A stretch of 64,000 nucleotides of DNA from positions 32,001 through 96,000 of the forward strand of contig JBJOKS010000008.1 of NCBI GenBank assembly GCA_046045965.1. Reading direction: 5' to 3'. Each line of letters starts with the position of its first letter. Position 1 is the first letter of the stretch. Source of the DNA: Cyanobacteriota bacterium (GTDB lineage Bacteria; Cyanobacteriota; Cyanobacteriia; Cyanobacteriales; Nostocaceae). This document shows, one piece after another, positions 1-64,000 of the stretch. The notes under the pieces are model-generated. The model saw only the letters and a list, made by a program, of their open reading frames with translations, did no database searches and had not been told where the DNA came from. Made by a program: the position numbers and the translations under genes.

Positions 1-1207
1 CAATTAGTCCAATAGATTCTCCCTTACGAATAGATAGGGAAATATCTTCTAGTACATTTTTTGTAGTGTTTGGATATTGAAAGGTGAGGCTATCTAAAAT
101 CACTTTATCAGAAAACTGAAATATTTGCTGATCTTTTAGCAATAATTTATTATAAATTCTAGCAGAATCAAAGTCAGTTATCAGCTTTTCTTTTTCCAAC
201 TCTTTAAGATCAAAGAATAGCCGATCAAGAGAATAACTGTTACCTCTAATCACATTAATTCCAGAAATTAAATTTCCGACTGCCGGTAGTAGACGAACTG
301 AGGCAAGTGCAAAAATTCCTAAAACTCCAGTTAGATTTTGCGTTTGATTTTGATTTAAAGTAATAAATAAAAATGTAAAGCCTATTAAGAAGCTCATCAT
401 TAATGGCTCAAGTACAAAGCGGGGAAGATTACCATAGGCTGAAGTTAAAGTGGTACTTTTGGCGTAAATTCTCGACTGCTCTTCCATCTGATCTTCAAAA
501 TAGGATTCGCACCCAATAATCCGAGTTTCCTTCAAACCTCCTAATCCATGATTAGTAATGCGAATCATCTGACCATAGGCATGAAATCCTTCTTTGTTCC
601 ACCGGGCTAAACGATCTTTCATTGGATACAATAAACAAAAAGAAATAAGTAGCAAGACAGCAATGATAATTAAGGCGATCACATTGGTTTGGATTAAAAG
701 GAGCATTAATGCCAGAACAATTACAGTATTAGAGATAAATGTCAATAACGTAGATACTACACCAATAGAGACTGCATCTGTGGTATTAATGAGATTTTGA
801 ATCAGTGTTGCTGAATTCATCCGCAGATGATAGCTATAAGGAGCTTGAATATATGCTTTTAGGAGTTTACAAGATAGTTCTCTTTTTAAGCCAAAGCCAA
901 ATTTTAAGACAGTTTTTTGAGCGTTAAAAGCTAAAAAAGATTTCAGATAAAAAGCAATAACAACTACCAACCCTAAAAAAATCAAAAATTGCTCTTCAGA
1001 GTGGAAATGCAACTGTTTGTAAATTAAATGTAACCAGTTACTATTTTTGATTATATCTGGAGTGATAGCGATCGCAATAAATGGAGCAATCATTCCTATT
1101 CCAAAAACTTCTAAGCCAGAAACAAGGATGAATAGAAAAAGCATGGTTATCAGCGACTTGTGATTGCCTTTGGTAATATATAAAAACTTAGTTAAAAAAT
1201 GAGCCAT
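1..1207 (-). CDS. ABC transporter permease/ATP-binding protein (polysaccharide/lipid exporter, HepA/MsbA-like), 3' end runs off the window
   Basis: Missing from the ORF track. Manual translation from ATG at 1207 gives MAHFLTKFLYITKGNHKSLITMLFLFILVSGLEVFGIGMIAPFIAIA (transmembrane), and the window edge reads ...NVLEDISLSIRKGESIGLI, the lead-in to a Walker A motif. Confidence 0.85.
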   Translation of the reverse strand, partial: MAHFLTKFLYITKGNHKSLITMLFLFILVSGLEVFGIGMIAPFIAIAITPDIIKNSNWLHLIYKQLHFHSEEQFLIFLGLVVVIAFYLKSFLAFNAQKTVLKFGFGLKRELSCKLLKAYIQAPYSYHLRMNSATLIQNLINTTDAVSIGVVSTLLTFISNTVIVLALMLLLIQTNVIALIIIAVLLLISFCLLYPMKDRLARWNKEGFHAYGQMIRITNHGLGGLKETRIIGCESYFEDQMEEQSRIYAKSTTLTSAYGNLPRFVLEPLMMSFLIGFTFLFITLNQNQTQNLTGVLGIFALASVRLLPAVGNLISGINVIRGNSYSLDRLFFDLKELEKEKLITDFDSARIYNKLLLKDQQIFQFSDKVILDSLTFQYPNTTKNVLEDISLSIRKGESIGLI

Positions 1208-1247
1208 CAGTGCTTAATCTCAGATGAATTGGATTGATGAAGAAGGT

Positions 1248-2252
1248 CTAAAATATGGATGTAGCTTTTCTAAATTCATAAATTAACCTCAACCAGAATC
1301 TTCTCCAGATCGTCAGTCTCCAACCTGACCATGCTGTCATATCTACATATTCAAAAAAATATTCTTTAAGTAGAGTATGACGAGATGTCCAAGGTTTTTT
1401 ATTTGAGACGTAGTGAATAATATAAGGATCACGAATGAGATTGTTGTAAACTTCTTCTGTGAATGGACTTTCTTTCCAAGAAGAAAAACCATAGACACTA
1501 CTAGGTGAACAATTCCATCTGGGATCGAGTTCTCCCCATTTACTTGTCAGCAGTGCATTTAAGATATCTTGATCGTGCCAACGGATATACTCTGTCTTTT
1601 GCTTCAGGTAATTTATAGCTTTAGCACTAATATTATCAGTTCGCCACTTTTTGAGGTTGATAACTAGAACACCTGAGTTGAAATATTTAGAATCTGAAGA
1701 AATTCCTAGTTCTTTATAATTTAGTAGTCCATGAGAATTTGACACATAAGGTATCCATGTATCTTGCGCTGCTAATACGTAATTATCTCCCAAGTCAGTT
1801 TGCCATAGTTGCTCCAAATTTCCCCTAACTACTAAGTCACAATCTAGATAAATTACCTTTTCCAACTCATCAGGTAAAAGTCTAGGAATTAACAACCTAA
1901 AAAATGCAGCAATTGAAACGTATTTGGCTATTGTTTTACCATCTGGACCAAGGCGTTTGTTGATTTCTTCAATATCATTTCCCAGCAAAGAATCAGGTTG
2001 TGGTAAGAATTTGACTTGGCACTTTTCTGAATCTAGCGATTTTAGTATCTTCTGTTTATTGTGTTTCTTGATGCCTCCATCAATAATAAATAAGAGTAAT
2101 TGGCGATCGCTCTGAAGATTTACGAGTGCAGATCGAACCGTTACTGCTACTTGCATGGCATAGTTATCATCAGCTGCACAAACTATGACAATAGGGTCAC
2201 TTTCAAAAATATGTTTCGTTTTATTCTCACTGTTTAAGCTATCAACTTGCAT
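1248..2252 (-). CDS. Glycosyltransferase family 8
   Basis: CAADDNY, KVIYLDCDLVV (DxD), YFNSGVLVINL, DQDILN and IIHY...KPW motifs. Confidence 0.9.
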   Translation of the reverse strand: MQVDSLNSENKTKHIFESDPIVIVCAADDNYAMQVAVTVRSALVNLQSDRQLLLFIIDGGIKKHNKQKILKSLDSEKCQVKFLPQPDSLLGNDIEEINKRLGPDGKTIAKYVSIAAFFRLLIPRLLPDELEKVIYLDCDLVVRGNLEQLWQTDLGDNYVLAAQDTWIPYVSNSHGLLNYKELGISSDSKYFNSGVLVINLKKWRTDNISAKAINYLKQKTEYIRWHDQDILNALLTSKWGELDPRWNCSPSSVYGFSSWKESPFTEEVYNNLIRDPYIIHYVSNKKPWTSRHTLLKEYFFEYVDMTAWSGWRLTIWRRFWLRLIYEFRKATSIF

Positions 2253-2337
2253 AGTTGCAACCCCATTAAATTGAGTCTTGTGATCTAGTAGATGGAATTT
2301 TTAGCTAACAAATAATCAAGTCAAAAGAGCGTGAAGG

Positions 2338-3990
2338 TTAACGGGAGTAATAGCGGGAGCGTAGTGAATGGTAACGTGAACGAAATCCTTCGGGTAGTAA
2401 GAGATTAAGTGGATTATTGCGGAAACCATACTGTTTGACCAAACTGAACCATAGATGTAGCCGTTGTTCTAGTGGCATTAATGGCATTTGCCAGTGGATG
2501 ATCTTGTGAAGATTGGCACTGCCAAGGGATAAATGCGTGCATGAAAAGACATCAGGCTCACCCAAAAACATCTCAACGTTTGAATCTGAGTCTGTAGTGA
2601 CTTTGGGTAAAGTAGTTGCGCGTAGGTATAAATTTTCCAAAGAATGCAGCCAGTTTTTTCCCCAATGGGTTTGTGCTAATTTTGTTCTAGTTGCTTCCCC
2701 CAAAGAAAGCCTAAATTCCTCATCTTCAACTAAGCGCGACAAGACTGCTGTATACTCTTCAAGGTCTAGCACTCGAATTAAATTACCCGTTAGACCCGGC
2801 ATATCGGCACAAAAAATTTCACAGGCATCAGAGGAGTATAGAGAGCGACTCACTAAAGGAGTACCGTAACTTCCAGCTTCCAGCAGTGATGTATTCGAGA
2901 CAAAAGGAAACGAGTCAACATAAATATCAGCAGCTTGGTAAAATACGGACGTATCTTCGGTCTGTCCAAGAACTCGAATCCTGCCCTGAGTTTGCTGGAT
3001 AGCTGCGGACCAATCTTCGTCGCTATCACCTGGACCGATAACAATGAGTATGGCTTGCTTGTACTTTTTCAGTAATGAAAGATGTGCATTAGCAAAACTC
3101 ATACCGTCAATGGTTCTATACTTAGCTGCTCTAGCAATGGAAAGTAGCAGAACACTGTTTTCATCAATACCAAGGTGTCGCTTCGCTTCTGAACGAGAAA
3201 GTTCTCTAATAGCTGGTTCTAGAACCGTAGGAAGAAGCATATTGCGTTCTGGTTCAATACCCCTGCGCTGCTGTGATAAACGCATTCCCGACTCACGCAG
3301 ATTAGCAACAACATCGCTAATCCCCGCACCTAACCAACACCAGTGATCACCGTGATTGGTATAGATAATGGGTGGAGTTTGCTCCTTATTTGCAAATGCA
3401 ATTGTGGCAACGACTTCGTACTCCCAAGTATGTAACACAACTATATCTGCTGTTGAAGCACATTCGCGTAACCTTTTAGCTCTGGCAATAACGCCGCCAA
3501 ATTTGTCGTTTAATATGTATATCTTGCCTTGACTATTGAATACAGCATCTTTGATAGATTTGGGAACTTCGTCTGGTGCTTGTCTAATCAAAGCAAGTGA
3601 GTGCGATCGCTCAGTATCCTGCTCAATCCAGCGCCGAATCAATCTAGGAGGTCCACCGTAGGTAGAAACATTGGTAGAAATATGTAGTATGTTCTTTGGG
3701 CTTCCAGATAAAGAAGTAATTTTTCGAGGAAAAAGGTTGCTTGGTATAGTCTTGCGTCCAATTGTCAGAAGAATCTGCTCAAGTTCAGGACTGGTGTAAA
3801 ATCCACAATGGTTAAATTGAGCATACTGCGCTGCAATCCCTACATACACCGCCGCAGCTTCATATTTGCCACGCTGCATTAAGTCTTTTGCCTGTGAGAC
3901 CAACTGGCGAAACTCCTGAAAATTTTGTTGAATCAGACGGCTGCCTTCTTCTCGCCAAAGGTTTAGTCTATGACTAGTTAATGTCTCCAT
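2338..3990 (-). CDS. Glycosyltransferase, GT-B/GT4-like
   Basis: C-terminal ADIYVDSFPFVSNTSLLEAGSYGTP motif; lies within a polysaccharide operon. Confidence 0.8.
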   Translation of the reverse strand: METLTSHRLNLWREEGSRLIQQNFQEFRQLVSQAKDLMQRGKYEAAAVYVGIAAQYAQFNHCGFYTSPELEQILLTIGRKTIPSNLFPRKITSLSGSPKNILHISTNVSTYGGPPRLIRRWIEQDTERSHSLALIRQAPDEVPKSIKDAVFNSQGKIYILNDKFGGVIARAKRLRECASTADIVVLHTWEYEVVATIAFANKEQTPPIIYTNHGDHWCWLGAGISDVVANLRESGMRLSQQRRGIEPERNMLLPTVLEPAIRELSRSEAKRHLGIDENSVLLLSIARAAKYRTIDGMSFANAHLSLLKKYKQAILIVIGPGDSDEDWSAAIQQTQGRIRVLGQTEDTSVFYQAADIYVDSFPFVSNTSLLEAGSYGTPLVSRSLYSSDACEIFCADMPGLTGNLIRVLDLEEYTAVLSRLVEDEEFRLSLGEATRTKLAQTHWGKNWLHSLENLYLRATTLPKVTTDSDSNVEMFLGEPDVFSCTHLSLGSANLHKIIHWQMPLMPLEQRLHLWFSLVKQYGFRNNPLNLLLPEGFRSRYHSLRSRYYSR

Positions 3991-4029
3991 ACAATGTTTC
4001 TCTTCTGCTGCTAATGGTAAGCACTGCTC

Positions 4030-5196
4030 TCAAACTAAACAAACTCTTTTCAAAACCTGAACAACATAATCCTGTTCTGGCTCGGTCATCTGATGCAAAA
4101 GTGGCAAAATAATGGCATGATCTTGAGCTTTTTCACTTTCAACCAGGCGATCGCTCCCATAAGACCAAGTTTCAATCTGATATGCTGGTTCTCGATGAGC
4201 GCACATAATTCCCCGTCTAGTGGAAATCCCAGCATCTAACATGATCTGCATGACTTGAAGCTGATTGCAACTATCAGGAAGACGCACGCAGTAACTTTGC
4301 CAATTACTTTTTCCCCAAGTTGGCTGTGTTGGTAATTTCAATCCTGGTATATCTGCCAACTGATGATGATATCGCTGTGCTAAATAACGACGGCGTTCCC
4401 CAATTTCCGGTAAGCGTTTGAGTTGTTCCCGTCCGACTGCTGCCTGAATATCAGTCATGCGGTAGTTGTAACCCAACATAGGGTAAGACTCAAAAATTAC
4501 CTGTTTTGCGCCATGACGGACAGTATCAGGTACACTCATTCCATGTTGTCGCCAGAGACGGAATTGTTGATTCCATTCAGGATTATTAGTGGTAATCATT
4601 CCACCGTCACCTGTGGTAATTACCTTGCGGGGGTGAAAGGAAAAGCAAGCGATATCTCCATGCGGTTTACCGATTTTCTGCCATTGTCCATTCCAGAAAA
4701 TTTCACTACCAATGGCACAAGCAGCATCTTCAATCACTGGTAAATTGTAGCGGTGGGCAATATCTAAAATGGCTTTGAGATCGCAAGGCATTCCCATCTG
4801 ATGAACGATGAGAATAGCGCGAGTGCGTTGATTAATCGCATCTGCAATTAACACCGGGTTGATATTATATGTCTGCGGTTCAATATCCACAAAGACTGGA
4901 ATCGCGCCACAGTAGCGAATGCTGTTAGCGGTGGCAATATAAGAGTGACTGACAGTAATTACCTCATCTCCTGGCTGCACACCTACAGCTAACAGTGCTA
5001 GGTGCAAGGCTGTGGTGCAATTAGAAACAGCACAAGCATAGTTTGCCCCTACATAAGCTGCAAATTCTTGTTCAAATGCTGCAACTTCTGGTCCTTGAGT
5101 GACCCAACCAGACATGATAGCGCGTCTTGCTGCTTCTGCTTCTGGTTCGCCAAGCCAAGGTTTAGCAATGGGGATATTTTGCATCTGCTTAGACAT
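4030..5196 (-). CDS. DegT/DnrJ/EryC1/StrS sugar aminotransferase
   Basis: VIEDAACA, FSFHPRKVITTGDGG (PLP lysine) and GYNYRMTD motifs. Confidence 0.92.
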   Translation of the reverse strand: MSKQMQNIPIAKPWLGEPEAEAARRAIMSGWVTQGPEVAAFEQEFAAYVGANYACAVSNCTTALHLALLAVGVQPGDEVITVSHSYIATANSIRYCGAIPVFVDIEPQTYNINPVLIADAINQRTRAILIVHQMGMPCDLKAILDIAHRYNLPVIEDAACAIGSEIFWNGQWQKIGKPHGDIACFSFHPRKVITTGDGGMITTNNPEWNQQFRLWRQHGMSVPDTVRHGAKQVIFESYPMLGYNYRMTDIQAAVGREQLKRLPEIGERRRYLAQRYHHQLADIPGLKLPTQPTWGKSNWQSYCVRLPDSCNQLQVMQIMLDAGISTRRGIMCAHREPAYQIETWSYGSDRLVESEKAQDHAIILPLLHQMTEPEQDYVVQVLKRVCLV

Positions 5197-6163
5197 GGCT
5201 TGTTTCCTTCCACTGCTTTTGCAGACACCACCAAGTAACCAAACGAGATAACCCTTCTTCTAGAGATACCTGTGCTTCAAATTCTAATAATTCTTTTGCT
5301 TTGCTTACATCTGCTAGTCGGCGTTGTACGGGGTTAACTTTACGTTCTGGTTTATATTCTGGTTGGAGATCAGAACCCATCACTTTCAGTAAACTATGGG
5401 CTAAATCATTTAAACTAGTTTCTACACCACTAGCAATATTGAAAACTTCATCTGTGATATCTGCTTTGGCTGCCAAGATGTTAGCTCTAGCAATATCTTC
5501 GATATAGACAAAATCCATTGTTTGCTCACCATTACCAAAAATCAATGGTGGTTGTCCGGCAACAATTCGCTCCATCCAGCGAATCAATACTTCAGTGTAA
5601 ACACCGTAAATATCCATTCGTGGTCCGTAGACGTTGAAGTAGCGTAATCCTACATAATTGAGTCCATACATTTCATAGAAACTGCGGAATAAACCCTCGT
5701 TAAAGGTCTTAGCTGCACCGTAGATGGTGCGGTTATTGTAGGGATGATGAGATTCAGTTGTGGGGAAATTCTCTGCCATGCCATAGATTGAAGCTGAAGA
5801 GGCTGCGACTACTTTTTTTACCCCGGCTGTAACTGCTGCTTCTAAAATATTGAAAGTACCATCTGCGAGAACTTCCAATGCTAGACGGGGTTCTTCTGCA
5901 CATTGGGTAATGCGAATTGCGGCTTGATGAAAGACTATATCCACACCTTGCATGATATCAGCCAGAAGTTGGCGATCGCGGATATCTCCCTCAACAATGA
6001 CTAAAGGACCATTAGCCTGTGTCCAAGCTAGGTTCTCACGACATCCACGGGTAAAATTATCTAGGATAATAATTTCCGATACTCCCTCTTTTACCAATAA
6101 ATCGGCAATATGAGAACCAACTAAACCAGCACCACCTGTAATTAAAATTCGCTTATTTTGCAT
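5189..6163 (-). CDS. NAD-dependent epimerase/dehydratase (extended SDR)
   Basis: [16 protein letters not shown] and LRYFNVYGP motifs; start placed at ATG 6163 (MQNKRIL). Confidence 0.9.
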
Positions 6164-6860
6164 ATTCTCTGTTCTCCGATGGTTCAAATCCTTCTCGCCA
6201 GCGTAAAAACTTAGCAGGAACACCAGCTACAATGGCAAATGGTGGTACATCTTGAGTGACAACTGCTCCAGCACCAACAATACTGCCTTTACCAATTGTG
6301 ACTCCAGGTAGAATAATTGCATTCATGCCAATATCTGCTCCTGTTTCCACTTTTACTGATTTGATTTCCAAGTCTGTTTTGATAATGGGAATGTCTATTG
6401 GTAAGCCGGTATGAGTTGAACCCAGGACTTTTGCACCTGGACCCCAGCCCACATAATCTTCAATAATTAAGTTCCGAGCATCAAAATAGCTCTGTGGTCC
6501 AATCCAAACATAGTTACCGATTATGCACTTACCATCAAACCGTCCCTGGATATAGGTTTGTGAACCAATAAAAACGCGATCGCCGATTTCAAAAGTTTCT
6601 AAATGTTTAAAACCCACGCTACTGCCAATATGAACGCCGTGGCCAAATTTACAGGATATTGCCCGGCAAATAATTCGCCGCATCAAGAGATCAAAATCAG
6701 TCTCACCTAAAGTAAATCGGGTATACAGTTCGATTAAATTCTGATGGCTATACTGATGGCGGAAAGACGCTGCCATTTCTAGTTCAAATTCTGGATCTGG
6801 TTTTAACTCTTGGGAACCATGTACAGCTTGCACTATCCTACTTTTCACTAGTTCAGGCAT
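6153..6860 (-). CDS. Hexapeptide-repeat (LbH) acyltransferase
   Basis: [31 protein letters not shown]...GVPA. Confidence 0.88.
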
Positions 6861-7954
6861 GGTATCCTCTCAGAGATGGAAGCACTAACAGTTTCTATTT
6901 GCACTGAAGATAGTTCTGCAAACATAGGCAGTGAAAGCACTTCCTTGGCTGCTAGTTCCGAGTGGGGAAAATCACCTGCTTGATATCCTAAATCTGCGTA
7001 AGCTGGTTGCAAATGCACAGGAATTGGGTAGTGAATGCCTGTTTGCACTCCCTGTTCATGTAACCGCTGTTGTAGTAAATCCCTTGCTGTAGAGCGCACA
7101 GCATAAATATGGTAAACATGATGGCTATATGGCATGACGCTGGGAGTGATCACGTCTGCTTTTGCTAGGAGTTTGTCGTACTGTAGGGCGATCGCTCTCC
7201 TAGCCTGAGTCCAGGTATCTAAATAGCGTAACTTGACCCGCAAAATTGCTCCTTGCAAGCCATCCATACGGTAGTTATAACCCTTGAGAACATGATGATA
7301 TTTGCGTTTTTGCCCCCAGTCTCGCAGCATATCAATGATGTGGGCATATTTAGGGTTATTGGTGACAACCATCCCTCCCTCACCATAAGCCCCTAAGTTT
7401 TTACCAGGATAAAAACTAAAACAACCTAAGTCCCCAATACTACCAACTCTTTGCCCCTTATACTCAGCCCTGTGTGCTTGGGCGGCATCTTCAATGACAA
7501 TTAGACCATAACGTTGAGCAATTTCTAAAATTGGGTCCATGTCTGCTGGTTGACCATAGAGATGAACTGGCAAAATTGCTTTAGTCCGTTCGGTAATAGT
7601 TGCCTCAATTTGCGTTACATCTATGGTGTAGGAAATCGGGTCAATATCAACAAAAACAGGGGTTGCACCAGTGTAACAAATGGCTGCTACGGTAGCGACA
7701 AAGGTGAAAGGTGTGGTAATTACTTCATCACCAGGACCAATACCAGCGGCTAATAATGCTAAATGCAGGGCGCTAGTACCTGTATTCACAGCGATTCCAT
7801 ATTTAGCACCACAGTAGTAGGAAAACTCTTCTTCTAAAGCAGCAACTTCACTGCCTAAGACAAATTGTGTACTTTCCAGAGCTTTAAAGACAGCGCCATC
7901 AATTTCGTTTTTAATGCTATTGTACTGAGCTTTTAAATCTATGAATGGAATCAT
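6848..7954 (-). CDS. DegT/DnrJ/EryC1/StrS aminotransferase (WbpE/FdtB-like)
   Basis: [11 protein letters not shown] start, [35 protein letters not shown]. Confidence 0.92.
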
Positions 7955-9078
7955 AGTGCTACCTTTGCTAAGTCTAGTTCAATTAATCGTCCTTGCTGCT
8001 TGATCGATTGAGTAGCAGCTTCCAAAATTCGTATTACCCGCAGTCCTGCTTCTCCATCTGTGAGGGGGTGATGGCCTTGGCGAATACAATCAATAAAATG
8101 TAATGCCTCAGTTTGTAAAGCTTCTGTCATATCCAACTTGGGAGACCACATATCACCTGTGCGATAACCGACCAGCATTTGGTAAACGTTCTCAGGACTA
8201 TCATTCACCGTAATTCCCTTGTCGTAGACTTTAATCTTTTCACTGGGTTCTAAATCGTCATAACAGACCATTTTTTCACTACCTCCCAGTATTGTCCGGC
8301 GCATTTTTACTGGTGCGAGCCAATTCACATGAATGTGTGCAATCAAGTTATTCTCAAAAAATAAGGTTAAGTAGGCAATGTTTTCTGGTTCGCTAGAAAC
8401 ATGACTCATACCTGTAGCTGATACAGCATAAGGCTTTGATGGTAATATATAGTCCATAATTGAGAGATCATGAACTGCCAAATCCCAGATGACATTGACA
8501 TCATGCTGGAATAATCCCAAGTTGACACGCACGGAATCATAATAATAGATATCGCCTATAACCTTTGTCGCTACCAGTTCTTGCATTTTCCGCACTGCAC
8601 CTGTATACACAAAGGTGTGATCTACCATCAACACCAAATTGCGTTTTTGAGCCTCATCTATCAGTCTGATTGCCTGTTGGGAGGAAACAGTCATCGGTTT
8701 TTCTACTAAGACGTGTTTACCGGCTTGCAAAGCGGCTAGGGCTAAATCGTAATGGGTAGAAACTGGTGTAGCAATCGCGATCGCATCTATATTTGGCTCT
8801 ACAAAAAGGTCTTGGCTATTGGTGGTGAGCTTGATGGCTGGGTATCGAGATTGCACCTTTGCCAGTCTATCTATTTGAAAATCACTAACTGCTACGACTT
8901 CTGCTCCTGGTATATCAGCAAAGCTGCGGACTAAATTGGGACCCCAGTAACCATAACCAATGACACCAATTTTGACTGTATTAATTGCCTGATTTTGCTT
9001 ATTGATGGAGATGTTTACTTTATCTGTGTCAATATTTGAATCAAAAGCTTGCGCGGAGTAAGCATGAGTATTTGTCAT
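7951..9078 (-). CDS. Gfo/Idh/MocA family oxidoreductase (putative nucleotide-sugar dehydrogenase)
   Basis: GVIGYGYWGPN, GKHVLVEKPM and DLAVHDLS motifs. Confidence 0.88.
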   Translation of the reverse strand: MTNTHAYSAQAFDSNIDTDKVNISINKQNQAINTVKIGVIGYGYWGPNLVRSFADIPGAEVVAVSDFQIDRLAKVQSRYPAIKLTTNSQDLFVEPNIDAIAIATPVSTHYDLALAALQAGKHVLVEKPMTVSSQQAIRLIDEAQKRNLVLMVDHTFVYTGAVRKMQELVATKVIGDIYYYDSVRVNLGLFQHDVNVIWDLAVHDLSIMDYILPSKPYAVSATGMSHVSSEPENIAYLTLFFENNLIAHIHVNWLAPVKMRRTILGGSEKMVCYDDLEPSEKIKVYDKGITVNDSPENVYQMLVGYRTGDMWSPKLDMTEALQTEALHFIDCIRQGHHPLTDGEAGLRVIRILEAATQSIKQQGRLIELDLAKVAL

Positions 9079-9463
9079 GGGATATAAGTTGTCAATTTTA
9101 TCAAACTTGATTGGTAAAGAATTAGTGGAGATGACAGTAAAGCCAACTAACAGTTGCTAGAGCTTCTTAAAAGTAATCTTTTCAACAATACTTTCCCTAA
9201 AATTGAAAGTTCAGAAGATGATCTTGAAACTATAAATTTACTTGGGACTTTATCTTGGCAAAAACCACAAAGCTAAAAAATTTGCTCTGGTTTTTCACTA
9301 GAATTTTTTCAACCACCGATTTTTTGGGTTTGGATATATTATACATTAACATCTTGTGTGGTTTGTTGCAGAAAAATTGGCACATTTTACAAATCTCAAT
9401 TTGGTGGATGTATTGTTTAAAAATCAGCCTTAAATATCTAAAAAAACTGAAGTATTACCTGAT

Positions 9464-9970
9464 TTATCTTAGCAATTTACTATTTGCAAATTCACCAGTC
9501 TTGGGAACACAACCTATGACCCTAGCAGGTACTCCAAGCACAGTTTTGTCATCAGGAACATCATGAGTTACTACTGCTCCAGCCCCAACTATGGCGTTTT
9601 CACCAATTGTAACTCCTGCCAGGATAGTAGCATTGCTGCCAATAGAGGCACGGCGTTTGACATAAGTTTTAATTACAGTCCAATCATCTTCGGTTTTTAG
9701 GCTACTATCTTCATTAGTAGCGCGGGGGTAAATGTCATTAGTAAACATCACTCCGTGACCAATAAACACTTCGTCTTCGATGATCACACCCTCGCAAATA
9801 AAAGTGTGCGATGAAACTTTACATTTATCTCCGACTATGACATTTTTCTGAATTTCAACAAAGCTGCCAATCTTGGTTTCATCTCCAATGATACAACCGT
9901 AAAGATTGACAAGATCAGGATGAATAATTTTAACTTCTTTACCTAATCGAACATTATCATTTATAGCCAT
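9464..9970 (-). CDS. Hexapeptide N-acetyltransferase (WbpD/WxcM-like)
   Basis: [42 protein letters not shown]. Confidence 0.88.
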
Positions 9971-10923
9971 CTTTGTCTACCTCTAATTCACAAAAAATAT
10001 TCTAAATAAGTACATTCAGAACCTTGCCATTGCTACTCTTTTATCTTGATGTTGTGCATACTAAGTTCAAGTTTCATTTATGACTTAACCTACTTCTAAA
10101 ACAGTAATGAAAGTGAATCCAAAACCACGAGAATTTGCAGAAATCTATACTCTGTACTAGCAGATACGAATTTGAGGCAGATGAGAGAAAATCCTGATCA
10201 AAAACGTATTAGTTGATTCAAATTTGATGAAATTCCTGTACCAGTGTTTGTTAGGTTACTCAAAAATTATTCAAACACTATACAGTGATTAGAAAAATAT
10301 ACATCTCTATCATTAGATAGATATATCTGATAACTTCAATGCCTCGCTGTAGTGGCAATTTTATGCTGATAGAGAGATGTATTTGAATTTTGTCAATCAG
10401 CATTAAACCAGATTACAGAATACTTCAATGTAGAAGTCCATATATGACTTTCCCAGTTGATGCCAACTTCATACAGTCATCATATTTCCTGACTAAAACT
10501 ATGATAATTACGGATAAATTGTAAATTTTTTAAAAAGACAGGACTTCCAGATTCAATACTTGTTGCTTAAGGGAGAAAAAACCCTTTCTCTTTTACTTTT
10601 TTCCAGGTCAAGTTAATATTACTATCTGTAAAACCCTGATTAGTATTGCTTACTCATTGACAAAGTGATAAATATAAACAATACTTTATCTGAATTGAGA
10701 GCCTAGAAATTCTGCCAATTTGACCACCATAACCCCTACATAAGTGTTACTTTCCAACTTGGTAGACTTTTAAAACCTTGATGCTGCTCAAATTTAAGTC
10801 AACTTATGGTTGATGGTTTCAGTTATTTTATAAGTACAAGGATACAGAGCATTTGGATTGAGAATGATTTGGCAATCAGGATGATTAAGTTGGAATTAAA
10901 TTAGAAAATATCCAAGGTTAAAA

Positions 10924-13122
10924 ATGAGAAAAAAACCCTATTCTCAGCAGAATTTATCTATATCTGGAATAAATAAACAGCAGTATCAATCTGTGCCTTT
11001 CATGTACACAGTTCAGCATGAAGAAAGTAATGAAGGAGGATTGAATATAGGCAGATTATTTGCAGTTATTCGCCGCAGAATACTAATAATTGGAATTGGA
11101 ACCACTACTGTTGCTTGTGCCAGTATAGGATTAGCTCTGAATAGTCCTCCAATGTATATTTCTAAATTTGAACTTTTAACTGAGCCAATAACCGCTGAAG
11201 ATAAAGTAGTCCGAGACAACAGATACAACAGACAAGAGGATTCTAACAAAGTTGATGAAACCAAATTGAAGATTTTACAAAGTCCTCAGCTGATGTCTCC
11301 TATCACTCAACAAGTTCAGATGTATTATCCAGGCAGCAGGACACCTCAACTCAAAATCAAACTCCTGCCAAATACTCAAATTTTAGAAGTTAGTTACCAA
11401 GATTCTAATCCTGAGAAAGTTTTATTTGTATTAAATAAAGCATCTGAATCTTACTTAAAATACAGTTTAGAGGAACGACAAACAGACACTAAGTTAGCAA
11501 TTAAATTTGTGGAAGAGCAACTACCACAAATGACGCAGAGAGTCGAAAACCTTCAGTTACAACTACAAATTTTTCGTCAAAAGTATGGCATTATTAATGC
11601 TGAAATTCAAAGTCAGCAGCTTGCTAGTCAATTTGATCAAATTGTGCAGAAACGGCTAGATAACGAAATACAATTGACTAGAACTCAAACACTTTACGCT
11701 AGTCTGCAAAAACAGTTGCAACTGGAAGCTGATGAAGCAGAAGCTATTTCAGCTTTGAGTGAGTCTCCTGATTACCAGAAGCTATTGAACCAACTCCAAG
11801 ATGTAGAAGCTCAAATTGCTATAAAATCCTCCCAATATACGGATAATAGCCCAAATATTCAAAATCTGCTAATTCAAAGACAAAATTTACGGGCTTTAGT
11901 AGACAAAGAAAAATTGCGGATTGTGGGAATAAAATTGTCAAACAAAACTACGAATTCTTTAGATTCAGCAGCACCAAATTCGGCTCGTCTGCGAGAAATA
12001 CAAAAATTTATTGAAGCACATAAGCAAATTCAAATATTAAAAACCCAAATCCAATTTCTTGCTCAATCTGAAAATTTTTTGCAGCAACAGGTTAAACAGT
12101 TTCCGGCGCTCATTCGTCAAAAAAATGATTTAGAACGGCAATTAAAAATCGCTGTTGATAACTTAAATAACTTTTTAAATGAACGGGAAAGATTGCGAAT
12201 AGATTCAGCCCAAAAGCAGATACCTTGGCAGATACTTACTCCTCCTAGTCAACCTCGAAATCTTGCAGTTACTAGCCATAGGTTAATTGTAGGAACAATT
12301 TTGGGATTATTATTAAGCATAGGACTTGCTTTGCTTATAGACAAGCTCAACAACGTCTTTTATAAACTTGAGGAAGTCAAAGATACAATTAAACTACCAA
12401 TATTAGGGAATATTCCTCATATTAGGTTTGGCAAGAATGGTAAGCCTGATCAAAAACATGATAGCTCAAACTTTTGGGAATCTTTCCACTCAGTTTATAC
12501 AAATATTTGTCTTCTCAATAGTGATAATGCTATCCGTTCTCTAGCAATTATTTCAGCCGCTCCTGGAGATGGTAAATCGACAATTGCTTTTTACTTAGCT
12601 CAGACAGCAGCAGTAATGGGTAAACGTGTGCTATTAGTAGATGGAAACTTGCGTAATCCTATTATACATAAAATGTTGGATTTACCCAACACAGAAGGAT
12701 TAAGCAACCTCATTGCTGAAGGGCTAAATTTTGAGAATGTTATCCAAAGACCCCATAGCTACATCAGAGAACAAATTTATAGTTCACAGAAAACAACTTT
12801 AAAAAATACAGAAGAATTATCTTTAGAGCATAAGTTGTTGATCTTAACTGCTGGTCAAATTACCCCAAATCCCACAATTTTACTTTCAGATCCTCAGATG
12901 CAAAACTTGACAGAAAAATTTAAGGAAAATTTTGATTTAATTATATATGACACATCACATCTCTTAGGTTTTGCAGATACTAGTCTCCTAACTAGGCACA
13001 CAGATGCAAGTATTTTGACTATAGGAGTAGGTAAAACAAAGTGTTCTGTTTTAGCCAAAGTATTAGAGCAATTAAATTTTTATTCTACTCCTATTTTGGG
13101 TGCGATCACTGTCAATATATAA
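10924..13122 (+). CDS. wzc: Polysaccharide co-polymerase / BY-kinase (Wzc/GumC family)
   Basis: Two TM segments flank a coiled-coil region; Walker A AAPGDGKST, A' VLLVDGNLRNP, B LIIYD. Confidence 0.85.
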   Translation: MRKKPYSQQNLSISGINKQQYQSVPFMYTVQHEESNEGGLNIGRLFAVIRRRILIIGIGTTTVACASIGLALNSPPMYISKFELLTEPITAEDKVVRDNRYNRQEDSNKVDETKLKILQSPQLMSPITQQVQMYYPGSRTPQLKIKLLPNTQILEVSYQDSNPEKVLFVLNKASESYLKYSLEERQTDTKLAIKFVEEQLPQMTQRVENLQLQLQIFRQKYGIINAEIQSQQLASQFDQIVQKRLDNEIQLTRTQTLYASLQKQLQLEADEAEAISALSESPDYQKLLNQLQDVEAQIAIKSSQYTDNSPNIQNLLIQRQNLRALVDKEKLRIVGIKLSNKTTNSLDSAAPNSARLREIQKFIEAHKQIQILKTQIQFLAQSENFLQQQVKQFPALIRQKNDLERQLKIAVDNLNNFLNERERLRIDSAQKQIPWQILTPPSQPRNLAVTSHRLIVGTILGLLLSIGLALLIDKLNNVFYKLEEVKDTIKLPILGNIPHIRFGKNGKPDQKHDSSNFWESFHSVYTNICLLNSDNAIRSLAIISAAPGDGKSTIAFYLAQTAAVMGKRVLLVDGNLRNPIIHKMLDLPNTEGLSNLIAEGLNFENVIQRPHSYIREQIYSSQKTTLKNTEELSLEHKLLILTAGQITPNPTILLSDPQMQNLTEKFKENFDLIIYDTSHLLGFADTSLLTRHTDASILTIGVGKTKCSVLAKVLEQLNFYSTPILGAITVNI

Positions 13123-13228
13123 GGACAAAATATTAGGTTTTTAACCCTGTCAAATAACAAATAGTAATGGCTAAGGATTCGCATGATATTTTTACTAGCT
13201 TTGAATTGTCAAACTCCAGTTTAAAACT

Positions 13229-14071
13229 TTGTCAACACAACAATATAAAAAAGAGATGCTAACTGCCAACAACCAAATTTCAATTCAATACTTAAATCCA
13301 TCTCAGGAATTTGAAGCTTCAAAAATCCCGGCAAAAATAGATATCATTGGCTCTCCTGTTACTGCTTTACCTTTTGAGGTACAAATAAATATCATATTAG
13401 AATGGGCGATAAGTAAAGTCAGTAAAGTTATTTGCGTAGCTAATACCCATATGCTTGTGGAAGCTTATTGGCATCCAGATTTTTCCTCTGTTTTAAAGAG
13501 TGCAGATATTGTTACTCCTGACGGGATGCCGCTGGTTTGGATGTTGAAACTCATGGGTGCAGGTACTCAAAATCGCGTTGCGGGTGTGGATATTCTTTTA
13601 TCTTTGTGTAAATTAGCTCCACTCAGAGACATTAATCTTTTCTTCTTGGGTTCTGATGTAGTAATTCTAGAGAAGATGCGAAAGAATTTAGAGCGTGTCT
13701 TTCCGAATGTGAAAATTGCTGGAATGGAACCTTTACCATTTCGTCCACTCACATTGCAAGAGGATGAAGAGATTATCAAAAAAATTAATGACAGTGGGGC
13801 TGGAATAGTTTTAGTAGCTCTAGGATGTCCTAAACAAGAGTATTGGATGAATCAACATAAAGGCAAAATTCAGGCTGTGATGATTGGTTTGGGGGGAGCA
13901 TTTCCTGTCTTGGCAGAAAGCCATAAAAGAGCGCCCTATTGGATACGTCATTTAGGGGGTGAGTGGTTTTATCGTCTGATTCAGGAACCATTGAGACTAT
14001 TTAGTCGATACAGTACAACTATCCCAGTTTTTATCTGGCTGGCTTTAAAGCAAATCCTAAATTTAGCGTAA
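13229..14071 (+). CDS. WecB/TagA/CpsF family glycosyltransferase (GT26)
   Basis: TPDGMPLVW, RVAGVD, LGCPKQE, RAP...EWFYRLIQEP motifs; start is TTG 13229 or ATG 13256. Confidence 0.9.
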   Translation: MSTQQYKKEMLTANNQISIQYLNPSQEFEASKIPAKIDIIGSPVTALPFEVQINIILEWAISKVSKVICVANTHMLVEAYWHPDFSSVLKSADIVTPDGMPLVWMLKLMGAGTQNRVAGVDILLSLCKLAPLRDINLFFLGSDVVILEKMRKNLERVFPNVKIAGMEPLPFRPLTLQEDEEIIKKINDSGAGIVLVALGCPKQEYWMNQHKGKIQAVMIGLGGAFPVLAESHKRAPYWIRHLGGEWFYRLIQEPLRLFSRYSTTIPVFIWLALKQILNLA

Positions 14072-14224
14072 CTATTCAGGCCTCATTGGTGAGAAGTTAA
14101 GCCAGTAAATATTTTGTCACAAAGCTTTCCGAGAATTATTGAAAAAACCTGTTCAGACCATCGTTGAATCTGAGGAAAAGGAGGATTTTAGCACTAATTA
14201 TTTTAAATCACAAATTATGATTTA

Positions 14225-14353
14225 TAAGTAGTCGTGCAAAATAAATTTTATATTTGGGAGAGGGAACAGGGAACAGGGAACGGGGAACAGATAAGAACTA
14301 CAGAGATTTTTGTTGGTTTCAAAAATGTTAAATTAATTTTGCTCAGGTACTTA
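14225..14353. mobile_element. MITE-like element (~129 bp) enclosing AGGGAAC STRR repeats
   Basis: Imperfect terminal inverted repeats TAAGTAGTCGTGCAAAATAAATTT / TAAATTAATTTTGCTCAGGTACTTA; about 4 AGGGAAC heptamers at 14261-14290. Confidence 0.6.
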
Positions 14354-14464
14354 GCAAGCATTTGACTTTTGACTTTTGCTATACCTTCCTTTTGAGGGAA
14401 GAATCACCTGATTGAACAGACAGAAGATAAAGATGACTGTCTTTCAAGATGGAAATTATTTGCT

Positions 14465-14740
14465 ATGTCATCAATATTATTAGCAGTTCAAGCCACTGTC
14501 CCCAATACCGGAACTACTTGGAACTGGTCAGCAACACCAGTTATCATTGGCAGTTGTTTATTAATGCTTGTCCTTGCTGGTTGGTCTATCCGCTATCCCC
14601 AGGTAGGTCCAAAAATGCCTTTACCTTTCCCTGGACTTTTCAATCATCCTAGTGTTGCTACATTCTTAGCAGCGATGAGTTTTGGTCATATTGTCGGTGT
14701 GGCTGCGGTTTTAGGTTTGACCAATATTGGTGTTTTTTGA
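14465..14740 (+). CDS. psaK: Photosystem I reaction center subunit PsaK
   Basis: 91 aa, two TM helices, GPKMP loop, [25 protein letters not shown]-terminus. Confidence 0.9.
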
Positions 14741-14833
14741 CACTCCCTGGTCTAAAGACACGGGGATTCTTGGTTCAATGAGACCACTTAAACTAGACTC
14801 CTTGCGTTATCTAGCTCAGAGGTGGGACTCTCC

Positions 14834-14879
14834 ACGCCAGTTGCTTCAAGTCGGGAAACCCGCCCAACGCACTGGCTCC
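14834..14879 (+). repeat. Small dispersed repeat (~46 bp) inserted in the IS605 right end
   Basis: ACGCCAGTTGC...GCACTGGCTCC with GCCAGT/ACTGGC stem, flanked by a duplicated CTCC; a related copy lies at 15038-15082. Confidence 0.65.
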
Positions 14880-15037
14880 CAAGCGTTAACTTTCGGTCTG
14901 CCCGACCGTAGTTGCATGACTGCAAGTCCTGTTGAGCATGAAACAATTTGTTTCAAAATTCTGATTCGTCTAGCTCCTATAAATCTTTTACCTACTGCTA
15001 GGAAGAAACTAGAACAATGCAGTAGAACCGCATAGAT

Positions 15038-15082
15038 GAGGCAGTGCGGTCTTGGGGTCTCCCCAAGTAGAGCAACCGCCGT
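15038..15082 (-). repeat. Small dispersed repeat, same family as 14834-14879, opposite orientation
   Basis: Reverse complement ACGGCGGTTGCTCTACTTGGGGAGACCCCAAGACCGCACTGCCTC aligns with the first copy; internal CTTGGGG/CCCCAAG hairpin. Confidence 0.65.
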
Positions 15083-15288
15083 TTAATTGTCAAGGTACAG
15101 ATTGCCGTTAAGCAGTTAGGTTTTTATACAGGTTGATTACCATTCCTGTTACAAGTAGTATAACACAAGTCGTTGGAGGCTAAAGCCTCTAACTGGCTTT
15201 CATCCCCGGCTTAAAAGACATTAACACCTAAAAATTTTGGGGATTTTTAGGTGTCAATTCCGGGGTTTTCAGCCTATTTTCTTATAAG

Positions 15289-15339
15289 AACTTGACAAAA
15301 ACACTTGGTGAATCAAATTTGTCAGGTGCTTTATTTTTA
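15289..15339 (+). terminator. Probable original psaK intrinsic terminator, displaced by the insertion
   Basis: ACTTGACAAA...TTTGTCAGGT stem followed by a T-rich tract, immediately after the reconstructed TAA. Confidence 0.5.
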
Positions 15340-15582
15340 TGGTGATCAGGAAATAGGCTGAAAACCCTCAAAATCTTATTTCTCTGTGTCCTCTGCGTCC
15401 TCTGTGGTTCGCTTTTCAATTACTTGTGCGTAAGTCCTGCGAAAATTTCTCTAATTTAAATCTGTTATAGCGCATCAGAGTAAATTAATTGTTTATTCTA
15501 GAAATAAGATCCCTAGTTTTGATTCATCAACTAGTGTTCATAGGTGAGTAATGTATAAAAACTAGATAAAGAAATTGATGTA

Positions 15583-16782
15583 ATGCAAAAAAATTGGCAA
15601 ATTGGATCTTTATTTGGCATTCCATTGTTTTTAGACCCGTTATGGTTTGTAATTTTAGGGTTGGCGACTTTAAATTTTGGGGTTGCTTACCAACAATGGG
15701 GAAATGCCACAGCTTGGAGTGCTGGACTGGTGATGGCACTGCTGTTATTTACGTCTGTGCTGTTACATGAGTTAGGACATAGCTTGGTAGCACAGTCTCA
15801 AGGGATTAAAGTTAATTCCATCACGCTGTTTTTCTTTGGTGGTATTGCGGCGATAGAGGAGGAGTCAAAAACACCGGGTAAAGCGTTTCAAGTGGCGATC
15901 GCAGGTCCTGCGGTAAGTATAGTCTTGTTTTTGCTGCTAACTCTAGGTTATAATGTCATTCCTGATACTACACTATTGAGTGTAATGGTGAGGGATTTAG
16001 CAAGAATTAACTTGGTTGTGGCTTTATTTAACTTGATTCCTGGTTTACCTCTGGATGGGGGACAGGTGTTAAAAGCAGCACTTTGGAAAGTTACAGGCGA
16101 TCGCTTTCAAGCGGTACATTGGGCAGCCCGGTCTGGACAGATTTTAGGTTATGGTGCGATCGCTCTGGGATTTGCGATAGATTTCTTTACCAGGGAACTA
16201 ATCACAGGTTTATGGATTGTACTATTAGGTTGGTTTGCAATTCGCAACGCTAACAGCTACGACAGTGTAACCACATTACAAGAAACCCTACTCAAACTAG
16301 TAGCTAGTGATGCTATGACCCGTGATTTTCGCGTAGTTGATGCAAATCAAACATTACGAGAGTTTGCTGACTTATATCTTTTAGAAACATCCTCCCCACA
16401 AGTTTATTTTGCCGCTGCTGATGGACGTTACCGGGGTTTAGTAAAAGTTGATGATTTGCGGACAACCGAAAGAAGTCAGTGGGAAACTGAAACTGTACAA
16501 AAAATTGTTCATCCCCTAAATACAATACCCACCGTTAGCGAATCAACTTCTTTAGCAGAAGTTATTAACAAGCTGGAAAACGAACAGCTACACCAAATCA
16601 CGGTACTTTCTCCCGCAGGTGCTGTAGCTGGTGTAATTGACAGGGGAGATACTGTTAAGTGTTTAGCACAAAAGTTAAATTTGCGAGTCACTGAAGCGGA
16701 AATTAAGCGGGTTAAAGAAGAAGCTAGTTTTCCTCCAGGGTTGCAACTAGGAGTAATAGCGAAGTCAGTAGGTGATAGGTGA
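15583..16782 (+). CDS. Site-2 protease (peptidase M50) with CBS domains
   Basis: HELGH, AIAGP and FNLIPGLPLDGG motifs; C-terminal CBS pair. Confidence 0.92.
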   Translation: MQKNWQIGSLFGIPLFLDPLWFVILGLATLNFGVAYQQWGNATAWSAGLVMALLLFTSVLLHELGHSLVAQSQGIKVNSITLFFFGGIAAIEEESKTPGKAFQVAIAGPAVSIVLFLLLTLGYNVIPDTTLLSVMVRDLARINLVVALFNLIPGLPLDGGQVLKAALWKVTGDRFQAVHWAARSGQILGYGAIALGFAIDFFTRELITGLWIVLLGWFAIRNANSYDSVTTLQETLLKLVASDAMTRDFRVVDANQTLREFADLYLLETSSPQVYFAAADGRYRGLVKVDDLRTTERSQWETETVQKIVHPLNTIPTVSESTSLAEVINKLENEQLHQITVLSPAGAVAGVIDRGDTVKCLAQKLNLRVTEAEIKRVKEEASFPPGLQLGVIAKSVGDR

Positions 16783-16893
16783 CTGGGGACTGGAGACTGG
16801 GCAAGAAAATTTTAAATTTTAGATTTTAGATTGGATTTCATGAAATACAATCCAAGATCCAAAATCCAAAATCCAAAGTCCAAAATCCAAAAT
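16780..16893. repeat. STRR heptamer tandem repeats (GACTGGG, TTTTAGA, AAAATCC)
   Basis: Directly visible 7-bp repeats between convergent genes. Confidence 0.75.
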
Positions 16894-16941
16894 AAATAAC
16901 TTCTGACTACTGCTATAATTCGTAATTAATAAATTCAGATA

Positions 16942-16962
16942 AGGGTGGAAAAAATCCACCCT
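16942..16962. terminator. Hairpin downstream of katB
   Basis: AGGGTGGA-AAAAA-TCCACCCT perfect 8-bp stem. Confidence 0.55.
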
Positions 16963-17003
16963 AAGTAGTACAAAACTGTATCTAAATTAAAATCTGCTAA
17001 TTA

Positions 17004-17696
17004 TTAAGTTCGAGTTTCTAAAGGATTGGCGACATAGTTAAATGTTGGTTCAGAATTCCAAGGACCACGTTGTTCTTCTTCATTTCCATTTGTTGATAAG
17101 TTATAGTAAAGATAAACCGTTTCATCTGGTTGAACATTACCAAATAAAGGATCAGTTAACTTACCTAAAGAATCTAGAGCTTTCATGAACATTTGGGTAT
17201 GAGAAACTTCTCTTGTCAAAAGATGGACTAAAGTGTTTTTAGTTCCCTGATCTGTGGCCAGCTTAATTAACTCTTCATAAGTTTGCCGAGCGCCACCTTC
17301 TGCGGCAATATTCGCCCGTAAATCACGGACTACATCACCACCTTCATTCAAGTAATTTGCAGTCCAAGCGTGACCTTGACTATCAAGAAAATGCGGTCCA
17401 ATGCCGCGAATAGCAAAAAGAGTGCTTCTGTAAGCTTCGGTTTGGTCGGTATTTTTTGTATGAGCTTCAATGAGTTTACCAACCATCTCTAAATGACCGA
17501 ATTCTTCAATAGCAATATCTTGGAGCATATCCCGAATACCAGGATTTTCAACATGAAAAGATTGCACCCAATATTGCAAAGCTGCTGTGAGTTCTCCGGT
17601 TGCACCACCAAATTGCTCTAGGAGTAATTGAGCAAAACGAGGGTTACATTCATCAACTTTGACAGAATGAATCGGTTCTTTTTTGTGAAAAAACAT
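17004..17696 (-). CDS. katB: Manganese catalase
   Basis: MFFHKKEPIH...LLEQFGGATGEL, DIAIEEFGHLEM, ANIAAE and LTREVSH; closely resembles the Anabaena Mn-catalase KatB. Confidence 0.9.
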   Translation of the reverse strand: MFFHKKEPIHSVKVDECNPRFAQLLLEQFGGATGELTAALQYWVQSFHVENPGIRDMLQDIAIEEFGHLEMVGKLIEAHTKNTDQTEAYRSTLFAIRGIGPHFLDSQGHAWTANYLNEGGDVVRDLRANIAAEGGARQTYEELIKLATDQGTKNTLVHLLTREVSHTQMFMKALDSLGKLTDPLFGNVQPDETVYLYYNLSTNGNEEEQRGPWNSEPTFNYVANPLETRT

Positions 17697-17748
17697 ACAA
17701 GTAAGTAATTTAAACTTCTAATTTCTAACTTCCAAATTTATTCTCAAT

Positions 17749-18024
17749 TTAGGCTCGGCTACTTCTTTGCAAAAGTGTCCATAGATAAATAGCAATTATT
17801 GCGCCAATTATTGCCACAAAAATACCAGGAATACTTAAAGTAGTCGCCGTAACTTGTAGAGTGCCTGTGCGGAGGAGTGTAAACAAAGTTCCACCAATAA
17901 AAGCACCAACAATACCTAGAATTATTGTTGAGAGAATACCACCACCTTGACGACCTGGATAAACAGCTTTTGCAAGCGCACCGGCTAATAGTCCTAAAAT
18001 TATCCAAGCAATAATATTAATCAT
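17749..18024 (-). CDS. GlsB/YeaQ/YmgE (transglycosylase-associated) stress membrane protein
   Basis: NIIAWIILGLLAGALAKAVYPG...LGIVGAFIGG; start at ATG 18024. Confidence 0.88.
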   Translation of the reverse strand: MINIIAWIILGLLAGALAKAVYPGRQGGGILSTIILGIVGAFIGGTLFTLLRTGTLQVTATTLSIPGIFVAIIGAIIAIYLWTLLQRSSRA

Positions 18025-18228
18025 TGCTGATTGCCTCAATCATTTAATTAATTCGCTCTGTATCAAATTTATCGAACATTAAGTTTGGTTATTTCTACCA
18101 TTTGATATATTTCTCTAAATCAAAAGTTGGAGATATTTAGAGAATAATTAAGAAGTTCAAGGAGTATGACTTATGTCTAGGTTCGCTATCAAAAGTTTTA
18201 AGTTTTCAGTTTTAATTTAATAAAAATA

Positions 18229-18257
18229 TACCCGAATTCTTAGAGAAGCCGGGTATC
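18229..18257. repeat. REP-like palindrome (ATCCCC/ATACCC...TTC-N-GAA...CGGGGAT family)
   Basis: TACCCGAATTCTTAGAGAAGCCGGGTAT; related copies at 22243-22275 and 28312-28343. Confidence 0.6.
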
Positions 18258-18413
18258 TAAACAATTAAAAGCATGAAGAATGAAGAATTTAGAATGTAGA
18301 ATTACTTTTGGCAACGGGGATTTTACCCCGACGCAAAACCCGCTGCTTGTAGAAGCAGGGGACTTTCACCCCCAAAGGTAAGTTAAACAATTACCAATTA
18401 CCAATTACCATAC

Positions 18414-19796
18414 TCAAATGGCACGAGAGAATTTTGTTTCTCTAATTCTGCTATGAGTATCGAAGTTAACGGCAATGTTTCTGACTAGTAATCTCCCCGT
18501 ATCTGTGATTTGGATTTCGTCGGCTAATAAATTCACTAGTCCATCATTTTCTAGAGGTTTTAACTCTTCTAGTTCCTGGTAGAAATAGCTATCAAAATCA
18601 ATGTGATATTTACGTTCAATATCTGACTTATGTAGCTGAAAGTGAGACATTATAGACATAATTACATCCCGTCTGATGATGTCATCTTGGGTTAATTTAA
18701 TGCCTTTACTTGTGGGAATAATACCTGCTGAAACAGCCTGATAATAGTCCTTTAAGCCTTTATGGTTCTGAGCATAAGCATCTTCTAGCATACTAATAGA
18801 TGTGGAACCAAAACCAAAAAGTTCTGTTTCTGCGTGGGTGGTGTAACCTTGGAAGTTGCGTTTGAGTGTACCATGACGTTGAGCGATCGCTAATTCATTA
18901 TTAGTTTTGGCAAAATGATCCATACCAATAAACAAATACTCGTTATTTGTTAACTCTTCAATGGTCATTTTCAGAATATCTAACTTTTCCTGGGCTGTAG
19001 GTAATGAATCTTCAGAAATTCTTTTTTGTACAGGTTTTACCCAAGGTACATAGGCAAAGTTAAACACCACAATTCGGTCAGGATCTAAAGCGATAGTCTT
19101 TTTGACTGTTTCCTGAAAAGTATGCAGATTTTGGTAGGGTAAACCATAAATTAAGTCTACATTCACACTGGCAAAATTAGCCTCTTTAATCCAATCCATT
19201 GCCTCAAAAAGCATTTTTTCTGGTTGAATACGATTAACGGCTTCTTGCACTTGGGGGTTAAAGTCTTGGATACCAAAACTAATGCGATTAAAGCCAATAT
19301 CTCTGAGAAATCGAATGTATTCTTTATTGACATAGCGGGGGTTAATTTCAATGGAAATTTCTGCTTGTGAATCAATATTGAAATAACGGTTGATCTTGTT
19401 CCACAAAAATTCAACTTGGTGCATTTCTAAATAATTAGGTGTACCTCCACCCCAATGCACCTGAAGCACTTTTCGGCTTGTATCAATCAACTCTGTGGTG
19501 TTTTTGATTTCCTGTGCCAAATTTTGTAGGTAAGGTTTGGCAATATTCTTGTTATTAGAAATTACCGTATTACAACCACAAAAATAACAAGCACTTTGAC
19601 AAAAAGGAATGTGGAAATACAAAGATAACGGCGTTTGACGTTGATTAGAATTAATGATGGCTAGTTCAAAATCTGGCGCGGTGAATGTTTCTATTAATTC
19701 TGTAGCGGGTGGGTAGCTGGTGTATCTGGGTGCGCGAGTGTCATACTTTTTAATCAAGTCTAGATCGAACTTGACACCAGGTAATAGAAAGACCAT
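18414..19796 (-). CDS. hemN: Oxygen-independent coproporphyrinogen III oxidase (radical SAM)
   Basis: PRYTSYP, HIPFCQSACYFCGC (CxxxCxxC), GGGTP, GMDHF and RNFQGY; ATG 19796 with upstream GGAGG. Confidence 0.95.
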   Translation of the reverse strand: MVFLLPGVKFDLDLIKKYDTRAPRYTSYPPATELIETFTAPDFELAIINSNQRQTPLSLYFHIPFCQSACYFCGCNTVISNNKNIAKPYLQNLAQEIKNTTELIDTSRKVLQVHWGGGTPNYLEMHQVEFLWNKINRYFNIDSQAEISIEINPRYVNKEYIRFLRDIGFNRISFGIQDFNPQVQEAVNRIQPEKMLFEAMDWIKEANFASVNVDLIYGLPYQNLHTFQETVKKTIALDPDRIVVFNFAYVPWVKPVQKRISEDSLPTAQEKLDILKMTIEELTNNEYLFIGMDHFAKTNNELAIAQRHGTLKRNFQGYTTHAETELFGFGSTSISMLEDAYAQNHKGLKDYYQAVSAGIIPTSKGIKLTQDDIIRRDVIMSIMSHFQLHKSDIERKYHIDFDSYFYQELEELKPLENDGLVNLLADEIQITDTGRLLVRNIAVNFDTHSRIRETKFSRAI

Positions 19797-20018
19797 CAAA
19801 ACCTCCGAGTTGCTGTTAGTTTAACGCCTAGTGGTTGTACCAATGTTGAATTGTAGATTGGGAATAGTTACGGTTATTTTCCCAATTTGTTGTTGTAAAA
19901 TTGGCATTGTTTTGTGAGGAAATGCCAATATATTTGTATGCTTCAGCTTAAATTACTGAAACTAATTAGCTAGGACTTACTTCAAGAAACCCGGTGTTGA
20001 TTAAAAATACTATCAGCA

Positions 20019-20693
20019 TCAAACTAGGTCGTTATATGTAGCTCGACCTAATGCTTGCATTAAAATTGGTTCTAACTCTTTAATTATCTCCATATTCAGG
20101 TAAAAAGCATGGTTAGCTTCTGCTACAATTTTGTCAGCAGTTGTATCATCAACGGGTACGTTATCTAATGCTTGACGATACTTGTTTTTGAATTCCTGCT
20201 TATCGGGAATTTGCTCGAAATTGTAAAAGGAAGTTCCTTCATATCCAGACAGTTTTAAGGCTGATTGAGCAATTTTTTGTAGCATTTGTCCACCGGAAAG
20301 ATCACCCATATAACGGGTATAGGTATGACCTAATAACAAAGCAGGTTCATGGGTAGAAAGTTGGTGAATGCGCTTAATGTAATTTTGAGTTGCTATTGAT
20401 GGTGTAATCAAGTTTCGCCAGAGATTACCATTGTAAAATAACATATCTTTTTCAAGAGATGCTTGGCGATTTAGTTCGGGAAAATACATTACACTAATTA
20501 CAGGATGTTGTTTATTTTTCTCAATTGCTGTTTCTAGTTCACTGTAAACAAAATACAGATTACTCAAAAACTTAATAAAGCATTCTCTATCTACAACTCC
20601 TTGGACAAAACATTTCATAAAACCGACATTTTCTGCGTCTGTATGAGCTTGTTGAGTACCAGAACGCAGTTTGATGGCTAAATTATTACTCAT
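20019..20693 (-). CDS. ho2: Heme oxygenase (biliverdin-producing; low-oxygen Ho2 type by context)
   Basis: LRSGTQQAHTDAE and HTYTRYMGDLSGGQML motifs; adjacent to hemN and acsF. Confidence 0.85.
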   Translation of the reverse strand: MSNNLAIKLRSGTQQAHTDAENVGFMKCFVQGVVDRECFIKFLSNLYFVYSELETAIEKNKQHPVISVMYFPELNRQASLEKDMLFYNGNLWRNLITPSIATQNYIKRIHQLSTHEPALLLGHTYTRYMGDLSGGQMLQKIAQSALKLSGYEGTSFYNFEQIPDKQEFKNKYRQALDNVPVDDTTADKIVAEANHAFYLNMEIIKELEPILMQALGRATYNDLV

Positions 20694-21086
20694 TGTTGCT
20701 TCCTTCGTGTTCACGTGCAAATTTGCTCAATAGTCATCGACTTGTTTATCAGTTCACCGTCGATACCACAGCCAGAAAATTGCTATTCTAGGTTTATGGG
20801 GTGATGCACTAATCTATCCAGCAAGCACCAATGCTGATAAAGATCAGGGCAATTTTTATCTCTTACAAAATATTTAACTATTAATCTTCTTGTAAATATA
20901 AAGATATTCATATTTCTTTAGACTTGCATGAGGAAAACTGTTTTCTTCATAGGTATTTAAACTCTGATAAAAGCATGAATGCTCTGGTAACTTTGTACAA
21001 AGTTGTTTCAATAATTTAACTGATGACTACTAATCACTATTTATGCTTATATAGTTTTTATGGGAGTAAATATCAAAAGGATTCTT

Positions 21087-22163
21087 ATGGTTAAGTCTTT
21101 GGAAACTCCGCCAGTTGAGTTACTTAAACCAGGTGTAAAAGCGCCTGTTCAAGAAACATTATTAACCCCCAGGTTTTATACCACAGATTTTGATGCTGTG
21201 GCAAAAATAGATATTTCTGCTCATGAAGCGGAAATCAGGGCTGTAGTTGACGAACTTAAGGCTGATTATAACCGCCATCACTTTGTTCGTGATGATGAAT
21301 TTAAACAGTCTTGGGATCACATTCAAGGTGAGAAACGACTAGCTTTTATTGACTTTTTAGAACGTTCTTGCACTTCTGAATTTTCGGGGTTTCTGCTGTT
21401 TAAAGAGTTGTCCCGTCGTATCAAAGATAGTAACCCTCTACTATCAGAAGCATTTGATTATCTAGCAAGAGATGAAGCGCGTCATGCGGGTTTTTTGAAT
21501 AAGTCAATGGCAGATTTTAATCTTTCCCTGGACTTAAGTTATCTCACTAAAAATCGTACCTACACTTTCTTTCCTCCAGAGTGGGTTATTTACACTGTTT
21601 ACCTGTCGGAGAAAATTGGCTACTGGCGTTATATTTTAGTATATCGTCACATGGAACAACATCCAGAATTCCAGTTTTATCCTTTATTTAGAAAGTTTGA
21701 AAGCTGGTGTCAGGATGAGAATAGACACGGAGATTTTTTCAAGGCTTTGTTACGTTCTCAACCCCAGTTATGGAATAATTGGAAAGCACGTTTATGGGTG
21801 CGTTTCTTTTTACTAACTGTGTTTGTTACCCATACAATGACAGTGTTTGAACGGGCGAATTTTTATGAAATATTAGGAATTCATCCCCGTAAATACAACA
21901 ATCAGGTAATTACAGAAACTAACAAAACCGCAGCGAGAGCTTTTCCCACTATCTTAAATACAAATCACCCCTACTTTTTCTGGTATTTGGAACAGTGTGC
22001 AATTAATAACCAGAAATTAATTGAACTCAAGAACAGCAAAAAATTGGGAATTGTGAAGTTTTTCCAAAAAATACCGTTGATGAAAAACATCTTTTGGTAT
22101 ATGTTAAAACTTTACTTAATTAAACCCATCAATGCTGAAAAGAATCGTGAGGCTGTTTGTTAA
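21087..22163 (+). CDS. acsF: Mg-protoporphyrin IX monomethyl ester oxidative cyclase (AcsF; ChlA-II/low-oxygen type by context)
   Basis: TLLTPRFYTTDF, ERSCTSEFSGFLL, RDEARHAG, YLSEKIGYWRY and WCQDENRHGD diiron motifs. Confidence 0.93.
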   Translation: MVKSLETPPVELLKPGVKAPVQETLLTPRFYTTDFDAVAKIDISAHEAEIRAVVDELKADYNRHHFVRDDEFKQSWDHIQGEKRLAFIDFLERSCTSEFSGFLLFKELSRRIKDSNPLLSEAFDYLARDEARHAGFLNKSMADFNLSLDLSYLTKNRTYTFFPPEWVIYTVYLSEKIGYWRYILVYRHMEQHPEFQFYPLFRKFESWCQDENRHGDFFKALLRSQPQLWNNWKARLWVRFFLLTVFVTHTMTVFERANFYEILGIHPRKYNNQVITETNKTAARAFPTILNTNHPYFFWYLEQCAINNQKLIELKNSKKLGIVKFFQKIPLMKNIFWYMLKLYLIKPINAEKNREAVC

Positions 22164-22242
22164 TTGATATTTTCCACCTTTGACGGTTTGTATTATTCTT
22201 AATTTCTAATCTCGCGTAATTCCTGATGTTTTGTAAGTTGTC

Positions 22243-22280
22243 AGATCCCCAAATTCTTTGAAAAGCCGGGGATCTTTTTT
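22243..22280 (+). terminator. REP-like palindrome probably acting as acsF terminator
   Basis: AGATCCCC...GGGGATCT followed by a T run. Confidence 0.55.
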
Positions 22281-22423
22281 TGACATAAATTTATAATCAG
22301 ACCAACCTTAGTCAAATCCGGCACTTAACAAAATTGACAAAAAGATCCGTGTATACATTACCTGCTGAATAGAGATAAAATTGATAAGTATCCGGCATTT
22401 ACCTTCACGGAGATTATAGCCTG

Positions 22424-24148
22424 ATGTTGCTGTGCCTCAGAATTGAGAATTTTGCCCTTATTGACCAACTAGAGTTGGATTTTGGCGCTGGTTTGAATGT
22501 GCTGACAGGAGAAACCGGCGCGGGAAAGTCAATTATTTTAGATGCGATTGATGCGGTTTTGGGTGGTAAAGTTTCTAGTCGTGTGATTCGTACAGGGACT
22601 AGTCGCGCTTTGGTCGAAGGGACTTTTAGTATAAATCCTTTTCTGGCTGCTTGGTTGAATGAACAGGAAATTGATTTAATTGATGATAATTCGGTCATAA
22701 TTAGTCGAGAAATTGCCGTTACTACCAGTAATATTCGCAGTAGATCGCGAATAAATGGGGTGTTGGTAAATCGGCAAATCATGGGAAGTTTGCGCGATCG
22801 CCTTGTAGAAATTACCGCTCAAGGGCAAACTGTACAAGTGGGACAATATGCCCAAGTTCGAGATTGGTTAGATTTATATGGTGGTGATAATTTAATTCAA
22901 AACCGGCAACAAGTAGGTGTTGCTTTTAGTGCCTATAATTTTGCACACCAAACTTTAGAAAAACGCCGCACTTCCGAACGAGAACGCTTACAACAACTCG
23001 ATTTACTCACCTATCAAGTTCAAGAATTGAGTGCAGCCAATCTCGATGATCCGCAAGAAATGGAACAATTAACTCAGGAAAGAGAACGTCTAAATCATGT
23101 TGTTGATTTACAACAAATGAGTTACAAAGTTTATCAAGCTTTATATCAAAATGAAGATGAAACTCCTACTGCTGCCGATTTATTGGGAGATAGTGAAACA
23201 ATCTTAAATCATATTGTCGAGTTTGATTCTCGAATGCAACCGATGTTAGAATTGGTGCGAGATGCAGTAGCAGCAGTGATGGAAGTGGGTAGACAAATTA
23301 GTATTTATGGGGAAAGTTTGGAAGCTGATCCCCAAAGGTTGGAGGAAGTAGAAGAAAGGATTCGGGAATTAAAGCAAATTTGTCGTAAATATGGACCAAC
23401 TCTGACAGAAGCTATAGCTTATTATGAACGTATCCAAAAAGAATTAGCAGAACTCAATAACCATGAACTATCAATTGAAACTTTGGAACAACAAGAACAA
23501 GTTTGTTTACAATATCTCAACCAAGTTAGTCAAAAATTAACCCAATTGCGTCTGCAAACTGCGGCTAATTTAGAATTTCATTTATTGGCTGAACTCAAAC
23601 CTTTAGCAATGGAAAAGGTAAAATTTCAAGTTGAAATTACGCCAACTTCTCCAACGGCGATGGGTGCAGATAAAATTACCTTTATGTTTAGTCCTAACCC
23701 TGGTGAACCCATACAACCGTTAACAGAAATTGCTTCTGGTGGGGAAATGAGCCGATTTTTATTGGCTTTAAAAGCTTGTTTTAATCAACATGATGGTGCG
23801 GAAACAATGGTATTTGATGAAATTGATGTTGGTGTTTCTGGTAGAGTTGCCCAAGCTATTGCGGAAAAATTACACCAACTTAGTCAAAGTCAGCAAGTAT
23901 TATGTGTGACTCATCAGCCGTTAATTGCAGCAATGGCAGATCGACATTTTCGCGTAGATAAACAAGTGATTAATAAAAATGGTAATACTGAACAGCGGAC
24001 AGTTGTGAGAGTTACTAGCTTAGATAATTTAAATACCCGTCGTGAAGAGTTAGCACAGTTAGCCGGTGGTAAGTCAGGCAATGAGGCGATCGCATTTGCC
24101 GAGTCATTATTGCGACAGGCTACAAATCATCGTCAACAGGAAGGGTAA
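22424..24148 (+). CDS. recN: DNA repair protein RecN
   Basis: LTGETGAGKS Walker A, ASGGEMSR signature, FDEIDVGVSG, VTHQP. Confidence 0.95.
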   Translation: MLLCLRIENFALIDQLELDFGAGLNVLTGETGAGKSIILDAIDAVLGGKVSSRVIRTGTSRALVEGTFSINPFLAAWLNEQEIDLIDDNSVIISREIAVTTSNIRSRSRINGVLVNRQIMGSLRDRLVEITAQGQTVQVGQYAQVRDWLDLYGGDNLIQNRQQVGVAFSAYNFAHQTLEKRRTSERERLQQLDLLTYQVQELSAANLDDPQEMEQLTQERERLNHVVDLQQMSYKVYQALYQNEDETPTAADLLGDSETILNHIVEFDSRMQPMLELVRDAVAAVMEVGRQISIYGESLEADPQRLEEVEERIRELKQICRKYGPTLTEAIAYYERIQKELAELNNHELSIETLEQQEQVCLQYLNQVSQKLTQLRLQTAANLEFHLLAELKPLAMEKVKFQVEITPTSPTAMGADKITFMFSPNPGEPIQPLTEIASGGEMSRFLLALKACFNQHDGAETMVFDEIDVGVSGRVAQAIAEKLHQLSQSQQVLCVTHQPLIAAMADRHFRVDKQVINKNGNTEQRTVVRVTSLDNLNTRREELAQLAGGKSGNEAIAFAESLLRQATNHRQQEG

Positions 24149-24512
24149 ACAGCAACTCTGATCCTATCAGTTACTTACCATCAATATAATATTCAGGATT
24201 TGTGAAATTTATATGTAGAATGTTGACAAATCAAACCGGAGTATTTAATACTTTAGTTAATCTCACTGAACATCAGACAGTAATACTAGCATCAAAAAAC
24301 CACTAAACCTGTTCATGTTATATTCCTTGAAAGATCCTTTCGTCAGAATTACGGAAAAATCAGGTTTTCTGAAGATGTTTTTTTAAGTAATAAGACTGTA
24401 CTGAAACCAGTAAGATTTTAACAGAGATATCGGGTTATTTTTATACCGATTGATTTCTTCTATTTACGCACTTAATCAAGTTCCCTATTAAATTACTCAG
24501 GATGACAACATA

Positions 24513-25340
24513 ATGAAGTACAAAATGAATTACACTTTGAAAAAGCTGGCTACTACAGCAATAACGCTGACTGGGGTTGTTACTGCTGCTGGTATCACTC
24601 TCTCAGCACAATCTGCCCAGGCGCTTACTATCAACTTTGGTCCTGGTGATTTTCAGATTGACACCGGCGGTAGGGGCAGTAACAATGCTCTTGCAACTTC
24701 CACAATTAATACAACCGGTATTATAGGTTCAGCAACATCAAACACAGGAGGTTTCAACAATGCATTCTCAAACACTTTTATATTACTAGGTGCGAATCCA
24801 ACTAACGTATTAGGGACTAGTACAGCACCAGCAAACCGTGATGATTTTAGAGGCACTAATACTACGGCCACAAGTGATACTGACATTGTGCTTGATGCTT
24901 TTCAAGTTACTCAACCAATTGCACTGTCCTTTGATTTTGCATTTTACGGCAACGCATCAGCAACAGTCAACAACAACATTGATCAATTCAGTATATCCCT
25001 GTTTCGTCAAAGCGATGGTGCTGAATTTACCTTTTTGAGTCGAAGTTCCAATCTTGGATATGGTGCTCTAAATAATCAAACAGTAAATATTAATGGGGGC
25101 ATTTTCGATGAAGGTGTCTTAGAAGCAGGAACTTACCAACTACGACTCTCCTTGACTGAGGGTACTAACACATTAGGAAACTCAGCAGCAGGTTTCAATA
25201 ACATTTCTCTTAACGTCGCTGAACCTGTTCCCTTTGGATTTTCCACAAATGCGAGTTTGCTAGTATTTGGTGGTGTGTTTTATGGTTTCAACAAATTCAG
25301 AAAAAAACAGGCTTTAAAGAAGTCTCAGGTAGAAGCATAG
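24513..25340 (+). CDS. Secreted surface protein with PEP-CTERM-like (PFE/PFG-CTERM) sorting signal
   Basis: Signal peptide ending AQSAQA; Thr/Asn/Gly-rich body; C-terminal EPVPFGFS + TM + RKK. Confidence 0.8.
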   Translation: MKYKMNYTLKKLATTAITLTGVVTAAGITLSAQSAQALTINFGPGDFQIDTGGRGSNNALATSTINTTGIIGSATSNTGGFNNAFSNTFILLGANPTNVLGTSTAPANRDDFRGTNTTATSDTDIVLDAFQVTQPIALSFDFAFYGNASATVNNNIDQFSISLFRQSDGAEFTFLSRSSNLGYGALNNQTVNINGGIFDEGVLEAGTYQLRLSLTEGTNTLGNSAAGFNNISLNVAEPVPFGFSTNASLLVFGGVFYGFNKFRKKQALKKSQVEA

Positions 25341-25365
25341 ATCAAAATACTTCTGATTTTAAGAT

Positions 25366-25403
25366 TTTATCCCCCCAATACCTCAATGAATTCGGGGGAT
25401 AAA
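25366..25403. terminator. Bidirectional terminator-like hairpin between convergent genes
   Basis: TTTATCCCCC...GGGGGATAAA stem. Confidence 0.55.
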
Positions 25404-25502
25404 CTTCTTAAATTCAGTTAAGATTTACAGCATATTGCAGGTAAAGGAGCTAAACAATTTAATCATAAATAACTTCTGACTCCTGAATCCTGCTGTATGT
25501 TT

Positions 25503-26879
25503 TTACTCCTGGTCTGATGCTCTGATATTTCCAGACATTGCTTGCAAAAGTTGCTCAATTTCTTCTACAGTATTGTAATGTGCTAATCCAATTCTTAATA
25601 AACCACCAGATGATTCTAAACCTAACTTTTCTGTAAGTTCAACAGCATAGAAATTTCCATGCCAGGTAAAGATACCTTTTTCTCCTAACATCTTCGCTAC
25701 ATCTGCCGATTTTTTACCCTCAATTGTGATAGAAACTGTGGGAGTTCTCCAGTTAAATTTGCTAGGTTCAGTAATACCATAAACCGTTACATCAGGAATT
25801 GCTAACAACCCAGAAATCAGCTTTTTACTTAATTCTCTTTCATATTGTTGGATAGCTGACATTGCTGCTAATAAAGCTGCACGACGACTGTGATAAGCAG
25901 ATGTTAACTCATAATTTGGTTGTTCTTTTGAAGTCAGAAACCGGGGACAATGAAAAGTAGTTAAACCTTCCCTATCTGCTGCTATTAAAGAATCTAGTAG
26001 TTCATTATCTAAGGTTGGGGAAACATGACAACCTAATTTAGCTAAATAATTAATTGTAGCGACTAACCCCGCTAAACCTTCATGATTTAAAGTTCCTGTT
26101 TCCCATTTTGAGGGAATTTCATTAGTTGCAGGTCTGACTTTATAGGGAGAAAATTTTGTTAAATGTTCTCTTTTTGCATATAAAATTCCTACATGGGGAG
26201 CAAAGAATTTATAAGCTGAACAAGCGAGAAAATCACAATTTAAATGATGGACATTAATAGGTGCATGGGGAGCATAATGAACAGCATCAACGAAAACCAA
26301 AGCACCCACAGCATGAGCTAATTTGACAATTTTGGTGATATCATTAATAGTTCCCACTGCGTTAGAAGCATAGGTGACAGCAACTAATTTTGTTTTTTCA
26401 TTAATCTTTGTTTCTAAATCGCTAAAATCTAAGGTGCAATCTGAAATCTTGATATCAACAAACTGAATATTTACACCTTTTTCTTCTAAAGCGACCCAAG
26501 GAGAAATATTAGCAGCGTGGTCTAATTTTGTGACAATTATTTCATCTCCTGGTTGTAATTCTCGACCTATAGCACGACTGACACTAAAAGTAAGAGTTGT
26601 CATATTTGCACCAAATACGACTTCATCATGATCGCATCCTAAAAAATCGGCGATCGCTGCTCTGGCAGAATTAATTACTGCATCAGTTCGCGCACTGGTG
26701 GTAAAATAACCGTGAGCATTAGCATTACACCTAACTAAATAATCATTGATATTATCTAATACTGCACCAGGTACTTGAGTTCCCCCAGGTCCATCAAAAA
26801 AAATAGCTGGTTGTCCGTTAATGGTTTGAGTTAATGCGGGAAACTGGGATCTAATCCATTTTATATCTAGAGATTCCAT
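25503..26879 (-). CDS. Cysteine desulfurase-like class V aminotransferase (VC1184 subfamily)
   Basis: FFDGPGGTQVP, LDHAANISPW, VDAVHYAPH, CSAYKFF and ETGT motifs. Confidence 0.88.
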   Translation of the reverse strand: MESLDIKWIRSQFPALTQTINGQPAIFFDGPGGTQVPGAVLDNINDYLVRCNANAHGYFTTSARTDAVINSARAAIADFLGCDHDEVVFGANMTTLTFSVSRAIGRELQPGDEIIVTKLDHAANISPWVALEEKGVNIQFVDIKISDCTLDFSDLETKINEKTKLVAVTYASNAVGTINDITKIVKLAHAVGALVFVDAVHYAPHAPINVHHLNCDFLACSAYKFFAPHVGILYAKREHLTKFSPYKVRPATNEIPSKWETGTLNHEGLAGLVATINYLAKLGCHVSPTLDNELLDSLIAADREGLTTFHCPRFLTSKEQPNYELTSAYHSRRAALLAAMSAIQQYERELSKKLISGLLAIPDVTVYGITEPSKFNWRTPTVSITIEGKKSADVAKMLGEKGIFTWHGNFYAVELTEKLGLESSGGLLRIGLAHYNTVEEIEQLLQAMSGNIRASDQE

Positions 26880-27085
26880 AATTATATTTCCTCATTATTT
26901 ACCGAATAATTCCCTGTATCTCTATCTCCAGAATAATCTTTATTTTATGAACTTGGTGATAATTTAGCTATAAGCATCCTTCATACCCATCCTAGTCGCT
27001 CTGATAAAAGTAGGTGAGTTTCTAATTCATTGACTGACCCTTGTGCTATAGTCACCAAGATTATATTATGGGTAGTTGGAAGTAA

Positions 27086-27210
27086 TATAGGACTCCTATT
27101 TGATTTTTGAACAGAACTCCGTACATACTGAAAACCTTCTTTCCTTTTCCCTGTTCCCTGTTCCCTACCTCCACGAAAAATTCATGAATCAAATAAATCG
27201 GATCACTATA
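27086..27210. mobile_element. MITE-like element (~125 bp) with internal CCCTGTT STRR
   Basis: Imperfect TIRs TATAGGACTCCTATTTGATTTTTGAA / TTCATGAATCAAATAAATCGGATCACTATA. Confidence 0.6.
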
Positions 27211-27356
27211 GAATTTGTTGCTTCTGTTAATTGCCGCATAGTATTTTCCATTATTATGCAAGAATTTAAGAGTCGTAAAATCTCCCAAAACCTCTTCTCT
27301 GTTCCCTGTTCCCTGTTAAGAGTTCCCTTGTCATAACGAAAATTTTTAACGCTAAC

Positions 27357-28241
27357 CTACTTATTGGGGAAACCAACTTTATTCAAAATATTCATGGGAC
27401 CGATATTTTTAACTAACTGCAATTGTTCATGATTTCGCACCAGTAAAGCACCAGCAAACCCCAAAGAGTTGATAGAAATTGACTCAAATTCTTCATGAGA
27501 ACGCGGTACAATTAACATCCAATCTCTCGTAGCTAAAAGATTATAAGCCCCAGAATGTTGATTATTATCAACAGCTGTAATACCAACCGCTGCTAGTAAA
27601 GCATGATATTTTTCTAAAGTTACTGCGGCGCTTTCTTCAGGTTGAATAGTTCTGAAAGCGTGTAAAAAAGGTAGTGCTGGTATAGTTGCGATCGCCTCCG
27701 AAAAATTTACATCTTTTAATAATGGTGTAATCGGAATTTCTTGACCAGAAAAAGGGACAATTTGTAAATGTTTATGTCGCTGACTCGCACCGGCAAGTTT
27801 ACCGCCATTGTAAAAAACTAATCCATCAAAATCAGCTAAAGTTGCCCACATTGCCGCAAAATCTTCTAAGGTAAGTAAGCTTTCTTGTTCTTCAAAACTG
27901 CGGGTGATAATCAACAAGTGATAATCTACAACATTGAATTTATTTAAAATGCACAGATGAGTCTCAGAAATCTCAGCTACAAATAAATCTTCTTCATAAG
28001 GCAAAAAAGGATTAAACTCTTTACCAGTTGCAGCAGTTTGTTTTTCTTGTTTTTCCTTAGCTGCTTGTTTACGATTTAAATTTGATAATATCCGCACCAA
28101 GAATTTAACTCCATCCTGTTCAACAAATTCAAATTCCGTCGGGATAGATTTTAGCGCCCCGCATTTTAAAGCGTGTTCCGTTGTTTGTTTGACTTTCTCC
28201 CATAATGTCCCTGGTTCGAGGAATATTTTCCCTGGTTTCAT
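27357..28241 (-). CDS. ATP adenylyltransferase / Ap4A phosphorylase family
   Basis: NPFLPYEEDL, LNKFNV, FYNGGKLAGASQRHKHLQ (HxHxQ) and NSLGFAG motifs. Confidence 0.88.
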   Translation of the reverse strand: MKPGKIFLEPGTLWEKVKQTTEHALKCGALKSIPTEFEFVEQDGVKFLVRILSNLNRKQAAKEKQEKQTAATGKEFNPFLPYEEDLFVAEISETHLCILNKFNVVDYHLLIITRSFEEQESLLTLEDFAAMWATLADFDGLVFYNGGKLAGASQRHKHLQIVPFSGQEIPITPLLKDVNFSEAIATIPALPFLHAFRTIQPEESAAVTLEKYHALLAAVGITAVDNNQHSGAYNLLATRDWMLIVPRSHEEFESISINSLGFAGALLVRNHEQLQLVKNIGPMNILNKVGFPNK

Positions 28242-28311
28242 CTGTGTTGATAATGACAGTGCTAAAGGTGCTAAAATATTATATAGTAATCCTCAATAAT
28301 TATCTAACAAC

Positions 28312-28343
28312 AATATCCCCAACTTCTAGAGAAATCGGGGATA
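28312..28343. repeat. REP-like palindrome
   Basis: ATATCCCCAACTTCTAGAGAAATCGGGGATAT. Confidence 0.6.
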
Positions 28344-28388
28344 TGAAGATGGTATAATTATTACCAAAATTTGATCTTATTTTATAAA

Positions 28389-28832
28389 TTAACTACGCAC
28401 TGTTTCCGGCCAAAGTTCTCGCAATGCAGGTGGCATCATGTGAACAACATCTTCAATTTCTCCTTGGGAAACCCTTTGAGCCATAATTTTGAAGACAGCA
28501 CGCACCAAGGTTTCCGGATCAATATCAGCATTAACGTTGCGGAAATAATCACGAATATGCTGTAAAAATTCTTCCTTTGTTCTATCTTTACTCTGTTTTG
28601 CACCTGGCCGCCAATTTTCGTAGTAAAAACCACCTAAAAGAATGGGTAATTGCGCTCCTAAATGGGCAGCTTCTTCTACAGTTAAGCGATCGCGCAGTAC
28701 GTGTAATGTAGCTCGCAAACCTTGAAAAACTTGGTGTTTGTTTTCCCAACCTAATTCTTTTGCTAACTCATTAATCCAAGGAATTGTTTTTTGTACAGTA
28801 GCATCAAAGGTATCTAATCCTGTCATTGTCAT
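28389..28832 (-). CDS. DUF2267 family protein
   Basis: LRATLHVLRDRLTVEEAAHLGAQLP...YYENW...GEIEDV...LRELW; ATG 28832 with GGAG RBS. Confidence 0.85.
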   Translation of the reverse strand: MTMTGLDTFDATVQKTIPWINELAKELGWENKHQVFQGLRATLHVLRDRLTVEEAAHLGAQLPILLGGFYYENWRPGAKQSKDRTKEEFLQHIRDYFRNVNADIDPETLVRAVFKIMAQRVSQGEIEDVVHMMPPALRELWPETVRS

Positions 28833-29260
28833 AATTATTTCTCCTGTTTGTGTGCTGCAATTGCTTGATAACTTATGTATGTCAAAAAACCCGCTTACTA
28901 AGTAAGTCAACATAATTAAACATAAAACTCTGAGGAGATAGATACCCAAGTTATTTGATCAGTCGGGTATCTGGGTATTACGTTTTTTTCAGTTGAACTA
29001 CCTACTGAGTTCAAATTATAAAAACCTGGATATTTTTTAACTTCTAGCTAATGGAACATAATCTTTTATTTACTCCTCTATCTGCTAGGAGATTAAGCAT
29101 ATTTTTTTAATTTTTTTTAATTTTTTCTCATTTTTTTTAGGTCAAAACTAGCCCGAATATTGCTGTGCAGTAATATTCAACACTCAGGAATTAAGATTGA
29201 ATACTCAGCACTACTGATGTAGTTTAGGTTAAACTAATGGCAGTGTGTGAGGAGTAAAAT

Positions 29261-30448
29261 ATGACAAATCGCAACCAGATAGAACTATTTGCATTGAGTT
29301 TTCTGAGTGTATGCTTTTGTCTGGGTATGAGTTTAGGAGTAACTATCAGATTTGGCAGAATACAGGAATCAAATGCTACTGCAACAGAGATTCCCGCATT
29401 TTCTCCTGACTCTATACCCAGCTTAGGTGAAGAACAACAAACAATCACTATTAAAGCTGTTGGTGATATCATTCCTGGTACGAATTTTCCTGATTATAGA
29501 TTGCCACGAAATCCCAATCAATTACTACCACAATCAGTGAGAAATCATCTACAAGGATCAGATATTTTATTTGGTAACTTTGAAAGCACCTTAACTAACC
29601 ATCCCTACAGTGCAAAAGATATCCGTCGCGGACAAACTTTTGCTTTTCGTTCTCCTCCCTCTTATGTCCAATTATTTGCCGCAGCTGGTTTTAATGTCTT
29701 GAACATAGCCAATAATCACACAATGGATTTTGGCATAGTTGGGTTTAAAGATACAATCATAAATTTAGAAACTGCGGGGATTAAAACATTAGGTCATAAA
29801 AATCAAATTCTTTATTTAGAAGCTAATCAAATTCCCATAGCTATGATTGGCTTTACAACCTACGATTTATATAATTCTGTTCATAACTTAGAAACTGCTA
29901 AAGCCTTGGTAAAAGAAGCTAAAAACAACGCCAACATTGTAATTGTTTCTATGCAAGTAGGAGCAGAAGGAACCAGTGCTTTACACGTCAAAGACAAAAC
30001 AGAATATTTCTATGGTGAAAATCGAGGTAACTCCTTAAAATTTGCCAGGACAATGATTGATATAGGTGCAGATTTAGTATTAGGACATGGTCCTCATGTT
30101 CCGAGAGCGATTGAACTTTACAAAGGAAAAATTATTGCTTATTCATTAGGTAACTTTTTAGGATATCGCACTTTAGCTACAAATGCCCAAACTAGTTACT
30201 CAATGATTTTAGAAGTCAAACTCAACACAGAAGGTAACTTAGTATCTAGTAAAATTATTCCTGTGCATTTAAATCGGCAAGGTATCCCACAAATCGATCA
30301 ATATTTCCGCACTGTGGGATTACTGCGTTATTTAAATAATCATGATTTTCCTGACAGTAACTTAGCAATTAATAACCAGGGAGAGATTGTTATTTTAAAT
30401 CAACAAAATGCAATAATTCAGGAGTCAGGAGTCAGGAGTCAGGAGTGA
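29261..30448 (+). CDS. CapA/PGA_cap family metallophosphatase-fold protein
   Basis: AVGDII, FGNFES, ANNHTMDFG, GADLVLGHGPHV and YSLGNF motifs. Confidence 0.88.
   Translation: MTNRNQIELFALSFLSVCFCLGMSLGVTIRFGRIQESNATATEIPAFSPDSIPSLGEEQQTITIKAVGDIIPGTNFPDYRLPRNPNQLLPQSVRNHLQGSDILFGNFESTLTNHPYSAKDIRRGQTFAFRSPPSYVQLFAAAGFNVLNIANNHTMDFGIVGFKDTIINLETAGIKTLGHKNQILYLEANQIPIAMIGFTTYDLYNSVHNLETAKALVKEAKNNANIVIVSMQVGAEGTSALHVKDKTEYFYGENRGNSLKFARTMIDIGADLVLGHGPHVPRAIELYKGKIIAYSLGNFLGYRTLATNAQTSYSMILEVKLNTEGNLVSSKIIPVHLNRQGIPQIDQYFRTVGLLRYLNNHDFPDSNLAINNQGEIVILNQQNAIIQESGVRSQE
30419..30446 (+). repeat. STRR (CAGGAGT)x4 forming the last codons of the capA-family gene
   Basis: CAGGAGT tandem repeats translate as QESGVRSQE immediately before the stop. 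Confidence 0.8.
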
Positions 30449-30512
30449 TAATAATTATTATCAATACTGATAGTGAAAGTTATATTGATTTTTGATTTTC
30501 AATCTTCACAAT

Positions 30513-32168
30513 CTAATTACTCTCACTTTCTGATTTTTCCCAAGACTTCTCTTCTTTTTGAGCTTGATTATCAGCAGGTGTATTTGACTTTGTTTCTTGT
30601 GTTGGTACAACCACAGCAGAAGAATCTGTACTCTGAGATTGCTTTGGTATAGTTGGTACGACGACAGAATTGTTAGGTGGTGGTGGTGCTGGTATAACTA
30701 CAGGTGCTTCTGGTTTTGCCGGTTGGGGTGAGTCGTTATTCTCAATAGCAGGGGGTAAGATATTTTCTGGGGATGCAGTAGGTTCAGGAGATGATTTAGC
30801 TTCCCGTAGCTTCTCAACTATAGATGGTGTGGGAGCAACCACAGGTGTAGATGTGGTTTGTTGATTTTTGCGTCGTGGGGTTTCTGAATAATTATCTTGA
30901 GGTGAAGTTTGTTCAGAAACGCGATCGCTAGTAGGAGTTGGTTCTGGAGAAAAACTACGTTTACGCTTGCGTCGTTCTGAAGTAGAAAATGATGCAGACT
31001 CACGGGTAGAATTGTTTTGATTATTTTGAATTCGAGGTAATGGTGTAGCTTCAACCATCGGTTGTGGTGTGGTAGATTCTTGAGTAGGTTGTTCAAAAAG
31101 TGGTTGGGGGGTTTGTAACTGAGATTTTGGTAACATTCTCGTGACGCTAAACCCTGCTGTCACAGCAACAAAAGCGACACCAACGCTAATAAATACCTTA
31201 GATGAGCCGAGTTTTTTTGGTAATGCTGTAACTTTGCTAACTGGTGATGGTGTCGTAGCAGGAATAGGTACAGGTTGTTTTAGCCGATTTTCTAACTCTA
31301 GGGCTGATAAATCTATGGTCGGTGCTGGTTGCGTGGGTAGTTGCGGTGTGATCTCAAAGCCGCTTTCAGGTAATAATTTTAGCCACTCTGCTACTGTAGC
31401 GGGGCGAAACCGAGACTCCACAGCCATACCGCGCATAACAGCTTGATTAATGGCTGCACTCAGATGGGGTTGCAGTTCACGAGGAGAGGGCATTGGTTCT
31501 CTATCACGTAATAATGCAGGTATGGGAACTTGTCCGGTTAACAGTGCATACAAAGTTGCCGCTAAACCATAAACATCGGTAGCTGAGGTGCGCGGTGCTT
31601 GGGTTAAATATTGTTCAATGGGTGCATAACCCTCACTCACTAAGCCTGTGTGAGTTTGTTTAACACCGCTGTTAAATTCTCTGGCTATGCCAAAATCAAT
31701 CAGCACTACTTCCTGCGTTCCTTGGCGGAGGATAATATTATCAGGTTTAATATCTCGATGCAGCAAACCGTTGTTATGTACTACCTGCAATGCTGCCCCA
31801 ATTTGGCGGATATAATGAATTGCTGTCTCCTCTGATAAAGGTATTCCTGGTAACACAAAGGCTTGTCCTAATGTTTCCCCTGGAATATATTCCATCACCA
31901 TGTAAGGTAGTCCATCTTCTACAAAAAAGTCACTAACTCGGACAATGTTGGGATGGATGCAAGTGGCTAATCTTCTGGCTTCATCTTGAAATTGACGCTC
32001 GAATTTAGGAAAATCAGAATGTTGTCTGAGTCTTTCATTAATAGTTTTCATCACTACTTCTTGACCTAAGTAATGATGCGTAGCTTTGAAGGTAATACCA
32101 AATCCACCTCTCCCTATTTCTTGGATTATGGTATATTTTCCACTCTGCAAAATTGTACCTGTTAACAT
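30513..32168 (-). CDS. Hanks-type Ser/Thr protein kinase with TM segment and Pro/Thr-rich tail
   Basis: [29 protein letters not shown] and TDVYGLA motifs. Confidence 0.93.
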
Positions 32169-32462
32169 AGGGATTCTTGAGTCCTAATTGAGCAGCTGAC
32201 ACTCCCATCAATGGTTTTGTCTTTATCAGTCTAGAACTTTTTTGTGGGTTTGGAGTTGAGGAGTTGTTTGGTGGATGATAAAGGGGAGTGTTTGCACAGG
32301 ATAACTGGAATTTGCGGAACTGACAAGGAATTTAAAGCGGATGTGGATACCTTTAAGATTTATTTTTATACAAAAAAGCGGGAATTTTAGATAGCGAAGC
32401 TATGCTGCAAGCAGTTTACCAGTTCTAAATCCCCAAACGATCAATTTTCCTTATGTGACAGT

Positions 32463-33446
32463 TTAGGGTGCGGAATGTGGGATATTAATCTTTAAGGTTT
32501 CCTGATTAGGAATTATTCTTGCATCATCAGATGATTCATCTTCAAGTGTGGAAGATGGGTTAGAACGAAGTCGAATTAAATAGAAGCCATCTTTTTCAAC
32601 CACAGGAGTTGTGTGTTTTTCTTCCTTGATCTGATACCAAATAACTGGAAGACTAGAACGATTATATATAGTTAAATAGACATCATATTTATTCAGTAAT
32701 AACGGATTTATTTGGAAGTTTAAAGAGCAACCCTGATAAATCACCCCATAGAAAAACTCGTTATTTGTATCTCCAACAGGTAAATATTCTTGCTGAACCC
32801 ATTTTTGTGATATCCATTTTTGGCAAATGAGTAGAGTGAATATGTAATAATTAAGGCAGCGATAAAAAATATTATCTCGTACTGTTAAATTTTTGAGGTA
32901 ATCGTTGATATCATCATTGTTAATTGCTTGAGTATTAATAATTTGATTTCCATCTACATTGATAGCTGGTAAATCAACCTGATCAGACCAACGATAGTAT
33001 CTTATGCCTAAAGTATATTTTCCAGGATTAAGCTTTAATTGATGCCATTGTTCCTGAAAACTTGAACCATCAGATGCTATATGTGTAATAGCTTTTGCAC
33101 TAGGGAAGCTATAAACACCAATAGTCCATGATTGGGCTGAATCTAGACAAGATTTTACATCTATGGCTAACGATTCCTTAACATCAAATGGTCCAGCACC
33201 AGCAGCAATTACATGGGGATTCCAACGGGGACCAGTAACTAGAATAGATGGTAATATTAAAGGCTTTCTTAGTAGTTCATCAGAGTATAATAGCCATTTA
33301 AAAACTGTTTTTTTGTTAAAATTTGCATTGATATTTACAAGAGTGCGTATTAAAAACCTCACAGTTTTAAAGAATATCCAAGATAAAAAAGCCAGTGGAA
33401 TTTCCCACAAAAGTTCTATATCTAAAAGGTTTTCGCTATTTCTCAT
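32463..33446 (-). CDS. Conserved hypothetical protein, DUF6208-like, last gene of the PKS operon
   Basis: WEIPLAFLS...GPRWNPH...GPFDV...SWTIGVYSFP...YLPVG motifs, recalled from a cyanobacterial DUF family; starts 24 bp after the PKS stop. Confidence 0.6.
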   Translation of the reverse strand: MRNSENLLDIELLWEIPLAFLSWIFFKTVRFLIRTLVNINANFNKKTVFKWLLYSDELLRKPLILPSILVTGPRWNPHVIAAGAGPFDVKESLAIDVKSCLDSAQSWTIGVYSFPSAKAITHIASDGSSFQEQWHQLKLNPGKYTLGIRYYRWSDQVDLPAINVDGNQIINTQAINNDDINDYLKNLTVRDNIFYRCLNYYIFTLLICQKWISQKWVQQEYLPVGDTNNEFFYGVIYQGCSLNFQINPLLLNKYDVYLTIYNRSSLPVIWYQIKEEKHTTPVVEKDGFYLIRLRSNPSSTLEDESSDDARIIPNQETLKINIPHSAP

Positions 33447-33470
33447 TGATTAATTACCTGATGGTGTTGT

Positions 33471-40148
<6,678 letters not shown>

Positions 40149-40149
40149 G

Positions 40150-43100
40150 TTATACCTCCTTGTTAAGTAGGTTTTGGATCTGTTTGAGTTTTTCGGTAAT
40201 CGCGTCCGTTGCTGGTTCTGGGGAAGTTGCTTGTTTGTCTCCAGAAACATCTACTGGTGGTTGTTGTTGACCATTGTTGGCAATTTCAACCGTCGCTGCT
40301 AGTTTTTCTGCCAAAACCTCTGTGACTAGATACTCAGCTAAAGACTCAATATTCGAGTATTCAAACAAAATTGTTGAGGAAACAGCACAACCCAAACTGG
40401 TTTGTAGCAAATTTCTTAACTCTAAAGCCAGCAAAGAATCCATTCCCATATCAAAAAATCCTAGTTGTGGGTCTAGCAGTTGAGTGTCAGGGAATCCTAG
40501 TAACTTACCGACAACACCTTGGAGATAAGTCGTCATTATTTGGAGGCGATCACTCGTTTTAGCTGCCTTTAGTTCTGCCAAAAACTCGTTAGTCTGAGTT
40601 TCTTGGACTACAGATTGAGAATCAATAAATGCCTCCAATACTGGCATCTTCATTCCTGCTGGCAATTGTGTGACAAATTGAGGCCAGTTCACAGGAAACA
40701 CCCCTACTGAAGTTGCAGATTGACCCAACAACCGATCTAAAAGTTGCAACCCCTGTTCTGGAGGAATGCTACCCATACCTAGAGAACGAATTCGGCTTTG
40801 GAATTGATCTGCTAACCGACTTGCCATACCGCTTTCTCCCCAAGCACCCCAGTTTACACTTAATCCTGGTAAACCTAGCGATCGCCGATGCTGTGCCAAG
40901 CCATCCAGGAAAGCGTTAGCGGCTGCATAATTACCTTGACCAGTTGAACCTAACAAAGATGCTGCTGAGGAAAAACCAACAAAGAAGTCCAACGGTAACT
41001 CCTGTGTTAATTGGTGCAGATGCCATCCCCCTTGAATTTTCGGAGCCATGACTTTTGTAAACCGTTCCCAGTTCATCTGCTGTAGAACCCCATCATCCAA
41101 GACTCCTGCGGCATGAATCACACCCCGCAATGGTGGTAGGGATGCCTTGATCTGTTCTACAATCCTGGCTGCATCTTGTTTAACCGCAATATCTGCCAAC
41201 AATACTGAAACTTGAACTCCGGTTTGTTCTATTTCGGTAATGGTTTGTTGTGCTGTTTCTGAGGGTTGCCGTCGTCCTGTCAATACCAAATGTTTAGCAC
41301 CCTTATCTGCCAGCCACTTAGCCAACTGTAGTCCTAACGCCCCCAGTCCACCAGTAATTAGATAACTGCCTTCAGGAGTAATGGTAATTTCTGGCTGTTC
41401 TTCAGTAATTGCCTGTTTTTGGCGTACCAGTCGCGCTACCCGACGTTCTCCCTGACGGTAAGCAATCTGATTTTCGTCTGTTGTTGAGCAGAGTTCTTGA
41501 TGTAGCTGTTGTACCAGTTCTGCTTCTGTGGTGTTCGCTTCTAAGTCAAGTAACCGACATTGCAGTTCTGGATGTTCGAGAGCTACCACCCGACCTAATC
41601 CCCACACTGGTGTTTGTTGCACTTGCACTGCTTCGCCGTCTGTACCCATACTCATCGCTCCTTGGGTGACTACCCACAAAGGAGCTACCTGTTGCTGTTT
41701 GGTCTGTACCAAAGCTTGTACCAGATGTAGCAGACTCGAACAACCAGATTCTATGGCTGTTTCTAACTGAATATCAGTTGTTGACAGATTCCACAGATGA
41801 ACAATTCCCTGAAGTTGTGAGTTTTGAGCAGTGATTTCACCTAACAGACGTTTAAATTCTTCGGGAGCAGTGGGATTAAGTTGATAGTGTTTTGCGTCTA
41901 TCTTTTGATAACTTAAACCAGGCGATACAAAAATACATCCTGTACCCAATTTTTGCACTAACCCTTGTGCCAAAGTCCCTGGTTCTGTAAATACTAACCA
42001 GTTTCCTGTTGTTTGTTGTGAAGGAGTTGAGGGTTTTTGGGCTTGCCATTCTAGTTCATAAAGCCAACGCTGTGGTGTTACCTCTGAATAAGATGATAGT
42101 TGAGCCAGTATTTGTTGATTCCACTCAGCTATTTTTTCCTTGGATAACTGTTGTTGCTTTTGAGCCGTTAGCAATACATAGCTGGCTATGCCTTTGCTGA
42201 GAACTTTACCTAATTGATAGTAAGATTTGAAACCAGACCTGACGTTATCATCACGATTTCTTTGATACAACTGCTCCAAACGTTCCTCAAAGTCTGCATC
42301 GTACAAAAAGTTAGATATTTCTGGACTCACATCAATGGCTGCAACCAATTGAAGATGATGTTCAGATAGTAACTCTACCCACTCTGATTTAGTAATAAAG
42401 TAGGAAGATGTTTCTTGGTGATCAATGGACAATTCGCTGTTAGAGATGAAATCTGCTAACACCAAATATCCCTGTTGATTCAAATGATTGCCGATATTGG
42501 TAAATAATGCTTTTTTATCGAGAATGTGGTGGGCAACTTCAAACCCAAATACTAAATCATAGTTGTCGGGAAACTCATCTTTGGCACTATCTCGATTAAA
42601 GATTTTTACCCGTTCTTGGAGTTGATTTTCGTCTGCTTTTGTGCTACCCAGTTTGGCTTGTTCACTGGAAATTGTGTAGCCATTCAATTGCAGATGTTCA
42701 TGTTTTTTGGCTAACTGAATTAAATCGGAAGCGTATCCACAGCCAAAGTCTAAAACTTTTTGACAAGCGGAAAAATCAACTTGAGCAAACAATAATTTTC
42801 TCAACTCTTTTTGAGACTCAAGAATCATCTGACGTGATTTTTCTTGATTCGGTTCGGTGAGACATTTAATCCAAGAAAAATCAGGTACTTTTTCCGGGAA
42901 TAACCCAAAGGTTAAGAATGCGGAGTCTGATTTTGCATCTTCCTGATTTCCAGCTTGTTCTTGACCCAAAATTGCGACAGCATTGTAATATTCGTGAACG
43001 ACACCACCTTTAAATTCCAGATAATTTTGCTGTCTTTTAACCAAAAGTCCCAGTAATTTTGGCAGTAATTCTCGCTCTTGTGCGGTCAGTTCCCCAGCTA

Positions 43101-45951
43101 ATTCTAATTCCTGAGCTAACCCCTCTGTTGCACCTTGGTTGAGCAATTGCACAATTGGCGTTGAAACAGTTTTATCATTGTTTTGTTCCACTTCCTGCCA
43201 ATAGCGTTGCCGTTGAAATGGATAAGTTGGCAATGTTACTTTGCGACGGGGATAATCACTATCAAATCCTGACCAATCTATTGCTACTCCTTTTGTGTAT
43301 AGTTGCCCTAAACTGGAGAGGATTTGTTGCCAATCTTCTTGCGGTGGACGTAATGAAGGCAACCAAGTACCTACTTCTTCTGGTAAACATTGACGACCCA
43401 TTCCCAGGAGTATGGGTTTAGGTCCAATTTCCATGAAGATTTTATATCCTTCCCGATGCAAAGTTTGCATACTCTGGGCAAAATGTACTGGTTGTCGGAC
43501 ATGGTTTACCCAATATTCTGGGGTGGTGATGGCTGCTGTTGCCTGTTTTCCGGTGACATTAGAAATTATGGGTATGCACGGTTGATTGTACGTAATTTCT
43601 TGAGCAATAGCTGCAAACTCCCCTAACATTGGTTCCATCAGCGGGGAGTGGAAAGCATGAGACACTTGTAGGGGTTTGGTCTTGATTCCCATGTCTGCGA
43701 AATTCTGACAAATTGCTTCTATGGCTTCACCAACACCAGAAATCACAATACTGTCTGGACCATTGATAGCTGCGATTGCTACTTTATCTGCATAAGTGGC
43801 AATTGCTTCCTTTACCTGCGACTCTGAGGCCAAAACGGATACCATCTCTCCACCGCTGGGTAACTGCTGCATTAACCTGCCCCTAGCTGCAATCAGTTTT
43901 AGTCCATCTTCTAGGCTGAATACGCCGGCTATAGTTGCTGCTACATATTCGCCTACGCTATGACCCATGACTACATCTGGTTTGATGCCCCAAGATTGCC
44001 ACAATTTAGCCAAAGCGTATTCTATGGCAAAAAGCGCAGGTTGAGTGTATGCAGTTTGATCTAAAAGTGCGGAATTTTCTACCAGTGCTGTTGATTGTGG
44101 ATAAAGCACCGATAACAAAGGCTGATCTAGGTAAGGACGCAGAATTTCATTACATTCTTCCAAAACTTGCCTAAAAGTGGGTTGAGTTTGGTATAGTTCC
44201 CAACCCATATTTACATACTGGCTACCCTGACCTGTAAACAGAAAAGCTACTTTAGGTGAACTTGTGCTAGTTGAGATTTGACCAGAAAATAGTCCAGTAA
44301 CTTCCTTACCTGCGGACAGATTGCTGAGTTTTGTAGCGAGTTCAGCTTTATCACCAGTAATCACTGCCAGTCGATGATTAAAATGCGATCGCCCTGTATT
44401 TGCGGTGTAACAAATGTCTTTTAGCTCTAATTCTGGATGATTTTCCAGATGTTGGGCATAACTACGAACTAATTCTTCCAGAGCCTTGGGAGTTTTTGCT
44501 GAGAGAGATAATATATCTAATTTACGTTCTAAAGATTCTTCTGATGGAACTTGTGCTGGTGCTTCTTCCAAAATTATATGCACGTTTGTCCCACTAATTC
44601 CGAAGGCACTGATACCCGCCATCCTGGGCTGATTACCGACATTCCAGGGAATTGCTGAAGTAGGAACTACCAAAGGCAGTTGATGCCAAGGAATATGGGG
44701 ATTGGGTTGGTTTAAGTGCAAATGGGGTGGTATTTCTTGATTCTGAAGCGATAAAACCACCTTAATCAAACCAGAAACTCCTGCTGCTGCTTCCAAATGC
44801 CCAAAATTGGTTTTGACTGAACCTACTACCAAGGGTTGATTTATGGGGCGATTTTTGCCATAAACTGCTGCCAAAGACTCTAACTCAATCGGATCTCCCA
44901 GAGATGTTCCAGTGCCGTGCGCTTCCACATAGCTGACTTGATGCGGCTCTACTCTCGCATTTTGTAGTGCTTGCTGAATTACTTCTTTCTGAGCCATTTT
45001 GTTGGGAACTGTCAGACCGCTACTTGGTCCGTCATGGTTGACAGCCGAACCTCGAATCACCGCTAAAACGTTATCACCATCAGCTATAGCATCGGAAAGA
45101 CGTTTTAGAACTACCATTCCACATCCTTCTCCCTGTCCATAACCATCTGCGGAAACATCAAATGTTTTGCAGCGACCATCTGGAGCTAAGGCTTTCAATT
45201 GGCAACGAGCAATAGTGCTGAGTGGCCAGAGAATCAGATTTACTCCACCGGCGAGGGCAAGATTAGATTCTTGGGAACGCAAGCTCTGGCAAGCTAGATG
45301 GACAGTTAGTAATGAAGAGGAACAGGCAGTATCTAGCTGAATATTCGGACCTTGTAAGCCAAGGAAGTGAGAAATACGACCTACAGCCATACTGCGGGCG
45401 TTACCTGTACCAGAATGACTATCAAATAAGTGGAGCTTTTCCAGACTCACATTCCGTTGGCCATAGTCATCTGTGCAAATACCTACATATACACCTGTTT
45501 GGCTATTTCTGAGTTTTGTTGGTGTTTGTCCGGCATTTTCTAGAGCTTCCCAAGTAACTTCTAAAAGCAGTCTTTGTTGAGGGTCTAAACTTACTGCTTC
45601 TCTGGGAGAAATCCCAAAAAATACAGGATCGAACTGGTCTACTTTTTCGATAAAACCACCTTGTTTGGTGTATGTTTTCCCAGGTTTATCGGGATTGGGA
45701 TCATAGAAGGCATCAACATCCCAGCGACCAGGTGGGACTTCTGTTACACCATCAATACCTTCATGCAATAAACGCCAGAATGAGGCAGAGTCATTGGCAT
45801 TACCAGGAAATCTGCAACCTAAACCAATAATGGCAATAGGTTCAGTTTTTTCTTTGTTGACTGCTTCCAGTCTATTTCGCATTTCTTTGATAGTTTGAAG
45901 CACTTGTTGAGAGGAAACAATTTGTTGTTCTGTCTCTGAATTATTAGTCAT
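40150..45951 (-). CDS. Type I PKS module KS-AT-O-methyltransferase-KR-ACP (CurL-like) [PKS4]
   Basis: Intact KS; malonyl AT (HAFH); [14 protein letters not shown] and [21 protein letters not shown]; start ATG 45951. Confidence 0.9.
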
Positions 45952-45952
45952 T

Positions 45953-48900
45953 TTATATTTCTTGGTGAAGTAAAAGTTGAATTTCTTTAAGTTCATCCTG
46001 AAGAGCAGTCGCAATTAGTTCCTCTTGAATGGCCTTGGCGATCGCTTCTTCATCTAATGCTTTGAGTTCTCTATCAACAAACTGTTGTTGATTCTCATTG
46101 CTATCAATTTCCAATTTCTGCTCTAATTCCCCTCCGAAAATCTTTGTTATTAAATACTTGGCCAGCTTTTGAATATTAAAATGCTCAGACAATGTGGTTA
46201 CTGAAATAGAACAATTGAAACTTGTTTCTAATAGATTCCTGAGTTCGAGCATCGTCGAATAGTTCATACCCATATCAAAGAATCCTAACTGTGAATCTGG
46301 ACTTTGGGTATCATCAAATCCTAACAATTGAGTAATCAAATCTTGCAGGTAATTTATCATTAGCTGCTGGCGTTCTCCCTGGGGAGTTTTCTCCAGTTTT
46401 TGGAAAATTCCTAAGTCTTGTGCTGGCGATTGATCATATTCTTGAAACCGAGTAGTTAAAATTTTTAGGAGTTTAGGTAGCAATTTTTGCTCTTGTTCTG
46501 TCAGTTGTTCCTGGAAATTCAACTCATCTGCTAACTGCTCCGTATTAATTTTATTTAGTAATTCAGCAATTGTATTTAGGCTATTGTCCAGGATATCTTG
46601 TTGATGTCCATTTTGTTGATTTCTTTTTTCAGAAGTTTCCAGCCAATAGCGTTGTCTTTGAAACGGATAAGTAGGCAGTGCTACTTTGTGTCTCGGATCA
46701 TCTCGGTCAAACCCGGACCAGTCCACTTTCACCCCTTTTACATACAACTGCCCTAAACTGGAAAGCATCTGTTGCCAATCTTCTTGATCAGGATTTAATG
46801 AAGGCAAGCATAATCCCAAATCTTCTGATAAATATTGCTGTCCTATTTCTACGAGTATTGGCTGCGGACTAATTTCCAAAAATAGTTTATATCCTGACTG
46901 ATGCAGAGTTTGCATACTCTGAGTAAAATCCACAGGTTGTCCGATCTGGTCTATCCAATATTCAGGAGTGGCAATTTCTGATGTGGCTTTTTCTCCAGTT
47001 AGATGAGATATGATCGGGATCTGAGGCTGGCTGTAGGTAACTCCTTTAGCTACCGCTTCAAATTCCCCTGATCTAGATTCTACGAGCCTTGCTCTAGTTG
47101 TAATCAGTTTCAGTGCATCTTCTAAGCTGAATACTCCAGCAACAGTTGCTGCTACATATTCGCCTATACTATCACCCATCACCACATCTGGTTTGATGCC
47201 CCAAGATTGCCACAATTTAGCCAAAGCGTATTCTATGGCAAAAAGTGCTGGTTGGCTATAAGCGGGTTGGTCTAGTAGAGATGAACTTTGCTTATCTATG
47301 GTTGGAGGATAGAGAACGGAAAGCAGGGGATATTCTAAATCACCACGGAGAATTTGATCACATTGGTCGATGGCTTGCCGAAATACAAATGTTTTTTGAT
47401 ACAAATCCTTTCCCATTTGTACATACTGGGAATCTTGAGCGGTGAATAAGAAGGCTACTTTCGGCGAACTAGCATTGCTAGGTAATTGCCCGGAAAATAG
47501 TCCATTTACCTGTTCAGCTTGTAAATAATGATGGAGTTTTTCTGCTAATTCTTGTTGGTTAGTGGCGATCGCAGCTATTCGATGGTTAAAGTGGGCGCGT
47601 CCAGTATTGGCTGTATAACAAATGTCTGCTAGTTCCAATTCCCGATGATTTTCCAGATGATTGCGGTAAAGACTGACTAACTCTTCCAGAGCTTGTGGAG
47701 TTTTCGCCGACAAGGTTAATAGATGAAGTGGACGTTCGCTGGCATTCTCTATTTTCGCTGGAACGGGGGCTTCTTCTAAAACGACATGAGCATTGGTACC
47801 ACTAAAACCAAAAGAGCTAACCCCCGCAATTCGTGTTTGCGAATTAACTGACCAAGGAGTGAGTTGAGTTGGGACACTAACTGGTAGTTGATCCCAGTTG
47901 ATGTAAGGATTAGGCTTCTTCAGATGCAAATGGGGAACAATTTCCTGATGTTGCAATTGTAGGACGACCTTGATCAGACCTGCTATACCCGCCGCCGCTT
48001 CTAAGTGACCCATATTGGTCTTGAGTGAACCAATCATCAAGGGATTTTCTTGGCAATGATTCCCACTAAATACTGCCCCTAATGCCCCCACTTCAATGGG
48101 GTCTCCCAGAGATGTACCTGTACCGTGGGCTTCAATATAACTGACCTGGGATGGTTCAACCCCGCCATTTTCTAAAGCCTGAGAAATGACTTTTTGCTGG
48201 GATGGTCCATTGGGTACTGTCAAACCGCCAGAAGAACCATCATGGTTAATGGCAGAGCCTCGAATCAATGCTAAAATATTATCTTGGTTTTTGATCGCAT
48301 CTGAGAGTCGCTTGAGGACAATCACACCACAACCTTCCCCCCGCACATAACCATCCGCGTCGGCATCAAAGGTTTTACAACTACCATCAGGAGATAACAT
48401 TCTCGCCCGTGAGAAGACGATGCTGCCTTCTGGTGAGAGCAGCAAGTTTACCCCACCTGCTAAGGCCAGACTACACTCCTGCTGACGCAAGCTTTGACAG
48501 GCTAAGTGTACAGCGACTAAGGAAGAAGAACAAGCGGTATCTACAGCCAAAGAAGGTCCAGTTAATCCCAGAAAGTATGAAAGTCTGCCGGCAACAGTGC
48601 TGTAAGCATTGCCAGTGCCAAAATAAGCATTGAGTTCCTTAGCTGCTGAAAGTCTTCTAGCGTAATCATTATTACAAATACCAATAAATACTCCTGCGGG
48701 GCTGTCAGATAACTTTTCAGGGACTTGATGAGAATCTTCTAGGGCTTGCCAACTCACTTCCAGCAATATGCGCTGTTGGGGATCAAGACTCATTGCTTCC
48801 CGAGGTGAAATATTAAAGAAACTCGCATCAAAAGTCTCTACGTCATTGACAAAACTGCCGTAACGGGTATACATTTTGCCGATCGCATTGGGATCGGGGT

Positions 48901-49150
48901 CATAGTAGGCATCAGCATCCCAGCGAATTTTCGGCACTTCGGTAATGGTATCGACTCCATCGCGCAAGATCCGCCATAATACTGCTGGATGATCAATTCC
49001 TCCTGGGAATCGGCAGCCCATACCAATAATTGCAATTGGTTCAGTCTGGGCATATTCTAAAGCATCCAACTTAGATTGCATCTTCTCTAGTTGAAGTAGA
49101 CCATCTGCCAGCAAAGACTTATAGTCTATACTTCTTGGCTCTTGCTTCAT
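45953..49150 (-). CDS. Type I PKS protein KS-(inactive AT)-(inactive ACP) [PKS3]
   Basis: KS triad intact. AT reads TAQDSQ and GDSIG and lacks the HAFH subdomain. ACP reads GMNYS in place of GMDSL. Confidence 0.88.
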   Translation of the reverse strand: MKQEPRSIDYKSLLADGLLQLEKMQSKLDALEYAQTEPIAIIGMGCRFPGGIDHPAVLWRILRDGVDTITEVPKIRWDADAYYDPDPNAIGKMYTRYGSFVNDVETFDASFFNISPREAMSLDPQQRILLEVSWQALEDSHQVPEKLSDSPAGVFIGICNNDYARRLSAAKELNAYFGTGNAYSTVAGRLSYFLGLTGPSLAVDTACSSSLVAVHLACQSLRQQECSLALAGGVNLLLSPEGSIVFSRARMLSPDGSCKTFDADADGYVRGEGCGVIVLKRLSDAIKNQDNILALIRGSAINHDGSSGGLTVPNGPSQQKVISQALENGGVEPSQVSYIEAHGTGTSLGDPIEVGALGAVFSGNHCQENPLMIGSLKTNMGHLEAAAGIAGLIKVVLQLQHQEIVPHLHLKKPNPYINWDQLPVSVPTQLTPWSVNSQTRIAGVSSFGFSGTNAHVVLEEAPVPAKIENASERPLHLLTLSAKTPQALEELVSLYRNHLENHRELELADICYTANTGRAHFNHRIAAIATNQQELAEKLHHYLQAEQVNGLFSGQLPSNASSPKVAFLFTAQDSQYVQMGKDLYQKTFVFRQAIDQCDQILRGDLEYPLLSVLYPPTIDKQSSSLLDQPAYSQPALFAIEYALAKLWQSWGIKPDVVMGDSIGEYVAATVAGVFSLEDALKLITTRARLVESRSGEFEAVAKGVTYSQPQIPIISHLTGEKATSEIATPEYWIDQIGQPVDFTQSMQTLHQSGYKLFLEISPQPILVEIGQQYLSEDLGLCLPSLNPDQEDWQQMLSSLGQLYVKGVKVDWSGFDRDDPRHKVALPTYPFQRQRYWLETSEKRNQQNGHQQDILDNSLNTIAELLNKINTEQLADELNFQEQLTEQEQKLLPKLLKILTTRFQEYDQSPAQDLGIFQKLEKTPQGERQQLMINYLQDLITQLLGFDDTQSPDSQLGFFDMGMNYSTMLELRNLLETSFNCSISVTTLSEHFNIQKLAKYLITKIFGGELEQKLEIDSNENQQQFVDRELKALDEEAIAKAIQEELIATALQDELKEIQLLLHQEI

Positions 49151-52100
49151 TTTATGTTTTCCCCTTTGAGGCTAGATAGTTTTTGGGCAAATAGGTTAGC
49201 AATTTCATCTTGAGACATTTCTTGTAATTGATCTTTGAATTGATCCAAGGAATCAGCCTCCGGCTCTGGGGCTTTTAAGTTAGAATCAGATGAAACAAAA
49301 AACTCCAGAGAAAGAACATCTGACACCAGATGATCCACCAGCTTTTCCAATGTAGGATAGTCAAACAGGACTGTAGAACTGATGGATTTCCCTAAACTGG
49401 ATTGGAGATGATTTCTCAACTCCACCGCCATCAAAGAATCTATTCCCAAGTCAAGTAACGATTCTCGTAACCCTATCTGCTTAGGTAATGTTACCCCCAA
49501 AACTTTGGCGGCTTGCTCCTGAACATGAATCACTAACAACTCCCGACGCTCTTCCACTGGAGTCACTTCCAGTCGCTGCATAAAATTGGACTTCCCTTTC
49601 CCCATATTTGACTGCCCCATCGTGGAAGTAAAAGCCTCCAAAAACGGCATCTTAGTCCCAATAGGTAACTGCTTCAAGAAATCAGACCAGTTGATTGACA
49701 AGACTCCCACCTGAGTAGCATCTTGTGCCAACAAGTCAGCCAATACCTGCAAACCTCCTTCAGCAGAAATGGGAATGAGTCCCTGAGTCAATATTCGATG
49801 CTGATGCTGACTTCCCAGACGTGCAGCCATTCCTCCTTCCGCCCACGGTCCCCAGTTAACACTCAGTCCCGGTAAACCCATTCCTCGTCGATAGTGAGCC
49901 AAGGCATCCATGAAAGCATTAGCGGCTGAATAATTCCCTTGACCTGGTGACCCCAGCACGGAAGCGATGGAAGAGAAACAAATGAAAAAGTCCAACGGTA
50001 GATGCTCAGTCAAGGTGTGCAGATACCAAGCCCCTTGGACTTTCGGTGCCATCACTTGTGTAAATCGCTCCCAACTCATCTGTTGCATTAAACCATCATC
50101 CAATACCCCCGCTGCATGAACTATACCTCGTAACGGTGGTAAAGATGTTTCGATTGACTCCAGAATTTTAGTCACATCTTCTGCTTGGGAGATATCCCCA
50201 CACAGAACTAATACCTGTACTCCTGCCTTTTGCAATTCTTCAATGCTTTGTTGAGACAAATCTGATGGCGGTTTACGTCCAGTAAGGACTAAATGTTTGG
50301 CTCCTTGTTCTGCCATCCACTTCGCTGTATGTAACCCCAGTGCGCCCAAACCCCCGGTAATTAAGTAACTGGCTTCGGGTTGAATCGAAGCTGGTTTTTC
50401 ATCAGTTTCATCAGCTTGTGGCATCGATACTACGACCTTGCCAATGTGTTTGCCTTGCTGCATATAGCGAAAAGCTTCCACAACCTGTTCGATGTCAAAG
50501 ACTTTATGAGGTAAAGGCTTTAAATAACCTTGTGCAAATTGCTGTCCCAAACAGTCCATGATTTGGGTAATTAAACCCGGATTTTCTTGAGCCACTTCCC
50601 CTAAGTCGAAGGGAAAATACTGAGCATCTGGTCTTTTCTGTTTGACCTGATCTTCATCCCAAATCCCAATTTTGCCAATTTCCACGAACCGCCCCCCGGG
50701 CGCTAAAACCTCAAAGCTCTTGGTAATAAATTCCCCATTCAGACTATTGAGTACCACATCCACACCCTGTCCCTGGGTAAGATGCATGACTTCTGCGGCA
50801 AAATCTAAAGTCCGGGAGTTCATCAGATGTTTCACACCCATAGATTTGAGAAATTCCCATTTGGAAGGGCTGGCCGTCGCAAATATTTCTGCTCCCGCTT
50901 GTTGTGCTATCTGCACTGCTGCTTGCCCCACTCCTCCTGCCGCAGCATGAATTAATACTCTGTCTCCTGGTTGAATTTTCGCTAGGTTATGTAACCCATG
51001 ATAAGCAGTGGAGAAGACTAAGGGAATGGTTGCTGCTGCAAATGAGTTCATCTGTTTGGGTTGAAGAACTACAAACTCGGCTCTGGCGGTGATAAAACTA
51101 CTCAAAGCACCAGGCAGAAGGTTGGCCATCACTTCATCCCCCACTTGCAAATGAGAAACCCCTTCTCCAACTGCCACAATTGTGCCGGCACATTCAAACC
51201 CAAAAGTCAGTTGTTCGGCACTGGTAATGCCGAGATGTTGGGCATAGTAATCTTTCAGCAGCCCTAAAGCATTCAGTACATCGCGGAAATTCAGTCCTAC
51301 AGTTTTCACTCTTATTTCCACTTCCTGTGGACCTGGGGAGCGACGTTCCATTGGTTGTAAGCTGAGATTGTCTAACAACCCATATTCTGATAACTTCAGT
51401 TGGAATGGTTGTTGCGAGGAAATTTCTAATCTGCCTTGTGTGGATCTTAGAGCTTTTTGTTGCCGTGTTAACCTGGCAACATGACGTACCTGTTGACGGT
51501 AAGCGATTTGGTTTTCATCACCAGGGGATAATAATTCCTGCAACAAAGTTGGTACTGCTTGGAAATCTTCTCCAGCAGGATCTAAGTCTAAACACCGACA
51601 TTGTAATTCCCCATTTTCCTGGGCAATTGTTCGCCCCAGTCCCCACAGTGGGCTTTGTTGAAACTGTATATTATGTGACTTATTACCCACTGATTGAGCG
51701 CCTTGAGTCACTAGCCACAATGCAGGGGGATTTTTTATTTGTTGATTTTTGACTATAGCTTGTACTAAGTGAAGTACGCTGCCACAACCCAATTCTTGGG
51801 ACTTTTGCAACTCCTGTGCCGATGTTGGTGTTGTTAGTGTTGCTTGTAAACTCCACAGATGGACAATTCCTCGTAATGGGGGTTGCTGCTCTAAGCTCTC
51901 TTGCAATAGGCGCGGGAATTCACTGACATTAATCGGATTGATTTGATAATGATGGGATGCTAACTGCTGATAATTCTCCCCTGGTGTCACTAAGATACAA
52001 TGCTGACCTTGTTTTTCTAAGGATTCTGCCAGTTGTTTGCCTATACCTGTGGGTGGGGAAAACAGTAGCCAGCTACCTGGTTTTGTTAAGTCAATGGATT

Positions 52101-55100
52101 GGTTTGCCGGTGACGTTGATTGCGGTTGCCAATGGATTTGATATAACCAATTACTGACATCTGGTCTGAGAGTATTTAGTAAGGCTTGGCGAGAAGTACG
52201 TAATACGGTTAAACCTTCTACTTGAGCTACTACTATTCCCTGTTCATCCAATATCCGGACAACACCTGTCAACGTTCGTTCATTGGTTTTGATTGCACCT
52301 ATCTCTACTTGCGTCCACAGATGATTACTAGCAGGACGATAAACTTGTAGCCGTTTTATGTTGACTGGTAAGTAAGTACTCTGATTTTCAGTTTCATCAA
52401 AAGCAGCAGCCAACAGATGGAAACTAGCATCTAACAGCACGGGGTGCAGTTGGTATTTTGTTGCTTCTGGGACTAAGGTTTCTGGTAACTGAATTTTACC
52501 TAGTGCTTTTCCTTGACTGCGCCACAGTTGCTGAACAGCTTGGAAACTTGAACCGTAATCAATGCCTCTATCTCTATACTCTTGGTAGAAGTCTTGAGGT
52601 GATATTTGTTGATGATACTCGGCTTTAATGGCTTTTAAGTCCGTTTTTTCTAGTTCATCATCCTGATCCCCTGCCAGCAATTTTCCTTGTGCATGTAGAA
52701 TCCACCTCGATTCTGACTTCTGAGAATCCATCTCCAGACTCAAAATCTCGAAACTATAAGTTTGCGCTTCTTGTGGGGTTAATACAACCTGAATCGTTTT
52801 GATTTCATCTTCTGATAAAATCAGTGCTTGTTGAATAACAACATCTTCTAGGATTAAATTTTCTGATTTGAATAAAGTTGCACCTGCTGCTAAAGCTATT
52901 TCTAGATAACCTGCTCCTGGAAAAACGGGTTTAGAAAAAACACAATGGTGTTGCAGGTAAGTCGGATGGGAAGCACTGAGAAGGCACTGAAAACGAATTT
53001 GCTGTTCTAAGCCAGCTAAATACAATCTCTGACCAAGTAGAGGGTGAAGATTCTCATGGTTTGATAAAAATTGGGTTTTATTCGTCAGATTATTATCTGT
53101 CTCCCAATACCGTTGCCGTTGAAAGGGATAGGTGGGCAACACCACTTTACTATGGGAATAATCTTGCTCAAAGCCTAACCAATCTACTTTCATTCCCCGC
53201 ACATATAATTCTCCCAAGCTCTGTAGTATTTGTTGCCAGTCTTCTTGACCCGAACGCAAAGAAGGCAACCAAACCCCAACTCCTTCTGGCAAACACTGTC
53301 TTCCCATCCCTAACAATATTGGTTTGGGTCCTATTTCTAGGAAGATTTCATAACCTTCTTGGTGCAATGTCTCCATGCTTTGGGCGAATTTCACTGGTTG
53401 GCAGACATGATTTACCCAGTAGCTGGCTGTGGTAATACTCTCGTCGGCTCTTGCTCCTGTGACATTCGATATCAATGGAATCCGAGGTTGATGGTAGGTT
53501 ATTTGATTGGCTACTGCTTCAAATTCCGCTAACATCGGTTCCATTAAGGGTGAATGAAAAGCATGAGATACTTGTAGCTGTTTGGTCTTGATTCCTTCTG
53601 CTTCTAAGCTCTCCCTCAGTTTTCCAATGGCTTCTGCTTCACCAGAAATGACAATGCTCACAGGTCCGTTGATGGCAGCTATGGCCACTTTTTCTGTGTA
53701 TGGGGCAATCAGTTGATTTACTTTCTCTGGGGATGCCATCACAGCTAACATCTCACCACCGTGAGGTAACTGCTGCATTAACCGTCCCCGATGGGCTATC
53801 AGTTTGAGTCCATCTTCTAAACTAAATACTCCTGCTACACAAGCTGCGACATATTCCCCAACACTATGACCCATCACCCCATTTGGTTTCATCCCCCAAG
53901 ATTCCCATAACTTAGCCAGGGCATATTCAACGGCAAATAAGGCAGGTTGAGTATACGCGGTTTGGTCTAGCAAAGAGGAGCTTGACGCTTCCTGCGTGTT
54001 AGGATAAATAATTTCTAGAAGTGTATGTTCCAGATAGGAACTGAGGATTTGCTCACATTGATCTAAAGCTTGGCGGAAAGTCGGCTGAGTTTCATACAGT
54101 TGTCGCCCCATGTTCAGATATTGGCTACCTTGACCTGTGAATAGGAAGGCTACTTTGGGCGCACTGCTACTACTTGGTAGTTGTTCTGAAGATATTCCTG
54201 CTGCTTCTGACCCGGCTTTGTGTTGCAGAAGTTTTTCTGTTAGTTCCTGTTGGTCAGAGGCGATAATGGCTAGACGATGGTTGAAGTGGGCGCGTCCAGT
54301 ATTGGCTGTATAACATACATCTGCAACTGCTAATTCTGGATGAGTTTCTAAATGATGTTGATAACGACTGACTAAATCTTCAAGGGCTGTTTCTGTTTTT
54401 GCCGATAAGGTTAATATATGGAGTGGACGTTCTAAATTATCTTCACTTTTGCCTGGGGATTTTTGATTTTTGACTGGCTCAGGAAATTCTTCCAAAACTA
54501 TATGGGCATTAGTGCCTCCCATGCCAAAAGAACTAATCCCTGCTATTCTTGCTTGACCTGGACAAGACCAAGGCATTAATGAGGTAGGAATTTTTATCGG
54601 TAATTTATCCCAATCTACATGGGGGTTAGGTTGTTTAAAGTGTAAATGAGGTGGAATTTGCTGATGCCCAAGTGCTAAAACCACCTTAATCAAAGCTGAT
54701 ACACCTGCTGCTGCTTCTAAATGCCCAAGATTAGTCTTTACTGAGCCAACAACCAAAGGTTGATCCACTGGACGATTTTTGCCGTATATTGCTGCTAGAG
54801 CTTCTATCTCTATGGGATCTCCTAAAGAAGTTCCTGTGCCGTGAGCCTCGACATAGGTTATTTGATGGGGTTCTAACTTGGCATTTGTCAGTGCTTCTTG
54901 AATGACCTGTTTCTGAGCCATTCTATTGGGAACTGTGAAAGCACTACTTGGTCCATCGTGGTTAACAGCAGACCCTCGAATCACTGCTGAGATTAAATCA
55001 CCATCAGCAATAGCATCGGATAAACGCTTTAAAACTACAACACCACATCCTTCTCCCTGACCATAACCATTGGCAGAGGCATCAAAAGTCTTGCAACGAC

Positions 55101-55875
55101 CATCTGGAGATAGTGCTTTTAATTGGCAGCGACCTATCGTGCTGGTGGGCGCTAAGATCAGATTGACTCCACCTACTAATGCTAAGTTGGATTCTCCTGA
55201 ACGCAAGCTCTGAGAAGCCAGATGGATAGCAACTAGAGAACTTGAACAAGCTGTGTCTATCTGTATATTAGAGCCTTGTAAACCCAATAGATGAGAAATA
55301 CGACCGACACCAACACTTCTACTCTTACCGAGAGCAGAGTAAGTACCAGCACTTTGATTTTGGTGCATGATACTCAAGGCAGAATAGTCATCTGTGGAGA
55401 TGCCGATGAAAACACTTGTCTTGCTATTCTTCAGGTTAGCCCATGTTTGTCCGGCATTTTCCAGTGCTTCCCATGTCACTTCCAACAGTAGTCTGTACTG
55501 AGGATCTAAACTAATTGCTTCCCGAGGAGAAATTCCAAAAAATAGGGGATCAAACTGGTCAAATTGATCAATAAATCCCCCCTCTTTGGTGTAGGTTTTT
55601 CCAGCAACTTCTGGGTCTGGATCGTAATAAGCATTAACATCCCAACGCTGAGGAGGCACTGGTGTAATGGCATCTATGCCATCATGTAATAAGTTCCAGT
55701 ATGTCGATAGGTCATTAGCACCACCAGGAAATCGACAGGCCATGCCAACAATAGCGATTGGTTCGGTTTTGGCTTTATTTACTGCTTCCAGCTTACTTCG
55801 CATTTCTTTGAGAGCTTGAAGCACTGCTTGAGATGAGAAATTTTGTTGGGTTGTTTGAGAAATATCACTAGCCAT
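49147..55875 (-). CDS. Type I PKS fully reducing module KS-AT-DH-ER-KR-ACP [PKS2]
   Basis: DH HPLLG...[15 protein letters not shown]...[35 protein letters not shown]. Confidence 0.92.
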
Positions 55876-55876
55876 T

Positions 55877-58800
55877 TTAGTTCTCCTCCTTTAGCAAAGC
55901 CTGGATTTCTTGTAATTCTGCCGCGATCGCAATATCAATTTCCTCTGGCGTTTCCCTATTGGGAGGAGGTACATTTGGCAGATTTTGACTGTTTTTAAGT
56001 TCAAGTTCTTGGTCTTGACCTTCTGGGAAAATTTCCTTAATTAAGTATTCTGCCAAGTCTTGGATATTAGAAGTCTCAAACAATGTAGCCGTACTAATAG
56101 AACAACCAAAAGTAGAACTCAACAGATTTCTCAATTCGACAGCAATCAATGAATCCATTCCCATTCTAAAGAATCCTAATTCTGGCTGAGGAAGTTGAGA
56201 TTTCGAGAATCCTAATAAGTTACCTATTTTTACTTGAAGATAATGAATCATAATTTGGTGGCGTTCAATCTCGACTGCTGCTTTCAGTTGTTCCAAAACT
56301 TCTTGACTCTTGGTTTCTTTCTGTTGTTTTGAAACCAATGCTTCTAAGCATGGCATTTTTACACCACCAGGCAAATGTTCGGCAAATCTAGACCAATTGA
56401 TCGGAAATACTCCTACTTGACTGACTGGCTGTGATAATAGCTCTCCTAATATCTGTAATCCTTTTTCTTGAGTTATAAAACTCATTCCTGTTGCACGTAG
56501 CCGATTTTGATGTTGACTTCCTAGACGAGCTGCCATTCCCCCTTGCTCCCAAGCCCCCCAGTTGATGGTTAATCCTGGTAATCCCATGCTCTGACGATAG
56601 TAAGCTAAAGCATCCATAAAGGCATTCGCCGCCGCATAGTTTCCTTGACCTGCTGAACCAAGTAAGGATGTGATGGAGGAAAAACAAACAAAGAAGTCTA
56701 GTGGTAGTTTCTGAGTTAAGTGATGTAAATGCCAAGCTCCTTGTAATTTTGGAGCCATAACTTTCCGAAACCGCTCCCAGTTCATCTGCTGTAAAACACC
56801 ATCATCTATGATTCCTGCTGCATGAATCACACCTCGTAATGGTGCTGGAGATTCCTCAATCAGCTTCAGGATACTAGCGACATCTTGTTCCTCAGATATA
56901 TCTCCTAGTCTGACTGATATTTTTGCTCCTGTTTGTTCCAACTGCTGAATAGTTTCCTGGACTCTTGCTGAGGGGGGGCGACGTCCGGTTAATACTATAT
57001 GTCGCGCGCCCTGTTTAATCATCCATTGAGCTACTTCCAATCCCAAAGCTCCCAGACCACCAGTCACTAAATAACTTGCTTCTGGTTTTAGTGTTATTTG
57101 TTGCTGTTGTTCTGAGATTTGATCTGGCGATCGCCTGACTAATCTAGCTACATAACGCTCTTTTCCACGGATGGCTATTTGGTCTTCATCGTCAGGATTT
57201 AATATTTCCTTGGCTAATGCTTCTAATGTTTCTGAGCTTTGGGTTTGGTCTACATCAACTCGCCGACATTTTAGCTCTGGGTGTTCTAATGCTATCACCC
57301 GACCCAAACCCCATAAAGGTGCTTGCTGTACTTTTACTTGCTGTTGATTTTCTTCTACATTTTGTGTTTCTTGGGTCACTAACCATAGAGGTACTACTGA
57401 TCTCGGATCTGATCCCATTGCTTGCACTAAATGTAGTACACTTGCACACCCTAGTTCTTGAGCAGTTTCCAACTCTTCTGTTGAGGTATTAATACTCCAT
57501 AAATGAACGACTCCTACTAATTTATTTTGAGTAGTCAACAACTCTTTTATTAGTTGTTTAAACTCTTGGGCATTGGTGGGGTTCAGTTGATAGTGTTGCT
57601 TGTCTAACTGATTGTAGCTAGATCCAGGAGTGACGATGACACAATTCTGATTCTGTGCTTCTAAAACTGTTTTTAACTCTTGGGTTGGTTCGTCGGCAGC
57701 GAATATTAGCCAATTCCCTGTCTCCTTTGGTGAAATTGACTTTTTCTGGGGAGATTGCGTGACTTTCCATTTCAATTCGTAAACCCATTGTTTAACTGCC
57801 ACTTCTGAGTAAGATAACAGTTGACTTAGAATTTGTTGGTTCAACTGATAAATTTGCTGTTTGGGAATTTCCTCTTGTTTTTTAGCCGTTAATAATACAT
57901 AGCTGGCTAATCCTTTTCTGAGCAGCTTTCCTAACTGATTGTAGGAGCGAAAAGCAGATTTAATATTCTCGTCATGACTTTTTTGCTCTAATTCATGTAG
58001 ATTATCTTCAAATTCAGGATCTTCCAAATAGTTAGCTATTTCCTGACTGATATCTATGGCTTGAATGAGTTGCAGATGATTTGTTGATAGTTGCTCTACC
58101 CAATGCTGTTTGGTAATAAAGTAAGAGGAAGTTTCTTCATGGTCGATATCAAAGTCTCCATTGGCAATAAAATCTGCCATGACTAATAATCCTGCTTCCT
58201 GAAGATGCCTACTTATATTAGAAAATAACAGGGATTTATTTTTAATATGATGAGCTACTTCAAATCCAAATACTAGGTTATAGTGATCAGGAAATTCATC
58301 TTTGGAGCTATCTCGGTTAAAAACTTGGATCTGCTCTTGCAGTTGATAGGCATGAATTTGGCTTGTGGCAAATTTAGCTTGTTCACTGGAAATCGTATAA
58401 CCATTCAGTTGCAGGTGTGGGTAAGTTTTGCCTAATGTGATTAAATCTGAGCCATATCCACAACCAAAATCTAATACTTTCTGACAGGACGAGAAATCTA
58501 CTTGTGCAAAACACAGGTTTCTTAGCTCTTTCTGTGACTCTAGCAAAGCTGTTTGATATGTTGGGTTTTGATGGGGGTTGGTAAACACTTTTACCCAGCA
58601 AAAACCAGGGATAATTTCTGGTAATATCCCAAAGGTGATGAATTGTAGTGATTTACCTTCTGTCTGTTCTTCTTGGCTTAACTTTGCTTTACTAACTTCT
58701 GTAAAGGAATTATAGTAATCATGAACTACATTGCCTTTAAATTGAGAAGAATTTTGATGCCGCTCAGTTAAAATTCTGAGCAACTTGGGTAACAATTTTT

Positions 58801-61759
58801 GTTCGTCTTCCGTTAATTGTGCCGATAACTTCAGTTCTTGAGTTAATCCTTCTGTATCACCTTGATTCAGTAAGTTAACAACCAAACTTGAGCTTTCTTT
58901 GACAGTGTTCTCATATTTGCTTTTGGAAGTATCGATCCAATAACTTTCCCTCTGAAAGGGATAGGTGGGCAATGCTACCTTCTGACAGCTATACTCTTGC
59001 TCCAACCCTGACCAATTTACCTTCACTCCCTGCACATACAACTGCCCTAAACTTTCTAACATCTGCTGCCATTCTTCTTGAGGAGGACGCAGCGAAGGCA
59101 ACCAAACTCCCACTTCTTCTGGTAGACATTGATGCCCCATCCCCAGCAAAATGGGCTTGGGTCCGATTTCCAAGAACAGTTTATAACCTTGATCATGCAG
59201 AGTTTTCATACTCTCGGCAAACCGCACTGGTTGCGTGACATGATTCACCCAATATTCGGCAGTAGTCATTTCCGAATCCACTTGTTTGCCAGTGACATTA
59301 GAAATAAGTGGTATTCGAGGGTTGTTGTAGGTGACTTGTTTGGCTACAGCTTCAAACTCTGCCAGCATTGGTTCCATCAGAGGGGAGTGGAAAGCATGAG
59401 AGACCTGTAGGGGTTTGGTCTTCAGTCCCATAGCTTCTAACTTGCTACAAATATCTCTGATGACATGACTCACACCTGAAATCACGATGCTGTTGGGACC
59501 ATTGATGGCAGCTATAGCTACTTGTGAAGTATAGTCTGCTAGAGTCTCTCTTAAGAGCGATTCTGATGCCATCACTGAAACCATTTCTCCTCCTGGGGGC
59601 AACTGTTGCATTAACCGCCCCCTTGTCGCTATCAGTTTCAGAGCGTCTTCTAAACTAAAAATTCCTGCCACACAAGCTGCTACATATTCCCCGACACTGT
59701 GACCCATGACGACATCTGGCTTAATGCCCCAGGATTCCCATAACTTAGCTAGGGCATATTCAAAGGCAAATAGCGCAGGTTGGGTATAAGCGGTTTGGTC
59801 TAGTTGCTTTGATTTGGATTCATCTATAGTGTGAGGATAAAGAACTTCTAGTAGAGGATGTTCTAACTCCGTTCGGAGGATTTGGTCACATTGGTCTAGG
59901 GCTTGACGGAAAACTGGCTGTGTTTGATACAGTCGCCGTCCCATGTTTAGATATTGGCTCCCTTGTCCGGTGAAGAGGAATGCCACTTTGGGTACACTGG
60001 TGCTGCTAGGGAGTTCTTTTGAGAAGACTCCGGCTACTTCTTCTCCGGCAGCATAGTTGAGCAGTTTTTCGGCTAATTCCTGTTGGTTGTAGGCGATCAC
60101 GGCTAAACGATGGTTAAAGTGCGATCGCCCTGTGTTGGCAGTGTAACAAATGTTGGTGATCGGATCTTGTCTGTGAGTTTTCAGATGATTGTGATAAAGA
60201 CTGACTAACTCATCAAGAGCTTTTTCTGTTCTTGCTGACAGCGTTAATATATGTGGACGCTCTAAAGAATCCTCATGTTTAATTTTTGAAGTTTGAATTT
60301 TGATTTCAATTGGTGCTTCTTCTAGAACCAGATGAGCATTAACTCCACCAAAACCGAAGGAACTTATACCAGCCCGCCGTGGAATCACCTCTTTTGTTTC
60401 TGTCTCTAACTGCTGCCATTCTTGAGTTTCACAGACTATATAAAAGGGGCTACCCTCTAACTCAATGCGTGGATTTAATTGCTGAAAGTTAGTTATCTTG
60501 GGCAATTTCCTATGCTTCATTGCTAATAGGACTTTAATCACCCCAGCAATTCCAGATGCTGGTTCCAAATGCCCAATATTTGTTTTAACTGCTCCTAGTC
60601 CACAATAGGGCTTTTGCAAGCTGGGTAACTCATACTGCTGATGCAGCTTTCTAAAGCTTCGTTTCAGGGCATTAATTTCAATTGGGTCTCCCAAGGGTGT
60701 GCCAGTACCATGAGTTTCAATATAAGAGACTGTATTAGGAGCGATATTAGCTTTAGTATACGCAGCCAGAACCACTTGGGATTGGGCATAAATATTTGGA
60801 GAAGTTAGGGTTCGTGCCTTGCCACCATGATTGACAGCACTGCCTTTGATTACACCGTAGATGTGATCGTTGTCCTCAATCGCTTTGATCAGAGGCTTTA
60901 ATAAAATTACCCCTGCGCCTTCTCCCCTAACATAGCCATCTGCTTGACTGTCAAATGTTTTGCACTGTTCGGTGGGAGATAACATCCCCAATTGACTAAA
61001 GGAGATGTAACTTGTAGGCGTACACAAAACACTTACTCCACCCACCAGTGCCATCTCACATTCGGATTCTTTGATAGAATTGATGGCTTGATGAATTGCT
61101 ACTAGTGAACTGGAGCAAGCTGTGTCTACAGGTACACTAGGACCATGAAAATTGAAAAAGTAGGAAATTCGATTGGCAATGATGGTGGTATAAGTTCCTG
61201 TTGCAGTATGCCCTTCAATCAATTTTTCATCCTGGTACTGTAACTGATCGTAGTCATGGTTACAAACTCCAAGAAACACACCTACAGGACTACCAGACAG
61301 GTCTAATGGCGAATATCCAGCGTCTTCTAAACAAGACCAACTCAACTCCAGCATGATTCTTTGCTGAGGGTCCATGCGTTGCGCTTCTCTAGGGGAAATG
61401 CCGAAAAATTCGGCATCAAATTTGTCTACCCCTTCAATTATTCCTCCCCATTTACTGATGCTTTTGTGTGGCTCTTGAGGATTGGGAGAATAATACTTCT
61501 GCACATCCCACCTCTGGGGGGGAATTTCGGTGATGCTATTGACTCCTGCTTCCAGGTTGAGCCAGAATTGCTCGTAATTATTAGCTCCTGGAAAGCGACA
61601 ACCAATACCTATAATAGCGATAGCGAAGCGATCCGTAGGAATCGCTTCACTCTTGTGTTGCTCTGTTTCTTCAGTTTGGTTGGTTGGTTGCTTTTGTATT
61701 TCCACTTCTTGTTGACTGGAAGAAAAATTCTCTTGATCTTGTTGGGAATTTTGATTCAT
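55877..61759 (-). CDS. Type I PKS module KS-AT-O-methyltransferase-KR-ACP [PKS1]
   Basis: Divergent KS (DTACSSS, HGTGT, GHLE); [20 protein letters not shown] and [21 protein letters not shown]. Confidence 0.9.
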   Translation of the reverse strand: MNQNSQQDQENFSSSQQEVEIQKQPTNQTEETEQHKSEAIPTDRFAIAIIGIGCRFPGANNYEQFWLNLEAGVNSITEIPPQRWDVQKYYSPNPQEPHKSISKWGGIIEGVDKFDAEFFGISPREAQRMDPQQRIMLELSWSCLEDAGYSPLDLSGSPVGVFLGVCNHDYDQLQYQDEKLIEGHTATGTYTTIIANRISYFFNFHGPSVPVDTACSSSLVAIHQAINSIKESECEMALVGGVSVLCTPTSYISFSQLGMLSPTEQCKTFDSQADGYVRGEGAGVILLKPLIKAIEDNDHIYGVIKGSAVNHGGKARTLTSPNIYAQSQVVLAAYTKANIAPNTVSYIETHGTGTPLGDPIEINALKRSFRKLHQQYELPSLQKPYCGLGAVKTNIGHLEPASGIAGVIKVLLAMKHRKLPKITNFQQLNPRIELEGSPFYIVCETQEWQQLETETKEVIPRRAGISSFGFGGVNAHLVLEEAPIEIKIQTSKIKHEDSLERPHILTLSARTEKALDELVSLYHNHLKTHRQDPITNICYTANTGRSHFNHRLAVIAYNQQELAEKLLNYAAGEEVAGVFSKELPSSTSVPKVAFLFTGQGSQYLNMGRRLYQTQPVFRQALDQCDQILRTELEHPLLEVLYPHTIDESKSKQLDQTAYTQPALFAFEYALAKLWESWGIKPDVVMGHSVGEYVAACVAGIFSLEDALKLIATRGRLMQQLPPGGEMVSVMASESLLRETLADYTSQVAIAAINGPNSIVISGVSHVIRDICSKLEAMGLKTKPLQVSHAFHSPLMEPMLAEFEAVAKQVTYNNPRIPLISNVTGKQVDSEMTTAEYWVNHVTQPVRFAESMKTLHDQGYKLFLEIGPKPILLGMGHQCLPEEVGVWLPSLRPPQEEWQQMLESLGQLYVQGVKVNWSGLEQEYSCQKVALPTYPFQRESYWIDTSKSKYENTVKESSSLVVNLLNQGDTEGLTQELKLSAQLTEDEQKLLPKLLRILTERHQNSSQFKGNVVHDYYNSFTEVSKAKLSQEEQTEGKSLQFITFGILPEIIPGFCWVKVFTNPHQNPTYQTALLESQKELRNLCFAQVDFSSCQKVLDFGCGYGSDLITLGKTYPHLQLNGYTISSEQAKFATSQIHAYQLQEQIQVFNRDSSKDEFPDHYNLVFGFEVAHHIKNKSLLFSNISRHLQEAGLLVMADFIANGDFDIDHEETSSYFITKQHWVEQLSTNHLQLIQAIDISQEIANYLEDPEFEDNLHELEQKSHDENIKSAFRSYNQLGKLLRKGLASYVLLTAKKQEEIPKQQIYQLNQQILSQLLSYSEVAVKQWVYELKWKVTQSPQKKSISPKETGNWLIFAADEPTQELKTVLEAQNQNCVIVTPGSSYNQLDKQHYQLNPTNAQEFKQLIKELLTTQNKLVGVVHLWSINTSTEELETAQELGCASVLHLVQAMGSDPRSVVPLWLVTQETQNVEENQQQVKVQQAPLWGLGRVIALEHPELKCRRVDVDQTQSSETLEALAKEILNPDDEDQIAIRGKERYVARLVRRSPDQISEQQQQITLKPEASYLVTGGLGALGLEVAQWMIKQGARHIVLTGRRPPSARVQETIQQLEQTGAKISVRLGDISEEQDVASILKLIEESPAPLRGVIHAAGIIDDGVLQQMNWERFRKVMAPKLQGAWHLHHLTQKLPLDFFVCFSSITSLLGSAGQGNYAAANAFMDALAYYRQSMGLPGLTINWGAWEQGGMAARLGSQHQNRLRATGMSFITQEKGLQILGELLSQPVSQVGVFPINWSRFAEHLPGGVKMPCLEALVSKQQKETKSQEVLEQLKAAVEIERHQIMIHYLQVKIGNLLGFSKSQLPQPELGFFRMGMDSLIAVELRNLLSSTFGCSISTATLFETSNIQDLAEYLIKEIFPEGQDQELELKNSQNLPNVPPPNRETPEEIDIAIAAELQEIQALLKEEN

Positions 61760-62049
61760 TTCAACCCCTTACTCTGAGTGCGGAAACTTTTTAAGAATAT
61801 ATCCCTCTTCTGTCACTTTTCCTAACTAAATAAAGTGACTTAACCCTGGTAACACAATAGTTTTATTCCTAAGTAATGATTAGATAAATCACATTAGAAA
61901 ATAAAACCAAAAACCCATTCCCAGTGAGAGTTTTAAAAATTGTCTTCGATTGTTGTTTGCGGAAAGTGACAAAAGCGGGATCACCTCAAATATCACTTCT
62001 CACTGGGGATAAGAGAACTCGACACGGCTTTAATTCCAGCCCGGCGTTA

Positions 62050-64000
62050 CTAGTCAAAAAGTCTTCGCTTTCTAGATTTTTTGGGACGGATAATCACAAT
62101 CACTGGCTGTACATCATCATCTATTTCCCCTACTTCCTTTAGAGCATAAATTGTTTGTGCTACTTTTTTCCAAAGTTGACCCTCACCTTGTACAAAATCG
62201 CGGATATAATCCTTTTTCTGTCTGCCGAATTCAAGAATAATAGTGTTGGCTTTTTTCCCTCTACTTTCTTGATTGTTAATTTCTTGATCATTATCTGGGT
62301 TCAGGTCGGATTGAATGGATTCTACGTCGATTAACTCTAGGATTTCCCACTCATTAATTCCTAGCCCGTTAGCAAGAATTATGCCACCGCCACCTTGTTG
62401 AATAGAGATGTATTTACCGTGACAACCCTTGATTGCTACCTTGTTGTCTCCCAATTCAATCAAGTCCAGCATTTCCCATTCTTGAATGTCATCAACCCAG
62501 GTAAAGTTACCATCTGGATTTATGCTGAGGTATTGTTCTTGGAGGGGAGCTTTTAAGGCAAATTTACCATTTTCCAAGGTAATCAACCTGAAGGACTCCC
62601 AGTCGCTAATTTGAGAACTATTCGCTAAAAGTGAACTACCGCCACCATTTTCTGCTACTAAATATTGTCCGTTAGGAACCTGAAAGGCTACCAGTTGGAA
62701 TGTATAGCTTGAAGGTGGTGTTGGTTCTTCATCATCAGTGAGTTCTTCATCATCAGTGAGTTCTTCATCATCAGTGAGTTCTTCATCATCAGTCGATTCT
62801 TCATCATCAGTGAGTTCTTCATCATCAGTCGATTCTTCATCATCAGTGAGTTCTTCATCATCAGTGAGTTCTTCATCATCAGTCGATTCTTCATCATCAG
62901 TCAGTTCTTCATCATCAGTCGATTCTTCATCATCAGTGAGTTCTTCATCATCAGTCGATTCTTCATCATCAGTGAGTTCTTCATCATCAGTCAGTTCTTC
63001 ATCATCAGTCAGTTCTTCATCATCAGTGAGTTCTTCATCATCAGTGAGTTCTTCATCATCAGTCAGTTCTTCATCATCAGTCGCTTCTATTTCAGGATGT
63101 TGCTGACTTCCGCTCTTAAATAGCAACCGCAAATAATCAATCCAATGGAAACCATCACCTCCATCGGTGGTTATTGTCAATGTATGTTCACCCTGTTCAA
63201 GCGCACCTAAAGGGATTTGGTTTTGTTTGAGTATCCCTTCACCGGCTCCTACAATATTGGTCAGGTTATTTCCATCCAGAGATAGAGTATCTGTTTCTGA
63301 GCCAAAAAAATCATAGCCGAGTATCAGTTCGCCTTCATCATAATTACGCTCTAGCATGAAGCGAATATTTAGCTTATCGGTTGCAGCAAGCGATTTCCCA
63401 TTGAGCTTAGGTTTCTTCTTTAACCCTGGTTTTAGTAACAAGAAGGGCATCTTAGAGTTATTTACCGAGTCTTCCTCTGATCCGATGACATAGTTAACCT
63501 CCTTTTTCCATCCACCTAGTTGTGAAGATTCCTTGCCAATTTGACCAGGGTAGCCGATTTGCCAGAGTATTTGTGTTTCATCGTCTTCAGGAATTACTGA
63601 TGGAATGACTTGAGTTGTTTGCTCTTGTGAAGTAAATGATACTAAATTTCCCTTGACTGTTAATGAATAAATGCGATTAGTTGAATTAGAAAATGCTGTC
63701 GGGGCAGCGCCTGATGCTGTATACAAAACTGTCCCACTTAAGTTGCCCAAAGACGAAGGACTCTTAGCATCTAGAAAGAAACTCACAGAACCTGCTTGTG
63801 GATGGTATAAACCAACAAAATCACCGTTGTTAACTTTAAGCGGTGTAGAAAGTGAAAAACGGTTTAATCCCACAACAGGGGTTTGAAGCTCACTTTTCCC
63901 CACAACTGACCAAACATTTGCCTCTTTTCTGTAAATAATTAGTTGCACAGGTAAGGTCTTTTCTGAACAAATTGCCCACTCAGTTAATTCGCCATTGCCA
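62050..64000 (-). CDS. Multidomain protein (beta-sandwich/CBM-like domains, acidic repeat linker, fascin-like beta-trefoil), 5' end outside the window
   Basis: The frame stays open past 63948 to the window edge (GNGELTEWAICSEKTLPVQL...). It contains an LWQIG...IDYLRL domain and the fascin-like segment NGQYLVAENGGG...WESFRL...ALK...GKYIS. Confidence 0.7.
   Translation of the reverse strand, partial: GNGELTEWAICSEKTLPVQLIIYRKEANVWSVVGKSELQTPVVGLNRFSLSTPLKVNNGDFVGLYHPQAGSVSFFLDAKSPSSLGNLSGTVLYTASGAAPTAFSNSTNRIYSLTVKGNLVSFTSQEQTTQVIPSVIPEDDETQILWQIGYPGQIGKESSQLGGWKKEVNYVIGSEEDSVNNSKMPFLLLKPGLKKKPKLNGKSLAATDKLNIRFMLERNYDEGELILGYDFFGSETDTLSLDGNNLTNIVGAGEGILKQNQIPLGALEQGEHTLTITTDGGDGFHWIDYLRLLFKSGSQQHPEIEATDDEELTDDEELTDDEELTDDEELTDDEELTDDEELTDDEESTDDEELTDDEESTDDEELTDDEESTDDEELTDDEELTDDEESTDDEELTDDEESTDDEELTDDEELTDDEELTDDEEPTPPSSYTFQLVAFQVPNGQYLVAENGGGSSLLANSSQISDWESFRLITLENGKFALKAPLQEQYLSINPDGNFTWVDDIQEWEMLDLIELGDNKVAIKGCHGKYISIQQGGGGIILANGLGINEWEILELIDVESIQSDLNPDNDQEINNQESRGKKANTIILEFGRQKKDYIRDFVQGEGQLWKKVAQTIYALKEVGEIDDDVQPVIVIIRPKKSRKRRLFD
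62722..63081 (-). repeat. Coding 18-bp tandem repeat, 20 copies, encoding TDDEE(L/S/P)
   Basis: Plus-strand unit TTCTTCATCATCAGT+(GAG/CAG/CGA) repeated. Confidence 0.95.

Follow-up and report, generated by a model that had tools for sequence, protein, structure and literature searches.

The presence of five consecutive PKS genes in a cyanobacterium of the family Nostocaceae raises the question of how the encoded proteins find their partners and, in particular, whether one of them, PKS4, could dock onto itself and thus extend its chain repeatedly. Docking domains determine how the subunits of an assembly line follow one another, and they serve engineers as connectors. A preliminary description of this DNA had proposed that PKS4 carries mutually compatible ends, so that self-transfer could compete with transfer to PKS5 and give chain-length congeners, and that PKS1 could bypass PKS2 and PKS3. 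The DNA analyzed here (the window) is a stretch of 64,000 nucleotides from contig JBJOKS010000008.1, and all positions refer to it.

Gene Layout and Relatives of the Cluster

All five PKS genes are contiguous and intact. They and the adjoining gene are laid out as follows:

55877..61759, minus strand: PKS1, KS-AT-O-methyltransferase-KR-ACP, 1960 aa (ORF/translation, Pfam domains)
49147..55875, minus strand: PKS2, KS-AT-DH-ER-KR-ACP, 2242 aa (ORF/translation, Pfam)
45953..49150, minus strand: PKS3, KS, truncated AT and ACP-like domain, 1065 aa (Pfam, alignments)
40150..45951, minus strand: PKS4, KS-AT-O-methyltransferase-KR-ACP, 1933 aa (ORF/translation, Pfam)
33471..40148, minus strand: PKS5, KS-AT-KR-ACP-sulfotransferase-thioesterase, predicted CurM-type offloading (ORF, Pfam, GTG start)
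32463..33446, minus strand: DUF6208 protein adjoining the cluster (Pfam, E 3.4e-102)

The interval 40150-45951 corresponds exactly to the PKS4 gene, with its ATG at 45951, one base past the PKS3 stop, and its TAA at 40150-40152. PKS5 starts with a GTG at 40148, preceded by AAGGAGG, and this start is supported by the ATG found at the equivalent position in genome G409. A DUF6208 homolog also flanks the cluster in G002, G022, G409 and G245. As for the relatives of the individual genes, the KS part of PKS1 (nt 1-1449) and the first PKS gene of G002 show 79.6% identity, PKS2 shares 87.9% amino acid identity with the G020:C220 gene, and PKS4 has orthologs in eight genomes, with 75-95% amino acid identity. 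Compared with its congeners, the window cluster shows an indel of two modules, and relatives with three proteins exist.

Docking Domains at the Four Junctions

The regions considered as docking heads (N-terminal) and tails (C-terminal), with the residues found at the positions discussed below, are the following:

55880..55954, minus strand: PKS1 tail docking helix (ETPEEIDIAIAAELQEIQALLKEEN), E24, LL at 31-32 (translation, register)
55762..55875, minus strand: PKS2 head docking region, K70, R73, V65 (translation, register)
49150..49248, minus strand: PKS2 tail docking region, K24, hydrophobic pair 31-32 absent (translation, register)
49040..49150, minus strand: PKS3 head docking region (IDYKSLLADGLLQLEKMQSKLDALEYAQTEP; string quoted earlier, DYKSLLADGLLQLEKMQ), E70, Q73, G65
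45956..46066, minus strand: PKS3 tail docking region, two helices (LDEEAIAKAIQEEL / IATALQDELKEIQLLLHQEI), E24, LL at 31-32
45838..45951, minus strand: PKS4 head docking region, K70, R73, V65 (alignments to orthologs and to CurL 4MZ0)
40153..40215, minus strand: PKS4 tail docking helix, 21 residues, K24, LL at 31-32 (ortholog alignment, register)
40056..40148, minus strand: PKS5 head docking region (VNQPLSSQQLFELLEQVHNKLEAVDREKTEP; string quoted earlier, SSQQLFELLEQVHNKLEAVDREKTEP), E70, H73, L65

The PKS5 head has just five residues ahead of SSQ, and PKS1 has a Gln/Glu-rich N-terminus without a coiled-coil head. In a structure-sequence search, residues 4-44 of PKS4 aligned with residues 6-46 of CurL (4MZ0), with E values of 0.012 (the 45-residue head by itself) and 5e-46 (once the start of the KS was included); judged at this level, the likeness between the two heads reflects homology and not chance. 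The layout of class 2 domains, with a tail after the ACP and a head before the next KS in adjacent genes, is found at all four junctions in the order of Pfam domains. From these sequence features, the heads and tails of the five proteins are assigned to class 2 (curacin-type) docking domains. As to the helical bundle that two tails form with the head dimer in this class, the tail sequence gave no match among solved structures. The hydrophobic positions 6, 9 and 17 of the first helix are fitted by the CurK tail of locus L018; the PKS3 tail does have a first helix, its hydrophobic residues being offset by about one position, and in the PKS1 and PKS4 tails a Pro-rich stretch replaces this helix.

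In PKS4, 30 of the 45 head columns are invariant among seven orthologs, and a 12-residue stretch of the tail is invariant among six. The two-helix PKS3 tail is kept in all nine PKS3-like proteins, and the combination of PKS2 tail and PKS3 head recurs in G020, G224 and G141. The nearest relatives of the PKS1 tail are a tail of G020 and that of L034 (VDHAIAAELQEIKNLLKEGN), which belongs to the gene following a CurL-identical gene.

The preliminary description had grouped the PKS2, PKS4 and PKS5 heads as one type, and the PKS1, PKS3 and PKS4 tails as its matching type. Every docking peptide that it quoted is present in the translations, but the grouping held only in part. The PKS2 and PKS4 heads are indeed alike (20/26 residues in common, counted by eye), whereas those of PKS4 and PKS5 share 14/26 and, at the interface N65-N73, none of nine (VLQTIKEMR vs. 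LFELLEQVH, also counted by eye). Likewise, the PKS4 tail reads EKLKQI (K, Q), in contrast to AELQEI and DELKEI (E, E) in the PKS1 and PKS3 tails. The assignment of the PKS2 tail and the PKS3 head to a different pair was borne out (K24/E70, lacking the hydrophobic 31-32 pair, and G65), and the statement that PKS3 converts one docking type into the other is correct as a description.

A Two-Position Code in Natural Junctions

According to the review PMC9113145, which also gives the definition of class 2 docking domains, E24 of CurK forms a salt bridge with K70/R73 of CurL, the salt-bridge sites differ between docking pairs, and the CurK tail binds weakly to non-cognate heads. A total of 118 natural junctions was gathered from loci, 103 of which were put in register (8 rows by hand), with 59 being non-redundant at 70% identity. 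The numbering was based on 4MYY and anchored on the CurK>CurL junction of L018, with L6, I9, L17, L59, K70 and R73 in place. The 15 omitted junctions comprised 12 without a recognizable or registrable tail and 3 with a shortened head; one of the former, L057 (G141), would read R24/K70 under a naive register, although the heptad there is offset by one residue.

Residue 24 of the tail and residue 70 of the head bore opposite charges in 87 of the 103 junctions, either as acid/base (58; 32 in the non-redundant set) or as base/acid (29; 17 non-redundant). One side was neutral in the remaining 16, and like charges were found in none of the 103. Fisher's test on the non-redundant set gave p = 1.5e-13, a value inflated by relatedness, as related sequences are not independent; C24-N73 and C24-N70 were within the top three covarying pairs. 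A second layer concerns the hydrophobic tail pair 31-32, which goes with a hydrophobic residue at head position 65: such a residue was present in 56 of the 63 junctions with the pair and in none of the 40 without it. The polarity code, as read from these alignments, is required yet does not suffice: in G283, which has a curacin-like line, the CurL-identical gene combines an E24 tail with a K70/R73 head, ends of compatible charge, and therefore other features must also discriminate. A rule of this kind (opposite charge at 24/70; hydrophobic residues at 31-32 and 65) would make partner prediction and re-wiring in cyanobacteria testable with a few point mutants.

Predicted Pairing Within the Window

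Along the line, polarity alternates (E24>K70, K24>E70, E24>K70, K24>E70), and thus the two ends of each internal subunit are like-charged. E24 is predicted to face K70/R73 at PKS1>PKS2 and PKS3>PKS4, and the pair is swapped to K24/E70 at PKS2>PKS3 and PKS4>PKS5. When all tails and heads of the window were combined in a matrix, the four cognate pairs satisfied both layers of the code, the PKS4 tail clashed in charge with the PKS4 head, and the only non-cognate fits were the PKS1 tail with the PKS4 head and the PKS3 tail with the PKS2 head. The code would consequently allow just two off-path dockings, PKS1->PKS4 (skipping PKS2 and PKS3) and PKS3->PKS2. We consider it probable, with some reservation, that the four junctions are class 2 pairs whose order PKS1-PKS2-PKS3-PKS4-PKS5 is predicted by the two-position code, and that the PKS4 tail is unable to dock its own head.

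Hence, the vague notion of a "same type" turns into definite predictions: no self-docking of PKS4 and a single possible shortcut, PKS1->PKS4. The first contradicts the mutually compatible ends attributed to PKS4, given that K24 would face K70/R73 of its own head and that the pairing with PKS5 is charge-swapped and separately conserved. In fact, a K24 tail together with an E70/H73 head is found in all six clusters with a PKS5-type partner (the window, G002, G022, G141, G384 and G409), and the two PKS4-like genes without such a partner (G168 and G245) lack the K24 tail. The second agrees with the proposed PKS1-to-PKS4 bypass, which both layers permit and which stands as a possibility; the KS of PKS4 would likely accept a β-methoxy chain. 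The PKS4 head is likely occupied by a PKS3-type E24 two-helix tail, as judged from gene order and sequence: a PKS3-like gene with this tail lies directly upstream of the PKS4-like gene in eight of nine clusters, and in the ninth, G020, the two genes are at separate loci on different contigs, the matching ends still being kept.

PKS3 Keeps Its KS but Not Its ACP Serine

PKS3 has an intact Cys-His-His triad in its KS. However, it has neither the ACP serine nor the complete AT of a canonical elongating module. Its ACP-like domain, recognized by Pfam (PP-binding) with just 27.9 bits, aligns a Tyr with the phosphopantetheine serine (GMNYST vs. GMDSLL), and its AT, matched by Pfam in two pieces, presents GDSIG instead of GHSxG and a deletion of the small subdomain of about 65 residues with HAFH. 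The Ser-to-Tyr change and the KS triad are common to all nine PKS3-like proteins, and the reading frame is open in all nine clusters. The AT is truncated in eight of the nine proteins and has lost its active-site serine in five; that of G141 is full-length, and that of G168 keeps both catalytic motifs and has lost the subdomain between them. Because a serine directly follows the Tyr in seven of the nine, a shifted phosphopantetheine attachment site is conceivable and may exist in these domains. The loss of the ACP serine leaves five KS and four serine-bearing ACP in the line, and, as the PKS3 tail follows a serine-less ACP-like domain, the PKS3>PKS4 pair cannot perform the usual ACP-to-KS hand-over.

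Probable Product and Iteration of PKS4

The methyltransferase domains of PKS4 and PKS1, both located between AT and KR, matched the O-methyltransferase structures of StiD/StiE (6ECU/6ECT, E 4e-71) and StiE/StiD (6ECX, E 2.4e-71), respectively, and are assigned by this similarity to the StiD/StiE type. In PKS5, the domains following KR-ACP (Pfam Sulfotransfer_3 and Abhydrolase_1) matched the CurM ST (4GBM, E 1e-148) and the CurM TE (3QIT, E 2.4e-144), and its end is annotated as a CurM-type ST-TE predicted to offload a terminal alkene. The polymethoxy-1-alkenes of Nostocales are isotactic, with a repeating CH(OMe)-CH2 unit and a terminal alkene with a C4 methoxy; the congeners form a homologous series, from hepta- to dodecamethoxy, and include one isomer with a single methylene gap (PMC3497026). 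Judged by its architecture, the cluster family likely makes these lipids. No gene cluster linked to them was present in the literature found and, their biosynthesis being undescribed in the literature searched, the window provides a candidate.

The architecture fits polymethoxy-1-alkenes, whose assembly needs one O-methylating module to run for many rounds; this, together with the putative O-methyltransferases of PKS1 and PKS4, the CurM-type ST-TE of PKS5 and the count of five KS against four serine-bearing ACP, makes it likely that PKS4 iterates. The anticipated outcome, chain-length congeners, is thus probably right, but not the mechanism, as the grounds are the product and the KS/ACP count and not self-docking. 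Handing a chain back inside a single module is not known to depend on docking domains.

Alternative Readings and a Proposed Mechanism

It is very improbable that PKS4 docks its tail onto its own head, either head-to-tail or inside the dimer, and that this drives iteration in competition with PKS5. Both ends fall in the same broad class 2 family with common flanking motifs, iteration is likely on product logic, and a bound tail would keep the ACP close to its own KS; yet, apart from a like-charge contact with no counterpart among the registered junctions, the near-invariant head is likely taken by the upstream PKS3-type tail, and it has no interface residue in common with the PKS5 head. A strictly collinear, non-iterative line of five modules, in which docking does no more than order the modules and a short methoxylated terminal alkene results, appears rather unlikely, even though collinearity is the default in cis-AT lines and the contiguous, intact genes have cognate junctions that all obey the code: PKS3, with its ACP serine missing and its AT incomplete, cannot be a normal module, the conservation of this state together with the KS triad argues for a selected KS-only role, and three-gene relatives would yield only very small products. 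The truncated AT, the tyrosine in the ACP, the AT serine lost in several relatives and the two-module indel could instead suggest that PKS3 is a decaying relic of a broken or rerouted pathway, the docking likeness reflecting the shared ancestry of recombined modules. This reading is improbable in view of the open frames, the KS triad and the two-helix tail maintained among the relatives, and of the ends that match in G020 in spite of the separation of the genes.

As a tentative proposal, the family may represent an undescribed polymethoxy-1-alkene synthase in which PKS4 is reused many times and is served by two ketosynthases, its own and that of PKS3. Its ACP would hand the chain back to its own KS, docking domains not being used for this, and PKS3, anchored to PKS4 through its two-helix tail, would serve as a KS-only primer that works with the PKS4 ACP. 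By its swapped charge, the PKS4 tail would keep the terminating module, PKS5, exclusive to PKS4, and docking of the PKS1 tail onto the head of PKS4 would yield gapless congeners alongside gap-bearing ones. The tail is pentyl in the reported gapless polymethoxy-1-alkenes and propyl in the gap isomer (PMC3497026), so a simple bypass does not interconvert the two. These side findings point to an unusual build, a KS-only helper docked on an iterating module.

Comparison with Known Systems

According to the review PMC9113145, the docking structures of the curacin synthase, CurG/CurH (4MYY) and CurK/CurL (4MYZ), were reported by Whicher et al. (2013). The window resembles this system in its tail helices after the ACP and coiled-coil heads before the KS, in the alignment of the PKS4 head to that of CurL, in the E24-K70/R73 pairing predicted at PKS1>PKS2 and PKS3>PKS4 and, with regard to a curacin-like line, in the identity of the PKS1 tail to the L034 tail at 15 of 20 residues (counted by eye). 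It differs in the swapped charges (K24 with E70) at PKS2>PKS3 and PKS4>PKS5, and in a PKS3 tail that follows an ACP-like domain without serine.

PKS4-PKS5 recall CurL-CurM of curacin A, an O-methylating module followed by KR-ACP-ST-TE, in the order KS-AT-MT-KR-ACP, in the CurM-type ST and TE, and in a predicted chain end that is likewise a 4-methoxy-1-ene. However, the PKS4>PKS5 junction has the swapped K24/E70 instead of the CurL/CurM-type E24/Q70-R73, and the window encodes only five proteins (three in relatives), one with a dead ACP, which implies the repeated use of the O-methylating module. As regards the polymethoxy-1-alkenes themselves, a DH-ER-KR module after an O-methylating one (PKS2 after PKS1) would give a single methylene gap.

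Programmed iteration, or "stuttering", by individual modules of modular PKS is exemplified by aureothin AurA and borrelidin. PKS4 would resemble them in running several rounds, with more extensions than modules, and would differ in having a separate KS-only protein docked on the iterating PKS4 and a variable number of rounds, predicted to give a homologous series.

Organization of the Gene Cluster

Five contiguous type I polyketide synthase (PKS) genes occupy the minus strand of the window:

55877–61759, minus strand: PKS1, KS-AT-MT-KR-ACP
49147–55875, minus strand: PKS2, KS-AT-DH-ER-KR-ACP
45953–49150, minus strand: PKS3, KS, partial AT, ACP-like domain
40150–45951, minus strand: PKS4, KS-AT-MT-KR-ACP
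33471–40148, minus strand: PKS5, KS-AT-KR-ACP-ST-TE

The interval assigned to PKS4 in the preliminary description matches the gene exactly (ATG at 45951, TAA at 40150–40152), and all the peptides quoted there were found in the translations. The PKS4 ATG lies one base past the PKS3 stop codon, and PKS5 begins after the PKS4 TAA with a GTG at 40148, preceded by an AAGGAGG sequence. The methyltransferases (MT) of PKS1 and PKS4 are of the O-methyltransferase type, matching StiD/StiE with E values of 2.4e-71 and 4e-71, respectively, and the end of PKS5 matches the sulfotransferase (4GBM, E 1e-148) and the thioesterase (3QIT, E 2.4e-144) of CurM. No acyl-activating enzyme or free ACP was found in window positions 1–30 kb or in the 16 kb past its high end, and no loader of the PKS1 KS was seen in the window or 16 kb beyond.

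Several features of the neighborhood were also recorded. At the N-terminus of PKS1 (61600–61759), a Gln/Glu-rich extension of about 45 residues (MNQNSQQDQ...) replaces the coiled-coil head, and such an extension is shared by the protein encoded first in the three-gene relatives described below. Upstream of PKS1 lies a single very large ORF (62050–63999, continued at 3–3941 of locus L076) in which four Laminin_G_3 repeats and a lengthy tract of DDEE(L/S)T repeats accompany DUF7910 and, at the C-terminus, DUF6200. The relative genome G002 encodes, upstream of its cluster, a 1570-aa protein with the same C-terminus. A DUF6208 protein (32463–33446) adjoins the cluster, as it does in G002, G022, G409 and G245, and none was seen beside the G141, G384 and G168 clusters when ORFs of 280 aa or longer were considered. 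The DUF6208 gene neighbors one for a Ser/Thr protein kinase (30513–32168) whose tail is long and rich in Pro, Thr, Ser and Gln. An ABC1-type kinase gene (L076, 7623–9392) is found near the cluster in four genomes, the others being G002, G022 and G020 (contig C332). Finally, a sugar-modifying block (1–9970), encoding two DegT-type aminotransferases, an epimerase/dehydratase, hexapeptide acyltransferases and glycosyltransferases, bears no relation to the PKS genes as far as could be seen.

Cluster Forms and Conserved Docking Pairs

The relatives G002 (same genus; PKS4 95% and PKS5 92% identical in amino acids) and G022 (same family) carry only three PKS genes. In this form, the first protein (1073–1120 aa) consists of a PKS1-like KS followed by a PKS3-like remainder, and orthologues of PKS4 and PKS5 come next. 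Comparison of 45953–61759 with the corresponding loci (L011/L012 in G002, L013/L014 in G022) showed that the two forms differ by a two-module indel, that is, two 'AT-to-KS' units, the joints falling in the linker that follows the KS (PKS1 nt ~1449, PKS3 nt ~1687): PKS1 nt 1–1449 and PKS3 nt 1687–3198 share 79.6% and 83.3% DNA identity, respectively, with the first PKS gene of G002. The longer form is also carried by G020 (same family) and G141. In G020, one contig (C220, locus L070) bears PKS1-like, PKS2-like (88% aa) and PKS3-like (78%) genes, a second (C332, L074) a PKS4-like gene (83%) preceded by unrelated genes, and a third (C317, L075) a PKS with a PKS5-type head. G141 has a run of PKS2-, PKS3-, PKS4- and PKS5-like genes, G384 and G409 have PKS3-, PKS4- and PKS5-like genes, and in G168 and G245 the PKS3- and PKS4-like genes precede different partners. 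A close donor of PKS2 was sought among 301 genomes of the order, where the best match to its C-terminal half reached 64%; the G020 protein, found later, is 87.9% identical. A recent in-cluster duplication as the origin of the look-alike ends was ruled out by the DNA identities (PKS1/PKS4 66.7%, PKS2/PKS4 70.9%, PKS4 and its G002 orthologue 94.3%).

The pairs formed by a tail (the C-terminal docking region after the ACP) and the next head (the N-terminal region before the KS) recur among these relatives. The PKS4 head [18 protein letters not shown] is the partner of the PKS3-type tail, made of two helices and ending in ELKEIxLLL, in nine of nine clusters, and the PKS3-like gene is directly upstream of the PKS4-like one in eight of them, the exception being G020, where they are on separate contigs. 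The PKS4 head is invariant in 30 of 45 alignment columns (seven orthologues). Likewise, the PKS4-type tail TDAIxxK(L/F)xQIQNLLN precedes the head SSxQL(F/L)xLLEQVHxxLE in all six clusters with a PKS5-type gene, and the two PKS4-like genes with other partners (G168, G245) are without such a tail. The PKS2 tail and PKS3 head appear as the same pair in G020, G224 and G141. The nearest counterparts of the PKS1 tail and PKS2 head come from G020, from four genomes belonging to a single genus (L036–L039) and from the junction in L034 that follows the CurL-identical gene. The PKS3-like gene of G020 is followed by unrelated genes; the matching docking ends are nonetheless kept across its three contigs.

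A Charge Code from Natural Junctions

The PKS4 head aligned to residues 6–46 of the CurL chain 4MZ0. The ends in the window therefore belong to the class 2 docking domains, which serve cyanobacterial cis-AT lines, and represent a variant of this known type. According to excerpts of a review, the class 2 interface is mostly hydrophobic and specificity is thought to come from salt bridges, which in CurK/CurL join tail E24 to head K70 and R73 and whose sites differ from one pair to another; binding of the CurK tail extends, less strongly, to the heads of CurH and CurM (PMC9113145). Searches of the PDB with the 43-residue PKS4 tail gave no match, and those with a 103-residue ACP-plus-tail piece matched ACP domains only. 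A complex prediction with two PKS4 heads and two PKS4 tails, each supplied as an alignment, obtained a very low score and a low mark, and is neutral as to binding.

Each KS head was paired with the end of the upstream ORF in all loci collected (118 rows), using 4MYY numbering anchored on the CurK>CurL junction itself (locus L018), which shows tail L6, I9, L17 and E24 and head L59, K70 and R73 at the positions given in the excerpted text (PMC9113145). Fifteen rows were dropped, 12 lacking a recognizable or registrable tail (several with a non-PKS upstream protein) and three with a head four residues short, and eight were put in register by hand, leaving 103 rows, or 59 non-redundant at 70% identity.

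Charges at tail position 24 and head position 70 in natural junctions (all rows; non-redundant rows)
Tail acid, head base: 58; 32
Tail base, head acid: 29; 17
One side neutral: 16; 10
Like-charged: 0; 0

For the non-redundant set, the p value by Fisher test is 1.5e-13, a figure inflated by relatedness, and the pairs C24–N73 and C24–N70 (tail C, head N) are both within the top three covarying column pairs. The swapped charge state was found in many unlike tail families and so arose more than once. A second layer was apparent at head position 65, hydrophobic in 56 of 63 junctions whose tail has a hydrophobic pair at 31–32 and in none of the 40 whose tail lacks it. This position alone was used, since the heads form a continuum; a clean head dichotomy matching the two tail shapes was rejected. 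The CurL-identical gene combines a K70/R73 head with an E24 tail, so avoidance of compatible own ends is not universal, and the code must be regarded as necessary but not sufficient.

Disfavored Self-Docking of PKS4 and a Possible PKS1-to-PKS4 Shortcut

Code positions in the five synthases
PKS1: tail 24 E, 31–32 LL; no head
PKS2: tail 24 K, 31–32 EN; head 70 K, 73 R, 65 V
PKS3: tail 24 E, 31–32 LL; head 70 E, 73 Q, 65 G
PKS4: tail 24 K, 31–32 LL; head 70 K, 73 R, 65 V
PKS5: no tail; head 70 E, 73 H, 65 L

All four cognate junctions satisfy both layers. Polarity alternates along the line, and thus the own ends of every internal subunit are like-charged. The preliminary description had grouped the ends into matching types, a real observation but too coarse a grouping, and had proposed on this basis that PKS4 can dock to itself. 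Such self-docking is disfavored, because the PKS4 tail K24 clashes with K70/R73 of its own head, and none of the 103 natural junctions is like-charged. For two further pairs, PKS4 tail/PKS3 head and PKS2 tail/PKS5 head, the charge fits but the second layer fails; the only non-cognate pairs passing both are the PKS1 tail with the PKS4 head and the PKS3 tail with the PKS2 head. The shortcut from PKS1 to PKS4, also proposed earlier, is thus possible as judged from these positions, and it would deliver a beta-methoxy chain, the kind of substrate that the KS of PKS4 would meet at each round. As the PKS1 tail would compete with the two-helix PKS3 tail for the PKS4 head, the shortcut is expected to be minor.

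PKS3, a KS with an ACP-like Domain Lacking the Carrier Serine

PKS3 does not have the make-up of a normal module. In each of the nine PKS3-like proteins (relatives taken from loci L011–L014 and L057–L070), the ACP motif is G(M/L)(N/D)Y(S/A), as compared with G(M/I)DSL in PKS1, PKS2 and PKS4 (in the window, GMNYST versus GMDSLL), the carrier serine being replaced by Tyr and followed by Ser in seven and Ala in two. The AT small subdomain is gone in eight of the nine and the AT active-site serine in five, whereas the Cys-His-His triad of the KS and the two-helix tail are kept in all. Since the PKS3 ACP lacks the carrier serine, the line has five KS domains for four serine-bearing ACPs, and the PKS3>PKS4 docking pair cannot be used for the usual transfer from ACP to KS. 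The tail would instead hold the PKS3 KS on PKS4, where this KS would catalyze the initial condensation, using the ACP of PKS4. PKS1 has a KS of the kind found in the leading protein of the three-gene relatives, but fused to an AT-OMT-KR-ACP predicted to be working, which would be consistent with priming by the PKS3 KS on the PKS4 ACP. This putative arrangement, in which an iterating module would carry a docked KS-only partner whose own ACP is dead, is a side finding that deserves follow-up.

Probable Iteration and Comparison with Polymethoxy-1-alkenes

When a CurM-type module acts after an O-methylating one, the expected chain end is a 4-methoxy-1-ene. The whole set (33471–61759) combines two modules that O-methylate and one that reduces fully with a terminal-alkene module of the CurM type, and this architecture fits the one-gap polymethoxy-1-alkenes. 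Literature searches found no gene cluster tied to these compounds, for which the present one is a candidate deserving follow-up. Should the assignment be correct, PKS4 would have to iterate, and the congener series would be set by how many rounds it performs. The outcome anticipated in the preliminary description, iteration of PKS4 giving congeners, is then likely, on grounds independent of docking and probably not by the self-docking route envisaged there. The chain would return from the PKS4 ACP to PKS4's own KS; back-transfer in known iterating modules is not known to depend on docking domains.

As described in excerpts of the report on polymethoxy-1-alkenes, known from Aphanizomenon, Tolypothrix and Scytonema, they are built of alternating CH(OMe)-CH2 units and form a homologous series from hepta- to dodecamethoxy; the gapless congeners have a pentyl tail, and one isomer, with methoxy groups at 4–18 and 22, has a single methylene gap and a propyl tail (PMC3497026). 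By our own arithmetic, the latter could arise from a butyryl starter, a methoxy unit from PKS1, full reduction by PKS2, eight rounds of PKS4 and, last of all, PKS5. The three-gene form would yield the gapless series. A simple bypass linking the gap and gapless nonamethoxy-pentacosene isomers was rejected: given the different tails in the excerpted data, propyl versus pentyl, the shortcut, although permitted by both layers, fails to explain their co-occurrence (PMC3497026). The 4-methoxy-1-ene end of these compounds, as given in the same source, is exactly that predicted for PKS4–PKS5 (PMC3497026).

Follow-up and report, generated by a model that had tools for sequence, protein, structure and literature searches.

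In the FabH/KAS III arrangement, an initiation KS performs the first round and an elongation KS the rest on a shared ACP, the priming KS being a stand-alone Cys-His-Asn enzyme. The KS0 modules of trans-AT systems, KS units that add nothing on their own carrier, keep a live ACP and have usually lost the HGTGT histidine. In the curacin pathway, CurL is used once. Programmed module iteration has been described for aureothin, borrelidin, stigmatellin, azalomycin, and module 5 of gladiolin/etnangien (PMC5082578, PMC10921412). The available portions of these reports describe two or three rounds, back-transfer of the chain from the module's own ACP to its own KS, an exit set by KS substrate preference, and an iterating KS that itself takes the first substrate; those portions make no mention of a dedicated KS for entry borne by a dead carrier. 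Mycobacterial Pks12 runs through successive cycles for which docking between polypeptides is required (PMC2443190); it consists of two complete alternating modules.

The locus described here lies in a window of 64,000 nucleotides of cyanobacterial DNA, meaning the whole stretch of DNA that was analyzed, and contains a "ghost" module, PKS3, in which a conserved KS is carried on a dead AT and a serine-less carrier. We consider it just about probable that this is an entry (priming) KS for the following module, PKS4, which would then iterate. The proposed back-transfer and KS-determined exit of PKS4 would resemble those of the iterative modules above; unlike their two or three rounds, 7 to 12 are inferred here, with a spread of chain lengths. 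Dependence on docking between polypeptides would be shared with Pks12, which has no dead module. The proposed likeness to FabH/KAS III is functional only, since the ghost is a type I Cys-His-His KS that sits within a KS-AT frame, probably descends from a complete module, and is tethered through docking helices. Like a KS0 module, the ghost would add nothing on its own carrier, but both hallmarks of KS0 modules are absent, the ACP being dead and the HGTGT histidine kept in 40 of 40 homologues. The ghost KS-AT is most like curacin CurL (4MZ0; 59% identity, rmsd 2.5 Å), and the CurL-CurM order, in which a KR-ACP-ST-TE module comes after an O-MT module, is likewise similar.

Organization of the cluster and the ghost module

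The cluster comprises five PKS genes and one recurrent neighbor, in window coordinates.

32463..33446, minus strand: DUF6208 gene, which recurs beside these clusters
33471..40250, minus strand: PKS5, KS-AT-KR-ACP-sulfotransferase-thioesterase, with predicted CurM-type terminal-alkene release
40150..45951, minus strand: PKS4, KS-AT-OMT-KR-ACP, the module inferred to iterate (domain and motif searches)
45953..49150, minus strand: PKS3, the ghost module, 1065 aa in an open frame
49147..55875, minus strand: PKS2, KS-AT-DH-ER-KR-ACP, putative fully reducing donor to the ghost KS (domains, motifs)
55877..61759, minus strand: PKS1, starter-type KS-AT-OMT-KR-ACP (domains, motifs, KS tree)

The PKS3 ATG and the PKS2 stop overlap by 4 nt, and PKS3 ends 1 nt ahead of the likely PKS4 ATG; the PKS4 ORF reaches a TTG at 46014, and the ATG at 45951 agrees with orthologue starts. 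Catalytic motifs of PKS4 are intact in all 15 orthologues (one with a variant HAFHS), and its MT is most like the StiD/StiE O-MTs (E 9e-69). PKS5 matches 4GBM (E 1e-148) and 3QIT (E 3e-144). The genome has two cis O-MT modules, and the window's cluster has no loading gene. A candidate fatty acyl-AMP ligase at 62050-63948 was ruled out by Pfam. All 30 bins of the cluster stretch are covered by contigs from RNA runs, versus 25 of 30 (X4) and 21 of 30 (X6) in a control stretch fully covered by the DNA run, which is a weak hint of transcription.

PKS3 is arranged as follows, from N to C terminus.

49043..49150, minus strand: N-terminal docking helix, aa 1-36, facing the PKS2 C terminus (helix 10-36 in the fold model)
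47768..49042, minus strand: KS with intact Cys207, His342, and His382 (motifs; outside the post-O-MT clade)
47459..47767, minus strand: KS-AT linker domain (Pfam PF22621/PF16197)
46631..47458, minus strand: dead AT stump with AQDSQ, GDSIG, and a 78-aa deletion (junction ~47095-47060)
46436..46585, minus strand: post-AT helical element, most like the element preceding the O-MT in PKS1 and PKS4
46133..46405, minus strand: ACP with Tyr964 (46261-46259) at the phosphopantetheine-serine position, helical in the fold model
45956..46063, minus strand: C-terminal docking helices, facing the PKS4 N terminus (9 invariant columns in 14 rows)

The first-pass annotation had described an intact 1065-aa ORF with both docking ends and a full KS triad, on a module with AT and ACP lesions and no reductive domains, and the anatomy it gave was borne out. 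The frame is open, both ends are kept, and DTACSSS, HGTGT, and GHLE lie at aa 204 (48541), 342 (48127), and 381 (48010). In the AT, AQDSQ (47440-47426) and GDSIG (47176-47162) are present, with the AT serine itself retained, and an 88-aa span of PKS4 is reduced to 10 aa in PKS3 at the junction RARLVESRSGEF (47095-47060), so that the 78 aa annotated as deleted are gone, the catalytic His of HAFHS among them. In the ACP, GMNYS (46270-46256) carries a Tyr codon, TAT, in place of the Ser codon, TCT, of PKS4. Pfam found no KR, DH, ER, or MT. PKS3 has the Cys-His-His KS of a cis-AT elongating module and lacks its active AT (GHSxG, HAFH histidine, and small subdomain) and its ACP serine.

The ACP lesion is not an assembly error, since it is spanned with 0 differences by single contigs from two runs of other studies (X4 record 12, 45149-46801; X6 record 25, 45711-46523), the comparison covering runs other than X1/X2 (a possible source) and small-share runs. 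In a fold taken from an 85-row alignment, which leans on the intact ATs in that alignment, the AT stump is predicted to be still folded (block pLDDT 75-97) and the ACP helical (block pLDDT 80-94); the single-sequence fold (pLDDT 33.5) was of no use. The 17 non-ghost sequences in L011-L079 and the window that best match the post-AT element all belong to O-MT modules. Conservation and gene order suggest that PKS3 docks to PKS4. The N-terminal end of the ghost differs with the upstream partner among orthologues, and the C-terminal end is retained where the ACP is deleted. Net charges of the docking ends (ghost C, -5; PKS4 N, +1; PKS4 C, -1; PKS5 N, -3) give too slight a signal to tell self-docking from iteration in cis.

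Conservation, selection, and distribution

Forty distinct homologues were compared, a set that omits three ordinary modules (L074, L047, and P0025) and fragments of <700 aa; the ACPs of L074 and L047 fall outside the ghost ACP clade. The ACP serine is present in none of the 40, the position being Tyr in 37 and His in 1, with the ACP deleted in 2. His in P0008 and the ACP deletions in L020 and P0047 rule out that Tyr is required. The next residue is Ser in most homologues and Ala, Leu, Thr, Lys, or Pro in some, which speaks against pantetheinylation of that neighboring Ser. In the KS, HGTGT and the second His are kept in all 40 and the Cys motif in 39, the remaining sequence being cut before the motif. 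By contrast, the AT deletion spans 78, 74, 70-71, or 60 aa or is absent, and only one homologue (L046/P0023) has a whole AT; at 72% and 69% DNA identity to its neighbors, that AT is not a recent copy from them. Shortened ATs also occur in unrelated L022, L023, L026-L028, L030, L031, L034, L038, and L068, so the deletion is no unique design. The comparison thus indicates that the ACP lesion is the fixed one and the AT lesion secondary and variable; of the expectation that relatives share both lesions, only the ACP half held, and the description of the AT as "precisely gutted" was too strong.

The ghost KS is under purifying selection (dN/dS 0.15, pooled over six disjoint pairs; 0.19 for the window versus L018), as is KS4 (0.12, five pairs), in keeping with the value well below 1 anticipated by the first-pass annotation. 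Values for the KS-AT linker and the C-terminal docking helices are 0.34 and 0.21. The AT stump (0.24-0.31) and dead ACP (0.35, inflated by a pair with L020, where the ACP is deleted) are less constrained than the AT (0.17) and ACP (0.20) of PKS4.

The ghost lies directly upstream of a conserved O-methylating PKS4 orthologue in 16 of 18 loci, the exceptions being L018 and L025. In 10 of the 18, no PKS precedes it and its KS is of the starter type, so that this KS would be the only entry. The smallest form is two PKS genes plus a thioesterase (L101). A PKS4-type MT (≥88%) was found in 10 of 389 family-sample genomes, all among the 11 with a ghost ACP; in the 11th, PKS4 is cut short beside insertion-type ORFs. 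In the order sample, 7 of 401 genomes have a PKS4-type MT, and all 7 have the ghost. No PKS4-type module without a ghost was found in either sample, counts in which related genomes are not independent. Unlike the ghost clusters, ordinary O-MT modules (54-66%) occur without a ghost, in 6 further order-sample genomes. Named matches fell in Umezakia ovalisporum, Tolypothrix, Scytonema, Anabaena, and Nostoc, in strains other than those whose chemistry was analyzed.

Ancestry of the KS and ACP domains

Trees were built by quick or FastTree searches. In a 131-row KS tree, a 32-row clade (support 97), marked by nine residues, holds 15 of 15 KS4 rows, 17 of 18 KSs following an O-MT module, and 0 of 19 ghosts; this methoxy-accepting clade is not an absolute rule, since the KS following the O-MT module in L044 lies outside it. 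Ghost KSs occupy six places in the tree, matching whatever is upstream, and a single ghost-KS clade was rejected (p-AU 2e-99, tested on 12 ghost KSs). The ghost ACPs, however, form one clade (17 rows, support 99) within a 36-row clade otherwise made up of ACPs from O-MT modules. These trees indicate that the dead ACP arose once and has been combined with six different types of KS. Its source was probably one of two tandem O-MT modules, which would have lost its MT-KR and ACP serine a single time; later, the AT would have decayed and the KS been swapped repeatedly to suit new upstream donors.

Proposed entry mechanism and alternatives

The mechanism and product proposed here are deduced from sequence. 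Lacking a carrier serine and an intact AT, PKS3 can, by established PKS chemistry, neither hold nor load an extender, and the PKS4 ACP (ACP4), already named as chain acceptor by the first-pass annotation, is the sole plausible one. The ghost KS cysteine would take the fully reduced chain off the PKS2 ACP or, in other clusters, off a starter or FAAL-loaded ACP. Tethered to PKS4 via its C-terminal docking helices, the ghost would condense this chain on the malonyl-ACP of PKS4, so that PKS4 would reduce and O-methylate the first new unit and leave no ketone. ACP4 would then return its methoxy product to KS4. That KS is of the methoxy-accepting type, and its former donor may have been the ACP that is now dead, to which ACP4 is paralogous. 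The cycle would recur several times, PKS4 repeating one step about 7 to 12 times. Thereafter the chain would pass to KS5 and be freed as a terminal alkene by the sulfotransferase-thioesterase. Elongation does occur when KS-AT and ACP are separate proteins, with an ACP preference of only about 10-fold (PMC11907408).

Alternatively, the ghost KS may pass the chain unchanged to an unloaded ACP4 and on to KS4, which would perform all condensations. We judge this transfer unlikely, if well worth keeping in view: anatomy, conservation, and product would be identical, and condensation on ACP4 and plain transfer to it are not separable from sequence alone. However, every homologue keeps the HGTGT histidine that non-elongating KSs have usually lost, KS4, despite its place in the post-O-MT clade, would need to take a non-methoxy chain, and the intact PKS4 AT would tend to load ACP4 first. 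Precedent for non-elongating transfer KSs comes from trans-AT systems, in the available portion of one report (PMC10921412).

The first-pass annotation had suggested that the ghost is a parking site needed for iteration, its KS taking the chain back from ACP4 every cycle. The constant company of ghost and PKS4-type module in the 389- and 401-genome samples would suit such a loop, as would iteration between polypeptides in the available description of Pks12 (PMC2443190). A KS used in each cycle should nevertheless be methoxy-accepting, and none of the 19 ghost rows is, versus all 15 KS4 rows; the six swapped types follow the upstream donor, KS4 is itself intact and conserved, and in starter-type ghosts no N-terminal docking helix that could receive the tail of ACP4 is conserved. 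Because no ghost KS falls in the clade with KS4 and KS types track what lies upstream, an entry KS is the likely role, and we regard parking as improbable. A purely structural ghost, bridging two docking types while the upstream ACP loads KS4 directly, is similarly improbable: both docking ends are kept and the C termini of PKS2 and PKS3 differ in type, but 10 of 18 loci have no upstream PKS to bridge, and the KS retains its catalytic residues under a dN/dS of 0.15.

Cryptic elongation, with another serine pantetheinylated, a trans-AT loading it, and a ketone left behind, is very improbable; the Ser after Tyr in most homologues and a stand-alone AT near one cluster (L086) would allow it, but that Ser is replaced in some homologues, the ACP is deleted in two, and described polymethoxy-1-alkenes (PMAs) have no ketone (PMC3497026). 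Neutral decay of a skipped module, to which the heterogeneous AT lesions and the looser constraint on the AT stump and dead ACP might point, is hardly credible given that the frame stays open and the KS residues persist in different genera and families, that new intact KSs were gained after a single ACP loss, and that neither sample has a ghost-free PKS4-type module. An intact KS on a dead carrier, shared by dozens of relatives, is evidently not local decay, and the case of the first-pass annotation against simple decay is supported.

Predicted product

With a KR and PKS O-methyltransferase alongside a malonyl-type AT, and predicted CurM-type ST-TE release of a terminal alkene, the cluster likely fits PMAs, a correlational match that marks it as a candidate PMA gene cluster. 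PMAs have been known since 1979 and are reported to disturb zebrafish embryo development (PMC3497026). Those of Umezakia ovalisporum carry 7 to 12 methoxy groups and no ketone (PMC3497026), and a genome of this species, from a strain other than that used for the chemistry, holds a three-gene form (L019; ghost, O-MT module, and ST-TE module), with one PKS-type O-MT and 11 KS matches. For the window, a PMA with one gap, in a 4,6,...,18,22 pattern, is predicted. An 18,22-gap isomer has been attributed to A. ovalisporum (PMC3497026); the L019 cluster, without PKS1/PKS2, does not account for it. Other reported sources of PMAs are Raphidiopsis, Microcystis, Pseudanabaena, and green algae (PMC7077266), which are absent from the named homologue matches. 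Several clusters terminate in other release enzymes, so not all would yield alkenes. Our literature search found neither a PMA gene cluster nor a paper describing the ghost-PKS4 arrangement, and the available portions of the literature on Planktothrix genomes and swinholide/scytophycin clusters give no account of this cluster.

Implications

Together, a priming KS on a dead module and a self-iterating O-methylating module, with cycles far above those of described iterative modules, may form a portable "two KS, one ACP" cassette with at least six entry types and four release types, making PMAs and related orphan polymethoxy lipids. We advance this joint claim tentatively, as a possibility that falls slightly short of probable. 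If it is true, the programmed steps would include C-C bond formation by a priming KS on the carrier of another polypeptide. The system would offer a small natural setting for an assembly-line question, that of a module entered once and then reused many times, and the natural KS swaps would mark points at which new starters can be attached to an iterating module. With a candidate PMA cluster named, producers could be screened by sequence.

The ghost gene and its homologues

The third of the five PKS genes in the window, PKS3, is a KS-AT*-ACP* gene (hereafter the ghost) between PKS2 and PKS4.

45953-49150, minus strand: ghost ORF, open, 1065 aa

Its neighbors have the architectures KS-AT-MT-KR-ACP (PKS1 and PKS4), KS-AT-DH-ER-KR-ACP (PKS2), and KS-AT-KR-ACP-ST-TE (PKS5); the stop overlap with PKS2 is 4 nt, and 1 nt lies between the ghost's end and the likely PKS4 start. 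A sequence check bore out every KS, AT, and ACP motif position of the first-pass annotation, together with its AT deletion. The KS retains DTACSSS, HGTGT, and GHLE; the AT reads AQDSQ and GDSIG and has lost 78 aa, including HAFHS; and the ACP reads GMNYS, with TAT where PKS4 has TCT. The deleted span is presumably the small AT subdomain. Contigs from two runs of other studies spanned the ACP lesion with 0 differences.

A public genome scan returned 69 loci (L-numbers below), 17 of which carry the same gene, from heterocystous and nonheterocystous cyanobacteria of freshwater, soil, and marine origin. Ghosts also made up 23 of 24 matches in a protein search, and cluster look-ups supplied more. 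Merging identical C termini reduced 60 sequences to 40 distinct proteins. HGTGT and the second His were present in 40/40 and the Cys motif in 39/40, the remaining protein being cut before it. The ACP serine was found in 0/40 (Tyr in 37, His in 1, ACP deleted in 2), marking a family rather than an accident and leaving no case of an orthologue with an intact ACP. Since the searches rank by overall likeness and returned an intact module (P0025), a serine-bearing orthologue would not have stayed hidden. Pantetheinylation of the neighboring Ser, a rescue envisaged earlier, is removed because the residue following the Tyr varies. The anatomy and conservation of the ghost are established, and it is real, conserved, and apparently undescribed.

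Lesions, selection, and probable origin

The first-pass annotation had proposed to test whether homologues share the same lesions; the ACP lesion is shared, and the AT lesion varies. Among the 40 homologues, GHSxGE is intact in 10 and HAFHS in 2, deletions measure 60, 70-71, 74, or 78 aa, and one homologue has a whole AT atop an already dead ACP. The ACP lesion appears to have preceded the AT lesions. Comparable shortened ATs also occur in unrelated loci of the genome scan, and the AT lesion is thus the unremarkable part of the ghost. The predicted structure keeps the AT stump folded and aligns with the CurL KS-AT structure at an rmsd of 2.5 Å.

Nei-Gojobori dN/dS, pooled over six disjoint ghost pairs, was 0.15 for the KS (well below 1), 0.34 for the linker, 0.24 and 0.31 for the AT halves, 0.21 for the C-terminal helices, and 0.35 for the ACP, the last inflated by one deleted ACP. 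Five PKS4 pairs gave 0.12 (KS), 0.17 (AT), 0.11 (MT), 0.14 (KR), and 0.20 (ACP). Judged by these ratios, the ghost KS and docking end appear constrained like a working enzyme, and the dead parts more loosely, as would suit a scaffold.

The ghost ACPs group as a single clade (17 rows, support 99) nested in a 36-row clade, and every other row of the latter comes from an O-methylating module. With ACP1 and ACP4, the window's dead ACP shares 52-53% identity, compared with 31% for ACP2 and 25% for ACP5. Given this nesting and a post-AT element closest to that of O-methyltransferase (O-MT) modules, the ghost probably derives from an O-MT module that lost MT-KR.

Partnership with PKS4

A PKS4 orthologue lies directly downstream of the ghost in 16/18 loci, the window included. 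In L018, the ghost stands apart and a PKS4-type MT lies on another contig of the same genome; the genome holding L024 has a second ghost, L025. These two Dapis ghosts have different KS types, one adjoining PKS4 and one alone, and could be two entries into one iterating module. Among 389 genomes of the family, PKS4-type MTs occurred in 10, all among the 11 with a ghost; in the 11th, PKS4 is broken. Among 401 genomes of the order, 7 had such an MT, all with a ghost, and 6 had ordinary O-MT modules, none with a ghost; the two samples overlap and related genomes are not independent. In L080 (12470-15244), PKS4 ends after the AT, with insertion-type ORFs behind and the ghost intact; this cluster is recently broken.

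Ketosynthase types and proposed role

In a 131-row KS tree, one 32-row clade (support 97) holds 15/15 KS4 rows and 17/18 KSs following an O-MT module, including the window's KS2 and KS5. It is marked by nine residues, and KS4 thus looks adapted to a methoxy chain, which would now be obtainable only from ACP4. None of the 19 ghost KS rows (two sharing an identical C terminus) falls in this clade. They occupy six places in the tree, and a single ghost KS clade was rejected (p-AU 2e-99; 12 ghost KSs, 31-row tree). The ghost is the first PKS in 10 loci, where its KS is of the starter type and shares up to 96% identity with the first KS of ordinary modules; in L044, an AMP-ligase and free ACP precede it. 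Set against the single origin of the dead ACP, this pattern suggests that new live KSs were repeatedly fitted onto one dead chassis, each matching its upstream donor.

A chain on the ghost KS must exit, and ACP4 would be the sole carrier at hand. We favor condensation on malonyl-ACP4: both KS histidines are kept, a plain chain looks like a poor fit for KS4, and elongation is known for KS-AT and ACP on separate proteins, with an ACP preference of only ~10-fold (PMC11907408, in excerpt). Three low-confidence stretches of the ghost model (841-858, 905-913, and 1007-1032) could serve as a tether. The relay to the PKS4 ACP proposed earlier is retained in this form. Its main rival, in which the chain passes unchanged to ACP4, would yield the same product, and the histidines kept throughout the ghosts and the character of KS4 speak against it. 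The earlier suggestion that the ghost KS is a parking site in every cycle fares worse, since KS types vary with the upstream donor and none belongs to the post-O-MT clade. Nor does a ghost serving as scaffold only agree well with live KSs newly fitted to upstream donors; this swapping argues for an entry role.

Predicted product and cluster variants

MT4 is closest to the StiD/StiE O-methyltransferases, and the PKS5 terminus is CurM-like (sulfotransferase-thioesterase, ST-TE). In the polymethoxy-1-alkenes (PMAs) that excerpts of PMC3497026 describe from Aphanizomenon ovalisporum, alternate carbons bear 7-12 methoxy groups, and the chain has a terminal alkene and a pentyl tail; the same excerpts suggest that a PKS makes them. 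The genome that holds L019 is named Umezakia ovalisporum; it contains a ghost, an O-MT module, and an ST-TE module, with one PKS-type O-MT and 11 KS matches in all. By our arithmetic, a chain begun on a C6 starter, extended through n cycles and by one final unit, and shortened by CO2 loss would have 2n+7 carbons, in agreement with C21 (n=7) to C31 (n=12). With the additional PKS1 and PKS2 of the window, the predicted order is one methoxy, a gap, and then a run of methoxy groups; with a C4 starter, this would match 4,6,8,10,12,14,16,18,22-nonamethoxy-1-pentacosene, named in the same excerpts. The cluster is quite probably a PMA cluster. Against this assignment, the genome strains differ from those chemically analyzed, the L019 cluster leaves unexplained the gap isomer attributed to A. 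ovalisporum (PMC3497026, in excerpt), and the further genera and green algae in the PMA reports excerpted from PMC7077266 are absent among the named matches.

PMAs are also noted in tolytoxin producers (PMC3497026, in excerpt). In the window's own genome (G000:C5:133745-221473), a large trans-AT PKS cluster includes two O-MT-like domains, and in the genome holding L011 similar O-MT matches share a contig with the ghost cluster.

Several variants were observed. L095 (5257-20000) and L096 (746-6484) encode an AMP-ligase, free ACP, 454-aa protein, ghost, PKS4, and then KS-AT-MT-ACP-TE. The minimal L101 (7643-19419) has DUF6208, ghost, PKS4, a TubC_N-thioesterase, and an LCM methyltransferase, and its product would be a polymethoxy acid or its ester. 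In L017, L021, L024, and L035, the preghost module combines KS-AT-DH-KR with an insert of C-methyltransferase type (Pfam was run on two such proteins, from L092 and L100), and the chain would then begin with a methylated alkene; a lead here is the sponge polymethoxydienes that PMC3497026 (in excerpt) cites.

Neighboring genes also recur. The gene preceding PKS1 (62050-63948, minus strand) encodes ~19 DDEE[L/S]T repeats along with an FRG1/DUF7910 region and DUF6200; proteins with DUF6200 also adjoin the clusters in L011 and L092. A DUF6208 gene lies at 32463-33446 (minus strand), and DUF6208 flanks clusters on either side in L019, L020, L086, L088, L090, L091, L098, and L101; a full-text literature search for the term found no paper. 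An ABC1-family kinase gene recurs at the cluster side (L012:5455-7239, L084:3-1610, and L086:9981-11765). At ~13650-15640 of the window, a repeat-like intergenic stretch shows very high contig depth and 45-nt skips in two RNA runs.

Relation to known systems

A full-text search of main texts, mostly outside subscription journals, revealed neither a PMA gene cluster nor a ghost-type module, and excerpts of PMC6155766, PMC5259702, and PMC5772238 held nothing on the ghost cluster. Programmed module iteration is known, with two or three rounds described (PMC5082578 and PMC10921412, in excerpt) and, for Pks12, iteration between polypeptides (PMC2443190, in excerpt). The excerpted portions of these three texts make no mention of an entry-only KS riding on a dead carrier, whereas the ghost would be such a KS. 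Together, the ghost and PKS4 would represent a form of programmed iteration in which a separate KS does the priming.
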